64,000 nt of DNA from Candidatus Kaiserbacteria bacterium (GTDB lineage: Bacteria > Patescibacteriota > Minisyncoccia > Phycocordibacterales > UBA2100). Below, piece by piece: positions 1 to 64,000 of the stretch. The notes below the pieces were generated by a model, which did no database searches, had not been told where the DNA came from, and was given only the letters and a program-made list of their open reading frames with translations. Made by a program: the position numbers and the translations under genes. The stretch spans positions 21,394 to 85,393 of the forward strand of contig VGJQ01000001.1 of assembly GCA_016867375.1 (NCBI GenBank), read 5' to 3'. Numbering within the stretch: position 1 is the first letter of the stretch; the number at the start of each line of letters is the position of its first letter.

Positions 1-1
1 C

Positions 2-814
2 GATGCAATCAAAAAGACGACCGGCATGATCCTCACTACGGGCCCTACAGGCGCAGGTAAATCGACTACTCTCTATACACTGCTCGATCTCGTCAATACA
101 CCCAATGTAAACATCTCGACCGTCGAAGACCCGATCGAATACCAGATGGCGCGCGTCAACCAGACTCAGGTACGCCCGGATATCGGATTCACCTTTGCCA
201 ACGGTTTGCGTACGCTCGTGCGCCAAGACCCAGACATCATCATGGTGGGCGAAATCCGCGACAAAGAGACGGCCGCACTCGCCGTCAATGCCGCACTCAC
301 CGGTCACCTCGTGCTCTCGACTTTGCACACCAATTCGGCCGCAGGAGCGATCGCGCGCCTCCTTGATATGGGCATCGAGCCCTTCCTCCTCGTATCGACC
401 TTGCGCGTCATCATCGGCCAACGACTCGTACGCAAGATCGCCGGACAAAAAGAACAATACGAGCTCGGAAAAGACGCTCAAGAACAGCTTGCGGAGCTCG
501 TCGATCCGGCCGCTGTGCTCAAAGCACTCAAAAAAGAGCGCATCGTCTCACCGGAGAGCCTCTGGAAAGATCTTCCGTTCTTCCATCCCTCAGAGAGCGA
601 GGGACATGCGGGATACGCCGGACGCATCGGTATCTACGAAGTCTTGCCGGTGACCGCGACCATCAAAGAGCTCATCATGCAAAACGCAACAGGTGACGCG
701 ATCGGGGAGCAGGCACGCAAAGAGGGGATGCTTACCATGGCCGAAGACGGTATCTTCAAGGCAGTACAAGGACTCACCACGATCGAAGAGGTGATGCGTG
801 TGATTACGGAATAA
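2..814 (+). CDS. pilB: Type IV pilus / type II secretion assembly ATPase, GspE/PilB family (5' partial; C-terminal 270 aa present)
   Basis: Walker A motif [10 protein letters not shown], the conserved [17 protein letters not shown] and IMVGEIRD motifs of GspE-family ATPases. The ORF is open to the window edge. Confidence 0.9.
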
Positions 815-872
815 AAGAAGGATTCAATATCCTTCGATTTGACGAGTGGTACATTTTTGGTACACTTTCCGT

Positions 873-1130
873 ATGGCAACGACAAAACAACGAATACAGG
901 TGACTTTGTCGCCGGCGGCGCGCCGCGCACTATCGATTATCGCCAAAGGGCGCAAGATACCGGCCGGCACACTCGCCTCAAGACTCATCGACGAGGCACT
1001 CGAGATGGAGGAAGATTTTGCGCTTTCAAAAATCGCCGATGAGCGCTTCTCGGCAAAACCGAAACGCTGGCTTACACATGAAGAAGTATGGGGCACACCG
1101 ACTGGACGATCGCGTACCACCCGAAAGTAG
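873..1130 (+). CDS. RelB/DinJ-like antitoxin (ribbon-helix-helix type), start assumed at MATTKQRIQ
   Basis: Small ORF (about 85 aa) immediately upstream of and overlapping a RelE/ParE-like toxin ORF. The N-terminus (TKQRIQVTLSPAARRAL) is typical of RHH antitoxins. Classic 4-codon-style overlapping type II TA arrangement. Confidence 0.55.
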   Translation: MATTKQRIQVTLSPAARRALSIIAKGRKIPAGTLASRLIDEALEMEEDFALSKIADERFSAKPKRWLTHEEVWGTPTGRSRTTRK

Positions 1131-1378
1131 CCGGCGAAGATATCCCGCAGCTGGATGCGCCGATGCGGCGCGATATAGAACGCGCGATCCGCACACGGCT
1201 CACCATTGATCCGTTCACGTTTGGCAAACCGCTCCAGTATTCCCTCAAAGGAGTACGATCATTGCGTGTCGGCGCCTATCGCGTGTTATATATGATCGAA
1301 CGTTCGACCGTCTTTATCGGGGCGATCAAACATCGGTCGATAGCATATCGAGACGGAATCGAGAAGCGGTTTTATTGA
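1088..1378 (+). CDS. relE: RelE/ParE-family type II toxin (mRNA interferase)
   Basis: 96 aa. Shows the RelE/StbE-like pattern (TIAYHPKVAGEDIPQL...RLTIDPFTFGKPL...LKGVRSLRVGAYRVLYMIER). Overlaps the upstream antitoxin ORF. Confidence 0.7.
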   Translation: MGHTDWTIAYHPKVAGEDIPQLDAPMRRDIERAIRTRLTIDPFTFGKPLQYSLKGVRSLRVGAYRVLYMIERSTVFIGAIKHRSIAYRDGIEKRFY

Positions 1379-1593
1379 TAACACACCATACACCGCTGAT
1401 AAAATGCTCGCGAAGTCATGCACCTCTTCTTGAAGCCATGTATCATGGTCCTGGCGATGAGGGGGCGACGTATCATGAGGGCCTTATGGCAAAAGCACAC
1501 CAAATCATCTTCGAACTATTGTGGGGCCGGCTCACCTAGTACTACCCACATCAAACGATAATTGAGATCATATACCACGGTATACTGGAGTAC

Positions 1594-2814
1594 ATGGCTC
1601 ATTTTACGTATACCGCTACGAAAAGCACCGGCGAACCGTATTCTGGTTCGGCGGAAGCAGCTGATCGTTTTGAGCTCTATCAGGCGATCCGTCGCGAGGG
1701 AGGGCATCTGATTTCGGTCAAAGAGGAGGTGGAGAATAAATGGCTCACGCTTGATTATTGGAATCTGCTGGTCGCACGCGTCGGCGAATACGACAAGATC
1801 CTGCTCGCCCGCAATCTCGGCGCTATGCTCGCGGCAGGCCTCTCGCTCACACGCGCACTCGCCGTCATCGAACGCCAATCCAAAAATGCAAAGCTCAAGT
1901 ATGTAGTATCACAGATCGCCGAAGAGGTACGCCGTGGCGACAACTTCAACACGGCACTTTCAAAATTCCCCGGCGTTTTTTCCCCGATTTTCATCGCAAT
2001 GGTCCGCGCCGGAGAAGAGGGAGGCGATCTCACCGGCTCACTCGCCACGGTCGCTGATCAGATGGAGCGCATACATGATCTCAAGAAAAAAATCCGTGGT
2101 GCGATGATCTATCCGTCTATCGTACTGATCGCCATGATTGGCATCAGCTTCCTCATGATGACAGAGGTCGTCCCGACCCTTGCACAAACATTCGAAGAAA
2201 TGAATGCCAAGCTCCCTACCTCGACGCAAATCGTCGTCGGCATCAGCAATGCGCTCCAACATTACACACTGTATGTGCTCATAGGCGCCATAGCGTTTGG
2301 TGCCGGCATCTACGGAATACTGCGGACGCGCCAAGGTCGGCGTGGATATGAGTGGATTCTACTGCATATGCCGATCATCAATACGCTGGTGCGTGAAGTC
2401 AATGCAGCGCGCACCGCACGCACACTCGCCTCACTGCTCTCCGCAGGTGTAGATGTAATCACCGCACTCTCCATTTCCTCCGAGATCGTCCAAAACTCCT
2501 ACTTCCGCGATGTCATCGACGATGCGACGAAGGCAGTCCGCGCAGGAGAACCGCTCTCGACCACCTTTGCGCGCAACGAAGACCTCTATCCGGCATTCGT
2601 CGGGGAGATGATGATGGTCGGAGAAGAGACGGGTGCCACCGCCGACATGCTCAAACGCCTCGCGCTCTATTATGAGATGGAGGTCGATCGCAAGACCAAA
2701 GACATGTCCACGATCATTGAGCCGTTCCTCACGCTCCTCATCGGCGGCGGCGTCGGCTTTTTCGCGGTGTCGATGATCACGCCGATCTACCAGATGACCG
2801 AAAAAATTGGCTAA
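1594..2814 (+). CDS. pilC: Type IV pilus assembly inner-membrane platform protein PilC/GspF
   Basis: 406 aa with two GspF-type repeats. The N-terminus resembles PilC (FxYxAxxxxGExxxGxxEA...). Polytopic with hydrophobic helices. Lies downstream of pilB. Confidence 0.9.
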   Translation: MAHFTYTATKSTGEPYSGSAEAADRFELYQAIRREGGHLISVKEEVENKWLTLDYWNLLVARVGEYDKILLARNLGAMLAAGLSLTRALAVIERQSKNAKLKYVVSQIAEEVRRGDNFNTALSKFPGVFSPIFIAMVRAGEEGGDLTGSLATVADQMERIHDLKKKIRGAMIYPSIVLIAMIGISFLMMTEVVPTLAQTFEEMNAKLPTSTQIVVGISNALQHYTLYVLIGAIAFGAGIYGILRTRQGRRGYEWILLHMPIINTLVREVNAARTARTLASLLSAGVDVITALSISSEIVQNSYFRDVIDDATKAVRAGEPLSTTFARNEDLYPAFVGEMMMVGEETGATADMLKRLALYYEMEVDRKTKDMSTIIEPFLTLLIGGGVGFFAVSMITPIYQMTEKIG

Positions 2815-2870
2815 GGCACAGCAGGGTACAGGGCCCGGTGTCCTCCAAGCGGTTATGGTACAATCCGCAC

Positions 2871-3623
2871 ATGCAATGGCTCGTGGTCGCAAATTGGAAG
2901 ATGAACCCGGGGACGGCCGCCGCGGCACTCTCGCTTTTCGAGGCAACGAAGAAAGCATCCGAAAAAGCGCGTAATGCGACCATCATCATCGCCCCTCCGG
3001 CGATTTTCTTGCCTCGCTTGCGCACGTCGTATCGCGGAAAAAAGGTCCAATTCGGCATCCAGCACGGACATTTCGAGCACAGCGGCTCCTATACCGGCGA
3101 GATATCGCTCACGCAGGCGAAAGATGCGGGTGCCTCATGGGCAATCATCGGCCACGCCGAACGCCGCGCAGTGGGAGAGACCGACGAAGATGTCTGTAAA
3201 CAGGTCGTCAGAGCACTTACCCTAAAAATGACGCCGATTCTCTGTATCGGTGAAAAAGTGCGCAGTGCCTCGGGCGATCACCTGCACTTTATAAAAGAGC
3301 AACTCAGGATAGGACTTGCCGACGTGTCTCCCGCAAAGCTCGGAAAAATAGTGATCGCGTACGAGCCAGTATGGGCGATCGGCGCCGCGGAAGCCATGCA
3401 GCCGCGCGACATGCACGAAATGGCGATCTTTATACGCAAAACGATCGTCGATACCCATGGTAAGCCCGGCCTTTCTGTAAAAATACTTTACGGTGGCTCA
3501 ATCGACGAGACCAATGCAGGAGCGATGCTTCGGGAAGGGGATGTGCAGGGCCTTCTCGTCGGGCGCGCCTCGGCGGATGCTGCACAATTTGCACACCTTG
3601 TGAGCGCAATTGAAAAAGCATAG
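2871..3623 (+). CDS. tpiA: Triosephosphate isomerase
   Basis: N-terminal VVANWKMN motif, the catalytic AIIGHAERR and VIAYEPVWAIG motifs, and YGGS. The start was chosen at the MQWLVVANWKMN methionine rather than the upstream ATG. Confidence 0.9.
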   Translation: MQWLVVANWKMNPGTAAAALSLFEATKKASEKARNATIIIAPPAIFLPRLRTSYRGKKVQFGIQHGHFEHSGSYTGEISLTQAKDAGASWAIIGHAERRAVGETDEDVCKQVVRALTLKMTPILCIGEKVRSASGDHLHFIKEQLRIGLADVSPAKLGKIVIAYEPVWAIGAAEAMQPRDMHEMAIFIRKTIVDTHGKPGLSVKILYGGSIDETNAGAMLREGDVQGLLVGRASADAAQFAHLVSAIEKA

Positions 3624-3685
3624 TTCCCGTTAGAAATCAGACACCACAAACATAATGCGTATGAACATTACCTATCGTTTCTAAC

Positions 3686-4819
3686 GTGATGAAATACCTA
3701 ACCGACATTCCATCAGACACTCTCTCCGGCACGTACGTCCTCGTCCGCGCTGGTCTTGATGTGCCACTCGACGAGCATGGCGATGTCGCCGATCTTTTTC
3801 GCGTAGAGCGCGCGGCACAGACGATCCGCTACCTGCGCGACCGCGGCGCCAAAGTGATCGTCATGTCCCATATCGGCCGCGACCCGGAGACCACCAATGA
3901 AGCGGTTGCTCGGGCCCTCAAAGCTCATGTACCCGTCTTCTACGTCCCTGACATCGTAGGGGTACAGGCCCAACATGCGCGCAGGAGTATGAAAAACGGC
4001 GACGTGCTCCTTTTGGAAAATCTCCGCACCGACCCGCGCGAGACTGCCAACGATCCGGGATTCGCGCAAGAGCTCGCCGCACTCGGCGATGTGTATGTCG
4101 ACGACGCGTTTTCAGTCGCACACCGCGCACACGCCTCGATCGTCGGTGTCCCTCGACACATTCCTGGCTATGCGGGAATCCTCGTATGCGAGGAGATCGA
4201 GCGCCTCAAGGAGGCACGTACGCCCGCCTCACCCAATGTCGCGATCCTCGCGGGGGCCAAATTTGAGACAAAAGAACCCCTCATCAAGCTCCTCCTTGAG
4301 ACCTACGATCACGTCTTCGTGGCCGGGGCCTTGGCCAACGACATCTTCAAGGCACGCGGCCTCGCCGTCGGCACCTCGCTCATTTCCGAAGGTGTGCCTG
4401 GTCTCGATGTGCTCCAACATCCAAAGCTTCTCGTGCCTGTCGACGTCACCGTCGAACGTCCCGACAAACAGGCGCATGTGAAAAAAGCGACCGAAGTCGA
4501 TGCTGATGAGCGCATCGTCGATATGGGACCCGATTCACTCGGCCTTCTCGCACCACTCGTCGCATCTGCAAAATTCATCCTCTGGAACGGTCCGACGGGC
4601 ATGTACGATCACGGATACGGCACCTGGACAGATCGCGTCGCAGAAATGATCGCGCGCTCAGATGCGCAGGCGGTCCTCGGCGGAGGAGACACCGTCGCCG
4701 CGATCCAGCAGGCCCACACCCAATTGAACGAGCGTATTTTCCTCTCGACCGGCGGCGGTGCCATGCTCGAGTATCTGACCAAAGGTACGCTGCCGGGCAT
4801 TGAGGTATTGACTCAATAG
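3686..4819 (+). CDS. pgk: Phosphoglycerate kinase
   Basis: 377 aa with PGK signatures (LLLENLR, FVAGALAND, STGGGAMLE). Confidence 0.95.
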   Translation: MMKYLTDIPSDTLSGTYVLVRAGLDVPLDEHGDVADLFRVERAAQTIRYLRDRGAKVIVMSHIGRDPETTNEAVARALKAHVPVFYVPDIVGVQAQHARRSMKNGDVLLLENLRTDPRETANDPGFAQELAALGDVYVDDAFSVAHRAHASIVGVPRHIPGYAGILVCEEIERLKEARTPASPNVAILAGAKFETKEPLIKLLLETYDHVFVAGALANDIFKARGLAVGTSLISEGVPGLDVLQHPKLLVPVDVTVERPDKQAHVKKATEVDADERIVDMGPDSLGLLAPLVASAKFILWNGPTGMYDHGYGTWTDRVAEMIARSDAQAVLGGGDTVAAIQQAHTQLNERIFLSTGGGAMLEYLTKGTLPGIEVLTQ

Positions 4820-4871
4820 ATACGTTTGATAAAAAGACGCGAGAGCCCAATAGGCTCATCTGGAGGAAGAA

Positions 4872-5030
4872 ATGCGCGTAACCTCGGACCTCAAAAAATT
4901 CGTTGATGAGTTGCTACCCGCAATCGTTCGGGACATCAAGATAGGCGCACTGATCGTCGCTGGATTTTTGACGCTCTTGGCAATTCTTCTAATTGCGGAT
5001 GCAATATGGAGAATGTTTCCGTCGCACTAG
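4872..5030 (+). CDS. Candidate small membrane protein (52 aa)
   Basis: GGAGGAAG ribosome-binding site 3 nt upstream of the ATG. A single hydrophobic helix (IGALIVAGFLTLLAILLIA). Followed by a hairpin terminator. Below the 60-aa ORF-track cutoff. Confidence 0.3.
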   Translation: MRVTSDLKKFVDELLPAIVRDIKIGALIVAGFLTLLAILLIADAIWRMFPSH

Positions 5031-5042
5031 ACGTGCGCACAA

Positions 5043-5068
5043 CTCCCGCAAGAAATTGCGGGAGTTTT
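5043..5068. terminator. Rho-independent terminator-like hairpin (ctcccgcaa-gaaa-ttgcgggag plus T-run), between convergent genes
   Basis: Perfect 9-bp stem followed by TTTT. Sits between the plus-strand small ORF and the stop of the minus-strand HIT gene. Confidence 0.6.
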
Positions 5069-5474
5069 ATATGTGGGCGGCAATTTTTCCTCGCACCGTT
5101 TCCGCTTCGCCCTCCCTATATGCACCATGTGGCCAGAGCTTGAGGCCGTCTCCGCGATAGCGGGGGATAAGGTGCATGTGGGGATGCTCAATGATCTGTC
5201 CGGCATGCTCGCGATTGTTCATCATGAGATTGACGCCATCAGCCTGCAGCGACTCCTCGATCGCGATCGCGACTTTGCGCACGGACTCAGAGACCGCACC
5301 CCAGCTCTCCGGAGCAATATCAAAAATATTCATCGCATGCGCCTTGGGTACGACGAGCGTATGTCCCGACGTGACCGGATGAATGTCGAGAAAAGCAAGC
5401 GTGTGCTCATCCTCATACACCGTGAAACTCGGTATCTCACCGCGCACTATTTTGCAAAAAAGACAATCCTGCAT
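5067..5474 (-). CDS. HIT-family (histidine triad) nucleotide hydrolase
   Basis: 135 aa with the HIT motif HPHMHLIPR and an N-terminal CLFCKIV zinc-binding segment. Confidence 0.85.
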   Translation of the reverse strand: MQDCLFCKIVRGEIPSFTVYEDEHTLAFLDIHPVTSGHTLVVPKAHAMNIFDIAPESWGAVSESVRKVAIAIEESLQADGVNLMMNNREHAGQIIEHPHMHLIPRYRGDGLKLWPHGAYREGEAETVRGKIAAHI

Positions 5475-5510
5475 AGATACCCAATTATACCAATATCACA
5501 CCACATCGCA

Positions 5511-5550
5511 CACTTGTTTATAGTTCGCGGCCGCGAACTATAAACAAGTG
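5511..5550. promoter_or_regulatory. 40-bp perfect palindrome cacttgtttatagttcgcggccgcgaactataaacaagtg (copy 1)
   Basis: Perfect dyad symmetry. Lies 36 bp downstream of the PaaX-like gene stop and 27 nt upstream of a TGgTATAAT extended -10 preceding the HIT gene start. A near-identical copy lies upstream of the PaaX-like gene. Confidence 0.6.
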
Positions 5551-5585
5551 CCTCATAATACAACGTTCACATTGTTTGCATTCTC

Positions 5586-6206
5586 TTAATCCAGTGGTAA
5601 GCCGAAGTGCTTACGGAGTGGTCGATCATATTCGACCGCATCGGCAATAAGGTATAGGAGGTTGGTACCGATGCACAGATTCGACTTGAGTAGAGCGATC
5701 ACTTCTTCGCAGTCATACGGATAGACCCACACACTATGTTGCAGTCGTAAGAAGCCAAGGTGGCGGACAAGGTATCGGATATGGTCACGCTGCGCTTTTC
5801 GTTTCTCCGGTATGTCAAAGATGACGATGCGCCAGCGACGATCCCACCGTTTTGGCTTGACGATAGATTTTATGCGACTCAGCTCCGCTTCCAAAAAATC
5901 CTTCCCCTTGTCAGTGATGCACATGCGCTTGCGGCCATTTTCATATCGGAACTCGACCAAACCCTTTCGTTTAAGACGCGAAGCCGTTTCATGGAGGCGC
6001 TGACGTGGGTCGGAAGGAAGGATCATATCGAGATGCTCGTTTTTCACGAGCGACAACACTTTTGGCGCCGCCATGGCCACTGTAAGAAGCCCTCCAGTGA
6101 CCAGCGTACCTAAAAGAACCTTCTCGAGTGCACCACGGCGAGCACGCTTCCTGACAACTCCCTCTAGGGTGAGAGTGGATACATTTTTACCGGGTAGTCT
6201 TTTCAT
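5586..6206 (-). CDS. PaaX-family-like transcriptional regulator (winged-HTH plus C-terminal Cas2-like/PaaX_C-type domain), with an N-terminal hydrophobic segment
   Basis: wHTH-like segment ASRLKRKGLVEFRYENGRKRMCITDKGKDFL. C-terminal WDRRWRIVIFDIPE...LGFLRLQHSVWVYP pattern as in PaaX C-terminal domains. The family assignment is by motif recall only. Confidence 0.5.
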   Translation of the reverse strand: MKRLPGKNVSTLTLEGVVRKRARRGALEKVLLGTLVTGGLLTVAMAAPKVLSLVKNEHLDMILPSDPRQRLHETASRLKRKGLVEFRYENGRKRMCITDKGKDFLEAELSRIKSIVKPKRWDRRWRIVIFDIPEKRKAQRDHIRYLVRHLGFLRLQHSVWVYPYDCEEVIALLKSNLCIGTNLLYLIADAVEYDRPLRKHFGLPLD

Positions 6207-6227
6207 AATGCAATGCGGAGATTATAG

Positions 6228-6267
6228 CACTTGTTTACAGTTCGCGGCCGCGAATTGTAAACAAGTG
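6228..6267. promoter_or_regulatory. 40-bp near-perfect palindrome cacttgtttacagttcgcggccgcgaattgtaaacaagtg (copy 2)
   Basis: One mismatch from perfect dyad symmetry. Its end, ...aacaaGTG, runs directly into cTATAAT (an extended -10), about 10 nt before the ATG of the PaaX-like gene on the minus strand. Confidence 0.6.
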
Positions 6268-6445
6268 TTAGCGCGTCTATAGCACCGTTTATTGACTCAG
6301 ACCAAAGTGTTCGGCGAGGCGATAGAGTTTTTGGGAGATCTTTTAAAAGACCTCCTTTACCATATGTGGATCTGAAAATACCATAGCACACTGTTTCAAT
6401 CTGTCCATTGAACTCCAATTAGGTCACGATGCTACAATCATTGCG

Positions 6446-8143
6446 ATGAACGATGTTGGTATATCAGACCTCGTGCGTACACTGCTTGCCAAACGCGGTG
6501 TTGAATCAGAAGAAGACGTCGCCGCGTTTCTTTCTCCCGATTACGATGCACACACGCATGCGCCGGAATTATTGCACGACATGAAGATCGCAGTCGACCG
6601 CATCTTGAAAGCGATCGAGAACAACGAGCGGATTGCATTCTATACCGACTTCGATTGTGACGGGATTCCCGGAGCGGCGATTCTGTCGGACTTTTTTGCA
6701 AAAATAAAATACGACAATGTCGAAGTATATATTCCACATCGCGACAGGGAAGGATACGGCTTCCATGTCGCAGCGATCGAGCAGCTCGCTGCACGCGATG
6801 TGAAGGTGATCATCACTGTCGACGTCGGCACGGTCGCGCGCGAAGGATGTGCAGCCGCTCACGCATTGGGGATCGACGTCATCGTGACCGATCATCACGA
6901 AATCATCGGGGAGCGCCCCGCATGCTTGGCACTCGTGAATCCAAAGATTGCACCCTACCCGTTTGGCGGACTCTGCGGGGCGGCGACCGCATTCAAGCTC
7001 GTGCAAGCCACACTCGCCGAAGGGAAGCGGCGCGGACTCGAATCGTTCACGTCGATTCCCGATGGATGGGAAAAGTGGCTTCTTGATCTCGTCGCGATTG
7101 CGACCGTCGCGGACATGATGCCGCTCGTCGGCGAAAATCGCACGCTCGTACATTGGGGCCTCAAGGTGCTGCGCAAATCCGCTCGCCCCGGGATCGACGC
7201 CTTGTGCGCGGCGGCGCGCATCCGCAAAAGCGAGCTCACTGAAGATGATATTGGATTCACCATCGCACCTCGTGTGAATGCCGCTTCACGTATGGATGAG
7301 CCGAATCTCGCACTCAAACTCCTCACGACCCGTGACCGCGATGAGGCACAGTACCTCGCTGCGCAGCTCGAGCACCTCAACGCGAGCCGCAAGGGCGTCG
7401 TCGCAGGGATCGTAAAAAACGCGCGCAAGCACGTGGCCGCCCGCTATGGCGAAGGCGATAAAGTCGTCGTACTCGGCGACACAGCGTGGAAGCCCTCCCT
7501 CCTCGGGCTCGCCGCAAATTCGATCATGAACGATCGCGGCGGCATCGTGTGCTTGTGGGGCCGCGACGCACATGGAAAACTCAAAGGCTCGTGCCGCTCC
7601 GATGGCGAGATCAGTCTGGTGGACCTTTTTACCCATGCGCGCGACGTGTTTGAAGAGTGCGGCGGACATGCAGCATCGGGCGGATTCTCCGTTTCACACG
7701 AGCACGTACACACGCTTCCTGAGGCGCTTGCGCGCACCGTTTCACAGATTCAGTCCGATATGTCTGCGGACCCAAAGGCAAGCAACGCACCAGATCATGA
7801 CTCCATCATTACATTACGGGAAGCTTCTTGGGCGCTTTTCAAAGACATCTCGCTTCTCTCTCCATTTGGTATAAGCAACACGAAGCCCGTGTTTCGAATT
7901 TCGACCGTGACGATCCGATCAGTGCGACAATTTGGAAAAGAAAATAATCATGTCGAACTCCAACTCATAGAAGAGCGGACCAACGCGGCCGCGCGTGCAT
8001 TTCAATTCTTCAAAACCGCTGAAGATTTTTCACACACGCCCCGCGTAGGTGACACCGTGCACGTACTCGCCACACTGGAGCGCGACACCTTCCGTGGAGA
8101 GACCGCGACGTGCCTCCGCGTGATCGACATCCTCTCCGCGTAA
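6446..8143 (+). CDS. recJ: Single-stranded-DNA-specific exonuclease RecJ
   Basis: 565 aa with DHH family motifs (DFDCDGI, VTDHHE) and the DHHA1 region. A TACAAT -10 box lies about 9 nt upstream of the ATG (possible short leader). Confidence 0.9.
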   Translation: MNDVGISDLVRTLLAKRGVESEEDVAAFLSPDYDAHTHAPELLHDMKIAVDRILKAIENNERIAFYTDFDCDGIPGAAILSDFFAKIKYDNVEVYIPHRDREGYGFHVAAIEQLAARDVKVIITVDVGTVAREGCAAAHALGIDVIVTDHHEIIGERPACLALVNPKIAPYPFGGLCGAATAFKLVQATLAEGKRRGLESFTSIPDGWEKWLLDLVAIATVADMMPLVGENRTLVHWGLKVLRKSARPGIDALCAAARIRKSELTEDDIGFTIAPRVNAASRMDEPNLALKLLTTRDRDEAQYLAAQLEHLNASRKGVVAGIVKNARKHVAARYGEGDKVVVLGDTAWKPSLLGLAANSIMNDRGGIVCLWGRDAHGKLKGSCRSDGEISLVDLFTHARDVFEECGGHAASGGFSVSHEHVHTLPEALARTVSQIQSDMSADPKASNAPDHDSIITLREASWALFKDISLLSPFGISNTKPVFRISTVTIRSVRQFGKENNHVELQLIEERTNAAARAFQFFKTAEDFSHTPRVGDTVHVLATLERDTFRGETATCLRVIDILSA

Positions 8144-8155
8144 AAACGCCGAGGT

Positions 8156-8320
8156 GCGGCAACCCGGGCTGCAGTGCACATTTCAACTGTTCGAGCACAG
8201 CATACATCATGTCATCACCGGACCCGAAGCCCAGCAATTCTCTGATTGAAGAGTGGAAAGCGGGCGAGTTTTGAAACGTGCACTGCAGCCCGGGTTGCCG
8301 CGCCCAAAGGACAATCCACA
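8156..8320 (+). repeat. Long-stem hairpin element, family 1, copy A (31-bp closing stem with 1 mismatch, about 100-nt loop)
   Basis: The arms gcggcaacccgggctgcagtgcacatttcaa and ttgaaacgtgcactgcagcccgggttgccgc pair. The loop carries ctgttcgagcacagca...cggacccgaagcccag...gcgggcgagt, which is shared with copy B. Confidence 0.75.
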
Positions 8321-8365
8321 TGCTTCATTTTCCCCACGCCATCTCCATGATAGCGTTATATATGT

Positions 8366-9031
8366 ATGAATACCTTTTCACCGAGTTCGTCATTACAATT
8401 TGGTTGGCACACTTTTAAAAAGCGCGGGTGGTTTTTGGTCGGCAGCACCCTTCTGATGCTTGTGATCTTTTGGATGATTAGTGCGATCCAAAGTGCACCA
8501 CAGGACAACGCCGGGGTAGGACTCCTGATTTTTCTCGCGACCACTACAGCGTCGACTTTCGCGAGCATGGGCCTCACCGCGTTCTTCATCCGCGCGCATG
8601 ATGACGTCATGCATGTATCGCTCAATGAACTGTGGCACCCACAGCAGTTTTGGCAATTCCTCGCCGTGTCGATCCTGGTCGGCATCGCGAGCGTCATAGG
8701 CTTGATACTACTCATCATTCCCGGCCTCATCCTCATCACCATGTTTGCGTTTGCTAAGCTTCTCGTGATCGATCGTGCCATGGGTCCGATCGATGCGATG
8801 AAGGAAAGCATGCGCCTCACCAAAGGCAGTCGACTCAAGTTGTTCTTGCTCTTACTCGCGCTTCTTGTCATCAATATCCTCGGCGCTTTGACGCTGCTCA
8901 TCGGCCTACTCGTCACGATTCCCGTGAGCATGCTCGCGCTCACGCATGCATATCGCTCGCTTTCGCACAAAGGCACGCACCACCCCAACACGACACAGCT
9001 TCCGCACGCGCCGAATACATCTGCGATATAA
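8366..9031 (+). CDS. Polytopic membrane protein (DUF975-like)
   Basis: 221 aa with about 5 predicted transmembrane helices. No catalytic motif recognised. Confidence 0.5.
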   Translation: MNTFSPSSSLQFGWHTFKKRGWFLVGSTLLMLVIFWMISAIQSAPQDNAGVGLLIFLATTTASTFASMGLTAFFIRAHDDVMHVSLNELWHPQQFWQFLAVSILVGIASVIGLILLIIPGLILITMFAFAKLLVIDRAMGPIDAMKESMRLTKGSRLKLFLLLLALLVINILGALTLLIGLLVTIPVSMLALTHAYRSLSHKGTHHPNTTQLPHAPNTSAI

Positions 9032-9035
9032 TCGG

Positions 9036-9452
9036 ATGATGGAACGCGTGACGATTTATACAGACGGGGGAGCGCGCAACAACCCCGGACCAGCCGCGGC
9101 GGGTGCCGTTATCATGCATGGTGGAGAGGCAGTGACAGAAATCAAACAGTATCTCGGACCGCAAACAAATAATTGGGCTGAGTACGAGGCAGTCGCACTT
9201 GCCCTTGCCGAAGCAAAGCGACTCGGTCTCAACGGCACCCCGATCGAAGTCCGTCTCGACAGCAAGCTCGTCGCCGAACAACTCATGGGCAATTGGAAAA
9301 TCAAAGAGCCTACCCTCAAACCGCAGTGGGCCAAAGTGCGCGCGATGATGGCAGCGGATTTCCCCGATATCACATTCACACACATCCCGCGCGAGCAAAA
9401 TAAAGAAGCCGATCGACTCGTCAACGAAGCGCTTGATGAAGCCGGACACTAA
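9036..9452 (+). CDS. rnhA: Ribonuclease HI
   Basis: MMERVTIYTDGGARNNPGPAAAG N-terminus (carrying the first catalytic Asp) plus the conserved ...EYEAV...DSKLV...D core. 139 aa. Confidence 0.85.
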   Translation: MMERVTIYTDGGARNNPGPAAAGAVIMHGGEAVTEIKQYLGPQTNNWAEYEAVALALAEAKRLGLNGTPIEVRLDSKLVAEQLMGNWKIKEPTLKPQWAKVRAMMAADFPDITFTHIPREQNKEADRLVNEALDEAGH

Positions 9453-9463
9453 AGATACGCGGG

Positions 9464-9607
9464 TGCGGCAGTGGTGTGGGCGTGAGTGTTTCAACTGTTC
9501 GAGCACAGCACATACTATTTATTCCTCGGACCCGAAGTCCAGAAAACTCTGTTCGATACAAAAACGCGGGCGAGTTTTGAAACACTCACGCCCACACCAC
9601 TGCCGCA
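9464..9607 (+). repeat. Long-stem hairpin element, family 1, copy B (perfect 31-bp closing stem, about 82-nt loop)
   Basis: The arms tgcggcagtggtgtgggcgtgagtgtttcaa and its exact reverse complement pair. The stem sequence is completely different from copy A, but the loop core is conserved. It sits immediately 5' of the comEC start. Confidence 0.75.
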
Positions 9608-9635
9608 TATCACACTCGTCAGGGATGCTGCTCGG

Positions 9636-11153
9636 ATGTATAATCCCCGCCACATGGGGTCAACCATACTCTGGTCTACGGTAATCGGATTTCTCTCTGG
9701 CGTATTTGCGCGGTCTTTTATCCCACTCGGGTACGCTACGATGGGCACGCTTGTCCTCACGTCTTGGGCGCTTCTTGCATACGTCGCTCTCGGTAAAAGA
9801 TACGCGCGCATATGCATCTCATTGGCCGCTTTTTGTTTTCTGTGTGCGGCAGGGATATGGCGCATGGACATGGCGATCATCCCCGTCGACACGACCCTTC
9901 AGGCGCACACTGGTCAACGTGTCACTTTGTCGGGATACGTATTTGCCGAGCCCGACGCGCGCGAAGGCAGCACACGCGTATCCCTCAAGGTCCGCACACT
10001 GAGCATCGCGAGCACCACACTACCCGCACATGCCGGCATACTCGCCGTCCTGCCACCCCATACGCACGTCTCATACGGGGATATCGTCACGGTCTCGGGC
10101 ATCGTACGCATGCCCGAAGCATTTGATACCGGCATCGACCGGACATTCGACTATCCTGGATACCTCGCCACCAACGGTATTTCATACCTGGTATCTTCCG
10201 CACATCTCGAATCCATCGATGGCAACGAGGGCAACATCGCGCAGGCCTCCGTACTGCGCATAAAAAAGATATATCTCGACGGCCTCCATCAGACCTTGAG
10301 CGAGCCACAGGCGGGCCTCGCCGCAGGTATCACCGTCGGCGACAAACGATCCATCGGACCGGAGCGCTCGGAAGAATTCGTACGCGCCGGACTCGTCCAT
10401 ATGCTTGTCCTGTCCGGTTACAACATCACGATCATCCTCAACGCGGCAGCGTACTTCGTATCCTCCTTGCCGCGCGTCCTCCAATTGGGCACGAGCGGCA
10501 TCGTCGTCATGTTTTTTATCCTCCTTTCAGGCGGGGCATCGAGTGCGATACGCGCCGGACTCATGGCGCTCGTCGCTGCATTCGCCCGCCAGCACGGACG
10601 CATCTACCTGCCACTGCGCGCTATCGGGATCGTCGCAGCCGGTATGGTGCTCTGGAATCCATATATCCTTGCATTTGACCCAGGATTCCAGTTATCGGCA
10701 CTTGCCACCATTGGTCTCGTCGCCTTTACGCCGCCTATCGCCTCACACCTCCCTTGGATCACCGCCCGCCTTGGACTGCGCGAGATTGTTGCATCAACCC
10801 TCGCGACCCAAATCACCGTACTACCATTGCTCCTCTACCAAAACGGGCAACTTGCCGCCCTCTCACTTCCGGCAAACATTTTGGCACTCATTCCCGTACC
10901 TTTTGCGATGGCGGCATCGTTTGGCGCAGCGGTACTTGGAGCATTGTTTGGATCGACTGCGGCTATACTGGCATTTCCTGCATATGCACTCCTTTCGTAT
11001 ATACTCAGCATCGCTCATTTTTTCGCCTCGCTTCCGTTTGCGTCGGTATCTATCCGCGCATTCAGCGCCTGGTGGCTCACCATCGTATATATGGGACTCT
11101 TCATGTGGTGGCGATATTATGTCTCTGATGATAAAAACGAAAAAGCGGCCTGA
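9636..11153 (+). CDS. comEC: ComEC/Rec2-family DNA-uptake channel protein (N-terminal DUF4131 plus competence domain; no fused MBL domain)
   Basis: Polytopic. The conserved competence-domain region (HMLVLSGYNITII...GGASSAIRAGLMALVA) is present. The start was set at the first ATG downstream of hairpin element B. The ORF track starts at 9486, inside the hairpin. Confidence 0.8.
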   Translation: MYNPRHMGSTILWSTVIGFLSGVFARSFIPLGYATMGTLVLTSWALLAYVALGKRYARICISLAAFCFLCAAGIWRMDMAIIPVDTTLQAHTGQRVTLSGYVFAEPDAREGSTRVSLKVRTLSIASTTLPAHAGILAVLPPHTHVSYGDIVTVSGIVRMPEAFDTGIDRTFDYPGYLATNGISYLVSSAHLESIDGNEGNIAQASVLRIKKIYLDGLHQTLSEPQAGLAAGITVGDKRSIGPERSEEFVRAGLVHMLVLSGYNITIILNAAAYFVSSLPRVLQLGTSGIVVMFFILLSGGASSAIRAGLMALVAAFARQHGRIYLPLRAIGIVAAGMVLWNPYILAFDPGFQLSALATIGLVAFTPPIASHLPWITARLGLREIVASTLATQITVLPLLLYQNGQLAALSLPANILALIPVPFAMAASFGAAVLGALFGSTAAILAFPAYALLSYILSIAHFFASLPFASVSIRAFSAWWLTIVYMGLFMWWRYYVSDDKNEKAA

Positions 11154-11164
11154 GGCCGCTTTTT
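11138..11164. terminator. Bidirectional Rho-independent terminator (aaaaagcggcc-tgag-gccgcttttt)
   Basis: Perfect GC-rich stem flanked by an A-run and a T-run. It overlaps the comEC stop codon and lies 19 nt from the stop of the convergent minus-strand gene. Confidence 0.75.
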
Positions 11165-11182
11165 CTCTGATGCACCAGATGC

Positions 11183-11638
11183 TTACATCATTGGCGTCTG
11201 TGCCCTGCCAGACTTCATCTGGAGGTACCACCCGACGACAACAGCAGGGATCACCCAGTATGCGAGGACGACGAGCGTCGACCAATTCCACAGGAAGGGG
11301 AAGAAGCGTGGCAACACACCAACCACTTCAGCGAGCGAGCCCGTCTGCAAGACGACGCCGGCCAACCCAGAGACAAATGTGGTAGCTACTGAAACCAAGA
11401 AGCCGACGACGCCAAAAATGACGCCCGTCTTCATCATCCTGCCGCGCGATTCACCGCCGAAATACCACCATGCGATGAGTCCGCTCGCGATGAGCGCAAA
11501 CACGACAAACATGACGTACTGCATAGTAAGCAGGCCGCCTGTCTGCGATGCGGGGAAGAGTGCCGCAAGAGCCGCTACGACGTTGTTGATAAGATAGTTA
11601 CCCAAAAACGGAATCAAAATGAGTCTTTCGATCTTCAT
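11183..11638 (-). CDS. Hypothetical 4-TM membrane protein
   Basis: 151 aa and hydrophobic. No recognised motif. Confidence 0.45.
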   Translation of the reverse strand: MKIERLILIPFLGNYLINNVVAALAALFPASQTGGLLTMQYVMFVVFALIASGLIAWWYFGGESRGRMMKTGVIFGVVGFLVSVATTFVSGLAGVVLQTGSLAEVVGVLPRFFPFLWNWSTLVVLAYWVIPAVVVGWYLQMKSGRAQTPMM

Positions 11639-11689
11639 ACCTATAATTGTTTATATTTCTCCTACTAATGGTAATACCGTAATGATAGC

Positions 11690-12289
11690 CTACCCCTGCG
11701 CCTGTGCAAATCGGTTTTCCACTGCCTGCCAGTTGAGGTTTTTGAAGAAGGCTTCGACATGTTTGGCCTTCTCGGCAGGGATATAGTCCACCATATAGGC
11801 ATGCTCCCACATATCCATAGCTAAGAGCACCTTCACGTCTGCAAGCGTGCCGAGCTCATGGTCTGCCGTCCAGTATATATGCGGTGTTTTACCTGCAACA
11901 TCCCATACGAGCGTGCACCAGCCGGATCCTCGACTCATACCCACTTGCTTAAAATGAGCAATAAAGTTGTCCCACGAACCGTATTTTTGAGATACGGCGG
12001 CATCGAGCGCGCTACCGCGCGACTCATCGGAAGAACCTCCTTCCCATTGAGGAAAGTAGAATTCGTGCATGCGCATGCCATTGAATTCAAATCCTATGCG
12101 GCGACGCGTTGATTCGATGGCAAAAGCGTATTTTTGAGGGTCGACCGCAGTCAGATCAGCAATCTGCTCTCGTAGGAGATTGATATGCTTCACGTATCCC
12201 TGGTAGAGCGCCAGGTGTACGTCGATCTGCTTCTGCGAGATCCCGTCGAGTGCGGGAATATCAAAGCTTTTTGGTTCGTACGTATGCAT
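11690..12289 (-). CDS. sodA: Fe/Mn superoxide dismutase
   Basis: 199 aa with the DMWEHAYY signature and metal-ligand His residues in the N-terminal helices. Confidence 0.9.
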   Translation of the reverse strand: MHTYEPKSFDIPALDGISQKQIDVHLALYQGYVKHINLLREQIADLTAVDPQKYAFAIESTRRRIGFEFNGMRMHEFYFPQWEGGSSDESRGSALDAAVSQKYGSWDNFIAHFKQVGMSRGSGWCTLVWDVAGKTPHIYWTADHELGTLADVKVLLAMDMWEHAYMVDYIPAEKAKHVEAFFKNLNWQAVENRFAQAQG

Positions 12290-12366
12290 AGGGAAATGAT
12301 GAGGGCTGAGTAATGAAGAAAGTATAGCATTTTGAGGAATGCAGTCTCAGTGAGATACTGCCGCCC

Positions 12367-13254
12367 ATGCGCCGAAGTGCCCAGATTACCGGCATCGCCA
12401 TAGCGATCCTCTGCATGACGGCAGGCATCATCTGGTATGCTGTGGTGCAAGAGAGTCGGGCAGGCGTCCTTACGGTATCTTTTCTCGATGTGGGTCAGGG
12501 AGATGCCGTATTCATCACATCACCATCCGGCAATACCGTACTGATCGATGGGGGTCAGACCTCGAGGGTTTTACGTGAGCTCGGCACCGTTATACCGTGG
12601 TACGACCGATCGATCGACGTGATCATCCCGACGCACGCGGATGCCGATCATATAGGTGGCCTTATCGACGTACTCGACCGCTACCAGGTAAGCCATATCA
12701 TCCGCCCGAGCACCGAGGGCACTACTGCACTGTGGCGCACATTCACTGAGAAGATCAAAGTAGCCACCACACAGGGGACACACGTGACGATCGCACAACG
12801 TGGGCAGATCATTAATCTCGGTGGTTCGACAGGCTCACCACAGGCGCCGCACGCCTACCTTGAGGTACTTATGCCTGATCGCCCTGCCCCAGACCTCGAC
12901 ACCAACACAGGCTGCATCGTCACCCGTCTCGTATACGGTGATACGGCTTTTTTGCTCCCGTGCGATGCACCACAAGCGATAGAAAAGTACCTTGTGATGC
13001 TCGATGGCACCGATCTGCGCTCCGACGTACTCAAAGCGGGACATCACGGGTCAAAAACCTCATCCGGCCCCTTATTTTTGGGTTACGTAAATCCACATTT
13101 CGGCGTGTACTCACGTGGCTGCGACAATACATATGGTATGCCGCACAAAGAAACCATCGCCACGTTTGAAGCATTCGACATTCCGACCCTTGATACATGC
13201 GAGCAGGGGACGATCACGTTTGAGAGCGATGGACAAAAAGTGACCGTAAAATAA
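12367..13254 (+). CDS. MBL-fold metallo-hydrolase resembling the ComEC C-terminal beta-lactamase-like domain, N-terminally membrane-anchored
   Basis: HADADHIGG metal-binding motif. N-terminal transmembrane helix. GHHGS motif near the C-terminus. Confidence 0.7.
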   Translation: MRRSAQITGIAIAILCMTAGIIWYAVVQESRAGVLTVSFLDVGQGDAVFITSPSGNTVLIDGGQTSRVLRELGTVIPWYDRSIDVIIPTHADADHIGGLIDVLDRYQVSHIIRPSTEGTTALWRTFTEKIKVATTQGTHVTIAQRGQIINLGGSTGSPQAPHAYLEVLMPDRPAPDLDTNTGCIVTRLVYGDTAFLLPCDAPQAIEKYLVMLDGTDLRSDVLKAGHHGSKTSSGPLFLGYVNPHFGVYSRGCDNTYGMPHKETIATFEAFDIPTLDTCEQGTITFESDGQKVTVK

Positions 13255-13346
13255 AGCTCGTTTAGGAGGAGGTTAAACCTCCTGCTTGACGTAACAGACG
13301 AGATTAGGTGCCCTCTCGATGATGTGCCTGCCCGGCACACAGAAAA

Positions 13347-13369
13347 AACGGAGGGGGATGACCTCCGTT
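13347..13369 (-). terminator. Rho-independent terminator for the minus-strand gene 13391..13786
   Basis: aacggaggg-ggatga-cctccgtt hairpin followed, on the minus strand, by a T6 run. Confidence 0.6.
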
Positions 13370-13390
13370 TCTAAGTCCATCATTATTATT

Positions 13391-13786
13391 TCATAACAGA
13401 ATTGGTACGAGCAACGGATCGATGGATGTAATCTTGCTCTTCAAAGATTCATAGGCTTGCGGGTAGTTGGTAGGCGACGCCCCCCACTTATTGATAAGGT
13501 AACGGACCTCAGCCATGTCCGCTACCCCATTCTCACAAGGTCTCACCTCAATGACCTCTATGTATTCGCGTGCACAAATTTCAATACCATTGATGCACTT
13601 GCCGATCTTTTGTGCGAACATAATATCCGGCGCTTCGACGATCACATTTCTATCTTTGTCACTTTTTACAGAACGATCATCCACATCATCGTAATAGATG
13701 GTCGCGTATTTGATGCTAAACAACGACATTTTCAAGCTCCTCGGTTTTTGTGTTCTATATAACAACCCCAATATCCAAACTATCAA
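13391..13786 (-). CDS. Hypothetical protein in an AT-rich islet (alternative start at 13729, MSLFSIKY)
   Basis: ORF with no recognisable motif. Local GC is clearly lower than in flanking genes. Confidence 0.35.
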   Translation of the reverse strand: MIVWILGLLYRTQKPRSLKMSLFSIKYATIYYDDVDDRSVKSDKDRNVIVEAPDIMFAQKIGKCINGIEICAREYIEVIEVRPCENGVADMAEVRYLINKWGASPTNYPQAYESLKSKITSIDPLLVPILL

Positions 13787-13840
13787 AAATATATCTTATC
13801 GGCAAACTGCCTGAATCTCACTTTATGATATAGTTTCTCG

Positions 13841-16800
13841 GTGAACGCCGAATCCCGATACTTACACGGTCTCAACGAACGACAAAAAGAGGCGGTACTC
13901 CACACCGAGGGGCCGCTTCTCATCATTGCAGGAGCGGGGGCGGGCAAGACTAAGACCATCACACACCGCATCGCACACATGATCGAGCAGGGGGTACCAG
14001 CGCGACAAATCCTCGCCGTGACGTTTACCAATAAGGCGGCGGGGGAGATGCGTGAACGCGTCAAGAAATTGATCCCTGAGGGAAGGGGCGTCCCTTTGGT
14101 CGCGACATTTCATAGCCTGGGTGTGCGGCTTTTGCGCGAATTCCATGAGGAAGCGGGGCTTGAGCGCGGTTTTAGTATCTGGGATCGCGACGATAGTATG
14201 CGCGTCATCAAGCGTGCGCTCGAAAAGCTCAATATCGAGACGATCCCCGGCCGCAATGTACTGTCGGCGATTTCCCGCGCAAAAGGGGATGGCATCTCGC
14301 GCGAGGAGTACGATCGCGACGCCAATTCATTCCACGAGCGCACGGTCGCCCAAGTATGGCAGATCTACGACAAGGCGCTTCACGAAGAGGGTGCCTTGGA
14401 TTTCGACGACCTCCTGGGTCGTACACTTATGCTTCTACAGAACTCGCCGCGCGTGCTTGAACTTTTGAGGGGTCGCTGGCACTACATCACGATCGACGAA
14501 TATCAAGACACCAACGCCGCGCAATACGAGATTGCACGCTTGCTTTCTGGCGAGCGCCGCAATCTCTGCGTCGTCGGCGATATCGACCAGTGTGTTGCGG
14601 AAGGAACACTCATTACTATGGCAGATGGAGAAAAAAAACCTATCGAACGTGTCAAAAAGGGTGATTTAGTGCTATCAAACTATGGCAGCGGCGCCATGCG
14701 CCCATCACACGTCCATCGGATACACAGGCGATCAACAAGGGAAACAGTGACTATCACCACAAAATCCGGCCGTAGACTGACGACCACATCGGATCATGTA
14801 CATTTTGCCGGATATCGGCTCGGTATCGTGCCACAGATGTATTTCACGTACCTTATGTATAAGCACGGCGTCGGGTACCGACTTGGAGTATCACAAGTCT
14901 ATGCCAACGGCCAACGAACTCCAATGGTCGGATTCCAACAACGCTGCAACCATGAACACGGGGATGCTGTATGGATCATTGGAACTCATACCGCCTCGAA
15001 CGATGCGCGCGTCATGGAGTACACACTCTCTCTCCAATACCAAATACCGACACTACCATTCGTGGCGCGCAAAGGAGTGAGTGTCGGCGGATATGTACAC
15101 GACCAAAGGGTTATAGATGCACTATTCGCCACAATCGATACAGAAAAGGGAGCCTTTCGGCTACTTCGAGACCGTGGCCTGTCGCGCGATTACCCCCACC
15201 ACCGAGCACAGTCTCGAGACAGTAATCGGCGTAATGTAACGATCACGCTCTGTGGCGATCAGCGCGGTAAAACCCCTATGCATCGTATATCAATGACCGG
15301 AAATGACGACGAAGGGAAACATCTTTTGCAATCTATCGGACTTTCCGTGCGTTCTGTAAAGAATGGATCATCGAGCTGGCGTTTCGAGAGTGCACACGCC
15401 GACTACGCAGCCTTGCGTGAACGTGTCATGCACATCTCTACTGTGTTTCCCAGACTTGCCATAATTGAGAATGCACGACTTGGTGGCAATAAGGCAAATC
15501 CAAAAGATGGAAATTCGCTCGGTTTCCTACCAGCCGCATCGGTGCTTCCTGGCATGGCCCTGTTCGACGAGGTGGGAGGATACGACATTATAACTGGTGT
15601 AGAAAAAGCTACTCAAACCAGGCGCGTTTACGACATCGACATCGAACACACACACAATTTCATCGCAAATGGCATTATCACGCACAATTCGATATATACT
15701 TGGCGCGGGGCCGACATCGAACACTTGATGAACTTCGAGACTCAGTTCCCGGGTACCAAAGTCATCCTCCTCGAACAAAATTACCGTTCTACGCGCACCA
15801 TCCTCACCGCTGCCAATGCGGTGATTGCTAAAAACAAACGCCGCAAAGAGAAAAATCTTTTTACCGACAACGACACAGGCGAACCGATCCATACATACGC
15901 CGCGCGCAATGAAATGGACGAATCGTGGTTTGTCGCACAGACAGCGGTCGAGATGATACAGGGGGGCATCAGGCCCGACGAAATCGCAATCCTTTACCGG
16001 GAGAACTTCCAGTCGCGTGCACTCGAAGAGGCACTCCTCGCATTCTCAGTGCCCTATCGCGTGCTCGGCACCAAATTCTTCGAACGCAAAGAAGTGAAAG
16101 ACACGCTCTCATATCTGCGCGCTGCGCTCAATCCGAAAAGCAAAGTCGATCTCGTGCGCGTGGCCGCTGTACCACCGCGCGGTATCGGCAAAGTGACGCT
16201 CGATAAAATGCTTGCCCCGTTAGAAAAACCAGATACTAACGGCTTCACGTCAATATGGGACCAGTTTTTTCTAACGGGGCGAGTGGGGGATGAGTCTTCC
16301 ATCACAGGAGCAACACTCATCAAGGTGACAAAATTCCGTGAACAGATCGCGGCTATACGCAAAGCAATCGAAACGTTACCCGCATCTGAAGCGGTGCGAT
16401 ACACCGTCGAAGTGTCCGGTATGGAAAAGATGTATCAGGAAGACAAGAAAGAGGGGATAGAGCGTCTCGAAAACATCCACGAGCTCGTCAATCTCGCCGT
16501 GCGCTACGATGAGGAGCTCCCCCCAGTTGGTATCGAAAAGCTCCTCGAAGAAGCCGCCCTCCAGTCCGACCAGGATGAGCTTGAGGAGCCCCAGGCAGCA
16601 GTCTCCCTTATGACCATTCATGCGTCCAAAGGTCTCGAATTCGACGCGGTGTTTGTGACCGGCCTCGAGCAAGGCCTCTTTCCGTCACTACGCGAAGATA
16701 CGCGCGACCCCGAAGAAGAGCGCCGACTCTTCTACGTCGCTGTCACACGCGCGCGCAAGCGGCTCTTCCTCAGTCATGCCGGCGAACGCATGAAATACGG

Positions 16801-16918
16801 CTCGCGCGAGCGCGCCCTGCGATCAGAATTCATCCACGACATCGACCAGCGCCTCATCGTCCACTCCTCACGCGACGGTGGCGTAGAAGGGCAATCGGGA
16901 GAGGGAATTATTTGGTAA
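13841..16918 (+). CDS. uvrD: UvrD/PcrA-family ATP-dependent DNA helicase interrupted by an intein
   Basis: Motif I AGAGAGKTKTITHRIAH. Helicase motif VVGDIDQ / SIYTWRGA is split by a 366-aa insertion. The C-terminal motifs (TIHASKGLEFDAVFV, RLFYVAVTRARKRL) are intact. The extein alone is about 659 aa. Confidence 0.9.
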   Translation: MNAESRYLHGLNERQKEAVLHTEGPLLIIAGAGAGKTKTITHRIAHMIEQGVPARQILAVTFTNKAAGEMRERVKKLIPEGRGVPLVATFHSLGVRLLREFHEEAGLERGFSIWDRDDSMRVIKRALEKLNIETIPGRNVLSAISRAKGDGISREEYDRDANSFHERTVAQVWQIYDKALHEEGALDFDDLLGRTLMLLQNSPRVLELLRGRWHYITIDEYQDTNAAQYEIARLLSGERRNLCVVGDIDQCVAEGTLITMADGEKKPIERVKKGDLVLSNYGSGAMRPSHVHRIHRRSTRETVTITTKSGRRLTTTSDHVHFAGYRLGIVPQMYFTYLMYKHGVGYRLGVSQVYANGQRTPMVGFQQRCNHEHGDAVWIIGTHTASNDARVMEYTLSLQYQIPTLPFVARKGVSVGGYVHDQRVIDALFATIDTEKGAFRLLRDRGLSRDYPHHRAQSRDSNRRNVTITLCGDQRGKTPMHRISMTGNDDEGKHLLQSIGLSVRSVKNGSSSWRFESAHADYAALRERVMHISTVFPRLAIIENARLGGNKANPKDGNSLGFLPAASVLPGMALFDEVGGYDIITGVEKATQTRRVYDIDIEHTHNFIANGIITHNSIYTWRGADIEHLMNFETQFPGTKVILLEQNYRSTRTILTAANAVIAKNKRRKEKNLFTDNDTGEPIHTYAARNEMDESWFVAQTAVEMIQGGIRPDEIAILYRENFQSRALEEALLAFSVPYRVLGTKFFERKEVKDTLSYLRAALNPKSKVDLVRVAAVPPRGIGKVTLDKMLAPLEKPDTNGFTSIWDQFFLTGRVGDESSITGATLIKVTKFREQIAAIRKAIETLPASEAVRYTVEVSGMEKMYQEDKKEGIERLENIHELVNLAVRYDEELPPVGIEKLLEEAALQSDQDELEEPQAAVSLMTIHASKGLEFDAVFVTGLEQGLFPSLREDTRDPEEERRLFYVAVTRARKRLFLSHAGERMKYGSRERALRSEFIHDIDQRLIVHSSRDGGVEGQSGEGIIW
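14591..15688 (+). mobile_element. Intein (366 aa) in the UvrD helicase motif (VGDxDQ|S)
   Basis: Begins CVAEGTLITMADG (block A, Cys1). TTTSDHVHF (block B, TxxH). Ends IANGIITHN followed by Ser+1. The host motif is restored to VGDIDQSIYTWRGA on in-silico excision. No clear LAGLIDADG motif is seen in the central region. Confidence 0.8.
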
Positions 16919-16956
16919 GGGTTCGTCCACGAATAACGTACCCGTTATGTGTGAAC
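16916..16956 (+). repeat. REP-like TAAGGGYTCGTCC-hairpin element (copy 1; its TAA is the uvrD stop codon)
   Basis: taagggttcgtccacgaataacgtacccgttatgtgtgaac. This is a member of a 5-copy family. Confidence 0.7.
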
Positions 16957-17019
16957 TATGGCACATCGGCATAGTATTTTTGGAAACCAGGTTCCTTAAT
17001 GATAGTATGCCGGTACTTT

Positions 17020-17766
17020 ATGGCTTCACGCAAAGTACCGCTTGTACCCAATGAATATTTCCATGTCTACAATAGGGGTGTAGACGGTCGCTCTATTATT
17101 CAAGATAAAGAAGATCTTGGACGCCTGTTAAACAGTATGCGCGTTTTTAACCGCGTCGAACCGGTGGGAAGCCTTTATGCGTTTTCATTCCACGACCCTC
17201 AGTTAAGGAACCAGGTTCCTAAGTTGGAAGACAGTAAGCACCTTGTGTCTATCGTGTCTTTCAACATTCTCCCGAATCACATCCATTTCGTCCTGAAGCC
17301 ACTCGTTGAGAAAGGTGGGAGTGAGTATGTAAAACGTGTTATCGGAGGATTCACATTGTTCTTCAATGAAAAGTACGGGCGAACTGGGCCTCTTTTTCAA
17401 AGTCCGTTTAAAAGTACGCATATCCGCAGCACTCACCACTTGTTACACATGCAAACGTATGTCAATTTAAATGATTATATTCACGGACGAGGGCAATTTC
17501 CTGAATGGGTGGGTGCCAGCAGTTGGGGTATGTTCACCACTAAAACAATGAACGATATCTGCGACCCAATTGAGGTCGAAGCTATTCTTTCCCATTTTCC
17601 CAATCGTAGTGAATATCGAAAACGGGCCCTCGAAACTGCCGATGCAATATGGCAAGAGCGTATGGCAGACGAAATCGAGCAAACAACGCAGGGACGCGAT
17701 ATTGCGGACCAAGCCGCTCTGGAGAAGAATATTCTTCCCCAACTTAGGAACCAGGTTCCTAAGTGA
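17020..17766 (+). CDS. IS200-like / REP-associated tyrosine transposase (COG1943-type Y1 transposase)
   Basis: YFHVYNRG N-terminal motif, the HUH motif NHIHFVL, and a C-terminal Y-containing helix (YVNLNDYIHG). It is flanked by, and internally contains, the 21-nt palindrome ttaaggaaccaggttcctaag at about 16984, 17203 and 17743. Confidence 0.7.
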   Translation: MASRKVPLVPNEYFHVYNRGVDGRSIIQDKEDLGRLLNSMRVFNRVEPVGSLYAFSFHDPQLRNQVPKLEDSKHLVSIVSFNILPNHIHFVLKPLVEKGGSEYVKRVIGGFTLFFNEKYGRTGPLFQSPFKSTHIRSTHHLLHMQTYVNLNDYIHGRGQFPEWVGASSWGMFTTKTMNDICDPIEVEAILSHFPNRSEYRKRALETADAIWQERMADEIEQTTQGRDIADQAALEKNILPQLRNQVPK

Positions 17767-17771
17767 TTACT

Positions 17772-18572
17772 ATGGGTATTCGTCTTGGTCAGCATTTTTT
17801 GAAAAATCAGTATTTTGCGCAAATGCTCGCGCAGGCTGCTCACATTACTCCGGATGACACCGTCGTCGAGGTCGGCCCCGGCAAGGGAGCACTCACCAAA
17901 GAGCTCCTCAAACATTCGCGCAGGGTCCTCGCCATCGAAAAAGACCCTGCACTGATCGAAAAACTGCGCGAAACATTTCCCGATGAAGTTGCAGGCGGCG
18001 CACTCACTATTATCAGTGGGGACATTCGCAATTTTAAACCAGAAACCTGTCGAGGTCTGACCTCGACAGGGTATGTGGTTGCGGCGAATATTCCTTACTA
18101 CATCACCGGCGAGATCATCCGCCAATTTTTGGAGTGCGACACACCTCCACGCACCATGGCGCTTTTGATCCAAAAAGAAGTGGCGCAGCGCATCGTCGCA
18201 CACGACAAAAAAGAAAGCATCCTTTCTATCTCGGTCAAAGCGTATGGACGCCCGCGCATCGTGGCAAAGGTAGGGAAGGGGTGTTTTAACCCACCACCAT
18301 CGGTAGATTCTGCCATCATCGCCATCGAAGATATCTCAAAAGACTTTTTCTCGGGATTTGATGAGCAATCTTTTTTCAAAGTGGTCCGTGCCGGCTTCGC
18401 CTCAAAACGCAAGTATCTCGGCAATAATTTGGCCGTCATATTTGAAAAGGAGAGGGTGTCGCAGGTATTTGCAGCACTCGACATCGCGGAAAAGACCCGC
18501 GCCGAAGATGTGCCGCTCCAAAAATGGAAACTTTTGACATTGCAATTATTCGAACGAGGCTTTCAAAATTGA
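17772..18572 (+). CDS. rsmA: 16S rRNA (adenine1518/1519-N6)-dimethyltransferase
   Basis: GQHFL N-terminal motif, VVEVGPGKGALT SAM-binding motif, and the NIPYYIT motif. Confidence 0.9.
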   Translation: MGIRLGQHFLKNQYFAQMLAQAAHITPDDTVVEVGPGKGALTKELLKHSRRVLAIEKDPALIEKLRETFPDEVAGGALTIISGDIRNFKPETCRGLTSTGYVVAANIPYYITGEIIRQFLECDTPPRTMALLIQKEVAQRIVAHDKKESILSISVKAYGRPRIVAKVGKGCFNPPPSVDSAIIAIEDISKDFFSGFDEQSFFKVVRAGFASKRKYLGNNLAVIFEKERVSQVFAALDIAEKTRAEDVPLQKWKLLTLQLFERGFQN

Positions 18573-18674
18573 GTGCGATTCTAGGAGCGCGAGAAAAATA
18601 TTTTGAGCCGTACTAGAGGTACGGTGAAACATATTTTGCGATGGGCGACGACGAAGCGTACCAATTTTGGAAGC

Positions 18675-19016
18675 CTACTGCGAAGAGCCGTGCATGATGA
18701 TCGAGCTACCTGACCGCACATCAATCGGCACGATGGTATAGAGACAAGCAGTCGGAGCACCCGCAAGCCCCAGGAGCCACTGCCCAGCATGGCTCGGCGG
18801 GCCAAAAGCGTACGAGCGCGTCCCGCTTGTCCAGATATAGACCCCTGGCACCGGGGGGCCGAGGCGAACGTAGATTGTCCTGTTGTAACAACGATGCACT
18901 TCGGACGCCTGACCACCGAAGGGAAATGCATACACGAGAGAAGGAAGCATCGCACATACCACCAGCAAGAGTGTCATCAATGCGACCGGTGTGCGCCACG
19001 TAGCGATGAGGGTCAT
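18675..19016 (-). CDS. Hypothetical small secreted/membrane protein
   Basis: N-terminal signal-like hydrophobic segment. Lies opposite what is probably a non-coding 5' extension of the plus-strand ORF. Weak support. Confidence 0.3.
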   Translation of the reverse strand: MTLIATWRTPVALMTLLLVVCAMLPSLVYAFPFGGQASEVHRCYNRTIYVRLGPPVPGVYIWTSGTRSYAFGPPSHAGQWLLGLAGAPTACLYTIVPIDVRSGSSIIMHGSSQ

Positions 19017-19115
19017 ATGCGTATCCTATCACCCCTTTTAGACACGAAGCGAGTTATCCCCCACGGCACAAAAGTGACACACACCCTCTCCAGGACCCGG
19101 TGTATCATTATCCGC

Positions 19116-20030
19116 ATGAAGTATCCGTACTTTTTGGGTGTCGTCGGCATTATCGCATTACTCGCCATAGGGGGAGCAATCGTTGACACGCGCGTGCCCA
19201 TCGGCGCTGGCGAGAGTACGTATAGCGGGGGTACACCCATTTATTTTGACACTTCCTCCTATGCACCCTATCAGCCGTCGACGCAGAATCAGACCCCTGA
19301 TGACAGCACTCCGGCAATCCCCACCATGCGTACGTATGACTCGTTTTCATATACACCAGACCCAAGCAAGGGCTCTGCGACAAACATCCCGAGCACGATC
19401 ATCCATTCTGATTCAAGCTTTGATTTCAATGCATTCATGCAGAAGCTGTCTTCATCGGGTACATCGGCTTCACAGATCCCTGTAGGCACATCGATTAATA
19501 CTCCTATTATCCAAGAAGAATCGTATCCGTTCGTCCCCCCCGAGCTTTTTTCATCGCCTGACGCACCACCTGCGCGCTCCGCACTCCAACAAGAGCTCTA
19601 TACGTATGGCAACACAGCAGGCTCTTTCCTAAAGACATACGAACAGATGCATGCCAACGACGTCGCGGTGATGCAGCGCTTTTTTGACACCCGGACAAGC
19701 GCACCAAATACGACCGCGCTGCGCCAAGTCGCCAACGACTTTAAGGCGGTGGGCCTCAATATGAAGACCGTGCAGCAGGTCCCCGCACCAGCCGCGTCGA
19801 TCCATAAAAATCTCGCTGAGTCGTACATCGTCGTCGCAGATAAGATGATCGCCATGCTCTCTACCGCAAACGACGAAGACTTCATCCAGGCAGTCCTCAC
19901 ATACAATGCGGCCGTTGAAGAAAACCTCAAACACCTCGTCGCGCTCATCGACACTTTTGCCAACAACGGCGTGAAATTTGGACCGAGTGAATCCGGGAGT
20001 GTCTTTATGTTTTCAAGCGTCGGCTTGTAA
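19116..20030 (+). CDS. Hypothetical N-terminally membrane-anchored protein (304 aa from MKYPYF)
   Basis: One N-terminal transmembrane helix followed by a Ser/Thr/Pro-rich linker and a helical domain. The stop codon TAA is part of a REP-like element. The ORF-track start at 18789 gives an Arg/Cys/His-rich, non-protein-like extension. Confidence 0.55.
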   Translation: MKYPYFLGVVGIIALLAIGGAIVDTRVPIGAGESTYSGGTPIYFDTSSYAPYQPSTQNQTPDDSTPAIPTMRTYDSFSYTPDPSKGSATNIPSTIIHSDSSFDFNAFMQKLSSSGTSASQIPVGTSINTPIIQEESYPFVPPELFSSPDAPPARSALQQELYTYGNTAGSFLKTYEQMHANDVAVMQRFFDTRTSAPNTTALRQVANDFKAVGLNMKTVQQVPAPAASIHKNLAESYIVVADKMIAMLSTANDEDFIQAVLTYNAAVEENLKHLVALIDTFANNGVKFGPSESGSVFMFSSVGL

Positions 20031-20116
20031 GGGCTCGTCCACACATAACGTACCCGTTATGTGTGGACTACACTTATGGCCCCGTTCATTTCGAGTTGTT
20101 AATGAACGGGATCTAA
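20028..20116 (+). repeat. REP-like element, full-length two-hairpin form (copy 2)
   Basis: taagggctcgtccacacataacgtacccgttatgtgtggac followed by tacacttatggccccgttcatttcgagttgttaatgaacgggatctaa. The same two-hairpin arrangement is at 36769-36862. Confidence 0.7.
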
Positions 20117-20170
20117 ACACACGCACATTCGGCATCACAACAACGCGCAGACGGATGATATACTTAATGA

Positions 20171-20986
20171 GTGGAAAACGAACGCTTTGACACCGGCGGG
20201 TCTTGGCGCATTATCGCGAGCGCAGCGCTTTCGATAGCGGTCGTCATCGGGATTCTTGCGTGGCAGTTCCACACACGGGTCATACAAGCACGACGAGTAG
20301 GGGATGCTTCTGCGACGAGCACCTCTCTGGAAACCCCGCGCAACAGTGCACGAGAGCTCGCCGAAAAACTCGGGCTACCAGACCCGACCGCGACATCGTC
20401 CACACCGGAAGAAATCGCACAGATCGGATCCAATGCATTCGGACAGATAGCGACGTACTATGCGATCTTGGAACAGAACAACGCCTACACACCGGAGATC
20501 GGCGCACAGATCGCGGCGAGCATTGCACCGAGCATCCATGCACGCGTCCCGTACTCGATGTACGACGAAAAGTCGCTTTCGACACATGGCGACACGTCAT
20601 ACGCGGGCATGCGCGCCTATCGCACCGCCCTGCAGACGTCACTTGCCCCGCTCAAACTCAACAAGGAGTACGAGCTGCACCTGTACGGTGCATACATGGA
20701 GACGCGTGATGTGACATACCTGACCAAACTCACTGCTGCCGCGCAGCATTATCGTGAAGCAGCAGGCCTCACGGCGCGCATCACGGTACCCAAAGATGCA
20801 ACATCTATCCATATCGCGGTTTTAAACGCAATGCAAAAATTTGCATCCACACTCGACCTCATGGTCGCCAATATTTCCGACCCGATCACATCGCTCGCAC
20901 TCCTGAGCGCATATAGCAAAGCGGAAGACGATATGGTCAACGCATTCACCACGCTCGACGACTACTATGCCAGCAAACAACCATGA
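20171..20986 (+). CDS. Hypothetical N-terminally membrane-anchored protein, architecture like 19116..20030
   Basis: Single N-terminal transmembrane helix then a soluble helical domain. It is the first gene of a long co-oriented block. Confidence 0.55.
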   Translation: MENERFDTGGSWRIIASAALSIAVVIGILAWQFHTRVIQARRVGDASATSTSLETPRNSARELAEKLGLPDPTATSSTPEEIAQIGSNAFGQIATYYAILEQNNAYTPEIGAQIAASIAPSIHARVPYSMYDEKSLSTHGDTSYAGMRAYRTALQTSLAPLKLNKEYELHLYGAYMETRDVTYLTKLTAAAQHYREAAGLTARITVPKDATSIHIAVLNAMQKFASTLDLMVANISDPITSLALLSAYSKAEDDMVNAFTTLDDYYASKQP

Positions 20987-22719
20987 AAACTAGCACACGC
21001 ATATATACTCAACAAAAAAAGGGAGTGATCATCGCATTCGCTTGTTTGACGATTGCATATCTCACACTCCTCCCTGCTATAGGCCTCGCACAGGAACAGC
21101 AATCACTCCCGGCACAAATCACCTCCTGCAGCCAAAACGGCAACGTCCCTGTAGAATCAGGAAATTCCGTGGGTGTCTCGCAGGGAAGCGGCACATTTGT
21201 CCCGGTCGCGGATCAGGCCGTCATCACAAACACAAATCTCATGATTCAAAACACGAGCAGGATCATCAGAAACACCGGCATGCTCGTATACAAAGAATGC
21301 GTCTTGCGCCCGCTCGTCAACGCACAACGAAAAGCGGTCACCTCGATGGTCGTGCGCAACGGTATAAACGCATACAACACGCAGCGCAACGGCGGACCGC
21401 TCTTCGCACAGAATATTATCCAAGAGCGTTTGTACCTCGCGCTGGATCCGCAAATCCTGGTGACCCTTGCCAATGGTACCTTCGACGCACTCAATGACCT
21501 CTTTGAAGGCACTATCAAATCCGCCGTCGGCAACAACTACTACAAGGCGACTCGCGAAAAGGCGAGCAGCACACTCGCGTGTCCGTATCGGGGAAATCTC
21601 AATGCAGCACTCAATGGCAGCCCCCAAGGGTCGACGCGCGATGCTCTTTTGGCATTTAGAAATCCGGCGTGCGTCCCACATATGGCGGCAGAAATGGCAA
21701 ATCAGGTGGCGTTCGACTATATGGGCGCTGCCGAAGAGAGTCTCCTTACCAACGTCAATTGGGGGCAGGGAAACTATCCGCAGGTACAGCTCGACGACAA
21801 CGGCAACTACGTCTTCACGACAGACACGATCGTGACCGCTCCCGCCTCTGCAGTGAAAACGGTCCAAGAACAACTCCTCACGTCGGGCTTCCGCATGCAG
21901 GAAAACGCCAACAACGTCAATGAGATGGTCGATGTACTCTTCTCCGACGTGGGGTCACGGATGATGTCGAGCCCGCAAGGCATGGGTGGTCTCGTTATGC
22001 CCGGCACCGGAGGCAGCAGCGGGGGTTCGTATCTGGATCAGGTCGTATCTCGATCCGGCGGCCAACTCATACAGATCGGAGGCAACGCGGCGCTCCAAAT
22101 CCTCAACGCCGCACTGACAGTCGAGCGCGCATACAATCAGGCGGTGTCTGCTATTGCCGCAAATCTCATCCAGACCATCAACCAGCTGCGCGCCGTCGAA
22201 CGCCAGTGCTTTACATCTCTGACACAAAATGTGTGTGTCGCGGGTACGATCTCCCCAGATGGCACTTCGTGTACGGGGGTTTCCGGCAACAATCTCACCC
22301 GTATTGCCACATCGACCGCCTTTTCTCAAGCGGTCGTCACCAATCAGATCGCACCACTGGCATCGACCACGCAGGCCAACATCACAAAATCAAACAACGC
22401 CATAACCATCCTCAGTCAAATGATTTCGACTGTCACCAACAATCCGAATGCACAAGCGAGCGTGCTTGCACAATACAATCAGCTCGCCGCACAAGGCACC
22501 TTCCATACCCAATCCGATGTCACATCTGCACAAGCGCAGCTGCAGACCGTCGCTGCCGCCACGAGCAATCTCGTACAAAACACCATCAACACCTGGGCAG
22601 GGACCGACAGCCAAGGAGAATCGACTATTCCATGGGATCACAGCATCTCTCCTGGAGTAGGGTGGTGTAATTATCAGAGCCAGGGGACACTCACCTCATG
22701 GGATCAGCGGTGGCGTTAA
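20983..22719 (+). CDS. Large secreted protein (signal peptide, 578 aa), Asn/Gln/Thr-rich C-terminal half
   Basis: N-terminal signal peptide ending AIGLAQEQ. No catalytic motif recognised. Overlaps the upstream gene by 4 nt. Confidence 0.55.
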   Translation: MKTSTRIYTQQKKGVIIAFACLTIAYLTLLPAIGLAQEQQSLPAQITSCSQNGNVPVESGNSVGVSQGSGTFVPVADQAVITNTNLMIQNTSRIIRNTGMLVYKECVLRPLVNAQRKAVTSMVVRNGINAYNTQRNGGPLFAQNIIQERLYLALDPQILVTLANGTFDALNDLFEGTIKSAVGNNYYKATREKASSTLACPYRGNLNAALNGSPQGSTRDALLAFRNPACVPHMAAEMANQVAFDYMGAAEESLLTNVNWGQGNYPQVQLDDNGNYVFTTDTIVTAPASAVKTVQEQLLTSGFRMQENANNVNEMVDVLFSDVGSRMMSSPQGMGGLVMPGTGGSSGGSYLDQVVSRSGGQLIQIGGNAALQILNAALTVERAYNQAVSAIAANLIQTINQLRAVERQCFTSLTQNVCVAGTISPDGTSCTGVSGNNLTRIATSTAFSQAVVTNQIAPLASTTQANITKSNNAITILSQMISTVTNNPNAQASVLAQYNQLAAQGTFHTQSDVTSAQAQLQTVAAATSNLVQNTINTWAGTDSQGESTIPWDHSISPGVGWCNYQSQGTLTSWDQRWR

Positions 22720-22728
22720 AATAGTGCT

Positions 22729-25362
22729 ATGAGTCGCTTTCACATACCACAGGTTCTCACACACAGCGTCTTGTATGTATTTTTTGCCTGCGCGATACTC
22801 TTCCTTCCCCTCCAGGTGTCATTACCCGCGCCAACCACACAAACCACTTCAATCGGTTACTCCGTGACGCTGAGTGCCGCACACGCCCAGACAGGCCCGT
22901 CCGCATCGACCAAAACGAAAGATCTCCCCACCTCATGCGGCGGCTGGGGATGGCTCCAAGTAGGAGTGGTCACCTGCGCCACACGATGGACCATATCCGT
23001 CCTCGCCACGCTCGTGATCCAGGCCGGTGTCCTTATCCTCGGCCTCGCAAGCGGACTATTTGGCCTCTTGATTGATCGCACTATCATCGGCTTTGGCGCC
23101 GCTGATGGTATTCTCACCAAAGGGGTGCAGGATGGCATCACTATCGCGTGGACCGCTTTGCGCAATATCTCCAACATCCTCATCATCGGCTTTTTCACCT
23201 TTATCGCCATCAACATCATTCTCGGCAGCGCCGAATTCGGTCAAAAGAAGCTCGTCGCCCGCGTCCTCATCGTCGCGATCCTCATCAATTTCAGCCTCTT
23301 CTTTACGAAAGTCATTATTGATTTTTCCAACTACACTGCCACACAGTTCTATCGCCAGGCGACCATACTGCAGACGAGACCAAACACCGGCGGCACCCCT
23401 GAAGGTATCGGCGACCAGTTTATGAATGCCCTCGGCGTGACCTCGTTTGCCCAGACCCAAGGGGAGATCTCCAAGCTCGGGGAGACACAAAATGGCATCG
23501 CATCCATGCTACTCATCTCGATCATGTCGTTTGTCATTCTGCTTGCCACAGCTATGGTGCTTTTCTACGGGTCATTCATCCTCGCTTCTCGCGCGATCCT
23601 CCTCGTCTTTCTCATGATTACCGCTGCTCTTGCGTTTACCACCTGGCTCATCCCGACATTTGCAAGTAAAGGATGGGACACGTGGAGAAAGGCGCTTATC
23701 GAAAGTGCGGTGCTCGCACCCATGCTCATGCTCTTCCTGTGGGCGACGCTCGCAATCGCACGCGCCCTCAAAGCGGCCAACAACGGCGGCACACTCGGCG
23801 GGGTGCTGGTAAATCCTGCCAACGCAGGTGATCTTGGTGCCTTGTTCTCATATCTCGTCATTCTCGGGTTGTTGTTTGCGACCTTTAAGGTGACGTATAG
23901 CTTCTCGCGAGACATCAGCGGATTCAATTGGGCCTCCGTCGCACCCGCAATCGGCGTCGCCGGCTTCGCGCGCGCTGGGGCATTTGCCGGTAAAAATATG
24001 AGTGCAATCGCCAGCCGCGGACTCAACGCCGCCGCGAATCGCATCACCTCGAACTCAAAAATGGCGACCCTCGGCAAGGGCGCCTTGTATGGCGCATCGG
24101 CACGTGCCGCTACCCTCAGTCTGCGCAGCCAAAACCTCATGAATACGGGTGTCGGTGCGCTCGTCGCGAGCCAAGTAAAGAAAACCGGCCTGACACAGCC
24201 AGTCTTGGCCGGAGCAAATCGCCCGCCCATCTTCAATGCAGCCCAACAAAGCGCCACAAATTCAATCCTGCAGGCTATTGCCGCAAAGAAGCCTCCCGCA
24301 CCACCAAGCATCACCCCGCCGCCAGTACAGAAGGCGCTGCCAAAGCCGCCGACTACTCCTCCCACACCCACAAAACCTCCGACAGCACCGGTTGGCGCCG
24401 CCTTACCAAAACCTCCTACAGCTCCGTCTACTGGAGCAGTGCAGCCTACCCAAGCTAAACCCGCAGCAGCTGGCCCGCAAGCGCTACCAAAACCGGCGGC
24501 GGCGAGTGCTCCCGGCACCACTCCACCTACGGGCGTACAGCGCGGCGGTGCCACTGATGCAGTGGGCAGCCAGATCGCAGAGGCACTGAAGGAAGGGGAG
24601 AAGAATAAGGCCGAGAGTAATAAGGCGGCAGCGGCAGCGAGTGACCAGAAGCAAAAACAGCTCACCGAAGAAATCGGCAGGGCGGTTGCGGGCGCTACAG
24701 CCGAAAGTGCACGAGAAACAGCGGAGGCAGTGAGAGCGGCAGGTACGGAGACACAAGCGGCTGTTGGAAAAATCGCAGAACAAGCAAGTACATCCCAAAA
24801 GGAAGTCGGGCAGAAACTAGCAGAAGAATTCAAAGGTGCTGCTGCTGACGTGAAAGGTGCCGCAGCCTCCGACGCCGCGACATTTACCAAGGGCCTGGAG
24901 ACCTTCCAAAAGACACGAAAAGAGGAGCTCGACCAAGCAACGGCTTCGGGAGCATGGGAGCGCGCCGCTTCTTCCCGCAAAGCGGAGGCGCGCGCTGTAG
25001 CTGAAAATATCCGTTCGGCCGCCCAACAAACGACGATACAAGCCTCGGCACGTTTTGCCCCCACACCCTCACATCCGCTCACTATTCCATCGGGGGGTAC
25101 TGCTGACACACAAGCGGCACAATCCCTATCCATGCGGCCCCAAAATATGCCCGGGAGTGCAACCGCGCATGTCGGCCAACCATCCATGAATATAAACAAT
25201 CTCTCATACGCGGACATCATCCGCGCGGGTACGCGCAGGGGCGGCGACAAACCCGGCACCGTCCCCGTCATTCGTCTGAGCGAACAACTCAAAGCCAAAC
25301 ACATGCCGCAGCCGTCCAATCCTGCCAATGACAACAGGCCGCCACATTCTCTCACCGCATAA
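22729..25362 (+). CDS. VirB6/TrbL-like polytopic membrane protein with a Pro-rich linker and a long Ala-rich helical C-terminal extension
   Basis: About 500 aa with many transmembrane helices. Then a PPAPPSITPPPVQKALPKPPTTPPTPTKPPTAP linker and an AxxxA-rich coiled C-terminus. Its position upstream of VirB3-like and VirB4 genes matches Gram-positive-type T4SS organisation. Confidence 0.5.
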   Translation: MSRFHIPQVLTHSVLYVFFACAILFLPLQVSLPAPTTQTTSIGYSVTLSAAHAQTGPSASTKTKDLPTSCGGWGWLQVGVVTCATRWTISVLATLVIQAGVLILGLASGLFGLLIDRTIIGFGAADGILTKGVQDGITIAWTALRNISNILIIGFFTFIAINIILGSAEFGQKKLVARVLIVAILINFSLFFTKVIIDFSNYTATQFYRQATILQTRPNTGGTPEGIGDQFMNALGVTSFAQTQGEISKLGETQNGIASMLLISIMSFVILLATAMVLFYGSFILASRAILLVFLMITAALAFTTWLIPTFASKGWDTWRKALIESAVLAPMLMLFLWATLAIARALKAANNGGTLGGVLVNPANAGDLGALFSYLVILGLLFATFKVTYSFSRDISGFNWASVAPAIGVAGFARAGAFAGKNMSAIASRGLNAAANRITSNSKMATLGKGALYGASARAATLSLRSQNLMNTGVGALVASQVKKTGLTQPVLAGANRPPIFNAAQQSATNSILQAIAAKKPPAPPSITPPPVQKALPKPPTTPPTPTKPPTAPVGAALPKPPTAPSTGAVQPTQAKPAAAGPQALPKPAAASAPGTTPPTGVQRGGATDAVGSQIAEALKEGEKNKAESNKAAAAASDQKQKQLTEEIGRAVAGATAESARETAEAVRAAGTETQAAVGKIAEQASTSQKEVGQKLAEEFKGAAADVKGAAASDAATFTKGLETFQKTRKEELDQATASGAWERAASSRKAEARAVAENIRSAAQQTTIQASARFAPTPSHPLTIPSGGTADTQAAQSLSMRPQNMPGSATAHVGQPSMNINNLSYADIIRAGTRRGGDKPGTVPVIRLSEQLKAKHMPQPSNPANDNRPPHSLTA

Positions 25363-25371
25363 CCACATCAT

Positions 25372-25908
25372 ATGGACACATCACACACTATAGACTTCGA
25401 AAAGGTAATGCATGAGCGGTTTGCACAGCTCCCTCCATCTATACAGGCCGCCATCACATCGGCCGATGTCGAGACGCACCTACGTGAGCTCGCCAAGACC
25501 CACCAACTTCATCTCGACCAGTGGAATCTGCTCGAAAACGAGGTCATGCTCACACTCTTGGGCCTCCAACAAATGTCCCAACTCAAGGATAATATTATGA
25601 AAGAGGTTGGTGTCTCCGATCAGGTGGCAACAGAGCTCGCCAACGACATCACACAAAATGTCTTCCAGCCGATCCGTGACGAGCTCGAACAACTACTCGA
25701 ACACCCCGCATCACAACCGGACACACCACCATCAGCCTCTGGCGCGGCCCAAGCATCAACACCAGCTTCCACTACACCCACGCCGACCCCTCCCACGCCA
25801 GACATAAAGGTGGCACGTGCCGCCACACCATCTACCTATCTGTCGCAGACTCCGAGTCATGAACGTAAAACCATAGACGGTGACCCTTATCGCGAACAAA
25901 TTAATTAA
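25372..25908 (+). CDS. Hypothetical protein with Thr/Pro-rich C-terminus
   Basis: ORF within the co-oriented block. No motif recognised. Confidence 0.45.
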   Translation: MDTSHTIDFEKVMHERFAQLPPSIQAAITSADVETHLRELAKTHQLHLDQWNLLENEVMLTLLGLQQMSQLKDNIMKEVGVSDQVATELANDITQNVFQPIRDELEQLLEHPASQPDTPPSASGAAQASTPASTTPTPTPPTPDIKVARAATPSTYLSQTPSHERKTIDGDPYREQIN

Positions 25909-26026
25909 ATCCTCTACGTATGTAGATTTGTGTGGGGGGATAGGGCACAAGCACAGTACCTGGACTGTAGTAGAATATAGATATGGTTGAAAGGAAGAGG
26001 GGTCATTCCACCAGCCTCATTTATCT

Positions 26027-26530
26027 ATGCAATTCCAGGTTCCCCAATTCATCGAGGTCGAGGACAAGATCTTTGGTCCGTTCACGTTCAGACAGTTCAT
26101 CTATCTCGTGGGTGGTGCTGGTGCGTGCTACCTTGTATGGCGCGTCCTGCCGGTATTTGTATCGTTGCCACTGATCATCTTTATCGCGCCGTTTTCCGTG
26201 GCGCTTGCCTTCTTTCAAATGAACGGCCGTCCGTTTATTCTCGCGCTCGAAAGCGGCTTCTTTTATCTCATACACTCAAAGTTGTACCTATGGAACAACA
26301 CGAAAAAACCGCTTGTCGCACGCGAAAAGACAAAAACAGCCGCAGCGACCAAGAACGGTCTCTACATACCTCGGCTTTCCGACAGCAAACTTCACGAGCT
26401 CGCCTGGAGCCTTGATATTAGAGAGCGCATCGCGAGCGGCACGACAGTGGAGGCCGAGCGGCAGCCAGCTCCCGTCGACGTACTCGCCCCCGTCCGCACT
26501 GCCCGCGACGCCATGACTAAAGCATCATAA
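26027..26530 (+). CDS. VirB3/PrgI-like small membrane protein (two TM helices)
   Basis: 167 aa. Two adjacent hydrophobic helices near the N-terminus (FRQFIYLVGGAGACYLVWRVLPVFVSLPLIIFIAPFSVALAFF). Sits immediately before the VirB4 gene, as VirB3/PrgI genes do. Confidence 0.45.
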   Translation: MQFQVPQFIEVEDKIFGPFTFRQFIYLVGGAGACYLVWRVLPVFVSLPLIIFIAPFSVALAFFQMNGRPFILALESGFFYLIHSKLYLWNNTKKPLVAREKTKTAAATKNGLYIPRLSDSKLHELAWSLDIRERIASGTTVEAERQPAPVDVLAPVRTARDAMTKAS

Positions 26531-26534
26531 ATCT

Positions 26535-27191
26535 ATGGAAGAAACCAACGCGCGCACATCCACCCGTTCGACACAAGACTTCGTCCCTATTTCGGAAGTC
26601 CGCGACGGCATTGTCGTTTTGAAAAACGGGGAATTGCGCGCAATACTCCTTGCATCATCCATCAACTTTGCCCTGAAATCCGAAGACGAGCAGACGGCAT
26701 TCATTATCCAATTCCAAAACTTCCTCAACTCACTCGATTTTTCCTGCCAGATCTTCGTACAATCGCGTATGCTCGACATCCGCCCCTACATCACCACCCT
26801 CGAAGCGCAGTACAAACAACAGCTCGACGACCTCATGCGCATACAAATCCGCGAATACATCGAATTCATCAAGAGCTTCACCGAAGCCGCCAACATTATG
26901 ACCAAAAATTTCTTCGTCGTCGTGCCGTACACACCGACAATCATCAAGAAAGCTACCGGCCCTACCTCGTACCTCCCCTCATTCGGCGGCAAAAAAGACA
27001 GCGGCACAGTCGAGACGTCGTTTGAAGAGCACGTCTCCCAGCTCGAGCAGCGCATCTCGATCGTCCAACAGGGCCTGGTACGCACCGGAGTACGCACCGT
27101 CCAGCTCGGCACCGAGGAAGCTATCGAACTTCTCTACAAGATGTTCAATCCCGGCGAAGAAGGAAAACCTATGCCCGTACCTACCGACTGA
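26535..27191 (+). CDS. Hypothetical cytoplasmic protein immediately upstream of virB4
   Basis: 218 aa with no transmembrane helix. 4-nt gap from the VirB3-like gene. Function unknown. Confidence 0.45.
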   Translation: MEETNARTSTRSTQDFVPISEVRDGIVVLKNGELRAILLASSINFALKSEDEQTAFIIQFQNFLNSLDFSCQIFVQSRMLDIRPYITTLEAQYKQQLDDLMRIQIREYIEFIKSFTEAANIMTKNFFVVVPYTPTIIKKATGPTSYLPSFGGKKDSGTVETSFEEHVSQLEQRISIVQQGLVRTGVRTVQLGTEEAIELLYKMFNPGEEGKPMPVPTD

Positions 27192-27258
27192 TGCCAGGGT
27201 ATAATGACACACAAACGCATATGTCCTCACCACAGCACGACTACCTCATACACACACT

Positions 27259-30200
27259 ATGGCACTCCTAGACCTCCTACACCTCGGCGACAAGAACAAG
27301 AAAGATACGGAGGGCCCGGGGATAATCCCGGTATTGCCCGCGGAGATCTACCAGACGGGCGTGCTCGACCTGCAAGACGTCATCGCACCGCATGCACTGC
27401 AGATCAATTCGCGCGAGCTCGATCTCGGCGAGAAGATCGCGCGTACCTTTTTTGTGATCTCATATCCGCGCTTCCTTACGACAGGGTGGTTTGCGCCGAT
27501 CATCAACATGGACAAGGTGATCGACATTTCCATCTTCGTCCACCCGATGGATACCAATGAGATGCTACGCAAATTCCAAAAAAAGGTCGCCGAGGTGCAG
27601 AGCCAGATATCCACACGCGAAGAGAAGGGAATGGTGCGCGATCCGATGCTCGACACCGCTTACCAAGACCTCGAACAGCTGCGCGACAGCCTCCAGCAAG
27701 CGCAGGAGCGCATTTTCGATGTCGGCCTGTACCTGACGATCTACGGCAACACACGCGAGGAGATCGACAAGGCCGAGGCAGCGGTACGCTCGATCCTCGA
27801 AAGCCGCCTCGTCTACATCCGCCCCGCACTCTTCCAACAAGAACAGGGGTTCCGATCTGTCTTGCCCTTATGCACTGATTTACTTGATGTACACACCAAG
27901 CTCAATTCGGCCCCGCTCTCGTCGATCTTTCCCTTCATCTCGTTTGACCTCACGTCAGACCGCGGCATCCTCTATGGCATCAACCGCCACAATTCATCAC
28001 TGATCCTCTTCGACCGCTTTAGTTTGGAGAACTATAACTCGGTCACTTTTGCAAAGTCGGGCGCAGGCAAAAGTCTTCGCGGCAACGAGTCGGTACTCAT
28101 ACGCCGCAATGGTGTAATACATAGAGAAAGAATCGGTTCGGTCGTTGAGCGACTTATCAAAAAGCATGGCGCCACAAAAATCGATGAAGAGCTCGAGGGT
28201 GTCATTGACCCTGGTTTTGAAGTATTCAGTTTCGACAAGAATATGCGGGCAGGGTGGAGTATGGTTTCTGTCGCCGCACGCAAAGAGGCCCCGGATATCT
28301 ACTATACATTCAAAACAAAAAGTGGCCGGGAAGTAACCACAACCGCCGATCATAATATGCTCGTGTTGCGCGACTGCAAGGTGATCGCCGCAAAAAGTGA
28401 AGATGTACGCGAAGGGGAGTATATCCCTTTACCGCGACAGGTGCATGCGACAAGCGGCGGCTCACATCACGAGCTAACGAAAGATTTTGCTTCACTATTA
28501 GGTTGGATATCGGCCGAGGGAGCATTCACTGATCGCTCAATCGTCATCAGCAATACAGAACAAGAAGCCTTGGATCAGATTGCGACACTCTGTGCCAATC
28601 TACACTTGAATCATACGCGAAACGCGCGATGGATTGCCGTGTATGGTAAAGCATTGCGCGTATACTTGCACTCGATCGAGGCGGATGGTTTGTCGGGAAG
28701 AAAACGCGTTCCTGCGCCCGTCTTTGGCGCGTCGCGCGAAATAGTTGCCGCGTATTTGCGTGCGTATTTCGAAGGCGATGGAGGGGTCGAAGATCACGAA
28801 GTAACCGTTCTTTCAAAATCAAAAGAGCTCATTTCCGGCATATCATATCTTTTGTATTACTTTGGTATCATCTCACGCATCCAAAAACGACACAAACGAT
28901 ACGCGGCGACAGGCGGTTACCGCACGTTCTGGCAATTACAGATTTCAGGTCAGGATAATATCAGAAAATTCCAGGAGTATGTCGGTTTTGTTTCGACGCG
29001 CAAACAGTCGGCGCTCGCCCCTATTGCCGCGAAAGCGGGTAATACCAACGTTGACATTGTTCCTGGGTTGCAACCGCTCGCGCAAGAACTCGCGTCGCTT
29101 TTCGACTCGCAGCTCTCCGACATCGCCGACTTTTCCGCGCTCAAACAGGGGCGCAACCTCTCTCCACAACACCTTGGAAGGTTCGTATCGACGATGGAGG
29201 AACGTGTCCAACGCTTCAAAGACCTCTATCCATTTATGCAAAAGCTGCAAGACTTGCCTACTGTAGGCGCGATCATCAAAAAAGCCGACGAAGATCGGGA
29301 ACTGAATCGCGGACTTATCGAGGCTATGAGCAGTTCATGGTTCACCATCAAACAAGGAATGGCCCCGCGCGCCAAAAACGCATTAAAAATATTCGAGACG
29401 GCGGGAATGGATGCACCAAAGACAGTGGATGAATTAAAAACGATGCTCAACGAAGGTATCGCGAATCTCCGCGTGCCGGCGAACGGTTTTGACGGCGGTT
29501 ATCTGGCGCGGACATTAGGCGGTATGCGAGACAATGCATCATATGATTTGCTGCACGCCGCCGCCCAATTCATCGCGGGAGAGTACCACCGCATATTGCA
29601 AAACCTGAATCGCGTTGAGGAAATCATCACCACACTCAAAACGCTCGCCGAGGCGGACCTTTTTTGGGATCCGATTGTATCCATCACTAAGAAAGAGAAT
29701 ATAGGAGACAAATACGTGTATGATCTTACTGTTGATGACGAAGTGTTCCTGGCCGGGCACGGCGGCATGTTCGTGCACAATTCGTATACGACCAAACTGG
29801 AGATATTGCGCTCCCTCATGTTCGACACCGAAGTGATCGTGATCGACCCGGAGCGCGAATATGAATACCTCGCAGAGACGGTCGGCGGGCGCTACTTCAA
29901 CATCTCACTCTCCTCCGAACATCACATCAATCCCTTCGACCTGCCGATACCGCGCGAAGATGAAAATCCATCAGACGTGCTGCGCAACAACACCATCGCA
30001 CTCGTCGGACTCTTCCGCATCATGCTCGGCGGACTCACTCCCGAGGAAGATGCAATCATCGATAAAGCCATCACCGAGACATACGCGCTCAAAGACATCA
30101 GCGCTGATGCCAATTTCGCCGCCGTCGAACCGCCGCTTCTCTCAGACTTCGAGCTCGTACTCTCGGGCATGGAAGGATCAGAATCGCTCGTACAGCGACT

Positions 30201-30930
30201 CGCCAAATACACCAAGGGCACCTGGTCGGGCTTCATGAATCGCCCCACCAACGTCGATATGAATAAGAAACTCGTCGTCTTCTCGGTGCGCGACATGGAA
30301 GACGATCTCAAGCCCGCCGCCATGTACATCATCACACACCACATCTGGAACACCGTGCGTAAAGAGCTGCGCAAGCGCCTCCTCGTCATCGACGAGGCAT
30401 GGTGGATGATGCGCTCTGAAGATACTGCATCATTTCTCTTCTCGATCGCAAAGCGCGGACGCAAATACTACCTCGGCATCTCGACCATCACCCAAGACGT
30501 CTCCGACTTCCTCAACTCTCCGTACGGCATTCCCATGATCACCAACTCATCGATTCAGCTCCTCCTGCGCCAATCTCCGACATCGGTCGATCTCGTCCAG
30601 AGCACCTTCAAACTCTCCGATGAGGAAAAATATCTCTTGCTCGAATCCGACGTGGGGGAGGGGATTTTCTTCGCCGGACTCAAGCACGTCGCACTCAAAG
30701 TGATTGCATCGTACACCGAAGACCAGATCATCACCTCTGACCCATCACAAATCCTCGCCATCAAGAAAGCGAAGCAAAATCTCGCCGCAGCAGGTGAGGG
30801 CGGCCCCGCCGCTGAAGCAGCTATCGCCGAAGTGTCCGCCCAAACGATGGTAGAACATGCTGCGCCCGGTGCCGACACCGCGGGCGTGGGTGCAAGCTCT
30901 CTCAACAGCAATGCGCTTAAGAGCGTATGA
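27259..30930 (+). CDS. virB4: VirB4-family type IV secretion ATPase (Gram-positive TraE/PrgJ-like) interrupted by an intein in the Walker A P-loop
   Basis: The N-terminal region (RTFFVISYPRFLTTGWFAPII...ISIFVHP) matches VirB4/TraE proteins. Walker A FAKSGAGK|...|SYTT is split by a 570-aa insertion. Walker B LLVIDEAWWM and C-terminal motifs are intact. The extein is about 653 aa. Confidence 0.85.
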   Translation: MALLDLLHLGDKNKKDTEGPGIIPVLPAEIYQTGVLDLQDVIAPHALQINSRELDLGEKIARTFFVISYPRFLTTGWFAPIINMDKVIDISIFVHPMDTNEMLRKFQKKVAEVQSQISTREEKGMVRDPMLDTAYQDLEQLRDSLQQAQERIFDVGLYLTIYGNTREEIDKAEAAVRSILESRLVYIRPALFQQEQGFRSVLPLCTDLLDVHTKLNSAPLSSIFPFISFDLTSDRGILYGINRHNSSLILFDRFSLENYNSVTFAKSGAGKSLRGNESVLIRRNGVIHRERIGSVVERLIKKHGATKIDEELEGVIDPGFEVFSFDKNMRAGWSMVSVAARKEAPDIYYTFKTKSGREVTTTADHNMLVLRDCKVIAAKSEDVREGEYIPLPRQVHATSGGSHHELTKDFASLLGWISAEGAFTDRSIVISNTEQEALDQIATLCANLHLNHTRNARWIAVYGKALRVYLHSIEADGLSGRKRVPAPVFGASREIVAAYLRAYFEGDGGVEDHEVTVLSKSKELISGISYLLYYFGIISRIQKRHKRYAATGGYRTFWQLQISGQDNIRKFQEYVGFVSTRKQSALAPIAAKAGNTNVDIVPGLQPLAQELASLFDSQLSDIADFSALKQGRNLSPQHLGRFVSTMEERVQRFKDLYPFMQKLQDLPTVGAIIKKADEDRELNRGLIEAMSSSWFTIKQGMAPRAKNALKIFETAGMDAPKTVDELKTMLNEGIANLRVPANGFDGGYLARTLGGMRDNASYDLLHAAAQFIAGEYHRILQNLNRVEEIITTLKTLAEADLFWDPIVSITKKENIGDKYVYDLTVDDEVFLAGHGGMFVHNSYTTKLEILRSLMFDTEVIVIDPEREYEYLAETVGGRYFNISLSSEHHINPFDLPIPREDENPSDVLRNNTIALVGLFRIMLGGLTPEEDAIIDKAITETYALKDISADANFAAVEPPLLSDFELVLSGMEGSESLVQRLAKYTKGTWSGFMNRPTNVDMNKKLVVFSVRDMEDDLKPAAMYIITHHIWNTVRKELRKRLLVIDEAWWMMRSEDTASFLFSIAKRGRKYYLGISTITQDVSDFLNSPYGIPMITNSSIQLLLRQSPTSVDLVQSTFKLSDEEKYLLLESDVGEGIFFAGLKHVALKVIASYTEDQIITSDPSQILAIKKAKQNLAAAGEGGPAAEAAIAEVSAQTMVEHAAPGADTAGVGASSLNSNALKSV
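28072..29781 (+). mobile_element. Intein (570 aa) with a LAGLIDADG homing-endonuclease domain, inserted in the VirB4 P-loop
   Basis: Starts SLRGNESVLIRRNG (Ser1). TTTADHNMLV (block B). LAGLIDADG-like motifs LLGWISAEGAF and LRAYFEGDGGV. Ends GMFVHN followed by Ser+1. Removal restores GAGKSYTT. Confidence 0.8.
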
Positions 30931-31280
30931 GTCCACATCGTGGTATAAGTCTCGGAGCCAATATCGCGCTTCAGACATGTGCGCTCATTATTGATGGTCT
31001 GCAAGTTGTTGTCAGTCTGTTGAGTTTACTTCCATTCGTTGGATTCGTGCTCTCTTATGTTTTAGGTGTCACACTTAATATCTTAGCGTTCCTTCTCTTT
31101 GGGTTTTGGTTTTCCGTGCTCGGTGTCTGTATTTTTAGGAGTTATCCGCTCCATTTTATTGTCGCAATCATCCTGGAGAATGTCCCTCTCTTTAATTTTG
31201 TTCCTGGGTGGTGGGGATTTGTCTCATATATCATCGATAGGGAGAATGCGAAAGCATCTGGCTCATCCGGTACGCTATAA
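30927..31280 (+). CDS. Hypothetical small polytopic membrane protein
   Basis: 117 aa with 3-4 transmembrane helices. 4-nt overlap with the virB4 stop. Confidence 0.5.
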   Translation: MSPHRGISLGANIALQTCALIIDGLQVVVSLLSLLPFVGFVLSYVLGVTLNILAFLLFGFWFSVLGVCIFRSYPLHFIVAIILENVPLFNFVPGWWGFVSYIIDRENAKASGSSGTL

Positions 31281-31288
31281 TATACAAT

Positions 31289-32344
31289 ATGGCCTTAGTT
31301 AAAAGAGCGGGAATGTTGGTACCGACGATTCTCTTGTTCCTACTCATTTTCTTCACGTTTGCGCAAGCCCAAGCAATCTTCACCGCACCAGATCCTGGCA
31401 CACATATACAGATCATCATGAGCCCGCAATACCCTTCTGCGGGGGAGACCGCACATCTCGTCGTCCGAGGGGGATCGCTTATCAACATCAGCGACAGCAC
31501 CATCATCTGGTCTTTAAATGGCACTGTCATCTCAAAAGGGGTGGGGCGCTCTTCTATCGATATGAAAATTGGCCCGCTCGGACAAGCACACAATATCACG
31601 GTGATCATACAATCGCCCGACGGTTCGAGTACATCAGAATCACTTTCATTCGTACCTACCCATATCGATCTTCTCATTGATTCCGACTCGTATACACCGC
31701 CATTTTACCGAGGACGCGCCCTCCCGTCTCCGGGCACGCAGCTACATCTACAAGCTTTGACGTATTTCAAGCGCACAAACGGAACACACATCCCTTCCAG
31801 TTCGATCATATACACATGGAGACGCAACAATCAGGTCCTCGGCACCGTATCGGGAAAAGGACGCTCAACCGTCACCATACCGGCTCCCGTACCCTACAGT
31901 ACCGACACCCTCTCGGTCGATGCGACCACCGCAGATGGCTCTCTGCGCGGATCTGCCACCATACGCCTCTCATCGGTTGATCCTGTCCTCGCACTATACC
32001 AAGATCACCCACTGTTTGGCGTGATGTATCATCAACTGATGGGAGGTGACACGATGATTCCTGATTCGGAGGCGACATTTGTTGCAGTGCCATACTTCTC
32101 GGGAATCTCAAGCCCCACCGACCCACAACTGCGCTACACCTGGACAGTCAACAGTGTGGCCGCCCCGACAAATGCCACGCGCCCCGACAAAATCGTCATC
32201 AATGCGGACAAGTCGGACGGCAAAGCTGTAATCGAGCTTTCACTGACACACGCCACCAACTTCTTTATGAATCTCAAACAGACATGGGACGCCGTGTTTC
32301 GGACCACCACCTCTTTTGACAATCCGTTTTCAGCTGGCCTATAA
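31289..32344 (+). CDS. Hypothetical secreted protein (signal peptide, 351 aa)
   Basis: Signal peptide MALVKRAGMLVPTILLFLLIFFTFAQAQA. No recognised domain. Confidence 0.5.
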   Translation: MALVKRAGMLVPTILLFLLIFFTFAQAQAIFTAPDPGTHIQIIMSPQYPSAGETAHLVVRGGSLINISDSTIIWSLNGTVISKGVGRSSIDMKIGPLGQAHNITVIIQSPDGSSTSESLSFVPTHIDLLIDSDSYTPPFYRGRALPSPGTQLHLQALTYFKRTNGTHIPSSSIIYTWRRNNQVLGTVSGKGRSTVTIPAPVPYSTDTLSVDATTADGSLRGSATIRLSSVDPVLALYQDHPLFGVMYHQLMGGDTMIPDSEATFVAVPYFSGISSPTDPQLRYTWTVNSVAAPTNATRPDKIVINADKSDGKAVIELSLTHATNFFMNLKQTWDAVFRTTTSFDNPFSAGL

Positions 32345-32350
32345 CACCGT

Positions 32351-33619
32351 ATGAAAACATTGAGACTCGTACTACTCTACATGCTTGCCGCACTCCTCGT
32401 TATTATTTTAGGAGGTGTTACCGGCTGGTATTTCTTTTTACACATTCCTCAAGAAAAAAGTGCTGCTATAGACGCCGCGCGCGGACTGGGGCCCTCGCCG
32501 CTCTCCTTTACAGGAGGAAGCACACAAAAAAATGTAAGCATGGTCGTGAGCGGCGAATCTGGGACAAGCACCACTCCAACGCCCGACACAGCTTCGTCGA
32601 CACCCTCACACCTCTGGCAGGTCGACAAAACGCCCGTGGCAGGCATGCGCTTCGTGAAGCAGGGGACCACGACGACACTTCATTTTGTAGAGCGCGCCAA
32701 CGGATTCTTGTTTACCGCTGACTATGCGCAGCGATCGACTGTCCGCATCACTGAAACACTCATGCCGAAAATGTATGAGGCATTTATGAGTGCCGACGGG
32801 GGGGTTATACAACGATCACTTGATGAGAGTGGCTCCATCACCACCTTCGTGTCGACCGTGGGTGCGACCACCTCGAAGACAAGCACCTCGACCGAAAAGA
32901 ATTCACTCAACGGCTCATATATCGCAAAAAATATTCACATACTCGCTGTTCATCCGTCCGCACGCTCGTTCTTCTATTTTATCTCCAATGACTCCGGCGG
33001 GGTCGACGGCATGACCGCTTCTTGGAGCGGGACAAAACCGAAAAAGATATTCAGCTCGACCATGAGGCATTGGATTCCACTCTGGCTCGCTGACAACCGT
33101 CTCGTCATTACAGAAGGTGCGTCTGACGACCTTCCAGGCCATAGTTATAGTGTCGCAAGCGACGGATCTCTCGTACTCCTTCTCGGTAATGTGCCAGGGC
33201 TCACCATCCTCCCACACCCTTCCTCAAAAGCGCTAATCTACGGATCGTCGATGGGCGGCAAGCTGACACTCTTCACGCAGGGGGTAGCGAGTACGACGCC
33301 AACCGCGCTTGAAATAGAGACTATCGCGGACAAATGTGTATGGCTTGAGAGTAAGAGTCTGATCGCATACTGTGCAGTGCCCTCCACCCCACCATCCGGA
33401 AAATTTCTCGACTCGTGGTACCGCGGAGCAGTGCACACTGTCGATAACTGGTGGAAGATCGATGTGGCCGCGAACGCAGCGATGCAGATCTACTCACCAA
33501 AAGAATCTGACGGTGTAAAAATCGACGTCGAGCGCCCCATGATCGACCCGACCGGAAATTATCTCGCCTTTATCAATGCATCCGACAAGTCGTTGTGGAT
33601 GTTAAAAATACCTCAATAA
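32351..33619 (+). CDS. Hypothetical N-terminally anchored extracellular protein (422 aa)
   Basis: N-terminal transmembrane helix then a Ser/Thr-rich linker. No recognised domain. Confidence 0.5.
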   Translation: MKTLRLVLLYMLAALLVIILGGVTGWYFFLHIPQEKSAAIDAARGLGPSPLSFTGGSTQKNVSMVVSGESGTSTTPTPDTASSTPSHLWQVDKTPVAGMRFVKQGTTTTLHFVERANGFLFTADYAQRSTVRITETLMPKMYEAFMSADGGVIQRSLDESGSITTFVSTVGATTSKTSTSTEKNSLNGSYIAKNIHILAVHPSARSFFYFISNDSGGVDGMTASWSGTKPKKIFSSTMRHWIPLWLADNRLVITEGASDDLPGHSYSVASDGSLVLLLGNVPGLTILPHPSSKALIYGSSMGGKLTLFTQGVASTTPTALEIETIADKCVWLESKSLIAYCAVPSTPPSGKFLDSWYRGAVHTVDNWWKIDVAANAAMQIYSPKESDGVKIDVERPMIDPTGNYLAFINASDKSLWMLKIPQ

Positions 33620-34050
33620 TAAGTATGCGCATACGTACTATCGCCACCCCACTTGTCGTCTGTTTGTGCATGATCGCAGTGTTTTATGTGGCCACGACCA
33701 TGGCGGCACATGCACAAGGCCAGCCTGGTCAACAAACATTCGTGTCGTTATCAAAAATTGAACAACAATCTCAAAAAACAAGCGGAATGTTTGCGGACAG
33801 AGATCTTCCCACCTTCATCAACCGTATTTTCTTCTTCCTCATCACGCTCGGCGCTATGCTCGCAGTGGGACGACTCGCATACGCCGGATGGCTGTACATG
33901 CTCGGCGACAATTACGGCAACCTCAGCAAGGCAAAGACTATCATCGGCAATGTGGTAATCGGCCTCTTACTCCTCCTCTCAATCTGGCTGATCCTCAACC
34001 TGATAAATCCGCAGATTCTCAATCTGGATGTGCTCCAGTCGATCAAGTGA
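33595..34050 (+). CDS. Candidate VirB2/TrbC-like pilin (signal peptide plus two hydrophobic helices); probable start at 33625
   Basis: Signal peptide ending AAHAQ. The mature part of about 110 aa has two long hydrophobic helices separated by a short polar turn, the generic T4SS pilin architecture. Assigned by architecture only. Confidence 0.35.
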   Translation: MDVKNTSIISMRIRTIATPLVVCLCMIAVFYVATTMAAHAQGQPGQQTFVSLSKIEQQSQKTSGMFADRDLPTFINRIFFFLITLGAMLAVGRLAYAGWLYMLGDNYGNLSKAKTIIGNVVIGLLLLLSIWLILNLINPQILNLDVLQSIK

Positions 34051-34134
34051 TTGATGATGGGGGCGATATCCATCACCCACACTGCTGAACCCCGCAAGAG
34101 AGCTGCAGGATAGGTGGCTTGCAATAGTAGATGG

Positions 34135-34701
34135 CTAGGCTGCGTATCGGATAACGACTCGGCGATTACGTCCTTCGCCCTGTGATTCTGTTTTTACATT
34201 GGACGCGCCCGAGAGCGTAGCGTGTATGATAAGGCGCTCATAGGCGCTCATAGGGGAGAGCTCTACATCATATTGGAAGGAGCGCGCGCGCTCAGCCATA
34301 ATCAGTGCCTTTGATTGGAGATCTTTGATATGTTTGGTCCGCTGATCGTTGATATCGACCAAAAAGAGATTGCGGGCATGATCTTCTACCTTTTCTGATC
34401 CCGCGGCGGAGGCCGTGCGTTTTTCAGTAATCTTTTTTACTAAAAAGTCAATCGCATGCGCCACATCAGCCTGAAAACCATATGGCCCTTGATTGAGATT
34501 TTTGGTCGAGATCGAATAGATTATTTGTCCGGCTAATTCATTCTCGGACACGTCGCTATATTCGATACCGGCTGCGTTCAATAATTCTTTGACGGTGGAG
34601 ATGATGTCGGCGCTCACCTCGTTAGAAAGCCGTTCACGCACCTTTTCAGTCGGATTCTGATCTGGTTGGGTATGTTCTTCGAAGTTTCTAAGAGGGTTCA
34701 T
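34135..34701 (-). CDS. jag: Jag/KhpB-like RNA-binding protein (KH plus R3H domains)
   Basis: C-terminal R3H signature (SPMSAYERLIIHATL...VKTESQGEG..RRVVI). Located downstream of yidC as in the canonical rnpA-yidC-jag operon. Confidence 0.8.
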   Translation of the reverse strand: MNPLRNFEEHTQPDQNPTEKVRERLSNEVSADIISTVKELLNAAGIEYSDVSENELAGQIIYSISTKNLNQGPYGFQADVAHAIDFLVKKITEKRTASAAGSEKVEDHARNLFLVDINDQRTKHIKDLQSKALIMAERARSFQYDVELSPMSAYERLIIHATLSGASNVKTESQGEGRNRRVVIRYAA

Positions 34702-34766
34702 TGAGCCTTTGTATCACACAACAGGCCCCTCATGCAAATAAGGGCTCACGATACCTCCAGTCTTGT

Positions 34767-35489
34767 CTAGTTAAATCTTCGACCAGAGGCGTATTCTTGC
34801 ACGATCATGAAGAGGTTGCTCGTGACATAATAGAGCGCCGCTGCCGCCGGGACGACATATACGACGAAGCCGACCACGATCGGCAAGATATACCGCACCT
34901 GCAGATCAAAACTGCGCGCCATATCGGCAGAAAGCGACTCCTCAACGGCCGTCTGCCCGACGCGCGGCCCCATAGAGAGCCTTGAATACACGAGTTGGGT
35001 GAGGGCTGTCAGTGCGGCAAGCGGGATATTGTACTTGGCACCCATATCGACAAACCCAAGAAAGAGCATACTGATCGATTCGGGACTAGGGACAAAGGAG
35101 TAGAGAACGTTTGCATTCACTTCCGGCAGTCCACCCATAGCAAATATCCAGTAGAGTGCGATCAAGATCGGTAGCTGAATGAGCATCAAACCGAGACCCG
35201 CAAACGGATGAATGTCGTGTTCGCGATAGTACGCGAGAACGGCCTGCGTCTGCTCTGGTGAGTTCTTTTTAAACTTCTTTTTCAGCTCTTCCACTTCAGG
35301 AACGGCCTTTTTCATCGCCATTTGGGACTGAATAGCGCGCTTGGAGAGGGGATATATGATGATTCTGACCAATAGAGTCAATACAACAATCGCAACCCCC
35401 ACATCATGTCCCGGCAATATATCCACCAAAAACATGAGTCCGTTGTACAGCGGATCATATACGATTGCGTGGAATATCGAAGAAATCAT
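34767..35489 (-). CDS. yidC: Membrane protein insertase YidC (short form)
   Basis: 240 aa with 5 transmembrane helices and the conserved YidC/Oxa1 core. Gene order matches rnpA-yidC. Confidence 0.85.
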   Translation of the reverse strand: MISSIFHAIVYDPLYNGLMFLVDILPGHDVGVAIVVLTLLVRIIIYPLSKRAIQSQMAMKKAVPEVEELKKKFKKNSPEQTQAVLAYYREHDIHPFAGLGLMLIQLPILIALYWIFAMGGLPEVNANVLYSFVPSPESISMLFLGFVDMGAKYNIPLAALTALTQLVYSRLSMGPRVGQTAVEESLSADMARSFDLQVRYILPIVVGFVVYVVPAAAALYYVTSNLFMIVQEYASGRRFN

Positions 35490-35507
35490 AGGATTAATTG
35501 TAGCGTG

Positions 35508-35548
35508 TAAGGGCTCGTCCGCAAATAATACACCTGTTATGCGCAGAC
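35508..35548 (+). repeat. REP-like TAAGGGCTCGTCC-hairpin element (copy 3, degenerate stem)
   Basis: taagggctcgtccgcaaataatacacctgttatgcgcagac. Confidence 0.55.
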
Positions 35549-35745
35549 TACGCGTTAGTCATCGGAAAAGTGAAAGGCAGCGCGATTCCTTTCAGGAATC
35601 GCGCCACCCCTACAACCCTACATGGCACAAGTCTGACTTGTGCCATTACCACTTTTAATCACAGACTCCGCTGTTGAGCCACTTGTGTGGCATGCCATGG
35701 AGCGCGTCGTGGATGAAAGTGCAGTCGTCGATGTAGTATGGCTAA

Positions 35746-35784
35746 AAAGGCGTCGCCTTTATCGGATAAAGGCGACGCCTTTTA
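35746..35784. terminator. Palindromic Rho-independent terminator downstream of rnpA
   Basis: aaaaggcgtcgcctttatcggataaaggcgacgcctttt, a 14-bp stem flanked by A and T runs. Confidence 0.7.
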
Positions 35785-35813
35785 GAAAAAATGAACTCGT
35801 GCAGGACGTGAGA

Positions 35814-36155
35814 TTATTGATAAAAATTATTAGTGCATAGTAGAGTGTGAATATCAGCCCTCAACTGATCAAATGTGGCTTGTACGCTCGCCGCATTTGC
35901 ATAAAGGGCAAGGGCGACCGGCTTCTTGATATGCCCCACCTCCAGACGCACGATTTCCCGGCAGCGACGCTTGATGCGGTTGCGGTCCGTCGCCTTCCGA
36001 ACAGCTTTTTTGGCTACAATACAAGCTATTTTAGGGTGTGTGCCCACGGGAAGGGGGGTTATGGCAAGCATACAATAGACCCCGCGCACGCGGCGCGTCT
36101 TTTGGGTAGAAAGTGCCTTAAAATCAGAGCGTGTAAGCCGAAATCGAGAGGGCAT
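35814..36155 (-). CDS. rnpA: Ribonuclease P protein component
   Basis: 113 aa and basic. The start codon overlaps the rpmH stop (TAATG). RLTRSDFKAL...KRRCRE pattern. Confidence 0.85.
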   Translation of the reverse strand: MPSRFRLTRSDFKALSTQKTRRVRGVYCMLAITPLPVGTHPKIACIVAKKAVRKATDRNRIKRRCREIVRLEVGHIKKPVALALYANAASVQATFDQLRADIHTLLCTNNFYQ

Positions 36156-36289
36156 TAGACGGTGATTTTTGCGCGCCCCTTGCGGCGGCGGCGGACAAGG
36201 ACTTTGGCGCCGGTCTTGGTGGCACTACGCACCAAAAAACCATGGGTCTTCGCTCGTTTACGCTTTTTGGGCTGGTATGTTCGCTTCAT
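36155..36289 (-). CDS. rpmH: 50S ribosomal protein L34
   Basis: Translates to [44 protein letters not shown] (44 aa). Absent from the ORF track because it is under 60 aa. Confidence 0.95.
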
Positions 36290-36345
36290 GCGGCCACTAT
36301 ACCGTATCTATACCCAAACTCAAGTTATTGGGGAGGGGTTATTGG

Positions 36346-36461
36346 GGAGGGGTGTGGCCGTATGGTGTTCTGGAACCATACCTACATTTTCACGCTTGCT
36401 GTTTGAGCTCCTGCTCTACATATGTGCCGGATATCCGTTCGCTGCGCGATGTTCCAGAACA
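36346..36461 (-). repeat. Long-stem hairpin element, family 2, copy C (21-bp stem ending ggaac/gttcc)
   Basis: The arms ggccgtatggtgttctggaac and gttccagaacaccatacggcc pair. The inner sequence is the reverse complement of the conserved core of copy D. Confidence 0.7.
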
Positions 36462-36554
36462 CCATACGGCCACATTCCTGACACCAACCTCCGGGCAACG
36501 TGCGTGGCCGTGTGTTTTGCCGTCTTCGCAGCCGCGACTAATCACACCCACCCT

Positions 36555-36685
36555 CAAGCGGTAGTGGCATACTGTTTTGGAACATCGCGCAGCGAACAAA
36601 CATCTGGCACACTAGTAGAGCAGGAGCTCGAAAAGAAAGGGTGGGACGAGGGTGTGGTTCCGAAACAGTATGCCACTACCGCTTG
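36555..36685 (+). repeat. Long-stem hairpin element, family 2, copy D (29-bp stem ending ggaac/gttcc)
   Basis: The arms caagcggtagtggcatactgttttggaac and gttccgaaacagtatgccactaccgcttg pair. The inner core atcgcgcagcgaacaaacatctggcacactagtagagcaggagctc is conserved with copy C (inverted). Confidence 0.7.
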
Positions 36686-36768
36686 TCCCCACCTTATCCA
36701 CACCTTGTGAACAACTCCGGAGAAAAGCGCCTTGCTTCTTAAAAAAGAATAGAAGCGTATAATGTGGA

Positions 36769-36862
36769 TAAGGGCTCGTCCACAAATAACGTACTCGTTA
36801 TTTGTGGCAGCCACTTATGGACCCGTTCATTTTATGTTGAACTTTTTATGAACGGGTCCTAA
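36769..36862 (+). repeat. REP-like element, full-length two-hairpin form (copy 4), inside the oriC region
   Basis: taagggctcgtccacaaataacgtactcgttatttgtggc ... ggacccgttcattttatgttgaactttttatgaacgggtcctaa. Confidence 0.65.
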
Positions 36863-36887
36863 CTAATACATATCACTCCAACTACCT

Positions 36888-38243
36888 ATGATGGCAAACC
36901 GAGAATTGTGGCAAAATGCACTCGTACAGATCGAGCTCGGCACGTCGGAGACCAGTTTTCGGACGTGGTTTCGCAATACGGATATCGCCAGTCGGGAAGG
37001 GGGAGTGGTACACGTCGCCGTACCATCAAAGATCGTAAAAGAGTGGCTCACCGACAAGCACAACAAGCTCATCCTCAAAACACTCCGTAGTTTAGATCCT
37101 TCGGTACGGACGGTAGAATACACGATTCACAAATCTATCGCCTCTCCTGTGAATGACCGTAAAACACCTCGCCAACCTTCCCCTGAAAATGCATCGCTCG
37201 ACCTCAGCAGCCTCTACATCGATAAGCGGGACAATTTGAACCCTCGCTATACCTTTGAAACCTTTGTGGTGGGACCATTCAATCAGCTCGCGCACGCGGC
37301 TGCAAAAGCAGTGCTTGAGCGCCCCGGACTCACCTATAATCCACTTTTTATCTATGGATCGACCGGACACGGAAAAACCCACCTTATTCAGGCAGTGGGG
37401 AATTACTTCAAGAAAACCCACGCCAATAAAAAGGTTTTGTATGTGACTTCCGAACGATTCGCCATCGACTACATAAACGCCGTGCGCTCCGGCCACGCCA
37501 ACACCTTCAAAGACCAGTATCGCCAATATGACGTCCTCATCATGGACGACATCCAATTCATCGCAAACACGGAAAAGACCCAAGAGGAGCTTTTTCACCT
37601 CTTCAACGCGCTTCGAGACAACAATAAACAGATCGTGTTTTCATCTGACAAACATCCATCACTCCTGAGCGGTCTCGAGGAGCGCCTCAAGAGCCGTTTT
37701 GCAGGGGGTATGATCGCCGAGATCCCTGAGCCGGACGTCGAGTCACGCACAGCGATCATCCGTGCCAAGATCGAACAGCACGGATTCTCGATCCCTGAGG
37801 ATATCATCAGCTACATCGCCGAAAACGTCCGCGGCAACATCCGCGAACTTGAAGGTGTCTTGAATATGATCGTCTGCCGATCGCAGTTGAAAGGCAAAAC
37901 CATCTCTCACGCCGACGTAAAAGCGCTTATTAAACACAATATGAAACCCTCGAAAGGCGTTTCGGTGGATGAGGTGGTGCGCCGCATCGCCCACTACTAT
38001 GACATCACCGAGAAAAACATCTATGAAAAGACGCGTAAAAAGGAGGTGGTGCGGCCGCGCCAAGTCATTATGTACATCCTTCGCGAGGAATTCAACATCT
38101 CATACCCTTCAATAGGGGAAAAGCTTGGAGGGCGAGATCACACCACCGTCATACACTCGTGTGAAAAAATCAAAGAGGAGGTGAAGGCAAACCCATCACT
38201 CGAAGCTGAGATCGAGCATATCCGCTCGCTTATCCAGGTATAA
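36888..38243 (+). CDS. dnaA: Chromosomal replication initiator protein DnaA
   Basis: AAA+ motifs (GSTGHGKTHL, IMDDIQF) and the C-terminal DNA-binding domain (RPRQVIMYI...). Confidence 0.95.
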   Translation: MMANRELWQNALVQIELGTSETSFRTWFRNTDIASREGGVVHVAVPSKIVKEWLTDKHNKLILKTLRSLDPSVRTVEYTIHKSIASPVNDRKTPRQPSPENASLDLSSLYIDKRDNLNPRYTFETFVVGPFNQLAHAAAKAVLERPGLTYNPLFIYGSTGHGKTHLIQAVGNYFKKTHANKKVLYVTSERFAIDYINAVRSGHANTFKDQYRQYDVLIMDDIQFIANTEKTQEELFHLFNALRDNNKQIVFSSDKHPSLLSGLEERLKSRFAGGMIAEIPEPDVESRTAIIRAKIEQHGFSIPEDIISYIAENVRGNIRELEGVLNMIVCRSQLKGKTISHADVKALIKHNMKPSKGVSVDEVVRRIAHYYDITEKNIYEKTRKKEVVRPRQVIMYILREEFNISYPSIGEKLGGRDHTTVIHSCEKIKEEVKANPSLEAEIEHIRSLIQV

Positions 38244-38479
38244 CCTGTGTATATGAATGGGTATAATAATATGAATAACAAGAGGAGTCTTTATAGGAAA
38301 TTCTGTGGGTATCTTCACTTTTTTTTCGACACGATCCTTTATCCCCGTAGGTATACATACACAGACACACTGTTTTCAACAGCGATCGATTGCTGTTACA
38401 GCTTTTCTTTCTGCCATATTTTGCCTTTTCCCCATTATCCACACCACTAGTAGTAATAGTAGTTTTTAATATAAAAGAT
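38244..38479. other. AT-rich dnaA-dnaN intergenic region with a DnaA box (candidate DNA-unwinding element / second oriC module)
   Basis: Strongly AT-rich relative to surroundings. TTATCCACA at 38435-38443 and degenerate TTTATCCCC nearby. Confidence 0.5.
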
Positions 38480-39583
38480 ATGAAGATCAGCGTAAGAAAA
38501 GATTCGATACTTCAAGCAGTTCTCATCTCAGAACGCATCACGGGAAAGAAGGAGTCGCTCCCTGTCCTTTCGTGCATCTTGATAGATACCCAAGATGAAG
38601 TAGTGGTCCGGGCAACCAACCTTGAGGCGGGCGTCGAGGTCCAGGTACCTGCCGATATCGAGGAGAAGGGGAGGGTGGCGGTGGTTGCGGGAATACTCGC
38701 ACAGACTATTCGTTCGATCAGTGGTGAGACGATAACACTCAAAACGAGTGATGACGGAAACCTCATTATCGAGGCAAAGGGTACCAAGACGATCATGAAA
38801 GCGATACCCCATGAGGAATTCCCGGTGCTGTCGCGTGAAAATGCAGATATTAAAGGCGTTGTGGTGGCGCGTGAGCGCTTTTTGCGCGGCATTCAGGCGG
38901 TCATTTATGCGACATCTCCTTCTATGATCCGTCCCGAGCTTGGGAGCGTGTATATTTCCATCAAACAGGGCGCCATTGTGTGCGCGGCGACCGATTCTTT
39001 CCGCTTGTCCGAAAAGACGATTCCAGGCGGATCAGTGGAAGATGTGGGGGATATTCTTGTGCCATTGAAACATGCACTCGAAATGGTTCATATTTTGGAG
39101 AAGATATCATCTGAGACTATTGCTATCAGACTCGAAGAGACAGATCTCGATATTCGTTCCGGCTCGGTGCGGTTTGTCTCGAGGATCGTCGATGCGACCT
39201 TCCCAAACTACAAAGAGATAATCCCAAAGAAATTTGCGACCGAGGCGACCCTGCTTAAGGGTGATTTTATGGAGATGCTTAGAAAGGCGCGGATTTTTTC
39301 TGGCAACGACCAGTATGTGGGGCTGCACGTCTATCCGTCACGAAAGATATTTTCTGCAACGGCACGCAGTAATGATGTGGGGGAGATGTCCGATACGATC
39401 GATGCGGCGATTTCCGGCGAGGATATCGATATCAATTTTCACATCGGCTATCTCGCCGACTGTCTCTCTTCGATAGAGTCCGACAGTATTACAATCGGAT
39501 TCGGCGGCATCGGGCGCCCAATGGTGATCCGTGGCGTCTCTGATGCGACATTTACCTACCTGGTAATGCCACTTAATCGCTAG
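38480..39583 (+). CDS. dnaN: DNA polymerase III beta sliding clamp
   Basis: N-terminus MKISVRKDSILQAVLISERITGKKESLPVLSCILI. Three-domain length (367 aa). Directly follows dnaA. Confidence 0.9.
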   Translation: MKISVRKDSILQAVLISERITGKKESLPVLSCILIDTQDEVVVRATNLEAGVEVQVPADIEEKGRVAVVAGILAQTIRSISGETITLKTSDDGNLIIEAKGTKTIMKAIPHEEFPVLSRENADIKGVVVARERFLRGIQAVIYATSPSMIRPELGSVYISIKQGAIVCAATDSFRLSEKTIPGGSVEDVGDILVPLKHALEMVHILEKISSETIAIRLEETDLDIRSGSVRFVSRIVDATFPNYKEIIPKKFATEATLLKGDFMEMLRKARIFSGNDQYVGLHVYPSRKIFSATARSNDVGEMSDTIDAAISGEDIDINFHIGYLADCLSSIESDSITIGFGGIGRPMVIRGVSDATFTYLVMPLNR

Positions 39584-39595
39584 ACTATACCGTCT

Positions 39596-39700
39596 CTCAT
39601 TAAGGGCTTGTCCGTCAATGGAAAATTCCGTCTTTGCGAGGCCTTTGGCCGAAGCAATCCAGAGTGCTACCACTCACCCTAGGCTGCTTCGTTTTGCACC
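39596..39700 (+). repeat. About 100-nt repeat, copy 1 (degenerate stem)
   Basis: tcaatggaaaattccgtctttgcgaggcctttggccgaagcaatccagagtgctaccactcaccctaggctgcttcg. It is about 90 percent identical to 56461-56570. Confidence 0.6.
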
Positions 39701-39787
39701 ACAAGGGCACTTCCATTTTTCTAAGCCTTGGCTAAGAAAAATTGGTCGCTCGCAAAGACACTACCGGTAGGTTGGTTGGAAATGGTA

Positions 39788-42028
39788 TTAGAATTGCGGA
39801 ATGATTGTGTGGAGGGGGATGGTGGTCCCAGGGATTGTTGTCGTCTGTTGGGTGGGAAGATTTGTGGTAGGGAACGGGCCTTCGCCCGAAGGCGTACTGG
39901 AACCTACCTTCGGTTCCATCCATAGCTGTACAGCGTGATCCCAGTAAGGGAACTGCGAATCACTGTACGGATTTCCGGTTTGGGCGAGGCGAGGGTTATC
40001 CCGCTGTACCCAAAAGAGAATTTCGTGTACTCCCCGGCTGGGGTCGGTATTCCAGTTACCACGAAGTACGGAAGGGGTTGTCAGTATGTCTGGGTCGGGA
40101 GACGGAGGGGTGAATCGATCAGCGGGATACTTTTCAGTGGCATACATGACGACCTCGTGCCACGGTGGGGCGACGATGAAGGAGGCAACTTTTTTAAACA
40201 TGGGACTATTGTCGTTGTTGCCAGCCCATGCCCCCACAACGATAGAGGGGCTATAACCGATGATCCATGCGTCGCGCGAGTCGTTGGTGGTACCGGTCTT
40301 AGCGGCGATGTCCATCCCAGGGAAGTGGAGGGGGCTGCTTGCGCCAAATGCCGGTGTGCGGGCGATATTGTCTGAAAGGACGTTGTTGATGAGTCGTGCC
40401 ACTTGTGGATCAAGTACGCGCTCGGAATTATCCTCGTACTTTTCCAGTACGTGTCCGCGATTATCGCGTATCTCGAGGATGCCTGTCGACGGATTTCGGA
40501 CGCCGTCGTTGGCAAACACGCCGTACGCACTCGTCATATCGAGGAGAGTGACTTCACCACCACCGAGCACGAGAGTGAGCCCATATCGATCAGGATCTCC
40601 GAGTGTGGAAATACCAAATGATTCGGCGAGGTTGATGGAGTTTTGTATGTTGGCGAGGTAGAGGGTCTTGATGGCGGGAATATTTTGGGATTGTGCGAGC
40701 GCATTGCGAAGCGTCATAGGGCCCTTAAATGTCTCGTCATAATTCTGAGGGCTGTAGCAAGGGGGTTCGTTGTTGGCGACATCCTGTACACTGCAGGCGG
40801 TAGAAAATTGCGTCTGAAGGTCAAAGACGATTGTCTCTGGTGTGTATCCTTTGGCAAATGCTGCAGCGTACACAAACGGCTTAAATGATGATCCTGGCTG
40901 ACGGTGAGCTATCGTTACATTGACCTGCCCATCGATATCTTCACTGAAGAATTCTTTTGATCCCACCATAGTAAGGATGTGTCCGGTCTTCGGGTCGATC
41001 GCGACGAGTCCCATATTGGATGCATTGAAATTGCCTTGCATACCGGGTGCATACGCTCGTATGACCGATTCGGCCTTTTCTTGCAGGTCATAATCAAGTG
41101 TTGTGATGACGCGCAGGCCCTCGTTGTTGACCGCGTCAACGCCGTATTTCTCTTCGAGATATTGTCGGATGAAGAATACAAAATGCGGCGCCTTGATGCC
41201 GGCCTCTTTTTCTATGCGAAACTCTACCTTTTCATTCTTTGCGGTCTCATACTCTTCTGGAGTGATATGTCCCAACACTTTCATCCTTTGTAGTACGAGA
41301 TCTTTGCGCCTGTCGAGTGACTCGCGGTTGTTGCCATATGGTGAATAGTATGTCGGTGCCTGTGGGATCGCGGCGAGGTACGCTGCCTGCGCAAGATCGA
41401 CATCTTTTGCATCGATGCCGAAGAAGTATTGTGATGCCTCTTGGACACCATACAGCGTGCCGCCGTAGGGCGACTCGTTCAGATACGTGTTGAGGATCTG
41501 ATCTTTTGAATAAATGCGTGTCAGGCGAAGCGCAAGGATGATTTCCTGGAGTTTACGAAGGATGGTTTTGTTTTGGGAGAGGAGGGCGTTTTTGACGACC
41601 TGTTGGGTGATGGTGGATCCGCCTTGGCGATATGAACCGCTGGTGATGTCGACAAATATCGCGCGGGCGAGGGAGAGGGGGCGGAATCCGGCGTTGGTAT
41701 AGAAGGTGGAGTCTTCGATGGCGATGGTCGCGTTGCGGATGTAGGGAGAGATTTCCTCGATAGGGACTGAGGTGCGGCGTACTGTCCCGTGCACATCGTA
41801 GAGCACGATATTGCCTGTGCGATCGTATATTTTGGTTGATTCTGCTACCTGGCGCGCCTCAAAGTTGTTGATCGAGGGGATCGGCATGATCGCCGCCCAT
41901 ATGAGCATGGCGCCAAAAATGAAGAGAAATAAGGAAAAAGCGCCTATAGCGGCGAGTTTTAGCCACTGTAAAGTAGTATTCTCTTCCAGTTTTTTAAGCG
42001 GCCGTAGGTGGCGGCGTAATCTGTGCAT
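39788..42028 (-). CDS. ponA: Bifunctional penicillin-binding protein 1A (glycosyltransferase GT51 plus transpeptidase)
   Basis: N-terminal transmembrane anchor. GT51 motifs (EDSTFY, GGSTITQQ). Transpeptidase SxxK/SxN/KTG-type region (KTGTTND). Confidence 0.9.
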   Translation of the reverse strand: MHRLRRHLRPLKKLEENTTLQWLKLAAIGAFSLFLFIFGAMLIWAAIMPIPSINNFEARQVAESTKIYDRTGNIVLYDVHGTVRRTSVPIEEISPYIRNATIAIEDSTFYTNAGFRPLSLARAIFVDITSGSYRQGGSTITQQVVKNALLSQNKTILRKLQEIILALRLTRIYSKDQILNTYLNESPYGGTLYGVQEASQYFFGIDAKDVDLAQAAYLAAIPQAPTYYSPYGNNRESLDRRKDLVLQRMKVLGHITPEEYETAKNEKVEFRIEKEAGIKAPHFVFFIRQYLEEKYGVDAVNNEGLRVITTLDYDLQEKAESVIRAYAPGMQGNFNASNMGLVAIDPKTGHILTMVGSKEFFSEDIDGQVNVTIAHRQPGSSFKPFVYAAAFAKGYTPETIVFDLQTQFSTACSVQDVANNEPPCYSPQNYDETFKGPMTLRNALAQSQNIPAIKTLYLANIQNSINLAESFGISTLGDPDRYGLTLVLGGGEVTLLDMTSAYGVFANDGVRNPSTGILEIRDNRGHVLEKYEDNSERVLDPQVARLINNVLSDNIARTPAFGASSPLHFPGMDIAAKTGTTNDSRDAWIIGYSPSIVVGAWAGNNDNSPMFKKVASFIVAPPWHEVVMYATEKYPADRFTPPSPDPDILTTPSVLRGNWNTDPSRGVHEILFWVQRDNPRLAQTGNPYSDSQFPYWDHAVQLWMEPKVGSSTPSGEGPFPTTNLPTQQTTTIPGTTIPLHTIIPQF

Positions 42029-42091
42029 AACGTGTGGATATTGTAACCCCGATTCCCGCCCAAAGACAACTAATAGAGGTGTTTATCGCAG

Positions 42092-42562
42092 CTATCTTTG
42101 GTGTGCCAAATGGGTCACACCAACGGCGATAGCATCATATTCGTCGTCGTATCGGACCACTTTTTCGATTTTGAGCAACATACGGAGCATGCGGGCGACG
42201 GTCGTCTTGTCAGCGGCGCCAAACCCTGCTGCTGCATTTTTGATCTGACCAGGAGTGTATTCAAAAGCAGGAATACCCGCGAGCGCAGCAGTATTGAGGA
42301 GTGCCCCGCGCATCTCGGCCACGCGCATCGCCGTCTTCTGATTATTGCTAAAATAGAGCCGCTCCATCGCCATATGGTCCGGGGAGTGTTCGGTGATGAG
42401 TCGTGCGCAGGCGTCTGCGACTGCCGCGAGCCGCTCGCTAAACTCATCTTTCGGCGACGTCTCGACACAATCGGAGTAAATGAGTATCTCTTTGCCGCCC
42501 ACCTTCTCCACTACTGCCATACCACAGCGACCGTAGCCAGGGTCTATCGCGAGGACTTTCAT
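42092..42562 (-). CDS. ruvC: Holliday-junction resolvase RuvC
   Basis: MKVLAIDPGYGRCG N-terminus and the C-terminal DEYDAIAVGVTHL motif. Start taken at MKV. Confidence 0.8.
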   Translation of the reverse strand: MKVLAIDPGYGRCGMAVVEKVGGKEILIYSDCVETSPKDEFSERLAAVADACARLITEHSPDHMAMERLYFSNNQKTAMRVAEMRGALLNTAALAGIPAFEYTPGQIKNAAAGFGAADKTTVARMLRMLLKIEKVVRYDDEYDAIAVGVTHLAHQR

Positions 42563-42591
42563 GAGGTGAATTGTAACAGAGAGCATCTAAA

Positions 42592-43143
42592 ATGTATGAT
42601 GCGTATATGATCGAATACGTCCACCAAGTAAATGCTCGTGCGTGGGGGATGCGGATCTCGGTACGGGTGGATGGGGAAGTGGTGGTAACGACGCCGCGAT
42701 TTGTGACCAAGAGGATGATTGATTCGTTTGTGGCCACACACACTGACTGGATATCGCGGCATGTCGCGCGAGCGCGAGCACGCACGGTGATGAGGATACC
42801 GCGCAAGGATGTCGCGACGCTCAAAAAGCACGCGCGAGAGCTCGCAGAAAGCCGCTGCGCGCACTTTGCAAGACAGTACGGCCTGACATACAAAAAGATA
42901 TCTATCCGCGCGCAGAAATCGCGATGGGGGAGCTGCTCGACCGCGGGCAATCTCAGTTTCAATTACAAGATCGCGCTTTTGCCGCCACATCTCGCCGACT
43001 ACATCGTCGTGCACGAGATATGCCACCTCGTACACATGAATCATTCAAAAAAGTTTTGGGACCTCGTGGCACAGACCATGCCGGATCACAAGAAATATCG
43101 CACGGAACTGCGCCGGACACATATAGTAAGGGCCCGTTCATAA
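42592..43143 (+). CDS. YgjP/DUF45-family (SprT-like) zinc metallohydrolase
   Basis: HEICHLVHMNH (HExxH) motif near the C-terminus. 183 aa. Confidence 0.7.
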   Translation: MYDAYMIEYVHQVNARAWGMRISVRVDGEVVVTTPRFVTKRMIDSFVATHTDWISRHVARARARTVMRIPRKDVATLKKHARELAESRCAHFARQYGLTYKKISIRAQKSRWGSCSTAGNLSFNYKIALLPPHLADYIVVHEICHLVHMNHSKKFWDLVAQTMPDHKKYRTELRRTHIVRARS

Positions 43144-43302
43144 ATAACTAGACCCCGATACCATGTATGCATGACTTCCATGGAGAGTGGAATTACACGA
43201 TCGGGCCGCACCGAAGGATACAATTATTTACGGAAGAGCCCTAATTAGTTAGTCAAAAGCCAGGCTTTCTACAGTTGTGCAAGCCTGGCTTGCACAACAG
43301 GC

Positions 43303-43836
43303 CTACTCCGCATTGGTGTAGACGTCTTCGACATCGTCGTGATTATCGAGCTCGTCCATGACCTTCATGAGGGCTTCGTTGTCGGCTTCGGAGAGGGGGA
43401 CTGTCGTCTGCGCTTCGTAGCTTCCATCGGCTTGGCGAGCAAAAGCCCATGCAGCGGAGCCCTGTGCGGCGAGCGCGAGGCCGTTCTTAGAAAGGAGGTG
43501 TTTGATCTCTTGTGCGGTGCGGTTGCGGTTGTCGGTCAGTGCTGCAGCGATGATCGCGGCACCTCCGGGGCCATATGCCTCATATACGACCGGCTCCATG
43601 GCGCCGGCGTCCTTCGATACACCTTTGGCCACCGCGGCCTCAATCTTGTCTTTTGGCATATTGGCCTTGCGGGCCTTTTCGATATAGGTGCGCAGAGAGG
43701 GCGAGGTGGTGTCGCCACCAGCCAGCTTGGATTCGACCGTGATGCGGCGTGAGAGCTTACCCCACTCTCTACTCTTGCTTGCATCCGTCGCTGCCTTTTT
43801 ATGCTTTATCTGCGCCCATTTGTTGTGTCCGGACAT
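43303..43836 (-). CDS. yebC: YebC/PmpR-family DNA-binding regulator (short form)
   Basis: MSGHNKWAQIKHKKAATDASK N-terminus, diagnostic of the YebC family. 177 aa. Confidence 0.8.
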   Translation of the reverse strand: MSGHNKWAQIKHKKAATDASKSREWGKLSRRITVESKLAGGDTTSPSLRTYIEKARKANMPKDKIEAAVAKGVSKDAGAMEPVVYEAYGPGGAAIIAAALTDNRNRTAQEIKHLLSKNGLALAAQGSAAWAFARQADGSYEAQTTVPLSEADNEALMKVMDELDNHDDVEDVYTNAE

Positions 43837-43885
43837 ATGGACCTACTGTATATCGGAAGCAGTGCTGCCGCAATTTACCAAGCTC

Positions 43886-44458
43886 TTATTTGGTTTGGAA
43901 TGGATATTTTCCCGTATCAATCCGATATAAAAGGAGTGAGGAGAGTGTTACGGCAATAGCAGATGGCCAGGGATTAAAGAAAAAGATGCCAGCGAGAAAC
44001 GGCATGGCCGCAGCTCCAAATGTCAAAAACCCAAACATAGAGCGCATACGAATCAGCTCGTAGGCGAATAGTATGGCCGGGATAACACCAAGTAGTATGG
44101 CGAGATTGGCGAGCATGTTACCAGTCCTTCCTTCAAATGAAGTAAAACCGTCGCCCCCAAATACTATTGATAAACCAACTAAGCCAATACCAATACCGAA
44201 CATAACAGATGCCCCTATAAGCAAGGCGACTGATATTGAGAAACGTTTTCCACCATACGACTCTGCCACTACCACATACCCATAGAGATGCCTCGCAAAC
44301 ACCATAGTGGAAAAGGTGAGTATAAGGAACAAGGGTAGTAAGTGTTCAGACAAGGTCAGTATCGATGTAAGGGAGAGAAAAAGAATGCACACACAGATGA
44401 AAAGAATCCCCGCAACAATGGACTTTCTAATTTGAGGACTGTGCACAGCCGACAACAT
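43886..44458 (-). CDS. Hypothetical polytopic membrane protein in an AT-rich islet
   Basis: Multiple transmembrane helices. Start taken at MLSAVH to avoid overlap with the convergent ORF. No motif recognised. Confidence 0.4.
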   Translation of the reverse strand: MLSAVHSPQIRKSIVAGILFICVCILFLSLTSILTLSEHLLPLFLILTFSTMVFARHLYGYVVVAESYGGKRFSISVALLIGASVMFGIGIGLVGLSIVFGGDGFTSFEGRTGNMLANLAILLGVIPAILFAYELIRMRSMFGFLTFGAAAMPFLAGIFFFNPWPSAIAVTLSSLLLYRIDTGKYPFQTK

Positions 44459-44509
44459 GCATGTAGTATACCAACACCTATGTAATAAGGGATGGTGTAA
44501 AATAAACGA

Positions 44510-45610
44510 ATGGAATTTATTAAATTGGTGTTCACTTCTATTGCAGTATTGTTTGGTAGCTTGTTTGGGGGAGGACACTCGACGTCGGCACCTCCTCCCA
44601 CGCTACTCAGCGATCAGGAAACTACCGTTATAGAACAACGCATCCGCGATGAATTATCGACGGAGCGCGATCGTGTTGGTCCTGGGCCTGCAAAACAGTC
44701 GCAGGTCACTCCGGTTCCTGTTGATCCCACACAGCCCGACCCTCCGGTTTGCAATAGTCCTTCTGTGAGTGATGAGCGGGATATAAAGAAGCTTTCTCAA
44801 ATCGAAGCAGAAATCCAATCACTCAACAATCGCCTATCATCCATATCAGATACAAATGTCGATGCGTCCCTGCGGCTACAAATACAGCGAGAAGATCTGC
44901 TTTCGCAGTACGATCAACTTACCGCATCAATTACAAAACAACAGGTGGGAACAGTATCAGCTTCGATGCAATCCTCTATATACAAGGCCTATTGTGGTAC
45001 CTCTACGCGTATTGCTGGTGTAGATGGCTTACCGGCACAATCCTTTAACGAGACGCTTTCAAAAACCGACTTCAACACACTCACGTGTAATCTGAGTAAG
45101 AAGACCTACCAGGGCGCGCAAGTACCAGTCGCCCTCTATTATATGGGATTTAAGCTTTTCCAGGCCGACAGATTTGACGATAGCTTCGCTTTTTATTCGT
45201 GTGCGGCGCACACATATTTCCATCTTACAGCAATCTACAGAGTAGCTCAGGTATATCTCTATGGATCCGATGACCTCAGAGAAGACAACGCATCGCTCGT
45301 CATCAAGAAACCTATTCTACAAGATAAAAAGAAGGCGTATTTTTGGATAGCGGTACTTTTTCATACAGAGTCGGCACAAAATACGGGAATGTTGGATACC
45401 GCAACCACTATGGGTTGGAATAGTGTCGGTATGTTGGATACCCTACAACAAGACCAAACTCTCTCCGACAACGACTTACTACAGATCGAACAAGAAGCAC
45501 GGGCCTTTGTTGGCAAAAAATATCCATCCGTCCTCAGCTCAAAATCATCTCTCTATAATCACTCGATGCGCGCCATGATCCCTGCACTCGAACAAGCCAC
45601 CGCCCGATAA
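44510..45610 (+). CDS. Hypothetical secreted protein, possibly Sel1/TPR-like repeats in the C-terminal half
   Basis: N-terminal hydrophobic signal. Repeated A..Y...AA/Y..G patterns. The repeat assignment is tentative. Confidence 0.4.
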   Translation: MEFIKLVFTSIAVLFGSLFGGGHSTSAPPPTLLSDQETTVIEQRIRDELSTERDRVGPGPAKQSQVTPVPVDPTQPDPPVCNSPSVSDERDIKKLSQIEAEIQSLNNRLSSISDTNVDASLRLQIQREDLLSQYDQLTASITKQQVGTVSASMQSSIYKAYCGTSTRIAGVDGLPAQSFNETLSKTDFNTLTCNLSKKTYQGAQVPVALYYMGFKLFQADRFDDSFAFYSCAAHTYFHLTAIYRVAQVYLYGSDDLREDNASLVIKKPILQDKKKAYFWIAVLFHTESAQNTGMLDTATTMGWNSVGMLDTLQQDQTLSDNDLLQIEQEARAFVGKKYPSVLSSKSSLYNHSMRAMIPALEQATAR

Positions 45611-45648
45611 AAGGACACAAGCCAGACCCCTGTACCCACAAACAAAAA

Positions 45649-45678
45649 AACGAGCGGATCATACAATGTCCGCTCGTT
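45649..45678 (-). terminator. Rho-independent terminator for gene 45687..46496
   Basis: aacgagcggatcatacaatgtccgctcgtt hairpin with a T7 run on the minus strand. Confidence 0.65.
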
Positions 45679-45686
45679 GTACATCG

Positions 45687-46496
45687 CTATGCCCCACTGA
45701 AAAAGCGTTTCGCTTCCTTCCAATAGTCTATCGTCATTCCTATATCGATAGGATCGAGCGCATTCCTGCTTGGACGAAGTCGCACTTGTGCGCAGATACT
45801 GATGTCTGTATGAAGACCTTCTCGTTTGAAGGGATTCAGTAGATTGATGGTCGTAGGACCCAGTCCACCCGCCGCAATCATACCCACACACTTATCGGAG
45901 AGACGTTTACGAAGTGCTTTGCAGTACGTGATCAACAACTCCGCATCCATACCCTTTCCCTGGCCCATGCTTTTGTCGAAGAGTACTGCGTCGAGGCAGT
46001 TGGCCTGATAGTACTCCACCAATTTTTCGGCAACGATATCTGGGTCGTTGCCCGCCTCCTCCATGGCACGAGCACCGACCTGTAGGATTATTTTGTGACG
46101 AATGGTGGTATAGCGCTTGAATGCCTGTCGGATATCATTGATATCCGGCCAGACCATGTCAAGCTGAATCGCATTCAGATGTTTACCACCCCAGCTGATT
46201 GCCTCACGGTAATCTTCTATGGTCGTCACATTGTCGTAGTCGGCGTAATGCAGGACGTTGCATACGAAAGGGTCGTCGAGAAAGATATTCGCGATCACTT
46301 CTTTAGGAGGAAACGCATTCGCCCACTTTGTTGGCAGGCCGTGAAGAGTTTTATAACTCATCATCACCCCGACCCCAAGCAGGTGTCGCGTTTTATGCGC
46401 AGTATCACTTTTTACGACCTTAAGGAGCTGCTGAACCTGCTCCGCGGATGTGATATCCGTGACACTGATATATGGGTCGAATGAGTTCATCTGCAT
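45687..46496 (-). CDS. Hypothetical protein, possibly a TIM-barrel enzyme (weak TrpF-like LFDKSMGQGKGMD motif)
   Basis: 269 aa. Only a weak motif resemblance, so function is left open. Confidence 0.35.
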   Translation of the reverse strand: MQMNSFDPYISVTDITSAEQVQQLLKVVKSDTAHKTRHLLGVGVMMSYKTLHGLPTKWANAFPPKEVIANIFLDDPFVCNVLHYADYDNVTTIEDYREAISWGGKHLNAIQLDMVWPDINDIRQAFKRYTTIRHKIILQVGARAMEEAGNDPDIVAEKLVEYYQANCLDAVLFDKSMGQGKGMDAELLITYCKALRKRLSDKCVGMIAAGGLGPTTINLLNPFKREGLHTDISICAQVRLRPSRNALDPIDIGMTIDYWKEAKRFFSGA

Positions 46497-46561
46497 GTAC
46501 TATCTCCATGACTCAAAGAGGTGTCCGCTCATAGAATACAGGACGCCAACTGAACAGGCAA

Positions 46562-47575
46562 TTACATGAGTGGTTGTTTTCTGAGCGGCGCTTCAGCGCC
46601 GATATGTGCGTATCCTTTTTTAGTCACGATGCGGCCGCGGGGGGTGCGCTCGAGGAGGCCGGCTTGGATGAGGTACGGCTCATGGACTTCTTCGATCGTC
46701 GCTTCTTCCTCGGAGAGCGCGGCGCCGATCGTCTTGAGGCCGACAGGGCCGCCGTTGAATTTGTCGGCGATCGTCGTGAGGATGTCGCGGTCTATCTGAT
46801 TGAGGCCGATCTCGTCGATTTCGAGGAGCGCGAGCGCTTTTTTGATCGTTTTGATGGTGAGCGGCTCACCTGAGACTTCGGCAAAGTCGCGTGCTCGCTT
46901 AAGGAGGTAATTAGCAGTGCGTGGTGTCGCCCGGCTGCGACGGGCGATCTCCATCGAGGACGCTTCGTCGATATCGATATTGAGAATTTTTGCCGAGCGT
47001 CGCAGTATCTCGGCGATCTCGGCATCGGTATAGTAATTGAGGCGGAAGGTGCCGCCGGAGAAGCGGCTGCGCAGCGGTGCCGAGAGGAGCGAGATGCGCG
47101 TCGTGGCAGCGATCAGGGTAAAGGGTGGGAGCTCGAGCTGTACGGTGCGCGCGGCAGGACCCTTGCCGATCACGATATCGAGCACTCCCGCTTCCATGGC
47201 AGGGTAGAGGACCTCCTCGATCATCCGATTGAGGCGGTGGATCTCGTCGATGAAGAGAACGTCGCCGGGTGAAAGATTGGTAAGGATACTGGCGAGGTCC
47301 CCGACGCGCTCGATGGCGGGTCCGGAGGTGCTGCGCAGCGATGCACCGATCTCTTTGGTGATGAGATGGGCGAGGGTGGTCTTGCCGAGGCCTGGCGGGC
47401 CGTAGAGGAGGATGTGCTCGGACTGCTGGGAGCGGCCTTTGGCGGCTTGGAGCAAAATACGTAGGTTTTCCTTGATGGTAGCCTGGCCCACATACTCGCC
47501 CCAGACGCCTGGACGCAGGGCCTGATCGAGCGATCGGGGGCTTTTTTCGAGGGGGGTGGGGGAGGGTTTTGTCAT
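46562..47575 (-). CDS. ruvB: Holliday-junction branch-migration helicase RuvB
   Basis: LLYGPPGLGKTTLA Walker A. RuvB N/AAA+ and C-terminal winged-helix regions. 337 aa. Confidence 0.95.
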   Translation of the reverse strand: MTKPSPTPLEKSPRSLDQALRPGVWGEYVGQATIKENLRILLQAAKGRSQQSEHILLYGPPGLGKTTLAHLITKEIGASLRSTSGPAIERVGDLASILTNLSPGDVLFIDEIHRLNRMIEEVLYPAMEAGVLDIVIGKGPAARTVQLELPPFTLIAATTRISLLSAPLRSRFSGGTFRLNYYTDAEIAEILRRSAKILNIDIDEASSMEIARRSRATPRTANYLLKRARDFAEVSGEPLTIKTIKKALALLEIDEIGLNQIDRDILTTIADKFNGGPVGLKTIGAALSEEEATIEEVHEPYLIQAGLLERTPRGRIVTKKGYAHIGAEAPLRKQPLM

Positions 47576-47685
47576 ACAAAATCTATTGACTTTTATGTTG
47601 TATATGATATACTTCCATCAGCTGAAGTTTTTCAGGAGTTTTCGATTCATCAGCCACAAACAGAGGATCAATCCGGCTCGACGGA

Positions 47686-47817
47686 GGCGCGATTCTCTCA
47701 ACGATTGTATCATCATCCAGGACGGCGGCAGTCTGCCGCCACGCGGAATAGCACTTCCCCTATCCTGAGGTCATGACGCAGCTTTTCATTCAAAAGTGTC
47801 GTTGAGAGAATCGCGCC
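47686..47817 (+). repeat. Long-stem hairpin element (copy E; perfect 18-bp closing stem, about 96-nt interior with an internal ggcggcag-tctg-ccgcc hairpin)
   Basis: ggcgcgattctctcaacg ... cgttgagagaatcgcgcc. Confidence 0.6.
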
Positions 47818-47893
47818 CCTGTCTACCAATGATCACGATAGCATCTGCGGGCGCGCACACAAAGAGACTATCGTGGTGTGATGGAGGAAAGAC

Positions 47894-47992
47894 ATGTCAG
47901 TCGAAGTGGCACACGAACTCTCCAACGCCGTCGCGTATATTGCCGCGGCAGCTGTTGCAATCTTCTTCCTCAAATACGTCTTTCGAGGATAA
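47894..47992 (+). CDS. Candidate 32-aa hydrophobic peptide
   Basis: GGAGGA ribosome-binding site 5-10 nt upstream. MSVEVAHELSNAVAYIAAAAVAIFFLKYVFRG. Followed by a terminator hairpin. Confidence 0.25.
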   Translation: MSVEVAHELSNAVAYIAAAAVAIFFLKYVFRG

Positions 47993-48024
47993 GAAGAAGA
48001 CAAATTTATTCGACCTAATCTTGA

Positions 48025-48048
48025 GCGGCCCCATTTGGGCCGCTTTTT
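48025..48048. terminator. Bidirectional terminator (gcggccc-cattt-gggccgc plus T5)
   Basis: GC stem plus T-run. The pilB-2 stop (48047) overlaps it. Confidence 0.6.
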
Positions 48049-49747
48049 ACGCCGCTTCCACAAAAAGCGTATCATCATTGAGATCCACCATGCGTCCGAG
48101 CTCGTCGAGCGAGGTGACTCCTTGTAATACTTTCACAATGCCGTCTTGTGCCATGCGGCGGATTTGCTGATGCTTTGCGGCGGCCCAGATGTCGCGATCT
48201 GATGCGCCTGCACGCACTGTCTCCTCGATTTGTTTATCCATGAGTATCACTTCGACGACCGAGATGCGGCCCTTGTAGCCCAGACCACCGCATTTGTCAC
48301 AGCCTTTCGGTATCCACATACGCGTCCTGTTTTCAGGGAGTTCATCAGCGTGGGGGATATTGCTCAATATCTTGTCGACGAGCTCTTTGTTGGCGCCTTC
48401 GATCGGCACTTCTTCGTGACAAGTCTTACACAGGCGGCGCACGAGGCGCTGCGCCATCGCCACCGTGAGTGCAGCACCGAGGATGTCGGGCGAGACACCC
48501 ATGTCCATGAGGCGGGGGAAGGTGCCTGCAGCGTCGTTGGTGTGAAGTGTGGAGAAGACGAGGTGGCCGGTGAGTGAGGCATTGACGGCGGTCTGCGCCA
48601 CTTCAGCATCTCGGATTTCGCCCACCATGATGATGTCCGGGTCTTGGCGGAGTGTAGAGCGCAAGCCTTGTGCAAAGGTGTAGTCTTTGGACACCTGTGT
48701 CTGCACGATGCCGTTGAGGTGGTATTCGATTGGGTCTTCGATGGTGACGATCTTGATGCCGGGCTCGTTGACCTTACTCAAGAATGCATAGAGGGTCGTC
48801 GTCTTACCGGATCCGGTAGGGCCTGTGTTGAGGATCATACCATTGGGCTTTGCGATTTCGTGATCGAAGATGTCCATGAGGTATTTATCGAAACCGAGTG
48901 CTTCCATTGGAAGGCCGATCGTCGTCGGGTCGAGGATACGCATGACCATTGTCTCTGCATAGGCGCCGGGCAAGACCGAGGAGCGGATTTCAATCTCTTT
49001 TTCGTTGACGACGATGGAGAAACGGCCATCTTGTGCTGCGTTTTTGATATTGAGTTTGAGGCCCGAGAGGAGCTTGAGGCGGCTTGAGATGAGTCCGTAG
49101 GTGGCAAAATCGAAGCGAGAGACGTCGATCAGGACGCCGTCGAGACGGTAGCGCATACGCACGTCTTCTTCTTGTGGTTCAAGGTGGATGTCGGATGCAC
49201 CGAGCGAGAGTGCGCCGGACATAGTGATCTCGAGGATGCGTGAGATACGATGTGTGTCCTTGCTCTCGACATTGCCTTTGATTTCATTCTGCACATCCTC
49301 AATCTTCTTGAGTTTCTGGAGCATCTCTTGGATGGTCTCATTGGAGAGAGTGAGGACGCCGGCTTCCGTCTCGGTGGCATAGGAGATGTCGTGATAGCGT
49401 TCCCAGGCGTGTTCGAGGCTGGCGCGCGAGGCGATGAATCGCCGTACGCTGTAGCCGAGCCGCTCCACATCTGCTATCGCTTGGAGCGAATCTGTGCGCT
49501 CTGGTGCGCGCATGGCCACAGAGATGACTTTATTATTCTTGTGAAAAGCGGCGACTTCGAGCTCCTCTGCCCGCTCTTTAGGGATGAGACGCAGTGCGTC
49601 GGTGTTGATTGATTTATTCGTCAGGTCGACATAATCGACGCCGTATTTACCAGCAAGCATCTGTGCGAGCTGCTCTTCCTCGCGGTGGCGCAACTCCTCC
49701 AGTCGCTCCTCCTGCTTCTTTTCGTTAAAATCCGTGACCATTGGCAC
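48047..49747 (-). CDS. pilB: Type IV pilus assembly ATPase GspE/PilB family, full length with N-terminal GSPII_E_N domain (second paralog)
   Basis: 566 aa. Walker [20 protein letters not shown]. The C-terminal tetracysteine motif (CKTC...CDKCGG). Confidence 0.9.
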   Translation of the reverse strand: MPMVTDFNEKKQEERLEELRHREEEQLAQMLAGKYGVDYVDLTNKSINTDALRLIPKERAEELEVAAFHKNNKVISVAMRAPERTDSLQAIADVERLGYSVRRFIASRASLEHAWERYHDISYATETEAGVLTLSNETIQEMLQKLKKIEDVQNEIKGNVESKDTHRISRILEITMSGALSLGASDIHLEPQEEDVRMRYRLDGVLIDVSRFDFATYGLISSRLKLLSGLKLNIKNAAQDGRFSIVVNEKEIEIRSSVLPGAYAETMVMRILDPTTIGLPMEALGFDKYLMDIFDHEIAKPNGMILNTGPTGSGKTTTLYAFLSKVNEPGIKIVTIEDPIEYHLNGIVQTQVSKDYTFAQGLRSTLRQDPDIIMVGEIRDAEVAQTAVNASLTGHLVFSTLHTNDAAGTFPRLMDMGVSPDILGAALTVAMAQRLVRRLCKTCHEEVPIEGANKELVDKILSNIPHADELPENRTRMWIPKGCDKCGGLGYKGRISVVEVILMDKQIEETVRAGASDRDIWAAAKHQQIRRMAQDGIVKVLQGVTSLDELGRMVDLNDDTLFVEAA

Positions 49748-49830
49748 TATTGTAGCAACATTTCTTGTCCAATGTGCTACTGTGATAGGAAATCAGACAT
49801 TATTTAACACTTGTAAATACACTAAAGCGT

Positions 49831-50244
49831 ATGTTTGAATCTTGGTTTAATAAAAAGAAGCAAGGTGAGAAACCTCAAAGAAAGATTGCTGATGCAAAGG
49901 TGGCACGGATGATGGCTGCCGGTATCATCACGGCGGTTTCTAATACTGAGCCCGCACACGGTATAGAGTCACAGCAACCATCGTTTACATCAGACACGGC
50001 CATTGAGAATACTATAACCGCCACACCAGCTGCGGAGGCGGCCATACAGAAACTAGCCCAGATGTCGTTTGAAGATGGTAAGGCGTTCGTTGAAGCATTT
50101 AGACAAACTTCAAAAAATCCAGAAGATCTCATCTATGATCCAGCGCAAGACCTCTACGACGCCATCTTGAACAATCCGAATCATGGTCTATCGGAAGAGC
50201 TTGTGCAATATATTAAAAATCAGATACAAGAGGTGAACGAATAA
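49831..50244 (+). CDS. Hypothetical protein
   Basis: 137-aa ORF. No motif. Confidence 0.4.
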   Translation: MFESWFNKKKQGEKPQRKIADAKVARMMAAGIITAVSNTEPAHGIESQQPSFTSDTAIENTITATPAAEAAIQKLAQMSFEDGKAFVEAFRQTSKNPEDLIYDPAQDLYDAILNNPNHGLSEELVQYIKNQIQEVNE

Positions 50245-50246
50245 TA

Positions 50247-50564
50247 TTGAGAATTATGGAAAAGTTCGAAAAACCAAAGAAGAGGAGGGCAGGTGAACAA
50301 GTAGCCCGGGCACTTGGTGCTGCACTTGTAGCGGCTAGTCCGAGCGCAGCGCAGGCAGGGTCAGGTTTTGATGGTAATTTCCCGACTCATCATTATGAAA
50401 TGAAAGTCCCTGCCACTCCGGAAGGACTAGAAGCTGCTAAAAAAAGGCAGGAGCTGGAAGACCTAAGAGATAAGTTCAACGACTACGGTCTCCCGATGCC
50501 GCCTGAACTGGTGAGAGAGTTGGAGGCAAACAATATCCCTCTTCGCGATCCTAATGTAAAGTAA
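50247..50564 (+). CDS. Hypothetical protein
   Basis: 105-aa ORF. No motif. Confidence 0.4.
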   Translation: MRIMEKFEKPKKRRAGEQVARALGAALVAASPSAAQAGSGFDGNFPTHHYEMKVPATPEGLEAAKKRQELEDLRDKFNDYGLPMPPELVRELEANNIPLRDPNVK

Positions 50565-50565
50565 T

Positions 50566-50994
50566 ATGCGCATTGAAGGCGTGGGGGAAATGGAATCGTA
50601 CGCGCGTGAGTTTATCGCGGCTCTAGCTTTGCGCACAGATTGCGCGACGATCGTCGCGCTCTCGGGGGACCTAGGGGCAGGGAAGACGACTTTTACTCAG
50701 GGGGTCGCCCATGCGCTTGGTGTGGAGGAGGTGGTGACCAGCCCGACCTTCGTCATTGAAAAGGTATATGAGTTACACGATCAAAAATGGTCGCGGCTCA
50801 TTCATATCGATGCCTACCGACTCGTGAGTGAGCATGAGCTCGAGGTACTCGGCTGGCACGACATGATCGCCGACTCGCGTAATCTAATCCTCATCGAATG
50901 GCCGGAGATGGTGGCGGAGCTTATACCTGAGAAGGCAGTGCGTGTCACACTCTCGGGCGACGACGATACGAGAGAGATAACAGTTGACTTGTAA
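50566..50994 (+). CDS. tsaE: tRNA threonylcarbamoyladenosine biosynthesis ATPase TsaE (YjeE)
   Basis: P-loop LSGDLGAGKTTFTQG and the SPTF..ID.YRL pattern typical of TsaE. Confidence 0.8.
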   Translation: MRIEGVGEMESYAREFIAALALRTDCATIVALSGDLGAGKTTFTQGVAHALGVEEVVTSPTFVIEKVYELHDQKWSRLIHIDAYRLVSEHELEVLGWHDMIADSRNLILIEWPEMVAELIPEKAVRVTLSGDDDTREITVDL

Positions 50995-51636
50995 GTGCCC
51001 TGTGTTTATCTTTGTCTTAGTGTCATTGCGACGGAGGTACTGATGAGCAACATCGTACACTTCAGACAACAGGGACCATTGCAATACTGCTCCGAGGTCG
51101 AGCTTCCTGTTTTGTATGGGAAGTTTAGTCCCTCAACGATCTTTTGCATCGGAAATGTGATCGGCGGCATACCAATCGGAAACATGGACGATGAGTTTAT
51201 GCGACTCTTCCTTCCTATCCCGTTTCCAGATCCGACAAGATGGTCACCTACCAAAAAAATCTCCCCAATACCGAAGCTTCGGGTATCGTACTGGGATTTG
51301 TTGCGAGATACACGCGATATCGACATCTTCTCCGTATGGCTTGGTGAGGAAAAAAGGGTGGTGGATTTGGTGAGGGTCTTTCAAATTATGAGTCTCGGAC
51401 AAAAGGGGCCTGCCTTATGCAACAATATGATGAATGTGGCGTTCGTTACCCCGGTCTTCGATGATCGTCCGCATACCTTGTATTGGAACACCTATTTGGG
51501 GACGTGGCATATCAACCTCGTGCCCGGACCTGTCGAGGAGCTGCAAAAGCTAAAATATCGACGCAAGCTTCCGCAGGGAGCGCGTATATTTGGCGGACTG
51601 TCGCCAGATGAAAAACATGAGCCCTTAGCCTTCTGA
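50995..51636 (+). CDS. Hypothetical protein (lower local GC)
   Basis: 213-aa ORF. No motif. A possible internal start is at 51043. Confidence 0.35.
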   Translation: MPCVYLCLSVIATEVLMSNIVHFRQQGPLQYCSEVELPVLYGKFSPSTIFCIGNVIGGIPIGNMDDEFMRLFLPIPFPDPTRWSPTKKISPIPKLRVSYWDLLRDTRDIDIFSVWLGEEKRVVDLVRVFQIMSLGQKGPALCNNMMNVAFVTPVFDDRPHTLYWNTYLGTWHINLVPGPVEELQKLKYRRKLPQGARIFGGLSPDEKHEPLAF

Positions 51637-51698
51637 TCCTCTCGTGGGATTGGGAGGCTTTTGTTTTTCACGACGCGCGAGGCCGTCTGCGCTATACT

Positions 51699-54110
51699 GT
51701 GGCCATGGTAGCTAAAAAGGACAAGGAAGATGCCACAACGGCGCGCAAGCGTCTGATTATCCTCGATACGCATGCAATCATCCACCGTGCCTATCATGCA
51801 ATTCCCGACCTCACGACTTCTAAAGGCGAGCCGACGGGTGCGCTCTACGGACTCGTCTCGATGCTCCTGCGTACGATCAATGATCTGAAGCCCGACTACC
51901 TCATCGCGTGCCGGGATTTGCCGGGTCCGACACACCGGCACGAGCGCTTTGAAGGCTACAAGGCGACGCGCGTGAAAGCGGAGGATGCACTTGTGGCTCA
52001 GCTTGAGCGTGCGCCGATTGTCTTTGAGGCGTTTGGTATTCCTATGTACGCAGCGCCCGGATACGAGGCGGACGATTGCATCGGCACGATCGTGCGCGAG
52101 CTTCAGGCGCACGATCATGTCGATACGATCATCGCGTCCGGCGACATGGACACGCTTCAGCTTGTGTCGCCCTCGGTCGGTGTGTACACGATGCGCAAAG
52201 GAATCACTGACATAAAGTTTTATGATGCCGCTGAGGTCAAGGAGCGCTACGGATTCGGCCCCGAGCATGTGGTCGATTACAAAGCCTTGCGCGGCGATCC
52301 GTCGGACAACATCCCCGGCATCAAAGGTATCGGCGAGAAGACGGCGACCGAGCTCATCAAAATAGGCGGCTCGCTCGAAAACCTCTATGCGCTGCTCGAG
52401 AAACATCCGGATACGCTCATAAAAAAGGGCATAAAGCCGCGCATCGTGCAGCTCCTGATTGATGGTAAGGAGGCGGCCTTTTTCTCCAAAGAGCTTGCGA
52501 CGATTCATACCGATGCACCGATTTCATTTACGGTGCCCGACAGGCCGTGGGTGCTTGCCGAGCATCAGGGTGGCATCGAGCAGCTGTGTGACACGCTTGA
52601 ATTCCGTACGCTCAAGGAGCGTGTGCGCGGATTTGTCCGTGCGGAGAGCGGTGCAGCCGCCCAGGAGGCAGCGACAGACACTCCTTCGGTCGACAAGACG
52701 ACGCTCGCGGAAGTATCGGTCGCGCTCTGGGTGCTCAATTCCGATATCGCCAATCCGTCGCTTGCGGACATTTTCGAATTTGCGCAGACCGATGATTTCG
52801 AGAAGGCGCGCGAGAAGATATTTGCACAGCTACATGAGAGTCCGGCGCTTCAAAAAGTGTACGAAGACATTGAGCGCCCGCTCATACCCATCGTGAATAG
52901 GATGCATGACGACGGAGTGATGATCGATGTAAAGTATCTCGCCTCGCTCGCGCGCGAATATGGCAAAGGTCTCTCGGAGATCGAGAAGCGCATCTACGCT
53001 CATGCGGGCCACGAATTCAATATCAATTCTCCCAAACAGCTCGGTGTCGTCTTGTATGACGAGCTCAAAATCACGCCAGAGCGGCAAAAGCGGACTGCCG
53101 GCGGTGCGCGCACGACGCGCGAAGAGGAGCTTTCGAAGCTTGTCGATATGCACCCCATCATTGCCGATATCCTCGCGTACCGCGAACTGCAGAAACTCCT
53201 CTCCACCTACATCGAGAAGATCCCCACTATGGTCGCCGCAGACGGCAGGCTCCATGCCCAATTCCTGCAAGCAGGATCCGCGACGGGGCGCATGGCAAGC
53301 CAGAATCCCAATGTCCAGAATATTCCCATCAAGACCGAATATGGCCGCCGTATCCGCAGTGCATTTGTCGCCGCACCGGGATACGTGCTCGCTGCGATCG
53401 ACTACTCACAGATCGAGCTGCGTATCGCTGCGGGGCTTTCAGGTGATGAAAAGCTGATCAAAATCTTTCAAGAGGGTGGCGATATTCACACCGAGGTTGC
53501 GTCATTTGTCTTTGGTGTCGAGCCGGAAAAAGTAGATCGTGAGATGCGCCGCCGCGCCAAGGTGATCAATTTTGGCATCCTCTATGGTATGGGTGTCAAT
53601 GCGTTGCGTGCCAATCTCGGTGGCGATGTGACGCGCGCGCAGGCGGCCGAGTATCTCGAAGATTATTTCAAGACATTCTCAGGCGTGGCCGCATACATCG
53701 AAAAGACGAAAGCTTTTGCAAAAAAACAGGGCTACACCGAGACGCTCTACGGCCGCCGCCGGCATTTCCCAGGACTCACATCCTCCTTGCCAGGCGTCGT
53801 CGCTGCGGCGGAGCGCATGGCGGTGAATGCACCGATGCAGGGCACGCAAGCCGACATCATCAAACTCGCCATGATCGAAGCCGACAAAGTGATCGAGCGC
53901 GAAGACCTCCGGGACCGAGTGAAATTGCTTTTGCAAGTGCACGATGAACTCATCTACGAAGTACGCGCAGAAGATACTGATACGCTCGTGCCGCGCTTGC
54001 GACAGGTAATGGAATCGGTGGTGACAGGGGATATGCTCGCTGGCGTGCCCATCATCGCCGAGGCTTCGGTGGGGAAAAATTGGGGAGAGATGCGCAAGAT
54101 CAGTCACTAG
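51699..54110 (+). CDS. polA: DNA polymerase I (5'-3' exonuclease plus polymerase domains; 803 aa)
   Basis: N-terminal FEN-like region (LIILDTHAIIHRAYHA...). Pol A motifs RRAKVINFGILYGMG and LLQVHDELIYEV. Too short to contain a full 3'-5' proofreading domain. Confidence 0.95.
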   Translation: MAMVAKKDKEDATTARKRLIILDTHAIIHRAYHAIPDLTTSKGEPTGALYGLVSMLLRTINDLKPDYLIACRDLPGPTHRHERFEGYKATRVKAEDALVAQLERAPIVFEAFGIPMYAAPGYEADDCIGTIVRELQAHDHVDTIIASGDMDTLQLVSPSVGVYTMRKGITDIKFYDAAEVKERYGFGPEHVVDYKALRGDPSDNIPGIKGIGEKTATELIKIGGSLENLYALLEKHPDTLIKKGIKPRIVQLLIDGKEAAFFSKELATIHTDAPISFTVPDRPWVLAEHQGGIEQLCDTLEFRTLKERVRGFVRAESGAAAQEAATDTPSVDKTTLAEVSVALWVLNSDIANPSLADIFEFAQTDDFEKAREKIFAQLHESPALQKVYEDIERPLIPIVNRMHDDGVMIDVKYLASLAREYGKGLSEIEKRIYAHAGHEFNINSPKQLGVVLYDELKITPERQKRTAGGARTTREEELSKLVDMHPIIADILAYRELQKLLSTYIEKIPTMVAADGRLHAQFLQAGSATGRMASQNPNVQNIPIKTEYGRRIRSAFVAAPGYVLAAIDYSQIELRIAAGLSGDEKLIKIFQEGGDIHTEVASFVFGVEPEKVDREMRRRAKVINFGILYGMGVNALRANLGGDVTRAQAAEYLEDYFKTFSGVAAYIEKTKAFAKKQGYTETLYGRRRHFPGLTSSLPGVVAAAERMAVNAPMQGTQADIIKLAMIEADKVIEREDLRDRVKLLLQVHDELIYEVRAEDTDTLVPRLRQVMESVVTGDMLAGVPIIAEASVGKNWGEMRKISH

Positions 54111-54189
54111 CGACTAGGGTTTAGCCAATAGGGCGTGGCTGTTCTTGGATTATACTAGTGGCTATACCCTAGTGGCCAATCACTATTTT

Positions 54190-54840
54190 ATGCTTTACCT
54201 CTATATCGGTACAGACAGAAAGAAGGCACATGCGGCGTTGCGTGCTGATGCGGCGCTATTGTCGAAAAAAGCGGCAGTTATCCACATCACCGACGCACAT
54301 ACAATAGAAGACCTGGATGCCGCTATAAGCGGTGGTGGGCTCTTCGCACAAGCGAGAGTCGTCATACTTGATGGCGTCTTTGACAGGGAAGACATGCGAG
54401 AGCGGATTCTATCGCGGACGGACGATATTGCATCTATGAGTGACCACTTTTTGCTGTATACAGAGAAGATCGACGCAGCGACACGTAAGCGTCTGGAACG
54501 CATGGCTGCAAAGGTCCAACAATTCGATCTGCCAAAAAAAGCCGATAAAGAAAGCACTATCTTCACTATAGGCAATGCGTTGCGCGTAGGTGACAAGAAG
54601 CGTCTCTGGGTCGGCTACCAAGGGGAGCTGCTTGCTCAGACAGCGCCCGAAGCAATTCATGGAGTCCTCTTTTGGGCCGCAAAGCAGATGCTGCTTGCTG
54701 CACGAGGCGATACGGAGCGTATCCGCGGCAAAAGGCTCGTAGCACAGCTCGCGGAGCTACCGCACAAAGCACGCCGCCGTGGCGAAGAACTCGAATATGC
54801 ACTTGAACGATTTGTGCTCTCTATTGACGTGATAAAATAA
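54190..54840 (+). CDS. holA: DNA polymerase III delta subunit-like (HolA-like), start at MLYLYIGTD
   Basis: N-terminal LYLYIGTD...GGLFAQARVVIL pattern typical of the delta subunit. Short (216 aa). Confidence 0.5.
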   Translation: MLYLYIGTDRKKAHAALRADAALLSKKAAVIHITDAHTIEDLDAAISGGGLFAQARVVILDGVFDREDMRERILSRTDDIASMSDHFLLYTEKIDAATRKRLERMAAKVQQFDLPKKADKESTIFTIGNALRVGDKKRLWVGYQGELLAQTAPEAIHGVLFWAAKQMLLAARGDTERIRGKRLVAQLAELPHKARRRGEELEYALERFVLSIDVIK

Positions 54841-54845
54841 TCACT

Positions 54846-56432
54846 ATGAATATGCAAAACAGTATTTCGATGACGATGCTCGTCGTCTCTGTGATGTCGT
54901 TGGTTACCTTTATTGTGGTTGTGCTGCCGCGCACTGCTGTGGCGATGAATGCAGCAGAATCAGCAAATGCGATGTGTAATCCAGTCATTCCGCCTTGTGG
55001 TTGTCAGCAAATATTAGACCCAATAACAGGGCAATGCACAGGAGGTGCGAACATGAATCAATGTCCCTGCCAGGCGACCGTGAGCGGTATTACTTTTTCT
55101 GGCATATGTATCGCACCCAAAAAATGCGAAACCAAATCCGCCGGCGGTGGCGGTGTCGATAGTATGCTCAGTCAGCTCGGCCAGATGCTCAGTCAAGCGA
55201 TGCAGGCCCTTCAGGGAGGAGGGGGTGGAGGAGGAGGGGGTGGTCAACAGCCTCAGATGCCCCCAATGGGTGGCATGGGAGGGACCGGGATGGGCGGCTC
55301 GCAAGGATGCACGAGTTACTACCAGGTATCCACTCCGTCGAGCGATCCGTGTGCGTACTACGTCCCATCGTCCATTGGTAGTGATCTCAACGGTGCGCTC
55401 GGTAGTACCGCAGGCAACGACCTCCTCAATGCACTAAACGGCGGTACAAATACCAATATACCGAGCATTCCTGGGACGGGAACGGGTATCAACAATAATA
55501 ATACGAACGGTACGGTCAACCCCCCACAAAATCCCAACAATAGTGGATCGGGCGGTATTAATAATGGGACAGGACCCCAGATTGGTACCACACAAGGGAA
55601 GACCAGCGCACCCAATTCGATCATAGGTCTCATCTCAAATCCAAACAACCTGAGGATCGCGAGTACTACGGAAACGGTAATAGTAAATCCTGATGGGACG
55701 ACATCCACCACCACGACGTATTCGTTTTTTGGCCTCGAAATTACACTTCCGAGTAATAAGACCTCAGCGGGTGATCTCACTGCATTTATGACGATAGCCA
55801 ATATCATCAGTGGCAAAGGGGCATCCTCACAGGGAGGGGATTTGTTTTTGGGCGGCAATGGTGCCACCATATATTCCTCCAATTTTGATTCAAAAACGAA
55901 TACAGCCATCTCAGGGTTCATTGGTGCCAATTCTTCTGGTGGATCGGTCGGCTTGGCTGCATGGTTGTGTCGGACACGGCCGTGGGCCAACAACATCATC
56001 TCTCGCATCATACCGTCGTCGTTCTTCGATTCGCTCTGCACGCGTCGCGGATATGCGGTAGGTGCTCAGCCGGTAAGGACGGTGACTCCAGGCCTGACAC
56101 AGACACGATTGCCTGCCGTTAAAAAGACGGCAACGCCTGTAAAAAACACGACGACAACCGCCACATCCACTGTCCCTACTATACCGCCGAGGGTCCAGGT
56201 CTGGGCGGTGCCAGCGACGGTTTCGATTGGTTCCCGCACCTCGATCTTTTGGAGTGCGCGTGGCGTGGAAAACTGTCTCGTGACCAGTCCCGATGGGAGT
56301 TTCCGCCAAACGACGCTTTCGGGAGGCGCATCGACCGTCCCGCTCACGACGTCGACTACGTATACCATCTCCTGCCTAACGCCCGATGGTACGCCGGTGA
56401 CCGACTACTTCACGGTGCGGATGGCGATATAA
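54846..56432 (+). CDS. Secreted low-complexity (Gly/Asn/Thr-rich) protein with a folded C-terminal domain
   Basis: Signal/transmembrane segment at the N-terminus. Poly-Gly tract. Cys-rich segment. C-terminal beta-rich region. Confidence 0.5.
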   Translation: MNMQNSISMTMLVVSVMSLVTFIVVVLPRTAVAMNAAESANAMCNPVIPPCGCQQILDPITGQCTGGANMNQCPCQATVSGITFSGICIAPKKCETKSAGGGGVDSMLSQLGQMLSQAMQALQGGGGGGGGGGQQPQMPPMGGMGGTGMGGSQGCTSYYQVSTPSSDPCAYYVPSSIGSDLNGALGSTAGNDLLNALNGGTNTNIPSIPGTGTGINNNNTNGTVNPPQNPNNSGSGGINNGTGPQIGTTQGKTSAPNSIIGLISNPNNLRIASTTETVIVNPDGTTSTTTTYSFFGLEITLPSNKTSAGDLTAFMTIANIISGKGASSQGGDLFLGGNGATIYSSNFDSKTNTAISGFIGANSSGGSVGLAAWLCRTRPWANNIISRIIPSSFFDSLCTRRGYAVGAQPVRTVTPGLTQTRLPAVKKTATPVKNTTTTATSTVPTIPPRVQVWAVPATVSIGSRTSIFWSARGVENCLVTSPDGSFRQTTLSGGASTVPLTTSTTYTISCLTPDGTPVTDYFTVRMAI

Positions 56433-56460
56433 AGGAAATCATCTTTTTATACCATCTCTC

Positions 56461-56570
56461 ACATTAAGCGTCCATCAATGGGAAATTTCGTCTTTGCCGT
56501 CTTTGCGAGGCCTTTGGCCGAAGCAATCCAGAGTTCTACCACTCACCCCTGGATTGCTTCGCTTCACTCA
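56461..56570 (+). repeat. About 100-nt repeat, copy 2 (intact 13-bp stem cgaagcaatccag/ctggattgcttcg)
   Basis: About 90 percent identical to 39596-39700 over the core. It also carries an internal ggcctttggcc mini-hairpin. Confidence 0.6.
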
Positions 56571-56585
56571 CAAAGACACCATTGG

Positions 56586-56626
56586 TAAGGGCTCGTCCAC
56601 AAATCACGTACTCGTTATTTGTGGAC
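56586..56626 (+). repeat. REP-like TAAGGGCTCGTCC-hairpin element (copy 5)
   Basis: taagggctcgtccacaaatcacgtactcgttatttgtggac. Confidence 0.65.
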
Positions 56627-56747
56627 TACACTTATACTTCGCCCCAAATGGCTACGAAGGACTACTTCGCGCTCGCTCGCCAAGTCATTGCGGATATACG
56701 TAAAAATCTGCGTCTGTGCCGTGCACTACGAAGCTTTAGCGAAGTAG

Positions 56748-56820
56748 TGCGCCCAGTTGGATTCGAACCAACGACCATCTCCTTAAAAGGGAGTTGCTCT
56801 ACCGCCTGAGCTATGGGCGC
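56748..56820 (-). tRNA. tRNA-Lys (anticodon UUU)
   Basis: Manual cloverleaf: acceptor GCGCCCA/UGGGCGC, D-arm GCUC-AGGCGGUA-GAGC, anticodon loop CUUUUAA, T-arm GUUGG-UUCGAAU-CCAAC, discriminator A. No encoded CCA. Confidence 0.85.
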
Positions 56821-56860
56821 GCGTTGAAAGAGAATATACCACATTTCTGTCAAACGGCGA

Positions 56861-58228
56861 GTGAGCTCGGATGATACAATATATAGCATGTTTATGCATG
56901 GCCCCGAAGCCAAAAAGAGCACATATGAGGCGTCTCGTGCGCCACAGGCGCTCCACGAGGTACTTACTAACCCAAGGATGAGGGGGTTGTTTACGCGGTA
57001 TCTCAATACCCTTCAGAACGACACTGAAATCGTACGAGACATATTTGAGACACATAAGGCAAACGGGCAGTATACCCAAGAACAAATCACATTCCTCAAC
57101 GATCACTTCCCGAAGTTTAAGGAGCATTTTTTGCTCGCCGAAGAGGTGCGATATATGTTCGACACAAAAGAAATAGAGCAGGCCGCAAAAAATCATGAGC
57201 CTCTGCGCGAACTGCTCGCTCTCAATAATGGATCCCCGCAGATCCTAAAAAGATATATGGAGGTCATGGCTATGGAGCGTCCTGAAGAGTTGCGCGCGAT
57301 ACTCGATCTCAAGCGAAGTGTCAACGAAAAACGTCGCTCTATACGCTACAAGGCGCATGAGCGCATGACACAGACCATCCTCAAGCGCTTCAAGCTTTCC
57401 AACACGGATTTCGAAGAATTAAAAAATATTTCCAATGAGCGCGAGCGTAGGCAGCGCTTTCGTGAATTGGTCCAAGAGAGAGTGGATGGCTTACAAAAGG
57501 CAGTCGGCTGGCTACGCGGGACGCACACTGAACGCGGCATCGAACACGCATTTGATACACTTAATCAGTTTGAAAAAGACGAAGTGAAGCGCGAGATTGG
57601 CGAGCATCTCCATGCGGTGGCCGATGTCCTCAATGGGTTTGTGCGAGGAGACCATGAATTTATGGAAGCTATCCAATATGCCCGCATACCGGGAGAGGGA
57701 CGAGAAGATGAAGGTGCACCCGAAGAGCTCAGTGACGACGAGCGTTGGAAGAAAAATATGCAACGCATCATCCTTGGTGCTAGGGATCTGATAGGGGACT
57801 ACATCAAGGGGGAGGCGTCGTGGGCGTGGGGTATTGCGAGCGCTCTCCTCACAGAAGCGACAGGGATTTACAATTCTCCGAATCGACAGGAGACCAAGCG
57901 CAACAGTAAGAAGGAACCAAAAGAAAAAAGCGCGGAAGAAATAGGGCGTGAAGAAGAGAAGCGGCTGGAAAAAGAGCGCTTCAAGAATCCGCAGGAGCTC
58001 TACGACGCGGTTGGACGGCAGTTAAGAGAGAATAATAAAAAAGGGGCATGGAAACTCGTCGATGAATATCTTGGGTTGCACATAACAAGAAAAAACGATC
58101 TTAAGCGTATAAAGAGCGAGATCGAGGGCATTCTCATAAAACAAAAAGGATCAAGCGAAGATGCGCTGCAAAAACTGAGTGAAGCACTCGGTCTTTTCCA
58201 AGAGGAAAGGGAATCAAATAACACATAA
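56861..58228 (+). CDS. Hypothetical charged (Lys/Glu/Arg-rich) cytoplasmic protein in a lower-GC islet
   Basis: 455-aa ORF. No motif recognised. Confidence 0.45.
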   Translation: MSSDDTIYSMFMHGPEAKKSTYEASRAPQALHEVLTNPRMRGLFTRYLNTLQNDTEIVRDIFETHKANGQYTQEQITFLNDHFPKFKEHFLLAEEVRYMFDTKEIEQAAKNHEPLRELLALNNGSPQILKRYMEVMAMERPEELRAILDLKRSVNEKRRSIRYKAHERMTQTILKRFKLSNTDFEELKNISNERERRQRFRELVQERVDGLQKAVGWLRGTHTERGIEHAFDTLNQFEKDEVKREIGEHLHAVADVLNGFVRGDHEFMEAIQYARIPGEGREDEGAPEELSDDERWKKNMQRIILGARDLIGDYIKGEASWAWGIASALLTEATGIYNSPNRQETKRNSKKEPKEKSAEEIGREEEKRLEKERFKNPQELYDAVGRQLRENNKKGAWKLVDEYLGLHITRKNDLKRIKSEIEGILIKQKGSSEDALQKLSEALGLFQEERESNNT

Positions 58229-58231
58229 AGT

Positions 58232-58501
58232 ATGATGAATCGCACCGCCCTACAAACAATGCACGATCAACTCGAAGCGCTCGCGCAAGCGCAGGACTAC
58301 CGTGCCGCACAGGCGCTCTTGAAAGATCGCTTCATGCTACTCCCTGAAGATCTCCAAGGAAGGATCCTTACAATGCTCCTCGCTGACGCGCTTGTGAGCG
58401 AAGCGCGTATGCTCGACGGCGCGCTCGCGCTCGAAAATGAAAGCATCACCGCACTCAAAGCACTCGAAGAGATGCGGATTGTCTTAGGTCCTGATCATTA
58501 G
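58232..58501 (+). CDS. Hypothetical small protein
   Basis: 89-aa ORF 4 nt after the upstream gene. Confidence 0.4.
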   Translation: MMNRTALQTMHDQLEALAQAQDYRAAQALLKDRFMLLPEDLQGRILTMLLADALVSEARMLDGALALENESITALKALEEMRIVLGPDH

Positions 58502-58510
58502 GACGAGCCC

Positions 58511-58921
58511 TTAGAACGGTAGATCAAATGCAAATGCGCCAGCACCGGTGATCACGAGCGATACACAGATGACGAGAAGGAGGGCGAGTGTGCCACGCGA
58601 AAACGGTGTGATAGGCAAGCCCCAGCGTGACCACAGCATATGCTTCAAAAGGAAAAGTGCGCCGAGTATCGCGGCGACCTGTGTGTACAAGCCGATGGCG
58701 AGCATGACGCCGATGAGAAGGCTCGCTGCGGCGGCAATCCAAATCATCCACAGAGGTGGATGGCCGACGATGGGGAAGCGTGTCCGTGCGATCTCTCGTC
58801 GGTTTTGTACCAAACGGCTGGCAAGATACAAAAAAGCGTATGCACATGCGATGCGCAGAAGTGTGACCGCCAGAGGAGAAAGAAAGAAAAGCTCGGGGAA
58901 AACGGCAAATACATGTCCCAT
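58511..58921 (-). CDS. DoxX-family membrane protein
   Basis: 4 transmembrane helices. The C-terminal GAGAFAFDLPF matches the DoxX signature ending. Confidence 0.7.
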   Translation of the reverse strand: MGHVFAVFPELFFLSPLAVTLLRIACAYAFLYLASRLVQNRREIARTRFPIVGHPPLWMIWIAAAASLLIGVMLAIGLYTQVAAILGALFLLKHMLWSRWGLPITPFSRGTLALLLVICVSLVITGAGAFAFDLPF

Positions 58922-58959
58922 ACTGCGCAGTATAGCACTATTTGTTATAGTGTCTTGTC

Positions 58960-59430
58960 ATGCAGGTTGCACTTTTGCTTCACAATATCAGGAGTTCGCA
59001 CAATGTCGGATCGATATTTCGCACCGGCGATGGTGCGGGTGTTTGCGTGATCTACCTCAGCGGCTATACGCCGGTACCCGTCGATCGCTTCGGGCGACCG
59101 CAAAAAGAGATCGCCAAGACCGCGCTCGGCGCGGAGCGATCCATCCCGTGGCAGTATGCAAAGACGCCTGGCACGCTCATCAGACGACTCAAGCGCGAGG
59201 GGTGGCGGATTGTCGGTATCGAGCAGGACGCGCGAGCGCAGGACTATCGCGGGTTTAAAGCTGATCACAGGCCGATTCTTTTTATACTTGGCAACGAAGT
59301 GCGCGGTATTTCACCCTCCCTGCGCGCCCTCTGTGATGATCTCGTCGAAATACCGATGCATGGCGCCAAAGAGTCGCTCAATGTGGCGGTGGCAGCGGGG
59401 ATCGTGCTGTTTTCGCTAGGTGATGCATAG
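58960..59430 (+). CDS. SPOUT-class RNA 2'-O-methyltransferase (TrmH/SpoU/TrmL-like)
   Basis: NVGSIFRT, LGNEVRGI and ESLNVAVAAGIVLF motifs. Confidence 0.8.
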   Translation: MQVALLLHNIRSSHNVGSIFRTGDGAGVCVIYLSGYTPVPVDRFGRPQKEIAKTALGAERSIPWQYAKTPGTLIRRLKREGWRIVGIEQDARAQDYRGFKADHRPILFILGNEVRGISPSLRALCDDLVEIPMHGAKESLNVAVAAGIVLFSLGDA

Positions 59431-59515
59431 GCAGCGCTTTATTCCATTTGACGGGTGTGCTTCAATGAGGGAAGTGGGTCTTTGACTAAAACAAGTAACA
59501 AGAGAGGAGTGAGCG

Positions 59516-61282
59516 ATGGACGAGCTTCAGAGAGAAGCGCTGTCGTTCCTCATAGTGGAGGGGAGGCAGCGGCACAATCATGCGTATCGGCGTAGTCGGA
59601 TCAAGGCATTGTGTGCATTTCTAGCACGGTGCACGCCGGTACAACGCCGCCAGATATTCGATGGGGTGAAAGAGCCGGCATCACCATACCACGGACCAAA
59701 ACAAGAAACGCGATACTGGTTCTTCCAACACCCGACATTTGAGGTGTTTGAGCGATTTTGTGCAGACGAGGTCATATGTGCGATCTTCGCCGATTACCTC
59801 ACGCTCGTAGAATCGCAGCCACACAACATGTCATGGTCTCCCGGGGTATGTGAGATCGAGGCTTTATCGCAACACTACATACGTATCCTGTCCGAGTTTT
59901 TCTTCACATTCAAACCGAATGGGAAGCATCACTACATGACCGCGCCAATCTTCGAGATCACTGATGGTATGAAAGTGCGTGCATACCAGCGCCTCAAAGA
60001 GGAAATACACCGGCGTACAATGGATAAATTACGCACCTCACTTGGTATCCCAGTCGATGTGAGGATATACGAAGAAGTGTTTGGACTTGAGCCGTCGCCA
60101 AACGCAATTCTCTTTACAGTTGACGAAATAGTCGTAGAGGTGCCTGTTGAAACCTTTGTCCGTGTCATACCGCAAGGCTGGATATCGACAGTAACCCTCA
60201 TAGGCAAGCATCAAAACTCGCTTTCCGAGGGAGTGTGGCCGACGTTCAAAATCGAACGAGTGACAGAGGCTGCGGTTGCGGTGTCACGAGAAAAATATCG
60301 GATCAATGAGGTAGGTTTTGAGGAAGTGCACCGCCGATACCAGAGCGCGATGAAGCCAATTCATCGTATTCGTCGGATACATAATGGGCGGCTATCAATC
60401 GGTATCAAAATTCATACCGCACAGGATGCCCCAAAGGGACTATCGTTACCCAAGGGAATGTTCCGCGTCCCAGAAGGCCGGACCAAAGAGGCTTTCGTGC
60501 TGCCGGCTGTTGGGAGTATAGAGCATGTAGTCGAGATGTTTGAGTCGCTCGAAGAGCGCACCGGCATTTCGTATCTGAAGACTGGTCGCCATGCAAAAAG
60601 TGATGATTTTCAGATTCAGGTGTGTTCGCCCGGTCAGCTCAATGCACGTCGATCAGCGCTTCTGGGCGTGAGCTTCTATCTCGGCACCGACAATCTTCGG
60701 CGCTTCGCGCGCGAGGATTTTGTGACGACGAGCTTGGAATACACGGGTAATCGTCTGATTGTGTACGGTGCGGGACAGCTTGACCGCTTCTTTAGTTGGT
60801 GGGGAGTCGACAGGCAAGGAAATCTTTCCGTGCAGGACTTCTTTCCGCGTCGTCTTGAGGGGCGCACTGATGTCTTGATGTGTCAGACATTGCGCGACAT
60901 CGACAATATCAATTTTGTCGCTACTCTTCTGGTCCACGCACAATATGGCGGGTATTGGGCATCTCTGGGTGAGGAGTTTTCGCATGAGATGTCACAGCTC
61001 CTGATCCGCCATGGGCTCGCGGGAATTCTCGACGCACCCTGGGTAAAGACCGAATATGCTTCGCAAGTCGGCGCGAGTGTTGATGATGAACGATTCTTCG
61101 ATGCACTCAGTGAGCTCATGGACTACGCGTTTGAAGAGCTTGATCGAGGCGATCGTGCAAAGGTCCGCAAGGCCGCTGCGCGGCAATACTCTGGTATCCT
61201 GTATGAAGCGAGTGATCTGCTCGATTACTACCGTACCGAGCTTGCTGCGCGCGCGAGCTTGCTGGTCAAAAAGGGAGGTTGA
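59516..61282 (+). CDS. Hypothetical 588-aa cytoplasmic protein
   Basis: Long ORF. No motif recognised. Confidence 0.5.
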   Translation: MDELQREALSFLIVEGRQRHNHAYRRSRIKALCAFLARCTPVQRRQIFDGVKEPASPYHGPKQETRYWFFQHPTFEVFERFCADEVICAIFADYLTLVESQPHNMSWSPGVCEIEALSQHYIRILSEFFFTFKPNGKHHYMTAPIFEITDGMKVRAYQRLKEEIHRRTMDKLRTSLGIPVDVRIYEEVFGLEPSPNAILFTVDEIVVEVPVETFVRVIPQGWISTVTLIGKHQNSLSEGVWPTFKIERVTEAAVAVSREKYRINEVGFEEVHRRYQSAMKPIHRIRRIHNGRLSIGIKIHTAQDAPKGLSLPKGMFRVPEGRTKEAFVLPAVGSIEHVVEMFESLEERTGISYLKTGRHAKSDDFQIQVCSPGQLNARRSALLGVSFYLGTDNLRRFAREDFVTTSLEYTGNRLIVYGAGQLDRFFSWWGVDRQGNLSVQDFFPRRLEGRTDVLMCQTLRDIDNINFVATLLVHAQYGGYWASLGEEFSHEMSQLLIRHGLAGILDAPWVKTEYASQVGASVDDERFFDALSELMDYAFEELDRGDRAKVRKAAARQYSGILYEASDLLDYYRTELAARASLLVKKGG

Positions 61283-61285
61283 TCG

Positions 61286-61477
61286 ATGGTCGACGCAATC
61301 CAGCCGGGGTCTGTCCCATTTCGCAAGCCCGAAGAGGAGCGGCCCAATCCTGCCGTGAAGCCCCTGAGGCTTCCGCGGGACGCGCCCGAGCATCCTTCTC
61401 GAGAGGTTCCATCGCCGGTTCAGCCGGCACAGGAACCCTCCAAACCTCTACGCAAGCCCGAAAAGGCTCCTGCGTAA
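61286..61477 (+). CDS. Hypothetical Pro-rich 63-aa protein
   Basis: ORF 4 nt after the upstream stop. Followed by a terminator. Confidence 0.3.
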   Translation: MVDAIQPGSVPFRKPEEERPNPAVKPLRLPRDAPEHPSREVPSPVQPAQEPSKPLRKPEKAPA

Positions 61478-61486
61478 GGAAAACAA

Positions 61487-61519
61487 GCCCGCCGCATATA
61501 TCCTTGCGGCGGGTTTTTA
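61487..61519. terminator. Bidirectional Rho-independent terminator (cccgccgca-tatatcct-tgcggcggg plus T5)
   Basis: GC-rich stem plus T-run. Lies between convergent genes. Confidence 0.7.
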
Positions 61520-62479
61520 GTATGAAATTGCATCCACGGTGCGGCTTTGGGCATCCAAGAGTCGGATGATGTCGTGCCGATCATCCCATACGCCGCGTTG
61601 TGCATTGAGGAAGAGGCGCCACGATGTCTGCAGGAACGAAGGCGTGTTTTGATAGCGGTACACGCATCCGTTGTATGAAAAGGTGTCCATCACAAATGTG
61701 CGGCAGTTTGGTGTAAGTGATGCGGGAGGGTCTTTGGGGAATTCGCACGAGGCGAGGCTGCGCACGTAGTCGATGCAGGCGGATCCATAGGCACGAAGGT
61801 TTTCGGCGGTCATAGGGAGTGCATCCGAAGGGTCGGGACATGAGGCGAAGGTGAAGCTCGGGTAAAAAGACTGCAGTTTGCCGAGGTACCCACTGCAGAT
61901 GTTTTCTCTAAACGAGACTCCAACTGGCGAGACGCCTGAAGAGATGATGGCTTTTCCGCCGGGAGCGAGCATGACGCGATCCGCAGTATTCACGGCGCCG
62001 CCGACAAACATCGGTGCTGCCGTCGGCAGATAGTAGCGCTCTCCCGAGACGGCGCTCTGCAGCGACCAACCTGTGATATCGATGGACTCAGTATTGTCTC
62101 GTGCGGCTGTGATATTTAAGTATTCTTTGGAGGGATCGCTTTCGATGGCGCGACCGTCTTGGAGTGTGACTTGTGAACGATAAGGGGAGGGGAGGCCAAA
62201 CATTTTTACTTGCTGAAGCTGATCTTCAGAATATCCACCTGTGCCGGATCCGATGTATTGCGAAATATCCGCACCCTGGATATCAGGGATTGAGCCGCGC
62301 CACGGAAGTTGGAACGAAGCGAATGAGTCGAAGAGCCTGCCGTTGAGTATCGCGGAAAGAGGATCAGGTTGATTTTTCGCGGCGTTGATGATCTTGGACG
62401 GACCGCCGCTGATCAGCCAAAATGCGATACCGAGAACGAAGATACCAATCACGAGCACACCAAGGATTCGGAGGATCAT
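61517..62479 (-). CDS. Hypothetical N-terminally anchored extracellular protein (start at MILRIL)
   Basis: Transmembrane helix then a Cys-containing soluble domain. A TATAAT lies about 10 nt upstream of the chosen start. The longer ORF-track start would overlap murE. Confidence 0.5.
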   Translation of the reverse strand: MILRILGVLVIGIFVLGIAFWLISGGPSKIINAAKNQPDPLSAILNGRLFDSFASFQLPWRGSIPDIQGADISQYIGSGTGGYSEDQLQQVKMFGLPSPYRSQVTLQDGRAIESDPSKEYLNITAARDNTESIDITGWSLQSAVSGERYYLPTAAPMFVGGAVNTADRVMLAPGGKAIISSGVSPVGVSFRENICSGYLGKLQSFYPSFTFASCPDPSDALPMTAENLRAYGSACIDYVRSLASCEFPKDPPASLTPNCRTFVMDTFSYNGCVYRYQNTPSFLQTSWRLFLNAQRGVWDDRHDIIRLLDAQSRTVDAISY

Positions 62480-62490
62480 ACGTACATGTA

Positions 62491-63783
62491 TTATACCTGA
62501 CGATTTTTCGCAGCAAGGAGCTTGTGCAATTCTTCGCGCGCTACCCCCGCATCGCTCCATGGTGTCTTGGATCCATCGGGGCCGCAGATGCACGGGTCAG
62601 TGCCTTTGCCACTAATGAGCACTGCCCAGTGTTCATTAGTGCCCTGAGCGAGCCGAACCTTTTCTTCGGCGAGTCGAAGGGCTGTCGCAATCGCTTCGCG
62701 CCGGTCCATGATGATCTGTGGCGCGCGCTTCATGCCGTGCGCCATACTTTCGATGATCATGCGCGGGTCTTCGTCGTACGGGTCCTCATTTGTGAGGATC
62801 ACATGGTCGCATCGTGCATCTGCAATACTGCCCATAACGGGGCGTTTCCAGGTGTCGCGTCCGCCGCCCGTTGACCCGAGCACACATATCTTACGGTCTG
62901 AGTCATAGGCATCATAGAGTGCGGTGAGCGAGTCGGGAGTATGTGCATAGTCGACGACGACCGTGAAGTCCTGGCCTTCTTCGATGCGCTCGGCGCGGCC
63001 GGGGATTGAGTGCAGGCGATCGAGCCCGGTAGCGATATCGGCAGTCTGTACGCCGATCGCATCAGTGAGGAGTGCGGCAGCGAGTGCGTTGCGTAATGAA
63101 AATTCTCCGGGGAGATGTGTGCGCAGATGCATATCCTTGAAACGAAACTGCCCCCCATGTGCATCCGATGTGTGTTCGGTGCTCGAGAGATTAAATGGGA
63201 TGATCCTGTCGACAGGCAGGGAAAGATATCGTTTCCCTTGCGCGTCTTCTTCATTGGCGACGATGATGCGGGGGCGTTTGCGGGAGCGTGCGAGCTGCTT
63301 GCCGATCTCATATTTTGCGTTGGCATACGCTTCCAGTGATCCGTGCGATTCGATGTGCTCGGGTGTGAGATTGGTGAAGATGAGGCCGTCGAGATCGATC
63401 GCGCGGTGTCGGTATTGGCGCGCTCCTTCCGAAGTCATTTCAATGATGGCGACCGTGCAGCCTGCGTCGACTGCCTGGCGAAGGAAATGCTGGATGAAAA
63501 ATCTACCCGGCATCGACATGCGCATGAGGTTGGGCTCGGATTCATCGGCCACTTTGATGCGGATTGAATTAAGGAGTGCCGTTTTGTGGCCTGCTGCTTC
63601 GAGGATTGCGTTGAGCATCTCGGTCGTACTTGATTTGCCTTTGGTGCCGGTGACGGCAAGTACGATGAGGCGGCGGGAAGGGTATCGGTAGATACATGCG
63701 CCTATGTGGGGCACAAGAAAGTGGTATGCCCGCAGGAGGGGGGATGGGATTATGCGGGTGATGATTTTTTTGATGGAGCGCAT
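62491..63783 (-). CDS. murE: Mur ligase family protein (MurE-like UDP-MurNAc-tripeptide synthetase)
   Basis: ATP-binding VTGTKGKSST. FTNLTPEHIESHG. C-terminal Mur ligase domain. Confidence 0.75.
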   Translation of the reverse strand: MRSIKKIITRIIPSPLLRAYHFLVPHIGACIYRYPSRRLIVLAVTGTKGKSSTTEMLNAILEAAGHKTALLNSIRIKVADESEPNLMRMSMPGRFFIQHFLRQAVDAGCTVAIIEMTSEGARQYRHRAIDLDGLIFTNLTPEHIESHGSLEAYANAKYEIGKQLARSRKRPRIIVANEEDAQGKRYLSLPVDRIIPFNLSSTEHTSDAHGGQFRFKDMHLRTHLPGEFSLRNALAAALLTDAIGVQTADIATGLDRLHSIPGRAERIEEGQDFTVVVDYAHTPDSLTALYDAYDSDRKICVLGSTGGGRDTWKRPVMGSIADARCDHVILTNEDPYDEDPRMIIESMAHGMKRAPQIIMDRREAIATALRLAEEKVRLAQGTNEHWAVLISGKGTDPCICGPDGSKTPWSDAGVAREELHKLLAAKNRQV

Positions 63784-63786
63784 ATG

Positions 63787-64000
63787 TCATCGGGAGCCCA
63801 GTAGACGCAGAGCTTCGCGCAGGCGATCGTTGCTGTGGGTGATGTCTGGAGGGACCTTGCGCAGAGCGTCGCGCGCCTCTTGTGTGGAATAGCCGAGCGC
63901 CCGCAGCGCTTCGAGGGTGTCGACGTCGCCCGAAACGGTCTCGGATGACCCTTCGGTGGCAAGGCCCACCTTGTCTCGCAGTTCGAGGATGATCTTTTCG
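63787..64000 (-). CDS. ruvA: Holliday-junction DNA helicase RuvA, C-terminal part (gene continues beyond the window end)
   Basis: The reverse-strand reading frame stays open to the window edge. The C-terminal domain III pattern ALRALGYSTQEARDAL...REALRLL is present. Confidence 0.7.
   Translation of the reverse strand, partial: EKIILELRDKVGLATEGSSETVSGDVDTLEALRALGYSTQEARDALRKVPPDITHSNDRLREALRLLGSR

Follow-up and report, generated by a model that had tools for sequence, protein, structure and literature searches.

PaaX (PDB 8a39) is the repressor of phenylacetate catabolism in E. coli W and Pseudomonas. In E. coli, the PaaX operator is TGATTC-N27-GAATCA, which spans 39 bp, and the protein sterically hinders RNA polymerase at its own promoter, which it thereby represses (PMC9493321). 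A 40-bp operator is therefore typical of the PaaX family, and the length of 40 bp, which an earlier note on the DNA studied here considered to exceed that of typical operators by far, is no anomaly in this case. PaaX-type operator geometry, together with overlap of a promoter, is found at the candidate operators of a gene, called gene X below, in the window, that is, the whole 64-kb stretch of Kaiserbacteria (candidate phyla radiation) DNA that was analyzed.

The gene X protein and its neighbors

Gene X (5586..6206, minus strand) codes for 206 amino acids and was characterized by domain, profile, and structure searches. A basic N-terminal stretch is followed by a hydrophobic segment (aa 30-47), a recognition helix and wing (aa 67-97), and a Cas2-like PaaX_M domain (aa 119-201). 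The PaaX_M profile (PF20803) matches aa 119-193 with 68.3 bits against a cut-off of 24 (E 6e-19). The product stops at aa 206, straight after the Cas2-like domain, and the PaaX_C effector domain is missing, so of the PaaX_C/Cas2-like fold once expected from a domain search, only the Cas2-like part, PaaX_M, was found. No Pfam match to PaaX_N was seen, and the TIGR02277 score is 31.1 bits, under the cut-off of 264.55. In the AlphaFold model, the recognition helix and wing have a pLDDT >90 and align to PaaX, F-93, and Mrr_N; residues 21-64 fall below 50, and the complete winged helix is without a confident model. The top structural match is E. coli PaaX (8a39), with Cas2 proteins next, and the profile alignment to PaaX covers the recognition helix and the wing and extends into the WDxxW start of the Cas2-like domain. 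Gene X encodes a truncated PaaX-type putative DNA-binding protein, made of a probable winged helix and a Cas2-like dimerization domain.

The Cas2 scores are just under threshold (TIGR01573, 23.1 versus 24.5 bits; Pfam PF09827, 17.9 versus 23.8). FDI and Q-SVW motifs are conserved in the family, and an invariant Asp (Asp131) sits at the end of strand 1, at the Cas2 metal-site or active-site position, which goes beyond the needs of a pure dimerization role. A CRISPR context was rejected because Tandem Repeats Finder detected no array in the window and the Cas2 scores are subthreshold. Pfam, NCBIfam, PADLOC, and PHROGs returned PaaX_M, Cas2, and winged-helix matches only, those in PHROGs being weak and to “transcriptional regulator” alone. 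Given these weak matches and the lack of any relative among 2.9 million viral contigs, a phage or viral origin was also rejected.

The neighbors of gene X here are the housekeeping genes for HIT, recJ, pgk, and tpi, with no paa genes nearby. The HIT-family (HinT-like) hydrolase gene, identified by domain search, occupies 5067..5474 on the minus strand. On the other side, recJ is divergent from gene X, and its ATG (6446) lies 7 nt past a leaderless-type extended -10 (TGcTACAAT, 6430..6438, plus strand). The window commonly has -10 boxes 6-7 nt ahead of start codons. The 64-kb window holds no further paralogues of gene X, and guaA, guaB, purA, dnaE, and rnhB are absent from it.

The paired dyads and their promoters

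Two 40-bp dyads bracket gene X, both at the coordinates that the earlier note had given. O1 (6228..6267), with the sequence CACTTGTTTACAGTTCGCGGCCGCGAATTGTAAACAAGTG, stands 5′ of the gene and holds the homologous position in relatives. O2 (5511..5550) is a perfect 20+20 dyad, and its spacing to the -10 of HIT is equal in L101, the closest relative with a long contig. Gene X, HIT, and their two promoters all run on the minus strand, so that the upstream copy of the earlier note is the one at 6228-6267. The two are 93% identical and differ at three positions, not two: T10>C and A31>G are compensatory changes on both arms, and C28>T is single. The outer arms read ACTTGT-N26-ACAAGT. The earlier suggestion to look for further copies was followed through the whole window with <=3 mismatches, and O1 and O2 are the only ones; none of 100 shuffles (0/100) gave any match. 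The dyads are 717 bp apart, start to start, compared with 634-715 bp in ten relatives.

The gene-proximal end of O1 contributes the TG of the extended -10 of gene X (TGcTATAAT, 6221..6229, minus strand), and a -10 box is similarly placed in relatives. This extended -10 had been noticed before; the gap from TATAAT to the ATG (6206) is 14 nt instead of about 10, and a Shine-Dalgarno sequence is absent. O2 begins 35 nt past the stop codon of gene X (36 bp in the earlier count). The second extended -10 (TGgTATAAT, 5484..5492, minus strand), which has an equivalent in L101, is present ahead of HIT as reported; its distance from O2 is 21 nt (18 to the TG), not 27, and 9 nt, not about 8, separate it from the HIT ATG at 5474.

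The gene X family comprises 504 clusters at 50% identity with E<=1e-30, and most of the 68 homologues checked in related genomes repeat this arrangement, in which the upstream dyad abuts or overlaps the -10 box of a promoter with a short leader or none. For example, a 14-mer is common to the 5′ and 3′ flanks of 47 of 68 gene X homologues compared with 7 of 259 control genes, and long palindromes occur at 1.26 per kb beside X genes versus 0.044 per kb elsewhere (80 loci). Close relatives have a TAnnnT box 1-3 nt past the end of the dyad and 6-22 nt ahead of the start codon (for L002-L009 and L101, the -10 box is 1-3 nt past the dyad), and in more distant ones dyad and start codon overlap. The O1-X-O2 unit is a conserved module in the differing genomic contexts of different Paceibacteria.

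The arms of the dyad are lineage specific, and the dyads of two X paralogues of one genome (L002, L067) differ. The recognition-helix/wing type co-varies with the outer-arm sequence. At the center, in turn, 62 of 72 cases have CGRYCG or a CTATAG-like sequence; the center stays palindromic while its sequence varies between species, and no locus mixing the two types was found. A search for residues that set the center type gave no convincing alignment column (maximum mutual information 0.56), and nearest-neighbor X proteins agree in center type in only 26 of 42 cases. The center therefore more probably serves DNA shape or flexibility than base-by-base reading. Some species carry a few solo dyads, located upstream of guaB, purA, and guaA/HIT. 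In one species-level group, the X, guaB, and purA sites are identical save for the central RY dinucleotide, which points to a protein that would read nearly the whole of each 17-20 bp half-site.

Position, family-wide conservation, and the co-variation of arm and recognition helix support the dyad as the putative cognate operator of X at its leader-poor promoter, much as the earlier note had proposed from position and sequence. Gene X probably represses itself at O1, with O2 as an auxiliary operator or a target-gene operator before the HIT promoter. An X dimer would bind the 40-bp dyad, its two winged helices reading the outer arms ACTTGT...ACAAGT, whose centers stand three helical turns (about 32 bp) from each other. 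O1 would cover approximately -14 to -53 of the extended -10, short-leader promoter of X. Like PaaX at its Px promoter, X bound there would exclude RNA polymerase and so repress its own gene. O2 may act as an auxiliary operator, forming a loop or a roadblock that closes the X transcription unit.

In this genome, O2 may additionally place HIT, its candidate target, under the control of X. The idea that one regulator gates both genes, already raised in the earlier note, is favored by L101, in which the dyad-21 nt-TATAAT-HIT arrangement is kept though guaA separates X and HIT. Against it, HIT in three relatives (L151, L153, L154) has a plain leaderless promoter, with both the dyad and a nearby X absent, and the downstream dyad is kept where the next gene is convergent (L006, L016, L066, L101). 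No promoter requires O2 where it stands between convergent genes.

Mobility, export, and hairpins as alternatives

The variable setting of gene X brings up a different account, in which the locus is a selfish or mobile module resembling a REPtron: X would recognize its own flanking palindromes by the winged helix and act on them with the Cas2-like domain as a nuclease, the O-X-O cassette and solo palindromes would be moved, inverted, or copied, and the overlap with promoters would be secondary. In three syntenic relatives, recJ and HIT are 22-35 bp apart, with X missing and no scar, so that the O-X-O unit is an indel. The segment they lack (5475..6445, no strand assigned) contains the HIT promoter, O2, X, O1, and the recJ promoter region, and its absence there lends some support to the earlier suggestion of a small mobile cassette. 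Across the family, the neighbors of gene X vary, and in L075 the cassette between rnhB and dnaE is flipped relative to L002, L003, L005, and L014. Retention of O2 between convergent genes and the invariance of Asp131 at the Cas2 active-site position also fit a mobile module.

The solo sites add to this. Identical copies occur at unlinked loci, those of guaB and purA sharing a one-sided 22-nt tail outside the dyad, and three other species (L155, L156, L158) lack the site at their orthologous guaB genes, which have a plain TTGACA/TATAAT promoter. A conserved purine regulon was rejected on account of these guaB genes and the dyad-free HIT genes of L151, L153, and L154, which favor species-specific sites instead. 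Nonconserved solo sites and the 22-nt tail are as compatible with a duplicated or mobile repeat as with a regulon. Among family-like metagenomic sites, 15 of 29 have no X within 900 bp.

Several observations weigh against a mobile module. The copy number is low, with two dyads in 64 kb and, in 294 kb of flanks, little beyond six stray half-site matches. The rnhB-X-dnaE synteny persists over 55-65% protein identity, and the relation of the dyad to the X promoter is constant across the family. No transposase, integrase, or target-site duplication was found at the locus, and the 2.9 million viral contigs hold no relatives. As for Asp131, E. coli PaaX, a plain repressor, is likewise acidic at the aligned position, where it has Glu. 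A selfish module is an unlikely account of the locus. The more specific proposal that X cuts or synapses the dyads, so that a portable cassette inverts, excises, or seeds solo copies at new promoters, is quite improbable.

Another alternative starts from the N-terminal hydrophobic segment, which the earlier note had considered unusual for a DNA-binding protein and which is real and conserved: a hydrophobic 17-19-mer is kept in 93% of 133 diverged representatives. X could be exported or membrane anchored through this segment and act on extracellular DNA, with some other cytoplasmic factor binding the dyads. The net charge of the flanks (+3.5 on the N-terminal side, +1.7 on the C-terminal side) would place the C-terminal domains outside the cell, and the low pLDDT of the region agrees with such a role. 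However, in 32% of representatives the segment itself contains charged residues, which recur at certain positions of the first half, and its length and position match the H1-strand 1-H2 stretch that precedes the recognition helix in a winged helix. A Tat signal was rejected because the twin arginine is variable across the family. A cleavable Sec signal was rejected as well, since Pro usually comes directly after the last Ala, which makes a signal-peptidase site unlikely. Moreover, the dyad sequence follows the recognition helix of X itself. H1 and strand 1 of the winged helix are a more probable identity for the segment than a membrane anchor, and export is very doubtful.

Finally, it is extremely improbable that the palindromes are RNA or DNA hairpins independent of X, serving as 3′ stabilizers or terminators of its transcript or as insulators: O2 as RNA would indeed give a stem of 18 bp (folding energy of the 111-nt region, -40.4 kcal/mol; z = -5.5) and the center remains palindromic despite sequence change between species, but the dyads are followed by GUGUGCGAUG and CUAUAAUC, without a U tract, the terminator scan flagged neither, the genome uses canonical stem-plus-T-run terminators elsewhere (L101 has a separate one right beside its O2), O1 and the solo sites precede the -10 boxes and so are not transcribed from those promoters, and a generic hairpin leaves paralogue-specific arms that track the recognition helix unexplained. 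The missing U tracts and the silent scan led to the rejection of the dyads as terminators, and the “strong hairpin terminator” of the earlier note is a weak idea, although the RNA hairpin would be stable. At the gathering threshold, Rfam gave tRNA only in the window.

Significance and comparison with known systems

To our knowledge, almost no transcription regulators have been characterized in Patescibacteria (the candidate phyla radiation, or CPR). The gene X family offers a tractable handle on CPR regulation, as it is large and its pairing of protein and operator is directly readable. The pairs of X and dyad already form a data set from which specificity rules could be derived and small regulons of uncultured bacteria mapped. 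Candidate reasons for a regulator to be bracketed by its own operator are looping when the protein is at very low copy number, a bound protein that acts as a roadblock where a terminator would otherwise stand, and a portable cassette. If the Cas2-like domain were catalytic on the dyads, Cas2-fold proteins would be tied to DNA rearrangement outside CRISPR, and if the palindromic ends were substrates of X, the module would be a Cas2-derived counterpart of REP/RAYT in CPR bacteria.

The operator-gene-operator unit is conserved and portable, and its mechanism looks ordinary, namely self-repression. Literature searches found no description of such a conserved, portable unit and, in the library searched, no paper that names PaaX together with Patescibacteria or with “Cas2-like”. 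There is a precedent in another family: in one relative, an unrelated ArsR/MarR-type regulator gene has operators at both ends and is leaderless.

With Cas2, the CRISPR adaptation protein, and VapD-type Cas2-like nucleases, X shares a ferredoxin-like beta-alpha-beta-beta-alpha-beta domain, the FDI and Q-SVW motifs, and the invariant Asp ending strand 1. It differs from Cas2 in its subthreshold scores, its array-free window, and the fusion of the domain to a winged helix. The REP/RAYT system (REPtron) is similar in that a single gene is flanked by a lineage-specific palindromic repeat with extra intergenic copies. However, X is not an HUH/Y1 (IS200/IS605-like) transposase, the copies are far fewer in the 64 kb analyzed here (two), and the X repeat overlaps the core promoter of its own gene. 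In lac (O1/O2), gal (OE/OI), and deo, as here, the promoter-proximal operator is followed, some hundreds of bp further downstream, by a second copy; the bracketed gene here is the regulator itself, and looping or tetramerization by X is conjecture.

PaaX is the remaining comparison. X is shorter (206 aa versus approximately 305-316 aa), lacks PaaX_C, scores about 31 bits against the TIGR02277 cut-off of about 264 with no PaaX_N Pfam match, and has housekeeping genes in place of paa genes beside it. Its dyad is palindromic over all 40 bp with a conserved center, and a second copy stands at the 3′ end of the gene. In both, however, a winged helix (in X a putative one) is followed by a Cas2-like central domain, and in both the very long operator (for X a candidate) carries inverted hexamers about 27 bp apart (TGATTC-N27-GAATCA and ACTTGT-N26-ACAAGT).

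X and the two dyads around it

The PaaX-like gene X (5586..6206, minus strand, 206 aa) lies between two 40-bp dyads, with which it forms a probable operator-gene-operator (O-X-O) unit. The downstream dyad, O2 (5511-5550, CACTTGTTTATAGTTCGCGGCCGCGAACTATAAACAAGTG), is a perfect 20+20 palindrome. The upstream dyad, O1 (6228-6267), is 93% identical to it and differs at three positions, one change being compensatory on both arms and one single. All of the features named in the earlier note are on the minus strand, and its report of palindromes bracketing the gene was correct apart from small numerical corrections (e.g., the three differences between the copies and 14 nt to the ATG). A search allowing up to three mismatches finds only these two copies of the 40-mer in the 64-kb window, where chance predicts none, and half-site searches at looser settings give no further convincing site there.

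The final two bases of O1 are the TG of an extended -10 element, TGcTATAAT (6229-6221, minus strand), and 14 nt without a Shine-Dalgarno sequence separate its TATAAT from the ATG of X. O2 starts 35 nt past the X stop codon in the minus-strand reading. It is followed after 21 nt by a second extended -10, TGgTATAAT (5492-5484, minus strand), located 9 nt before the ATG of the HIT-family hydrolase gene (HIT; 5067..5474, minus strand). The divergent recJ (6446..8143) has TGcTACAAT (6430-6438), which ends 7 nt before the recJ ATG and exemplifies a leaderless-type promoter. Among 49 long ORFs of the window, 16 show a -10 box (at least a 5/6 match) 4-11 nt before the candidate start, and 13 of these boxes sit 6-7 nt from it (control offset, 8). 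Leaderless or near-leaderless promoters thus seem to be normal in this organism, making the -10 boxes of X, HIT, and recJ credible.

HIT and a 52-aa ORF on the plus strand (4872-5030) share at their 3' ends a canonical stem and T-run hairpin (5039-5068). Unlike the 40-bp dyads, this is an intrinsic terminator of the ordinary kind and shows that the genome employs them. A second, unrelated repeat family, TAAGGGC-TCGTCCACAAATAACGTACTCGTTATTTGTGGAC-TACACTTATGG, has three copies in the window, all intergenic and on the plus strand, with cores at 20035-20070, 36777-36810, and 56593-56628 (extents about 19990-20130, 36740-36870, and 56560-56640). Its arms resemble DnaA boxes. One of the copies immediately precedes dnaA (36888-38243), in a stretch that also has perfect TTATCCACA boxes, so this is the probable site of the replication origin region.

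Domain, structure, and profile searches together indicate that the protein itself is a truncated relative of PaaX, in which a probable winged helix precedes a Cas2-like domain and the effector domain is missing. In Pfam, residues 119-193 match PaaX_M, the central Cas2-like domain of PaaX (E 6e-19), residues 70-118 give weak winged-helix matches, and PaaX_N and PaaX_C give none; of the PaaX_C/Cas2-like fold proposed earlier, the Cas2-like part stands. NCBIfam scores are 31 bits for PaaX (cut-off 264.55) and 23.1 bits for Cas2 (cut-off 24.5). AlphaFold2 models built with 32 and 103 homologues place a recognition helix (67-80), a beta wing (84-97), a helix (99-110), and a ferredoxin-like domain (125-201) at pLDDT >90, with residues 21-64 below 50 in the deeper model. 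In Foldseek, E. coli PaaX (8a39, E 1.5e-4) is the top PDB structure match, ahead of many Cas2 entries. PaaX also ranks first in a profile search of PDB sequences, and the profile alignment spans the recognition helix into the WDxxW motif. The family is uniform in length (about 185-200 aa) and has at least 593 confirmed loci in species-representative genomes; clusters at 50% identity number 504 with E<=1e-30 and 3,090 with E<=1e-10.

The N-terminal segment of X is strongly hydrophobic, with a Kyte-Doolittle 19-residue mean of at least 1.6 in 31 of 32 homologues and a 17-residue mean of at least 1.6 in 93% of 133 representatives of less than 50% mutual identity. At face value, this would be an N-in, C-out membrane anchor, incompatible with operator binding, and the conserved hydrophobicity and the flanking charges (net +3.5 N-terminal and +1.7 C-terminal to the segment in the 133 representatives) fit such an anchor. 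However, charged residues interrupt the segment in 32% of the representatives, recurring at certain positions of the first half, and 77% have an A-P-(N/K) motif after the segment. The Pro usually found directly after the last Ala is unfavorable for signal peptidase, and the twin arginine of a Tat-type signal is not conserved in the family. In addition, alignments with F-93 (1tbx) and PaaX lead one to expect about 40 residues before the recognition helix, which fits H1-strand 1-H2 of a winged helix. The segment is thus more probably part of the winged helix than a membrane anchor.

Across the family, an Asp (D131, in FDI) is invariant and a Q-SVW motif is retained. D131 is at what we take to be the metal-binding position of Cas2, going by Cas2 model offsets and Cas2 biochemistry. 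The aligned position is Glu in E. coli PaaX, so D131 alone does not imply catalysis. The window contains no CRISPR array. It is improbable that the Cas2-like domain acts on the dyads in the manner of a REPtron (REP palindromes with their RAYT transposase gene).

Dyads across the family

For comparison, 80 loci on 80 contigs from Patescibacteria-type records were kept and scanned for palindromes and for words common to the gene flanks. Up to ~150 bp from X genes, the density of long palindromes, defined by arms of at least 15 paired bases and a loop no longer than 4, is 1.26 per kb, compared to 0.044 per kb elsewhere in the same loci. The flank comparison, in which palindromy is not required, agrees: 47 of 68 X genes have a 14-mer (at most one mismatch) common to both flanks, 5' and 3', versus 7 of 259 other genes of these loci. 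The X-associated dyads are 34-50 bp long, mainly 36-40 bp.

The arms are lineage-specific, and even two paralogues in one MAG (L002 and L067) have unrelated ones. Close relatives of the window X (50-65% identity) have the outer half-site CTTGTTTATAA in common, and their inner arms vary with symmetry retained. The outer-arm motif follows the sequence type of the recognition helix and wing. For example, DPRQRLxETASRLKRKG pairs with CTTG(T/C)TTA and RQ--KEI...SR..L with CATAC(A/G), and L021 and L043 have identical helices and identical arms. Such tracking between sequences is what direct recognition would predict, with common ancestry contributing. The exact centre is CGRYCG in 31/72 and CTATAG-like in 31/72, and two copies at one locus never mix the types. 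Because the centre type is not clade-specific (it matches that of the nearest neighbor in 26/42) and no protein column predicting it was found, the centre may reflect a need for flexible YR steps rather than base-specific contact.

Sites away from X were sought by scanning metagenome contigs exactly for CTTGTTTAYAR-N12-18-YTRTAAACAAG, giving 69 loci. Fully palindromic sites with a family-type centre number 29: 9 adjoin X, 15 lack an X gene in the 900 bp to either side, and the remaining 5 lie too close to a contig end for X to be called. The solo sites represent few loci, recurring in different samples. The genes downstream of them include those for IMP dehydrogenase (guaB), adenylosuccinate synthetase (purA), and an S9 peptidase; the samples also contain an X gene with the same dyad (L091, L133). 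Only the central RY dinucleotide distinguishes the half-sites of the X, guaB, and purA dyads in one species-level group, which argues that nearly the whole half-site is read. Judged by sequence, the solo sites are not conserved at orthologous promoters. The guaB genes of L155, L156, and L158 have a plain TTGACA/TATAAT leaderless promoter, and the dyad is not present at L157 guaB. The window contains no guaA, guaB, purA, dnaE, or rnhB.

Within the species-level group above, the guaB and purA solo sites are extended on one side only, away from the gene, by a common 22-nt tail, GTGCGGCCTTCCCGACGCCTT (L086 3462-3485; L083, reverse strand, next to 7525-7560; L096; L098). The tail looks like a duplicated segment and may represent either a duplicated element or a composite site. 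In L107 (4602-4637) and L125 (4017-4052), with X absent nearby, the symmetry of the dyad CTTGTTTATAAAATGCGGCCGCATTTTATAAACAAG continues for at least 12 nt into the flank on each side, making a palindrome of at least 60 bp.

Placement of the O-X-O unit

Among the long contigs to which HIT homologues (69-81% identity) led, L151, L153, and L154 retain the order RNase H - DUF975 - recJ / HIT - ... - pgk - tpi, with one extra gene after HIT in L153 and in L154. Their recJ-HIT gap is 22-35 bp, the two -10 boxes being almost back to back, and they have no X gene or family-type dyad within 10 kb on either side and no dyad left as a scar. Compared to them, the window has ~970 bp extra (5475-6445), holding O2, X, and O1. 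In place of X, L152 has another small gene and after it a perfect 32-bp palindrome (TATACCCGCCACGATCGATCGTGGCGGGTATA, 9913-9944), whose CGATCG centre is of the family type; this palindrome lies between an Rce1-like gene and HIT.

Neighbors of X vary across the family, the largest neighbor cluster having 6 members, and are housekeeping genes (dnaE, rnhB, gyrA, pgk, obg, and tRNA synthetases). Between rnhB and dnaE, the X of L075 is oriented opposite to those of L002, L003, L005, and L014. Taken together, these comparisons show that the unit changes place as a block in evolution. The indel lends the suggestion of a small mobile cassette some weight, but active mobility is opposed by the low dyad copy number (2 in 64 kb), the rnhB-X-dnaE synteny kept over 55-65% protein identity, and the absence of a transposase, an integrase, and X relatives in viral contigs. 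Since the two palindromic copies are direct and inverted repeats of each other at once, recombination between O1 and O2 could delete or invert the gene.

In the window, O2 is upstream of the HIT promoter. L101, the closest relative with a long contig (X 75% identical, HIT 80%), has three dyads. The first abuts cTATAAT upstream of X; the second lies 129 bp past the X stop, facing the 3' end of the convergent guaA and adjoined by a separate canonical terminator hairpin; and the third is between the divergent guaA and HIT, with the 21-nt gap to TGgTATAAT seen in the window. This small clade thus keeps the O2-HIT link, yet X retains a downstream copy of its own. The proposal that O2 gates HIT fits this clade but does not extend to L151, L153, and L154, where HIT has no dyad. 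At other loci, O2 lies between convergent genes (DsbB-like in L006, TatD in L016, and amidase in L066), 28-32 nt before the dnaE -10 box (L002, L003, L005, and L014, with the same arrangement in L100 and L148), or before the tpiA -10 box (L013). From these varied contexts, O2 is part of the X unit, used opportunistically by the following gene. As to a role of its own, we infer that O2 could be an auxiliary operator for looping (the O1-O2 start-to-start spacing is 634-717 bp) or a protein roadblock ending the X transcript.

Further dyads occur at some loci, either a third one of the family type at a distance of a few hundred bp or one with different arms several kb away (L066 1000-1043, 1408-1455, and 2048-2093; L011 8286-8323; L036 7627-7666), and the different-armed ones may mark a paralogue past the locus end. 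In L155, from a related Kaiserbacteria genome, a 92-aa ArsR/MarR-type winged-helix gene (14084-14362), unrelated to X, is bracketed by two copies of a ~30-bp palindrome. The first (14037-14070) precedes TAGAAT-6 nt-ATG, and the second (14332-14361) overlaps the stop codon. A gene of the same design argues for operators at both ends as a regulatory design principle, not peculiar to X.

O1 and the operator of PaaX

Close relatives have a TAnnnT box 6-22 nt before the start codon and, 1-3 nt before that box, the end of the upstream dyad; in several, the box-to-ATG gap is only 6 nt, which implies a leaderless mRNA. In distant members, the dyad overlaps the start codon, and the -10 box is within the proximal arm. 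O1 therefore always covers the X core promoter. By analogy with PaaX, for which steric autorepression at its own promoter has been described (PMC9493321), this placement would be the geometry of steric autorepression.

X is probably a PaaX-type autorepressor with cognate 40-bp operators, O1 at its own promoter and O2 as an auxiliary or target-gene operator. What is new is not the mechanism but the family-wide, portable O-X-O module with a conserved dyad centre in candidate-phyla-radiation bacteria, of which literature searches found no description. The 40 bp, previously regarded as anomalously long for an operator, is the family norm, since the E. coli PaaX site, TGATTC(N27)GAATCA, is 39 bp in total (PMC9493321). 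On a 40-bp dyad, the two winged helices would face the same side of the DNA at a separation of about three helical turns, and ACTTGT and ACAAGT are 26 bp apart in the X dyad compared to N27 in PaaX.

Follow-up and report, generated by a model that had tools for sequence, protein, structure and literature searches.

The window analysed here, a 64,000-nucleotide stretch of a Candidatus Kaiserbacteria (CPR) contig, carries two hairpins of ~145-150 bases, A and B, that lie in the same orientation among the genes recJ, DUF975, rnhA, and comEC (Table 1). Element A starts exactly 9 nt past the recJ stop codon and element B exactly 9 nt past the rnhA stop codon, with an A-B distance of 1.3 kb and two housekeeping genes in between. 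RecJ and RNase H keep their native stop codons and unaltered C-termini. On the other side, about 61 nt separate the end of element A from the DUF975 ATG at 8366. The comEC start was placed at the ATG at 9654, from the N-terminus MGS.. common to relatives, and the gap between B and comEC is therefore 46 nt. These values replace those of a preliminary description of this DNA, in which copy A ran to 8320 (here 8302-8304) and the copies ended 45 nt before the DUF975-like gene and 28 nt before comEC. An open frame runs through element B, and gene callers may wrongly extend comEC upstream.

Table 1. Positions of the hairpin elements, their parts, and related features in the window
Feature	Position	Strand	Description
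Element A, complete hairpin	8153-8304	+	GG plus TGCGGCA base, 19-bp variable mid-stem, GTTTCAA/TTGAAAC inner stem, 84-nt loop
Element A, 5' arm	8155-8186	+	Partner 8271-8302
Element A, 5' arm, variable part	8162-8180	+	AA-CCCGGG-CTGCAG-TGCAC-A
Block 1 (22 nt) in A	8181-8202	+	TTTCAACTGTTCGAGCACAGCA, same letters in B
Block 2 (16 nt) in A	8219-8234	+	CGGACCCGAAGCCCAG, single C/T difference from B
Block 3 (18 nt) in A	8260-8277	+	GCGGGCGAGTTTTGAAAC, same letters in B
Element A, 3' arm	8271-8302	+	Partner 8155-8186
Element B, complete hairpin	9462-9607	+	Perfect stem 9464-9494 / 9577-9607
Element B, 5' arm	9464-9494	+	Partner 9577-9607
Element B, 5' arm, variable part	9471-9488	+	GTGGTGTGGGCGTGAGTG
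Block 1 (22 nt) in B	9489-9510	+	TTTCAACTGTTCGAGCACAGCA
Block 2 (16 nt) in B	9527-9542	+	Common form with A, CGGACCCGAAGYCCAG
Block 3 (18 nt) in B	9566-9583	+	GCGGGCGAGTTTTGAAAC
Element B, 3' arm	9577-9607	+	Partner 9464-9494
comEC promoter-like site	9616-9644	+	TCGTCA-17-TATAAT, 3' of B; context, outside the element
Y1/HUH (RAYT/IS200-type) transposase gene	16999-17766	+	Lineage-specific
Hairpin C (family 2)	36348-36479		Variable stem and conserved loop, as in the A/B design
Hairpin D (family 2)	36555-36685		Same design, inverted relative to C
Hairpin E	47680-47823		Single copy, same design

Both elements are closed by stems of 31-32 bp around loops of 82-84 nt, and both have GGTGCGGCA at the 5' end and TGCCGC at the 3' end. 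The arms of element A (8153-8186 and 8271-8304) are 34 nt long and 94% complementary; their core of 32 pairs contains a single A.C mismatch, at 8180/8277, and its outermost pair is T.G. The arms of element B are 31 nt long and 100% complementary, and the GG at 9462-9463 is conserved without pairing. The two long-stem hairpins of the same orientation that had been described, one with a single mismatch and one perfect, were thus confirmed. The stem parts common to A and B are a base of 7-9 bp (TGCGGCA/TGCCGC) and the top GTTTCAA/TTGAAAC, and the mid-stem of 18-19 bp between them is 37% identical in the two copies. The conserved loop blocks noted earlier were found at both copies as the three blocks of Table 1, which adjoin segments of 37-44% identity with sharp borders. 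Two segments of the loop are variable, with lengths of 16 nt and 23-25 nt, and A and B differ by 2 nt in the spacer that separates block 2 from block 3. Shuffled windows gave no block matches of the A/B type, not one in any shuffle. A coding reading of the elements was rejected on the 2-nt spacer difference and the lack of a reading frame kept between the copies.

Comparison of A and B with RNAalifold showed 11 mid-stem pairs in which both partners differ, and no pair in which just one does. No pair is broken in the stem of element B, and the ~60 pairs of the shared stem core include no G-U and the single A.C. Pairing is therefore kept without sequence conservation, as had been proposed. Whichever strand was folded, and with RNA as with DNA parameters, the energies of A and B were 8-11 sd below those of dinucleotide shuffles. 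The loops alone folded no better than shuffles on either strand (z -0.9 to +0.4), and the invariant blocks therefore resemble sites recognised by their sequence more than RNA structures. The all-Watson-Crick stem pattern is symmetric for both strands, as a DNA palindrome predicts. Of the earlier suggestion of selection on structure, the part that concerns the compensated stem is supported, but its RNA version is not favoured, given the lack of G-U pairs, the loops at shuffle level, and the precedent of REPIN hairpins, which keep their pairing via compensatory changes (PMC3116915). The alternative named with it, a hairpin-dependent DNA element, fits better.

The strand signals were contradictory. 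On the minus strand the A.C mismatch of element A becomes a G-U, and a central GGRC-UUCGG-GUCC hairpin gains 4 bp within the variable spacers, with two covarying pairs and several G-U; consensus folding gives -76 kcal/mol, versus -66 kcal/mol on the plus strand. The outermost T.G of element A favours the plus strand, the C/T difference in block 2 allows a helix on either strand, and the mismatches of hairpins C, D, and E give a mixed signal. A strand call from wobble pairs was rejected, and it was dropped as evidence because the signals conflict. No intrinsic terminator-like site was predicted on the plus strand at A or B, with weak sites on the minus strand only, and there was no conserved promoter beside the elements on the minus strand. 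Since both elements start 9 nt past stop codons, plus-strand transcription would read through them unless a terminator intervenes, and passive transcription of A and B as 3'-UTR hairpins is probable.

Relatives with 76-87% RecJ identity have the same recJ-(x)-DUF975-rnhA-comEC gene order. There was no hairpin 3' of recJ, at the A site, in any of five relatives (L039, L040, L041, L058, and L059). At the B site, the rnhA-comEC spacer is only 53 nt in L040, and an unrelated small ORF is present in L041. Judged from these sequences, the A and B sites are empty in those relatives whose orthologous sites were fetched. Since the relatives' loci lack the elements, A and B do not belong to the conserved content of these operons. 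Directly after A and B, the sequence takes up again the conserved promoter region of DUF975 or comEC, respectively. As compared with L040, L041, and L059, these regions are located downstream of A and B and ahead of the DUF975 and comEC start codons: the DUF975 region reads AATCCACAT.CTTCATTT...TAGCGTTATA..GTATG, and a TATAAT/TACAAT-9 nt-ATG layout is kept before comEC. From this arrangement, A and B appear to lie upstream of the genes' own promoters and not within a 5' UTR. The flanks are ..CGCCGA before and CCCAAAGG after A, with AATCCACATG the region on the far side of element A from the ..CGCCGA flank, and ..TACGCG before and TATCAC after B. No target-site duplication (direct repeat) or common flank motif was found around A and B. 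Together with mid-arms of 37% identity, this agrees with the earlier view that the pattern is not that of a conventional MITE.

A third copy, which the preliminary description had looked to for fixing the consensus, was not found in the window, the relatives' loci, or the collections scanned, of which the two large contig collections do not include the source contig. The window contains two copies, A and B only, and about 4.4 kb of extra flank contained no further ones. Searches of the window and twelve relatives' loci with blastn-short and a covariance model (R1) returned A and B only. The exact 18-mer GCGGGCGAGTTTTGAAAC gave 25 matches in genome contigs and 16 in metagenome contigs, which are attributable to chance, as none occurred with the other blocks. 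Because the source contig is absent from these genome and metagenome contig collections, the large-collection scans do not sample the source genome. As a family-type occurrence, the exact 18-nt block was absent from 185,579 species-representative genomes, the JGI metagenome collection, and IMG/VR; in IMG/VR the 16-mer CTGTTCGAGCACAGCA had 12 chance coding matches and the 17-mer none. A six-frame peptide query, which would reveal spurious ORFs over other copies, matched nothing at E<=10 in a collection of 5.8 billion proteins, and blastn of the loop against phage and plasmid collections also returned nothing. Rfam 15 at gathering thresholds identified one tRNA in the whole window and no match to A or B. 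In the region 8100-9700 at E<=10, the only Rfam match was MIR807, at 24 bits versus a cutoff of 113, a generic long hairpin match. The Rfam check named earlier therefore matched no described RNA family to loop or element. The idea of an "empty hairpin target" was rejected, as the window holds no family of short GCGGCA...TGCCGC hairpins.

Three further long hairpins in the window have the same design. Hairpins C and D lie between rpmH and dnaA in opposite orientations, beside perfect DnaA boxes and at the cumulative GC-skew minimum; their loops are 86% identical over 57 nt, and their stem positions are ~46% identical and compensated. There is no sequence relationship among family 1 (A and B), family 2 (C and D), and E, and no such hairpins were present in roughly 55 kb of relatives. 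A CGTC-headed REP-like palindrome family is also present in the window, unrelated in sequence to A and B. The protein of the Y1/HUH gene has the HUH and Tyr motifs, and four of seven homologues match Pfam Y1_Tnp. In the PDB, its AF2 model best matches RAYT in complex with a REP hairpin (4er8; E 9e-4), and TnpA of IS608, ISDra2, and IS200 come next. The flanks of the gene carry GGAACCAGGTTCC palindromes and a degenerate CGTC-REP rather than A/B sequence. This protein is a candidate trans-acting mobiliser of A and B. Five long hairpins in three families, a REP-like family, and a RAYT-like Y1 gene suggest an active hairpin-based mobilome in this Kaiserbacteria lineage.

A and B most resemble a new, small family of mobile palindromic DNA and do not look like a regulator of the neighbouring membrane-protein genes. 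More specifically, we put at slightly under an even chance the reading that they are diverged copies of a small, lineage-specific, non-autonomous REPIN/MITE-like foldback element of ~145-150 bp. The working unit would be a single-stranded hairpin, in which the stem base (TGCGGCA/TGCCGC) and the three blocks at or in the loop would serve as recognition sequences for a trans-acting protein. In the mid-stem of 18-19 bp pairing alone would be required; because only pairing matters there, its sequence could drift freely and would be kept Watson-Crick by compensatory change or by one arm being copied from the other. The elements may have landed in "safe" intergenic spots, behind the recJ and rnhA stops and ahead of the next promoter. 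This reading is in line with the empty sites in relatives, the all-Watson-Crick stems, the unstructured loops, the unchanged ends of RecJ and RNase H, the promoter regions that resume past the elements, the presence in the window of hairpins of the same design, a REP-like family, and the Y1/HUH protein, and the lack of an Rfam match, and REPs, which are located mostly downstream of coding regions (PMC3733652), provide a precedent. Because there are two copies, the case for mobility rests on two empty-site comparisons with fairly distant relatives; movement itself, its single-stranded DNA intermediate, and the moving enzyme, if the genome has one, are inferred. Against the reading, neither target-site duplications nor a common flank motif accompany A and B, no autonomous element or IS with A/B ends occurs in the window, the GGAACCAGGTTCC palindromes of the Y1 gene and the REP-like family are unlike A and B in sequence, and the 18-nt block was not found as a family in the genome, metagenome, and IMG/VR collections searched. 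The pattern of invariant blocks is also the reverse of that in ordinary MITEs, and it would equally suit an RNA with a function or a host element that binds a protein.

A structured RNA, either the 3' end of the recJ and rnhA mRNAs (plus strand) or an independent antisense sRNA (minus strand), is an unlikely explanation, though one with several observations in its favour. In such an RNA, the long closing helix would serve in processing or protection, for instance as an RNase III substrate or an exonuclease block, and function would reside in the invariant loop blocks, through protein binding or pairing with a target. The compensated stem and the blocks agree with this, as do the position 9 nt past stop codons with no predicted plus-strand terminator and, for the minus strand, the G-U at the A.C position, the longer central hairpin with covarying pairs, and the lower consensus energy. 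However, zero G-U among the ~60 core pairs, loop stability at shuffle level on both strands, the contradictory strand signals, and a minus strand without a conserved promoter argue against it, and neither the relatives' orthologous sites nor Rfam contain such elements. A DNA-level role in the host, with cruciform or hairpin sites bound by a protein of the cell, would account for the symmetric Watson-Crick pairing and for invariant blocks in an otherwise unstructured loop. The elements would then act as transcription-unit insulators, nucleoid-protein sites (BIME-1/RIP-like), or lagging-strand signals for single-strand initiation or priming, and the position of C and D by the DnaA boxes at the GC-skew minimum is suggestive of such roles. 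We consider this role distinctly improbable, as A and B are missing from the same loci in relatives, no candidate binding protein was found, and nothing ties A and B to replication.

The sharp borders between invariant blocks and variable segments would also be expected of a guide-RNA-like module, in which invariant "handles" surround two variable segments of 16 nt and 23-25 nt and the loop is closed by a palindromic stem that is free to vary, a topology that resembles the TIGR-Tas stem-loop units of CPR bacteria (PMC12045711). Such a module is highly improbable here: there is no tandem array and no box C/D motif in the blocks, the variable segments exceed the spacer length of 8-12 nt, and the 40 ORFs (Pfam; ten also NCBIfam) include no Nop/Tas-like or other effector. 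Neither the variable stems nor the spacers match anywhere else in the window, and three of four queries had 0 matches in IMG/VR; the fourth, the B stem, had one 19-nt match in a small phage ORF, at chance level. A related arrangement would be stand-alone hairpin RNAs in which a processing stem encloses protein-binding handles that flank two programmable segments, dispersed and TIGR-like in design but not in sequence; from the analysis as a whole we regard this as very unlikely, and the effector could be among the many unannotated proteins of the genome. The preliminary description had implied a link to the downstream membrane-protein genes, and a 5' cis-regulatory leader of these genes would be consistent with proximity only (61 nt and 46 nt). 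This link was not upheld, and we give the leader next to no chance. Promoter regions that are conserved in relatives fall between the elements and the start codons, the relatives express their DUF975 and comEC genes without the elements, and the fixed 9-nt spacing is to the upstream stop codon rather than the downstream start.

The genomes of CPR/Patescibacteria are small, and repeats and regulatory RNAs are considered scarce in them. In family 1, positions selected for sequence are separated with unusual clarity from those selected for pairing only, and more copies would give a natural dissection of how a hairpin enzyme or RNA-binding partner reads its substrate. The 31-bp perfect arms break k-mer assemblies.

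Among known systems, attC sites and ssoA-type single-strand origins are orientation-dependent single-stranded DNA hairpins in which structure counts more than stem sequence, as may be the case for A and B. The sso elements of rolling-circle plasmids have conserved loop motifs. A and B differ from attC in lacking R''/R' core sites (RYYYAAC / GTTRRRY), extrahelical bases, and an integrase; their ends are TGCGGCA/TGCCGC, and their neighbours are housekeeping genes syntenic in relatives rather than cassettes. Unlike sso elements, they lack RS_B and CS-6 motifs and have no plasmid or rolling-circle context. TIGR stem-loop arrays in CPR have "variable but consistently palindromic" stems and conserved motifs around two spacers (PMC12045711), and A and B share the always-palindromic variable closing stems, the motifs around two variable loop segments, and the CPR hosts. 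However, TIGR units are tandem, stand beside a Nop-domain Tas gene, and have box C/D and 8-12-nt spacers, none of which applies to A and B; box C/D motifs (RUGAUGA/CUGA) are absent from their invariant blocks. Bacterial MITEs and the palindromic elements of reduced genomes (Correia/NEMIS, ERIC, and the Rickettsia palindromic elements) are similar in size, intergenic, lineage-specific, and non-coding, with hairpin transcripts. In contrast to A and B, whose copies do not share the bulk of the arms and show no duplication, MITE copies share terminal inverted repeats and usually have target-site duplications.

The differences from REPINs concern which part is conserved. In REPINs, invariant 16-mers (REPs) lie at the two ends and the apical spacer varies, whereas in A and B just the 7-9 bp base is common, the mid-stem is variable, and the invariant part is apical. 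Within each element, one arm is the inverted copy of the other, with only the base conserved between elements, and the blocks do not represent one REP in inverted copies. REPINs occur in tens to hundreds of copies versus two for A and B, and the Y1 gene in the window is flanked by another palindrome. BIME-1/RIP units of E. coli have a conserved protein-binding linker between inverted palindromes. As in REPINs and BIMEs, A and B are non-coding, extragenic units in the range of ~100-150 nt, mostly located just 3' of genes, that fold into a long hairpin as single-stranded DNA or as RNA. A RAYT-like Y1 gene and a REP-like family also occur in the window, as in REP-RAYT systems. As in REPINs, where part of the hairpin is conserved as pairing only (PMC3116915), the mid-stem of A and B has kept its complementarity through compensatory changes at 11 pairs.

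A and B, two hairpin elements in the same orientation, are mosaics of shared and divergent segments. The repeat scan and RNAalifold confirmed the preliminary description of a two-copy hairpin with shared loop blocks and differing stems, but the right end of A, placed there at 8320, was corrected to 8302-8304, and the distances to the downstream genes needed small corrections. The core stem of A (8155-8186 with 8271-8302) has 32 pairs, with A.C at 8180/8277 and T.G outermost, and the loops of both copies are 82 to 84 nt. Common to A and B are the ends, GGTGCGGCA (5') and TGCCGC (3'), and block 1 (TTTCAACTGTTCGAGCACAGCA, 22 nt, exact), block 2 (CGGACCCGAAGYCCAG, 16 nt, a single C/T difference), and block 3 (GCGGGCGAGTTTTGAAAC, 18 nt, exact). 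The segments between the blocks are approximately randomized, with 7 of 19 mid-stem and 7 of 16 first-spacer positions identical; the second loop spacer is 25 nt versus 23 nt in the two copies. RNAalifold of the two stems found 11 pairs with both sides changed and none with a one-sided change, and folding energies were 8 to 11 standard deviations below those of shuffled sequences for both strands, whether RNA or DNA parameters were used. The mosaic shows selection on sequence in the invariant blocks and, in mid-stem, selection for pairing only or the copying of one arm from the other. The 64-kb window holds exactly two copies of this family. An independent Logan assembly of SRR16108666 reproduced A, which argues against an assembly artefact, and broke at the perfect arms of B. 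The variable arm of A (8162-8180) consists of three adjoining palindromic hexamers, CCCGGG-CTGCAG-(G)TGCAC (SmaI, PstI, and ApaLI sites), where about 0.2 would be expected by chance per 19 nt; none like these occur in B or in the other hairpins, C, D, and E.

Hairpins, palindromes, and associated features in the window
Feature	Coordinates	Strand	Location or remarks	Basis
Element A, arms	8153-8186 + 8271-8304	+		Sequence reading, repeat scan
Element B, stem	9464-9494 / 9577-9607	+	31 bp, perfect	
comEC promoter-like site, TCGTCA-17-TATAAT	9616-9644	+	Downstream of B; comEC ATG 9 nt further	
Y1/HUH transposase gene	16999-17766	+	Lineage-specific	HUH and catalytic-Tyr motifs
Hairpin C	36348-36479		rpmH-dnaA intergenic region	Inverted-repeat scan
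Hairpin D	36555-36685		rpmH-dnaA intergenic region	Inverted-repeat scan
Hairpin E	47680-47823		Between pilB-like and ruvB genes; single copy; 25-bp arms, 94-nt loop	
REP-like 31-nt palindrome, CGTC head, CGTCCACAAATAACG-TAC-TCGTTATTTGTGG	36777-36807, 56594-56624, 20036-20066		One orientation throughout	

The gene order is PGK, HIT, a PaaX-like gene, recJ (6446-8143), A, DUF975 (8366-9031), rnhA (9036-9452), B, comEC (9654-11153), SOD, and others. Five loci from relatives were fetched (RecJ identity of 87, 80, 79, 78, and 76%), and none (L039, L040, L041, L058, and L059) has a hairpin 3' of recJ. The order recJ-(x)-DUF975-rnhA-comEC is kept in L040 and L041, where the rnhA-comEC spacer is 53 nt and holds an unrelated small ORF and a normal terminator, respectively. 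The C-termini and stop codons of RecJ and RNase H are unaltered. Together with the empty sites, this indicates that A and B are lineage-specific insertions or were lost in every sampled relative.

Both elements start exactly 9 nt past the TAA of the upstream gene. The TATAAT/TACAAT-9 nt-ATG arrangement before comEC was also found in relatives, and AATCCACATGCTTCATTTTCC...TAGCGTTATATATGTATG, 3' of A, is kept in L040 and L041, with partial conservation in L059. The kept promoter regions downstream and the 9-nt gap after the stop codons place A and B between the end of a transcription unit and the next promoter region. The elements are accordingly read here as upstream of the downstream genes' own promoter regions, and the tie to membrane-protein genes implied by the preliminary description was not borne out; its 28 nt from B to comEC had used an in-frame ATG at 9636, inside the promoter -10 region. 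On sequence grounds, A and B are predicted to be outside the 5' leaders of DUF975 and comEC, and a role as 5' leader of these genes is essentially excluded by position and extremely improbable. An ORF from GTG 9486 crosses the loop and 3' arm of B in frame with comEC (9486-9653). Extended through B, comEC would have 555 aa versus the real 499 aa, and this open frame invites over-extended gene calls.

No further copies of A/B were found in any search made. Across 200 kb, made up of the window and the relatives' loci, a covariance model recovered A and B alone, and Rfam gave no match. The exact 18-nt block gave chance matches only, without the other blocks, in 185,579 species-representative genomes and the JGI metagenome collection; the source contig is missing from both, and these counts exclude the source genome. 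In IMG/VR, the 17-nt form of this block had 0 matches, the 16-nt core of block 1 gave chance coding matches only, and 19-nt cores of the A stem and both long loop spacers had no match. The loop has no relative in phage or plasmid collections, and a six-frame peptide query against the protein collection found nothing. The variable stem of B has a 19-nt exact match in two IMG/VR contigs (L064 7421-7439 and L065 6298-6316; 53.7% G+C), within a 62-aa phage ORF, about the number that chance predicts for the scans made.

An inverted-repeat scan of the window revealed additional hairpins with A/B-like architecture, and the host Candidatus Kaiserbacteria (CPR) genome is unexpectedly rich in palindromic elements. 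C and D, in opposite orientations 75 nt apart, lie at the cumulative GC-skew minimum and adjoin perfect DnaA boxes (TTATCCACA at 36692 and TGTGGATAA at 36764). Their loops (73 to 74 nt) are 86% identical over 57 nt, and their 29-bp stems are about half identical and compensated. The loop of E holds a small hairpin, GGCGGCA-GTC-TGCCGCC, like the stem base of A/B. The three families show no sequence kinship. The REP-like palindrome has three clear copies, one with a compensated stem change, and a degenerate one (~16924-16955) a short distance 5' of the Y1 transposase gene, which is notable because CGTC-tagged REPs have been reported without a dedicated transposase (PMC3733652). Two near-identical perfect palindromes of 40 to 46 nt (5511-5550 and 6225-6270; CACTTGTTTAYAGTTCGCGG|CCGCGAA..TAAACAAGTG) bracket the PaaX-like ORF (5586-6206, minus strand; winged helix and Cas2-like domain), which is missing between HIT and recJ in relatives. 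The two palindromes would serve as paired operators or else delimit a further small inserted cassette; Logan contigs are interrupted at 5511-5550.

The Y1 ORF is missing at the corresponding position in relatives. It weakly matches NCBIfam REP_Tyr_transpos and Pfam Y1_Tnp, with four of its seven homologues, the only ones in 5.8 billion proteins, matching at up to 4e-8. Among PDB structures, its AF2 model (pLDDT 67) matched the RAYT-REP hairpin complex 4er8 best; IS608, ISDra2, and IS200 transposases came next. GGAACCAGGTTCC palindromes flank the gene and interrupt it once (16983-16996, 17207-17219, and 17747-17759), the internal and C-terminal copies encoding a repeated peptide, PQLRNQVPK; a 58%-identical homologue (L066) has the same arrangement. 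Genomes with a distant homologue carry repeated perfect palindromes on GGAGGTCGGACCTTCC (L067 2336-2376 and 15262-15300; L072 5363-5401), a hint that the combination of a Y1 gene with palindromes may extend further among these bacteria. A scan of 40 ORFs detected no reverse transcriptase, Cas, Nop/Tas, integrase, or DDE transposase. UvrD/PcrA (13841-16918) contains an intein (Hint/intein domains), whereas the relatives' version is 651 aa without one. A VirB4/TraG-like ATPase (27259-30930), interrupted by an intein and LAGLIDADG, belongs to a T4SS-like block that also includes PrgI (26027-26530).

A structured RNA would be a 3'-UTR hairpin or an antisense sRNA. On the minus strand, the A.C mismatch of A becomes G-U, and the central GGRC-UUCGG-GUCC hairpin, prolonged into the variable spacers, includes two covarying pairs. 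However, the strand signals are contradictory and no promoter is evident, and we consider this reading rather unlikely. The absence of G-U from the ~60 pairs of the shared stem core, loops without excess stability on either strand, empty orthologous sites, and co-residence with palindromic families and a hairpin-specific Y1 transposase all favor a DNA-level hairpin over a folded RNA. A host DNA-binding or replication-related element, for which the position of C and D at oriC is the main hint, is improbable. The topology of A/B also matches the stem-loop units of TIGR (PMC12045711), but every other defining TIGR feature fails and no convincing target of the variable segments was found in the window or IMG/VR, making a guide-like module very improbable.

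REPINs, mobile DNA hairpins with compensated stems, are a direct precedent (PMC3116915), and REP-type elements typically lie just downstream of genes (PMC3733652). The DNA-level evidence and the REPIN precedent therefore lead us to favor, tentatively and at somewhat under an even chance, a REPIN/MITE-like nonautonomous palindromic mobile element of a novel variant. In contrast to MITEs, the arms of A and B differ between copies and target-site duplications are absent, and no RAYT is flanked by the A/B repeat as in REPIN/RAYT systems. A and B would thus be a variant in design and a member of neither family.

Follow-up and report, generated by a model that had tools for sequence, protein, structure and literature searches.

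A RAYT-like HUH/Y1 gene in the DNA stretch of 64,000 nt from Candidatus Kaiserbacteria analysed here (the window) is accompanied by copies of a short palindrome, which lie ahead of its start, in frame within the coding region and at the stop codon. A large clade of CPR bacteria shares this layout: one copy upstream of the gene, in-frame copies in one or both of two fixed loops, and a further copy at or just after the stop. What is conserved is the DNA palindrome, not the peptide it encodes; the gene passes down vertically, and the copies at each locus change together. The explanation we favour, with a probability of roughly 55%, is that the unit constitutes a REPtron, that is, the gene of a RAYT-type HUH/Y1 enzyme, presumably a nuclease and ligase of single-stranded DNA, together with its own cognate palindrome. 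The preliminary description had taken the arrangement for an unusual one, whereas it is the standard architecture of the clade; because in-frame REPs had been reported earlier in subclass 2.4 RAYT genes (PMC6006769), it represents a variant rather than a new kind.

The RAYT-like gene occupies positions 17020-17766 of the forward strand and encodes a 248-aa product, annotated publicly as hypothetical (FJY93_00190). Its likely start is the ATG at 17020, from which the public annotation (248 aa) also begins; the ATG at 16999, chosen by the ORF lister, sits within the upstream palindrome element, and the stop is the TGA at 17764-17766. Both hallmarks of the Y1 core, the HUH motif and a single catalytic Tyr, are present, with codons read from the sequence at 17278-17286 and 17458-17460 (both forward strand). 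In an alignment of 7 sequences H87-I-H89 and Y147 do not vary; among 70 sequences this still holds for H87 and H89, and the conservation of Y147 is 90% or higher. With the AF2 model of the 248-aa protein (pLDDT 88.7) as the query, Foldseek returns as top PDB match 4er8_A, which is TnpA_REP with a REP hairpin (E 1.3e-5, target TM-score 0.63), followed by the TnpA proteins of ISDra2 and IS608 at E 7e-3 or worse; judged from this model, the predicted fold is nearer to TnpA_REP than to IS200/IS608 TnpA. The conserved HUH and Tyr residues and the best fold match thus bear out the initial identification of the gene as RAYT-like. The window protein reaches neither the curated Pfam threshold for Y1_Tnp (PF01797; 16.7 vs 23 bits) nor the NCBIfam one for REP_Tyr_transpos (NF047646; 27.6 vs 80 bits); most of its relatives have a precomputed PF01797 match, and sequence similarity to E. 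coli TnpA_REP is marginal (profile E 0.41). Proteins of the family are ~215-250 aa long; the IS200-group TnpA chains solved and matched in the PDB have ~125-152 aa.

Three copies of the palindrome are associated with the gene in the window, all given here on the forward strand. The terminal copy (17742-17764) is a perfect palindrome, ACTTAGGAACC-A-GGTTCCTAAGT, with 11-bp arms, and the TGA stop begins at its last base. Its 21-mer, CTTAGGAACCAGGTTCCTAAG (17743-17763; CTTAGGAACC-A-GGTTCCTAAG), supplies the final seven codons, LRNQVPK, as had been described; the terminal copy folds as single-stranded DNA at -8.3 kcal/mol (z -3.9). The internal copy at site 1 (17203-17223), TTAAGGAACCAGGTTCCTAAG, is likewise in frame as claimed and encodes LRNQVPK at residues 62-68, between the YHVYNRG and HUH motifs, in what the AF2 model renders as a low-confidence surface loop (pLDDT 60-68). 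The two 21-mers have 2 differences, the by-chance expectation of such matches being 0. The first codon is CTT in the terminal copy and TTA in the internal one, a silent change since both encode Leu, and because of this replacement two stem pairs of the internal copy are broken and only 7 perfect inner pairs are left (DNA fold -4.0 kcal/mol, z -0.3). As for the copy that had been placed upstream at about 16984-17000, a related element does exist at 16980-16999, TTGGAAACCAGGTTCCTTAA, but it is degenerate, is not the same 21-mer and coincides with promoter elements. Comparison with the core and with the closest homologue, L001, reveals a decayed copy that retains the 13-nt core with 1 mismatch, has a left arm of the type found in L001, and lies 21 nt ahead of ATG 17020. 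An inverted repeat with outer arms CGGCATAGTAT / ATAGTATGCCG surrounds the upstream palindrome and the promoter elements, giving a composite imperfect hairpin at 16967-17012 (DNA fold of 16960-17020, -9.3 kcal/mol, z -3.2). No further copy of the 13-nt core occurs in the 64-kb window with up to 2 mismatches allowed. The palindrome system is therefore partly decayed here, the terminal copy alone being perfect, and the decay of the internal and upstream copies implies that they are not strongly maintained in this genome segment. A scan of metagenome contigs for AGGAACCAGGTTCCTAAG matched two unrelated contigs, the source contig not being among them.

The layout extends far beyond the window. We analysed 86 loci, comprising the window, 5 homologues from databases and 80 loci from CPR genomes; 75 of them carry a locus-specific repeated palindrome, typically a perfect ACTTGG...CCAAGT, both up- and downstream of the gene. 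In the three nearest homologues the three copies are arranged as in the window, and their palindromes differ. Nine loci of the 80-locus genome set that had been scored as negative were re-inspected, and each of the nine has a palindrome, single or imperfect, where one would be expected, which in eight cases is upstream of the gene. The layout was classified for 74 of the 75 palindrome-bearing loci, of which 66 have one or more internal copies (aa ~60 or aa ~150). These in-frame copies fall in one or two fixed loops, site 1 at aa ~57-67 (before HUH) and site 2 at aa ~145-160 (after the Tyr helix); the homologous site-1 position holds a palindrome in ~50 related loci. The terminal copy overlaps the stop codon or sits 0-17 nt past it. 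The family consensus is a 'double-foot' element of 21-23 nt, ACTTGG-variable stem-short loop-CCAAGT, in which the feet are inside the stem; the foot is mostly ACTTGG or ACTTAG and reads ACTTAGG in the window, where the hairpin lacks a canonical single-stranded 5' GT[AG]G guide at its foot. The base that precedes the foot differs between the two kinds of copy, internal ones having AACTTGG and external ones CACTTGG. A minority (L030, L031, L051 and L060) have GTAG...CTAC double feet, and L079 has doublet-like palindromes of 46-52 nt. The extent of the family can be gauged from the 4,760 protein clusters (50% identity) that match its profile at E <=1e-30.

Copies within a locus differ on average at 0.75 of 21 nt, and those of different loci at 8.9 of 21. 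The stems are ~96-98% Watson-Crick paired, and differences between relatives are compensated: the window differs from L001 at two base pairs, in both well-preserved window copies, and in the syntenic orthologue pairs L030/L031, L065/L070 and L008/L009 compensated changes appear in all copies. The peptides vary: the 50 site-1 copies encode 45 distinct ones and the 34 site-2 copies 32, and homologues have LGNQVSK, LGRETSK and others at the site of LRNQVPK. It is because copies are near-identical within a locus and compensated between loci while the peptides vary that the conserved entity must be the DNA. The opposite possibility, that LRNQVPK is a functional motif and its palindromy accidental, draws on the repetition of this heptapeptide within this one protein and on nothing else; it is refuted by the chance expectation of 0 and by the homologues, which, rather than sharing the seven residues in the absence of a palindrome (the finding named beforehand as fatal to a palindromic element), keep the palindrome and change both sequence and peptide. 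Nor did the internal copy enter this gene recently as a clean insertion of seven codons: it occupies an inherited hot spot, which changes together with the flanking copies. Flanking genes are conserved in 7 orthologous pairs, and same-genome paralogues (L010/L014 and L044/L058) hold different palindromes.

In a related Kaiserbacteria genome uvrD and rsmA are 9 nt apart, and this empty site identifies the window unit as an accessory insertion between the two genes, although the relatives are too divergent (RsmA ~72% identical) for its exact boundaries to be defined. Over larger distances, the distribution of RAYT-like genes is patchy. Such an accessory position, a minimal hairpin-gene-hairpin unit of ~800 bp and a fall in GC content to ~0.45 are what would be expected of an ordinary insertion sequence of the IS200/IS605 type, with end hairpins alike by chance and one spare copy inside. 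We nevertheless consider this origin highly improbable, given that orthologues are syntenic across species, that the window holds one copy of the unit as do most family contigs, that same-genome paralogues differ in their palindromes, and that the protein has a fold closer to TnpA_REP and is much longer than IS200-group TnpA. Moreover, the orientation of the upstream copy relative to the downstream one is random (28 same, 29 inverted) instead of same-strand, which, along with the conserved synteny, weakens the earlier analogy to the left and right ends of an IS200-like element.

The upstream copy appears to be fused to a promoter. Its left foot forms a -35-like hexamer, TTGGAA (16980-16985, forward strand), located 17 nt before a -10-like hexamer, TAGTAT (17003-17008, forward strand), which is preceded by a TG at 17000-17001 (extended -10) and ends 11 nt before ATG 17020; from the position of this hexamer, a leader of ~5 nt is predicted in the window. 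Across the family, a -10-like hexamer directly 3' of the upstream palindrome is found in 56% of loci against a background of 13%, the -35/-10 spacer has its mode at 17 nt (18 of 42 loci), and in 28 of 42 loci the hexamer ends 6-7 nt ahead of the ATG. Read from these sequences, the upstream copy provides three parts of a predicted sigma-70-like promoter placed for a leaderless mRNA, namely its -35 element, spacer and TG. A generic promoter scan of the window did not report the TAGTAT promoter, as it matches at just 8 of 12 positions. An antisense promoter at the terminal copy was considered and set aside, an antisense -10-like hexamer being present in 25% of loci vs the 13% background with no clear spacing, and so was a promoter role of internal or dispersed copies, where an adjacent -10-like hexamer occurs in 0-14%, not above the 13% background. 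A general CPR promoter motif was rejected as well, since few CTTRG...CYAAG palindromes lie elsewhere than in the units (14 in 416 kb), 10-11 of them being of the locus's own type.

The overlap of the upstream copy with the -35 and spacer would also suit a set of double-strand operators, in which a dimeric regulator, either the Y1 protein or a host factor, binds duplex DNA, with the upstream copy as the main operator and the intragenic and terminal copies as auxiliary looping operators, like lac O2 inside lacZ. Perfect two-fold symmetry, conserved outer feet and irrelevance of loop orientation speak for this, and perfect palindromes with randomly oriented loops are as compatible with a dimeric binder of double-stranded DNA as with hairpin recognition; in addition, selection for identity of all copies of a locus would be expected from a sequence-specific binder that they share. 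Against it, characterised Y1/HUH proteins bind single-stranded hairpins, the best match, 4er8, being a RAYT on a REP hairpin and the model having no better match than RAYT, and in-frame insertions of the palindrome in ychF and ligA would be left unexplained. On balance, duplex operators seem unlikely.

Copies that lie away from the gene are few, 22 having been counted in 368 kb of flanks in relatives; as the window has no dispersed copies, REP-like spread is seen in the relatives only. In other genomes the palindrome is inserted in frame in YchF (exactly 7 aa) and LigA (10 aa) relative to solved homologues, and, being found as such a 7-10-codon insertion in both genes, it must be able to move. 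That it does so in the same reading frame in unrelated essential genes lends itself to the view that the internal copies are pure passengers, selfish mini-REPs that hop locally and have no role, the two loops and the L-G...S-K frame being the only harmless places and the apparent conservation arising from recurrent insertion at hot spots or from gene conversion of nearby repeats. This view is also in keeping with the tandem double copies at site 1 in L059 and L082, with the occupancy of sites 1 and 2, which differs among close relatives, and with the decay of the window's internal copy via silent changes. However, internal copies occur at a density of ~1 per 0.6 kb of RAYT coding sequence vs ~1 per 17 kb in the flanks, are no less perfect than external ones (mismatched stem pairs, 1.8-2.6% vs 2.6-3.8%) and follow the compensated changes in syntenic orthologues. 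In addition, genes without a site-1 palindrome have a loop of similar length with LG..K remnants and not a clean 7-codon gap, and loci that lack any internal copy are fewer than would be expected if the sites were independent (8 observed vs ~14, uncorrected for phylogeny). We regard the passenger reading as rather unlikely.

Under the REPtron reading, the enzyme would bind the hairpin formed in single-stranded DNA and would nick and rejoin it at the foot, by analogy with E. coli TnpA_REP acting on REPs. Such cut-and-rejoin activity, or short-tract conversion between neighbours, could keep nearby copies identical and occasionally seed new ones, and binding of the enzyme at the promoter copy may result in negative autoregulation. 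The location of the internal copies in surface loops, together with the one benign frame in which they are read (L-G/R-x-x-x-S/P/A/T-K), probably explains why they are tolerated; what role they have, we infer rather than observe, and they probably persist as extra sites for the enzyme that are not deletable without destroying the gene. A stronger version, to which we attach rather little credence, holds that the CPR REPtron homogenises itself, the RAYT overwriting nearby copies in its own coding sequence and promoter, with the internal copies being required and not passengers. Were it true, any change in the variable stem would reach every nearby site together, retuning the promoter, the enzyme loop and the target in one step; the internal copies would be needed as components of a circuit for autoregulation and copy maintenance, and enzyme-site pairs would have a built-in means of diversifying into non-cross-reacting lineages, as for the same-genome paralogues.

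The palindromes might alternatively act at the RNA level, as mRNA stem-loops that, for example, stall translation near the stop or protect the 3' end. REPs within ~15 nt of a stop codon have been reported to reduce translation in E. coli, and here the internal and terminal copies are transcribed and the terminal copy is at or near the stop. Stem mismatches, however, have no sense-strand G.U bias (G.T 16 vs A.C 11), loops flip freely and the upstream copy precedes the predicted transcript start, making RNA elements a very unlikely explanation. The palindrome elements have no match in Rfam at E up to 1. An intrinsic terminator was also considered and discarded, with no T-tract after terminal copies and 0 terminator calls in the window region.

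Several known systems resemble the CPR units in part. With IS200/IS605 TnpA (IS608, ISDra2), they share the HUH/Y1 fold and a hairpin-flanked gene, but those elements are multi-copy, move as a whole and have imperfect same-strand hairpins with guides outside the stem, none of which is seen in CPR units. Rickettsia palindromic elements (RPEs) are roughly 100-150 bp long and are not known to be linked to a RAYT, unlike the CPR element, which is 21 nt (7 codons) long and resides mainly in the RAYT gene itself. The CPR palindromes do resemble the REPs and RPEs of host ORFs in forming in-frame palindromes in functional genes, including DNA ligase and replication or repair genes (Di Nocera 2013, PMC3733652), and the ends of REPs and RPEs can supply stop codons (Di Nocera 2013, PMC3733652, and papers cited there). 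E. coli TnpA_REP (4er8; PMC3479197), an HUH/Y1 nuclease specific for single-strand hairpins whose cleavage and ligation activity is cited in PMC6006769, is the closest structure and shares flanking palindromes, a REP family of its own for each RAYT and a single-copy, vertically inherited gene. In contrast, the REPs of E. coli form imperfect hairpins, have a 5' GTAG guide that is single-stranded and exist in hundreds of extragenic copies, none being reported in the gene. REPIN-RAYT systems (Bertels and Rainey 2011, PMC3116915) are similar in having a resident vertical RAYT, co-evolving short palindromes and specific pairing of RAYT and repeat; in those systems the repeats are REP doublets in inverted orientation that form large populations in the genome, whereas the CPR elements are single hairpins with very few copies off the gene.

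The nearest parallel is provided by subclass 2.4 tnpA_REP genes, in which REPs are inserted in a peripheral loop with the frame intact and have a 'double foot' (Quentin, Siguier, Chandler and Fichant 2018, PMC6006769). As in these REPtrons, the HUH/Y1 gene of CPR bacteria lies between its own REPs, with reverse-complement ends and in-frame copies in the gene. The CPR family departs from the published description of subclass 2.4 in that its in-gene sites precede HUH (aa ~60) and follow the Tyr helix (aa ~150), its palindromes are perfect and, at 21-23 nt, short, mostly with an ACTTGG/ACTTAG foot, and its upstream copy is promoter-fused. What is new is therefore the CPR clade, the different in-gene sites and the promoter fusion, which links a REP-like element directly to a predicted leaderless-mRNA promoter; our search for relevant literature on RAYT, tyrosine transposase or palindrome in CPR/Patescibacteria/Parcubacteria found none. 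While the 2018 survey tied non-IS tnpA_Y1 genes to large genomes (PMC6006769), RAYT systems flourish in this clade in bacterial genomes that are among the smallest, and its 7-codon palindromes enter essential CPR genes (ychF, ligA). The clade offers thousands of natural enzyme-site pairs. Since the site is so simple, being a perfect palindrome of 21 nt in which the foot is conserved, the stem variable and changes are compensated, both the recognition rules and the homogenising mechanism are amenable to covariation analysis and to work with short oligonucleotides.

Two further sequence elements lie near the unit. A palindrome within rsmA (18046-18070) was evaluated as a possible insertion and not accepted as a clear one, given that the loop is just 2 aa longer than in B. 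subtilis KsgA. On the upstream side, the separate REP-like element that had been noted abutting the gene is real: TAAGGGyTCGTCCACnnATAACGTACCCGTTATGTGTG (16916-16956, forward strand; DNA fold -6.7 kcal/mol), whose TAA is the uvrD stop, adjoins the unit and represents a second repeat family, unrelated to the palindrome family, with 4 copies in the window.

On this Candidatus Kaiserbacteria (CPR) contig, between uvrD/pcrA (13841-16918), which carries an intein, and rsmA (start ATG at 17772) lies a RAYT-like ORF of 248 aa (17020-17766), whose product is 100% identical to FJY93_00190. The two in-frame palindromes that the preliminary description assigned to this gene are both present, one internal (TTAAGGAACCAGGTTCCTAAG, 17203-17223) and one at the stop end (CTTAGGAACCAGGTTCCTAAG, 17743-17763); both are translated as LRNQVPK, and the chance expectation for such 21-mer matches is 0. 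Of the copies in the window only the terminal one is intact, a perfect palindrome (17742-17764; 11-bp arms) that folds as single-stranded DNA at -8.3 kcal/mol (z -3.9). The internal copy differs from it solely by CTT to TTA, a Leu-to-Leu change that breaks two pairs, and folds at -4.0 kcal/mol (z -0.3). The proposed upstream copy also exists (TTGGAAACCAGGTTCCTTAA, 16980-16999), enclosed by an inverted repeat (16967-16977 and 17002-17012), but it is degenerate in sequence. No further copies of this palindrome were found in the 64-kb window.

The encoded protein is a RAYT-like Y1 enzyme, as originally suggested, despite scores below the family cut-offs (16.7 bits against 23 for Pfam Y1_Tnp, 27.6 against 80 for NCBIfam REP_Tyr_transpos). 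The H87-x-H89 motif and Y147 are invariant in a 7-sequence alignment, and in one of 70 sequences both histidines remain invariant while Y147 is at least 90% conserved. The best PDB match of its AlphaFold model (pLDDT 88.7) is 4er8, the E. coli TnpA_REP bound to a REP hairpin (E 1.3e-5), with ISDra2 and IS608 TnpA ranking behind; that the unit is an ordinary IS200-type element fits the data poorly. Residues 51-70, LRNQVPK among them, have a pLDDT of 60-68, which marks a flexible loop. In a profile search, 4,760 cluster representatives matched at E <= 1e-30. Distant Y1-family members, including the proteins P0048, P0053, P0061 and P0070, are 350-430 aa long and fused to an SH3-like domain (PF08239), and L005, one relative examined, is a 285-aa protein with neither this fusion nor flanking palindromes; these could be domesticated forms that serve a different function.

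The arrangement had been considered unusual, a view that its relatives do not bear out. Upstream, internal in-frame and terminal or downstream copies are present in all three of the closest homologues (58, 43 and 40% identity), with a different palindrome in each: CTTGGAAACC-A-GGTTTCCAAG in L001, translated as LGNQVSK; ACTTGGACG-CGAAA-CGTCCAAGT in L002, translated as LGRETSK; and ACTGAGAG-GTCGGGA-CTCTCAGT in L003, where the internal copy has the inverted orientation and occupies a second site, beyond the Tyr motif. A scan with one genome per species yielded at least 556 relatives, the best 80 of which, taken as top-scoring matches rather than a random sample, were analysed alongside five database homologues and the window itself, giving 86 loci. 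Nearly all of these 80 are labelled as Patescibacteria/CPR lineages, the labels of some metagenome-assembled genomes being unreliable. With fixed detection thresholds, and as raw locus counts that ignore phylogeny, a locus-specific repeated perfect palindrome occurs in 75 of the 86 loci; on re-inspection, nine 'negative' loci of the genome set all proved to contain a palindrome, single or imperfect, where one was expected, in eight of them upstream of the gene. External copies typically lie ~35-60 nt before the ATG and 0-17 nt past the stop (or overlap the last codons), and internal copies at aa ~57-67 (site 1) and/or aa ~145-160 (site 2). Among the 74 of 75 loci assigned a layout, upstream and downstream copies are combined with site 1 in 24 and with site 2 in 16, all four positions are occupied in nine, and eight are without an internal copy. 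The consensus (C)ACTTGG...CCAAGT(G), whose ends are here called the foot, is found in every position class, in the context AACTTGG in internal and CACTTGG in external copies. In L079 (gene 2998-3684) the palindromes at site 1 (aa ~59, in frame) and 12 nt past the stop are composites of 46-52 nt, reminiscent of a pair of inverted hairpins (REPIN-like doublets), and site 2 (aa ~158) has a single copy.

What is conserved is the DNA palindrome, not the encoded peptide. Internal copies begin mostly at codon phase 0 (39/44 at site 1, 26/28 at site 2) and are therefore read as L-G/R-x-x-x-S/P/A/T-K, the fixed residues of which are the translated foot; 64 of 72 have a foot-to-foot length divisible by 3. 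In the homologues, the check for a conserved peptide lacking the palindrome gave the opposite: the 50 site-1 copies encode 45 different peptides and the 34 site-2 copies 32, the palindrome being kept, with Watson-Crick pairing at ~96-98% of stem positions in each copy class. Among stem mismatches no bias of G.T over A.C was seen (16 vs 11), and a role as RNA stem-loops fits the data poorly.

All copies of a locus change in concert. Copies differ on average by 0.75/21 nt within loci and by 8.9/21 between them, and, disregarding orientation, 161 of 257 within-locus pairs match exactly. The loops of different copies point either way at random: between upstream and downstream copies the orientation is the same in 28 cases and inverted in 29. 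Flanking genes are common to both members of seven orthologous pairs (on both sides of the unit in five, on one side in the others), a sign that the gene kept its position as the species diverged. The palindromes of such syntenic orthologues nonetheless differ by compensated base pairs changed in all copies, as in L030/L031 (GTAGGTGTC vs GTAGACGTC) and L065/L070 (TTGGGAGCT vs TTAGGAGCT), with a loop-closing change in L008/L009. Two compensated pairs distinguish the window from L001, both found in the internal and terminal window copies. Paralogues in the same genome also hold distinct palindromes (L010/L014, one compensated pair; L044/L058, 6 kb apart).

The upstream copy is combined with promoter-like elements. 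A -10-like hexamer directly follows its 3' foot in 56% of cases versus a 13% background, with no such enrichment at other copy classes or sides. Across 42 measurable loci, the most frequent spacing between the left-foot TTGGnn/TTAGnn and the -10 is 17 nt (18 loci), the distance from the end of the -10 to the ATG is 6 nt in 22 and 7 nt in 6, and TG stands at -15/-14 in 25, provided in the commonest geometry by the ...AAGTG foot. This geometry, like the architecture of the unit, is a matter of observation; it implies a predicted sigma-70-type promoter yielding a leaderless mRNA, in which case the upstream palindrome would be untranscribed. The window has a weaker version (8/12 positions), with TTGGAA at 16980-16985, 17 nt, TG-A-TAGTAT at 17000-17008 and 11 nt to the ATG; a generic promoter scan of the window gave no call for this TTGGAA/TAGTAT element. 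Protein binding at the promoter copy might repress the gene, and a rival reading takes the palindromes as duplex operator sites.

By analogy with TnpA_REP biochemistry (cited in PMC6006769, PMC3479197), the enzyme would bind the hairpin on single-stranded DNA, then nick and rejoin at the foot; this activity, or short-tract conversion, would keep neighbouring copies alike and give rise to new ones. The protein would tolerate internal copies in two loops, read in the single benign frame, and deleting these copies would destroy the gene; a serious alternative is that the internal copies are pure passengers.

The palindrome moves and inserts into other genes. The flanks hold 22 further locus-palindrome copies in 368 kb, palindromes with this foot being otherwise rare outside RAYT units. 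One of these 22 is an exact 7-residue insertion in YchF (NQLGGFTSKLP) relative to PDB 1jal and 8kie, and another is in LigA, within a 10-residue insertion (relative to 2owo) directly before the KxDG motif; both share the L-G...S/P-K frame. In the ligA of L035 (1234-1275), a second small hairpin, GGGAGCCGGACTCCC, immediately follows the palindrome, reusing the same stem, and together they make up the 10-aa insertion before this adenylation motif.

REPs inside host ORFs, a DNA ligase among them, and REPs that overlap RAYT gene ends, their termini supplying stop codons, have been reported (Di Nocera et al. 2013, PMC3733652); with the in-frame REPs of Quentin et al. (PMC6006769), the phenomenon is therefore known in kind. 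A literature search for such an arrangement in CPR bacteria found no report. What appears to be new is the CPR clade and the generality of the layout within it, the two different, fixed insertion sites, the short perfect palindromes with an ACTTGG foot, the explicit evidence of concerted compensated change in syntenic orthologues, and an upstream copy fused to a promoter apparently placed for leaderless mRNA.

In one related Kaiserbacteria genome, uvrD and rsmA are 9 nt apart and the gap is empty; another has RelB/YafQ and ParE/YafQ-like toxin-antitoxin pairs there, and a third a TrmB regulator and a toxin-antitoxin pair. These empty or otherwise filled gaps argue that the RAYT unit, where GC content dips to ~0.45, is an accessory insertion in a hot spot. 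RAYT-like genes thus stay resident across moderate evolutionary distances but are patchily distributed across long ones, a pattern already reported for the family. Gap contents vary among Kaiserbacteria (L088 3243-5000; L090 2480-5000; L089 4992-5000). Both edges of the unit bear the heptamer ACTATGG (16955-16961 and 17769-17775, the latter including the rsmA start codon), within a 16-nt stretch 75% identical between them; it could be a junction duplication from an insertion event, or chance. The neighbouring UvrD/PcrA has 1025 aa, against 651-652 aa in related Kaiserbacteria, with Hint and intein-splicing domain matches at residues ~250-620, and therefore carries an intein of ~374 aa.

Other palindromes are frequent in the window, with 14 perfect hairpins of stems >= 9 bp versus ~1.2 in shuffles. 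Several of these hairpins are 25 nt long with a single T as the loop; further hairpins lie, among others, at 35622-35646 and 43274-43298. Loop-less palindromes include one of 40 nt with CACTTG...CAAGTG ends (5511-5550), and another palindrome of 39 nt lies at 35745-35783. In rsmA, the 25-nt perfect palindrome CCTGTCGAGGTC-T-GACCTCGACAGG (18046-18070) reads in frame as ETCRGLTSTGY in a variable loop just before VVANxPYY, only 2 aa longer than in B. subtilis KsgA, and may or may not be an insertion. The separate REP-like element noted upstream of the RAYT unit was confirmed at 16916-16956 as one of four window copies, all on the + strand (also 20028-20068, 36770-36807 and 56598-56623), of a second family with the consensus TAAGGGCTCGTCCACAnATAACGTACyCGTTATnTGTGG, whose sequence is unrelated to that of the RAYT palindrome; no associated enzyme was identified. 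In at least two of these copies, after uvrD and after an ORF ending at 20030, the leading TAA is the stop codon that terminates the preceding gene.
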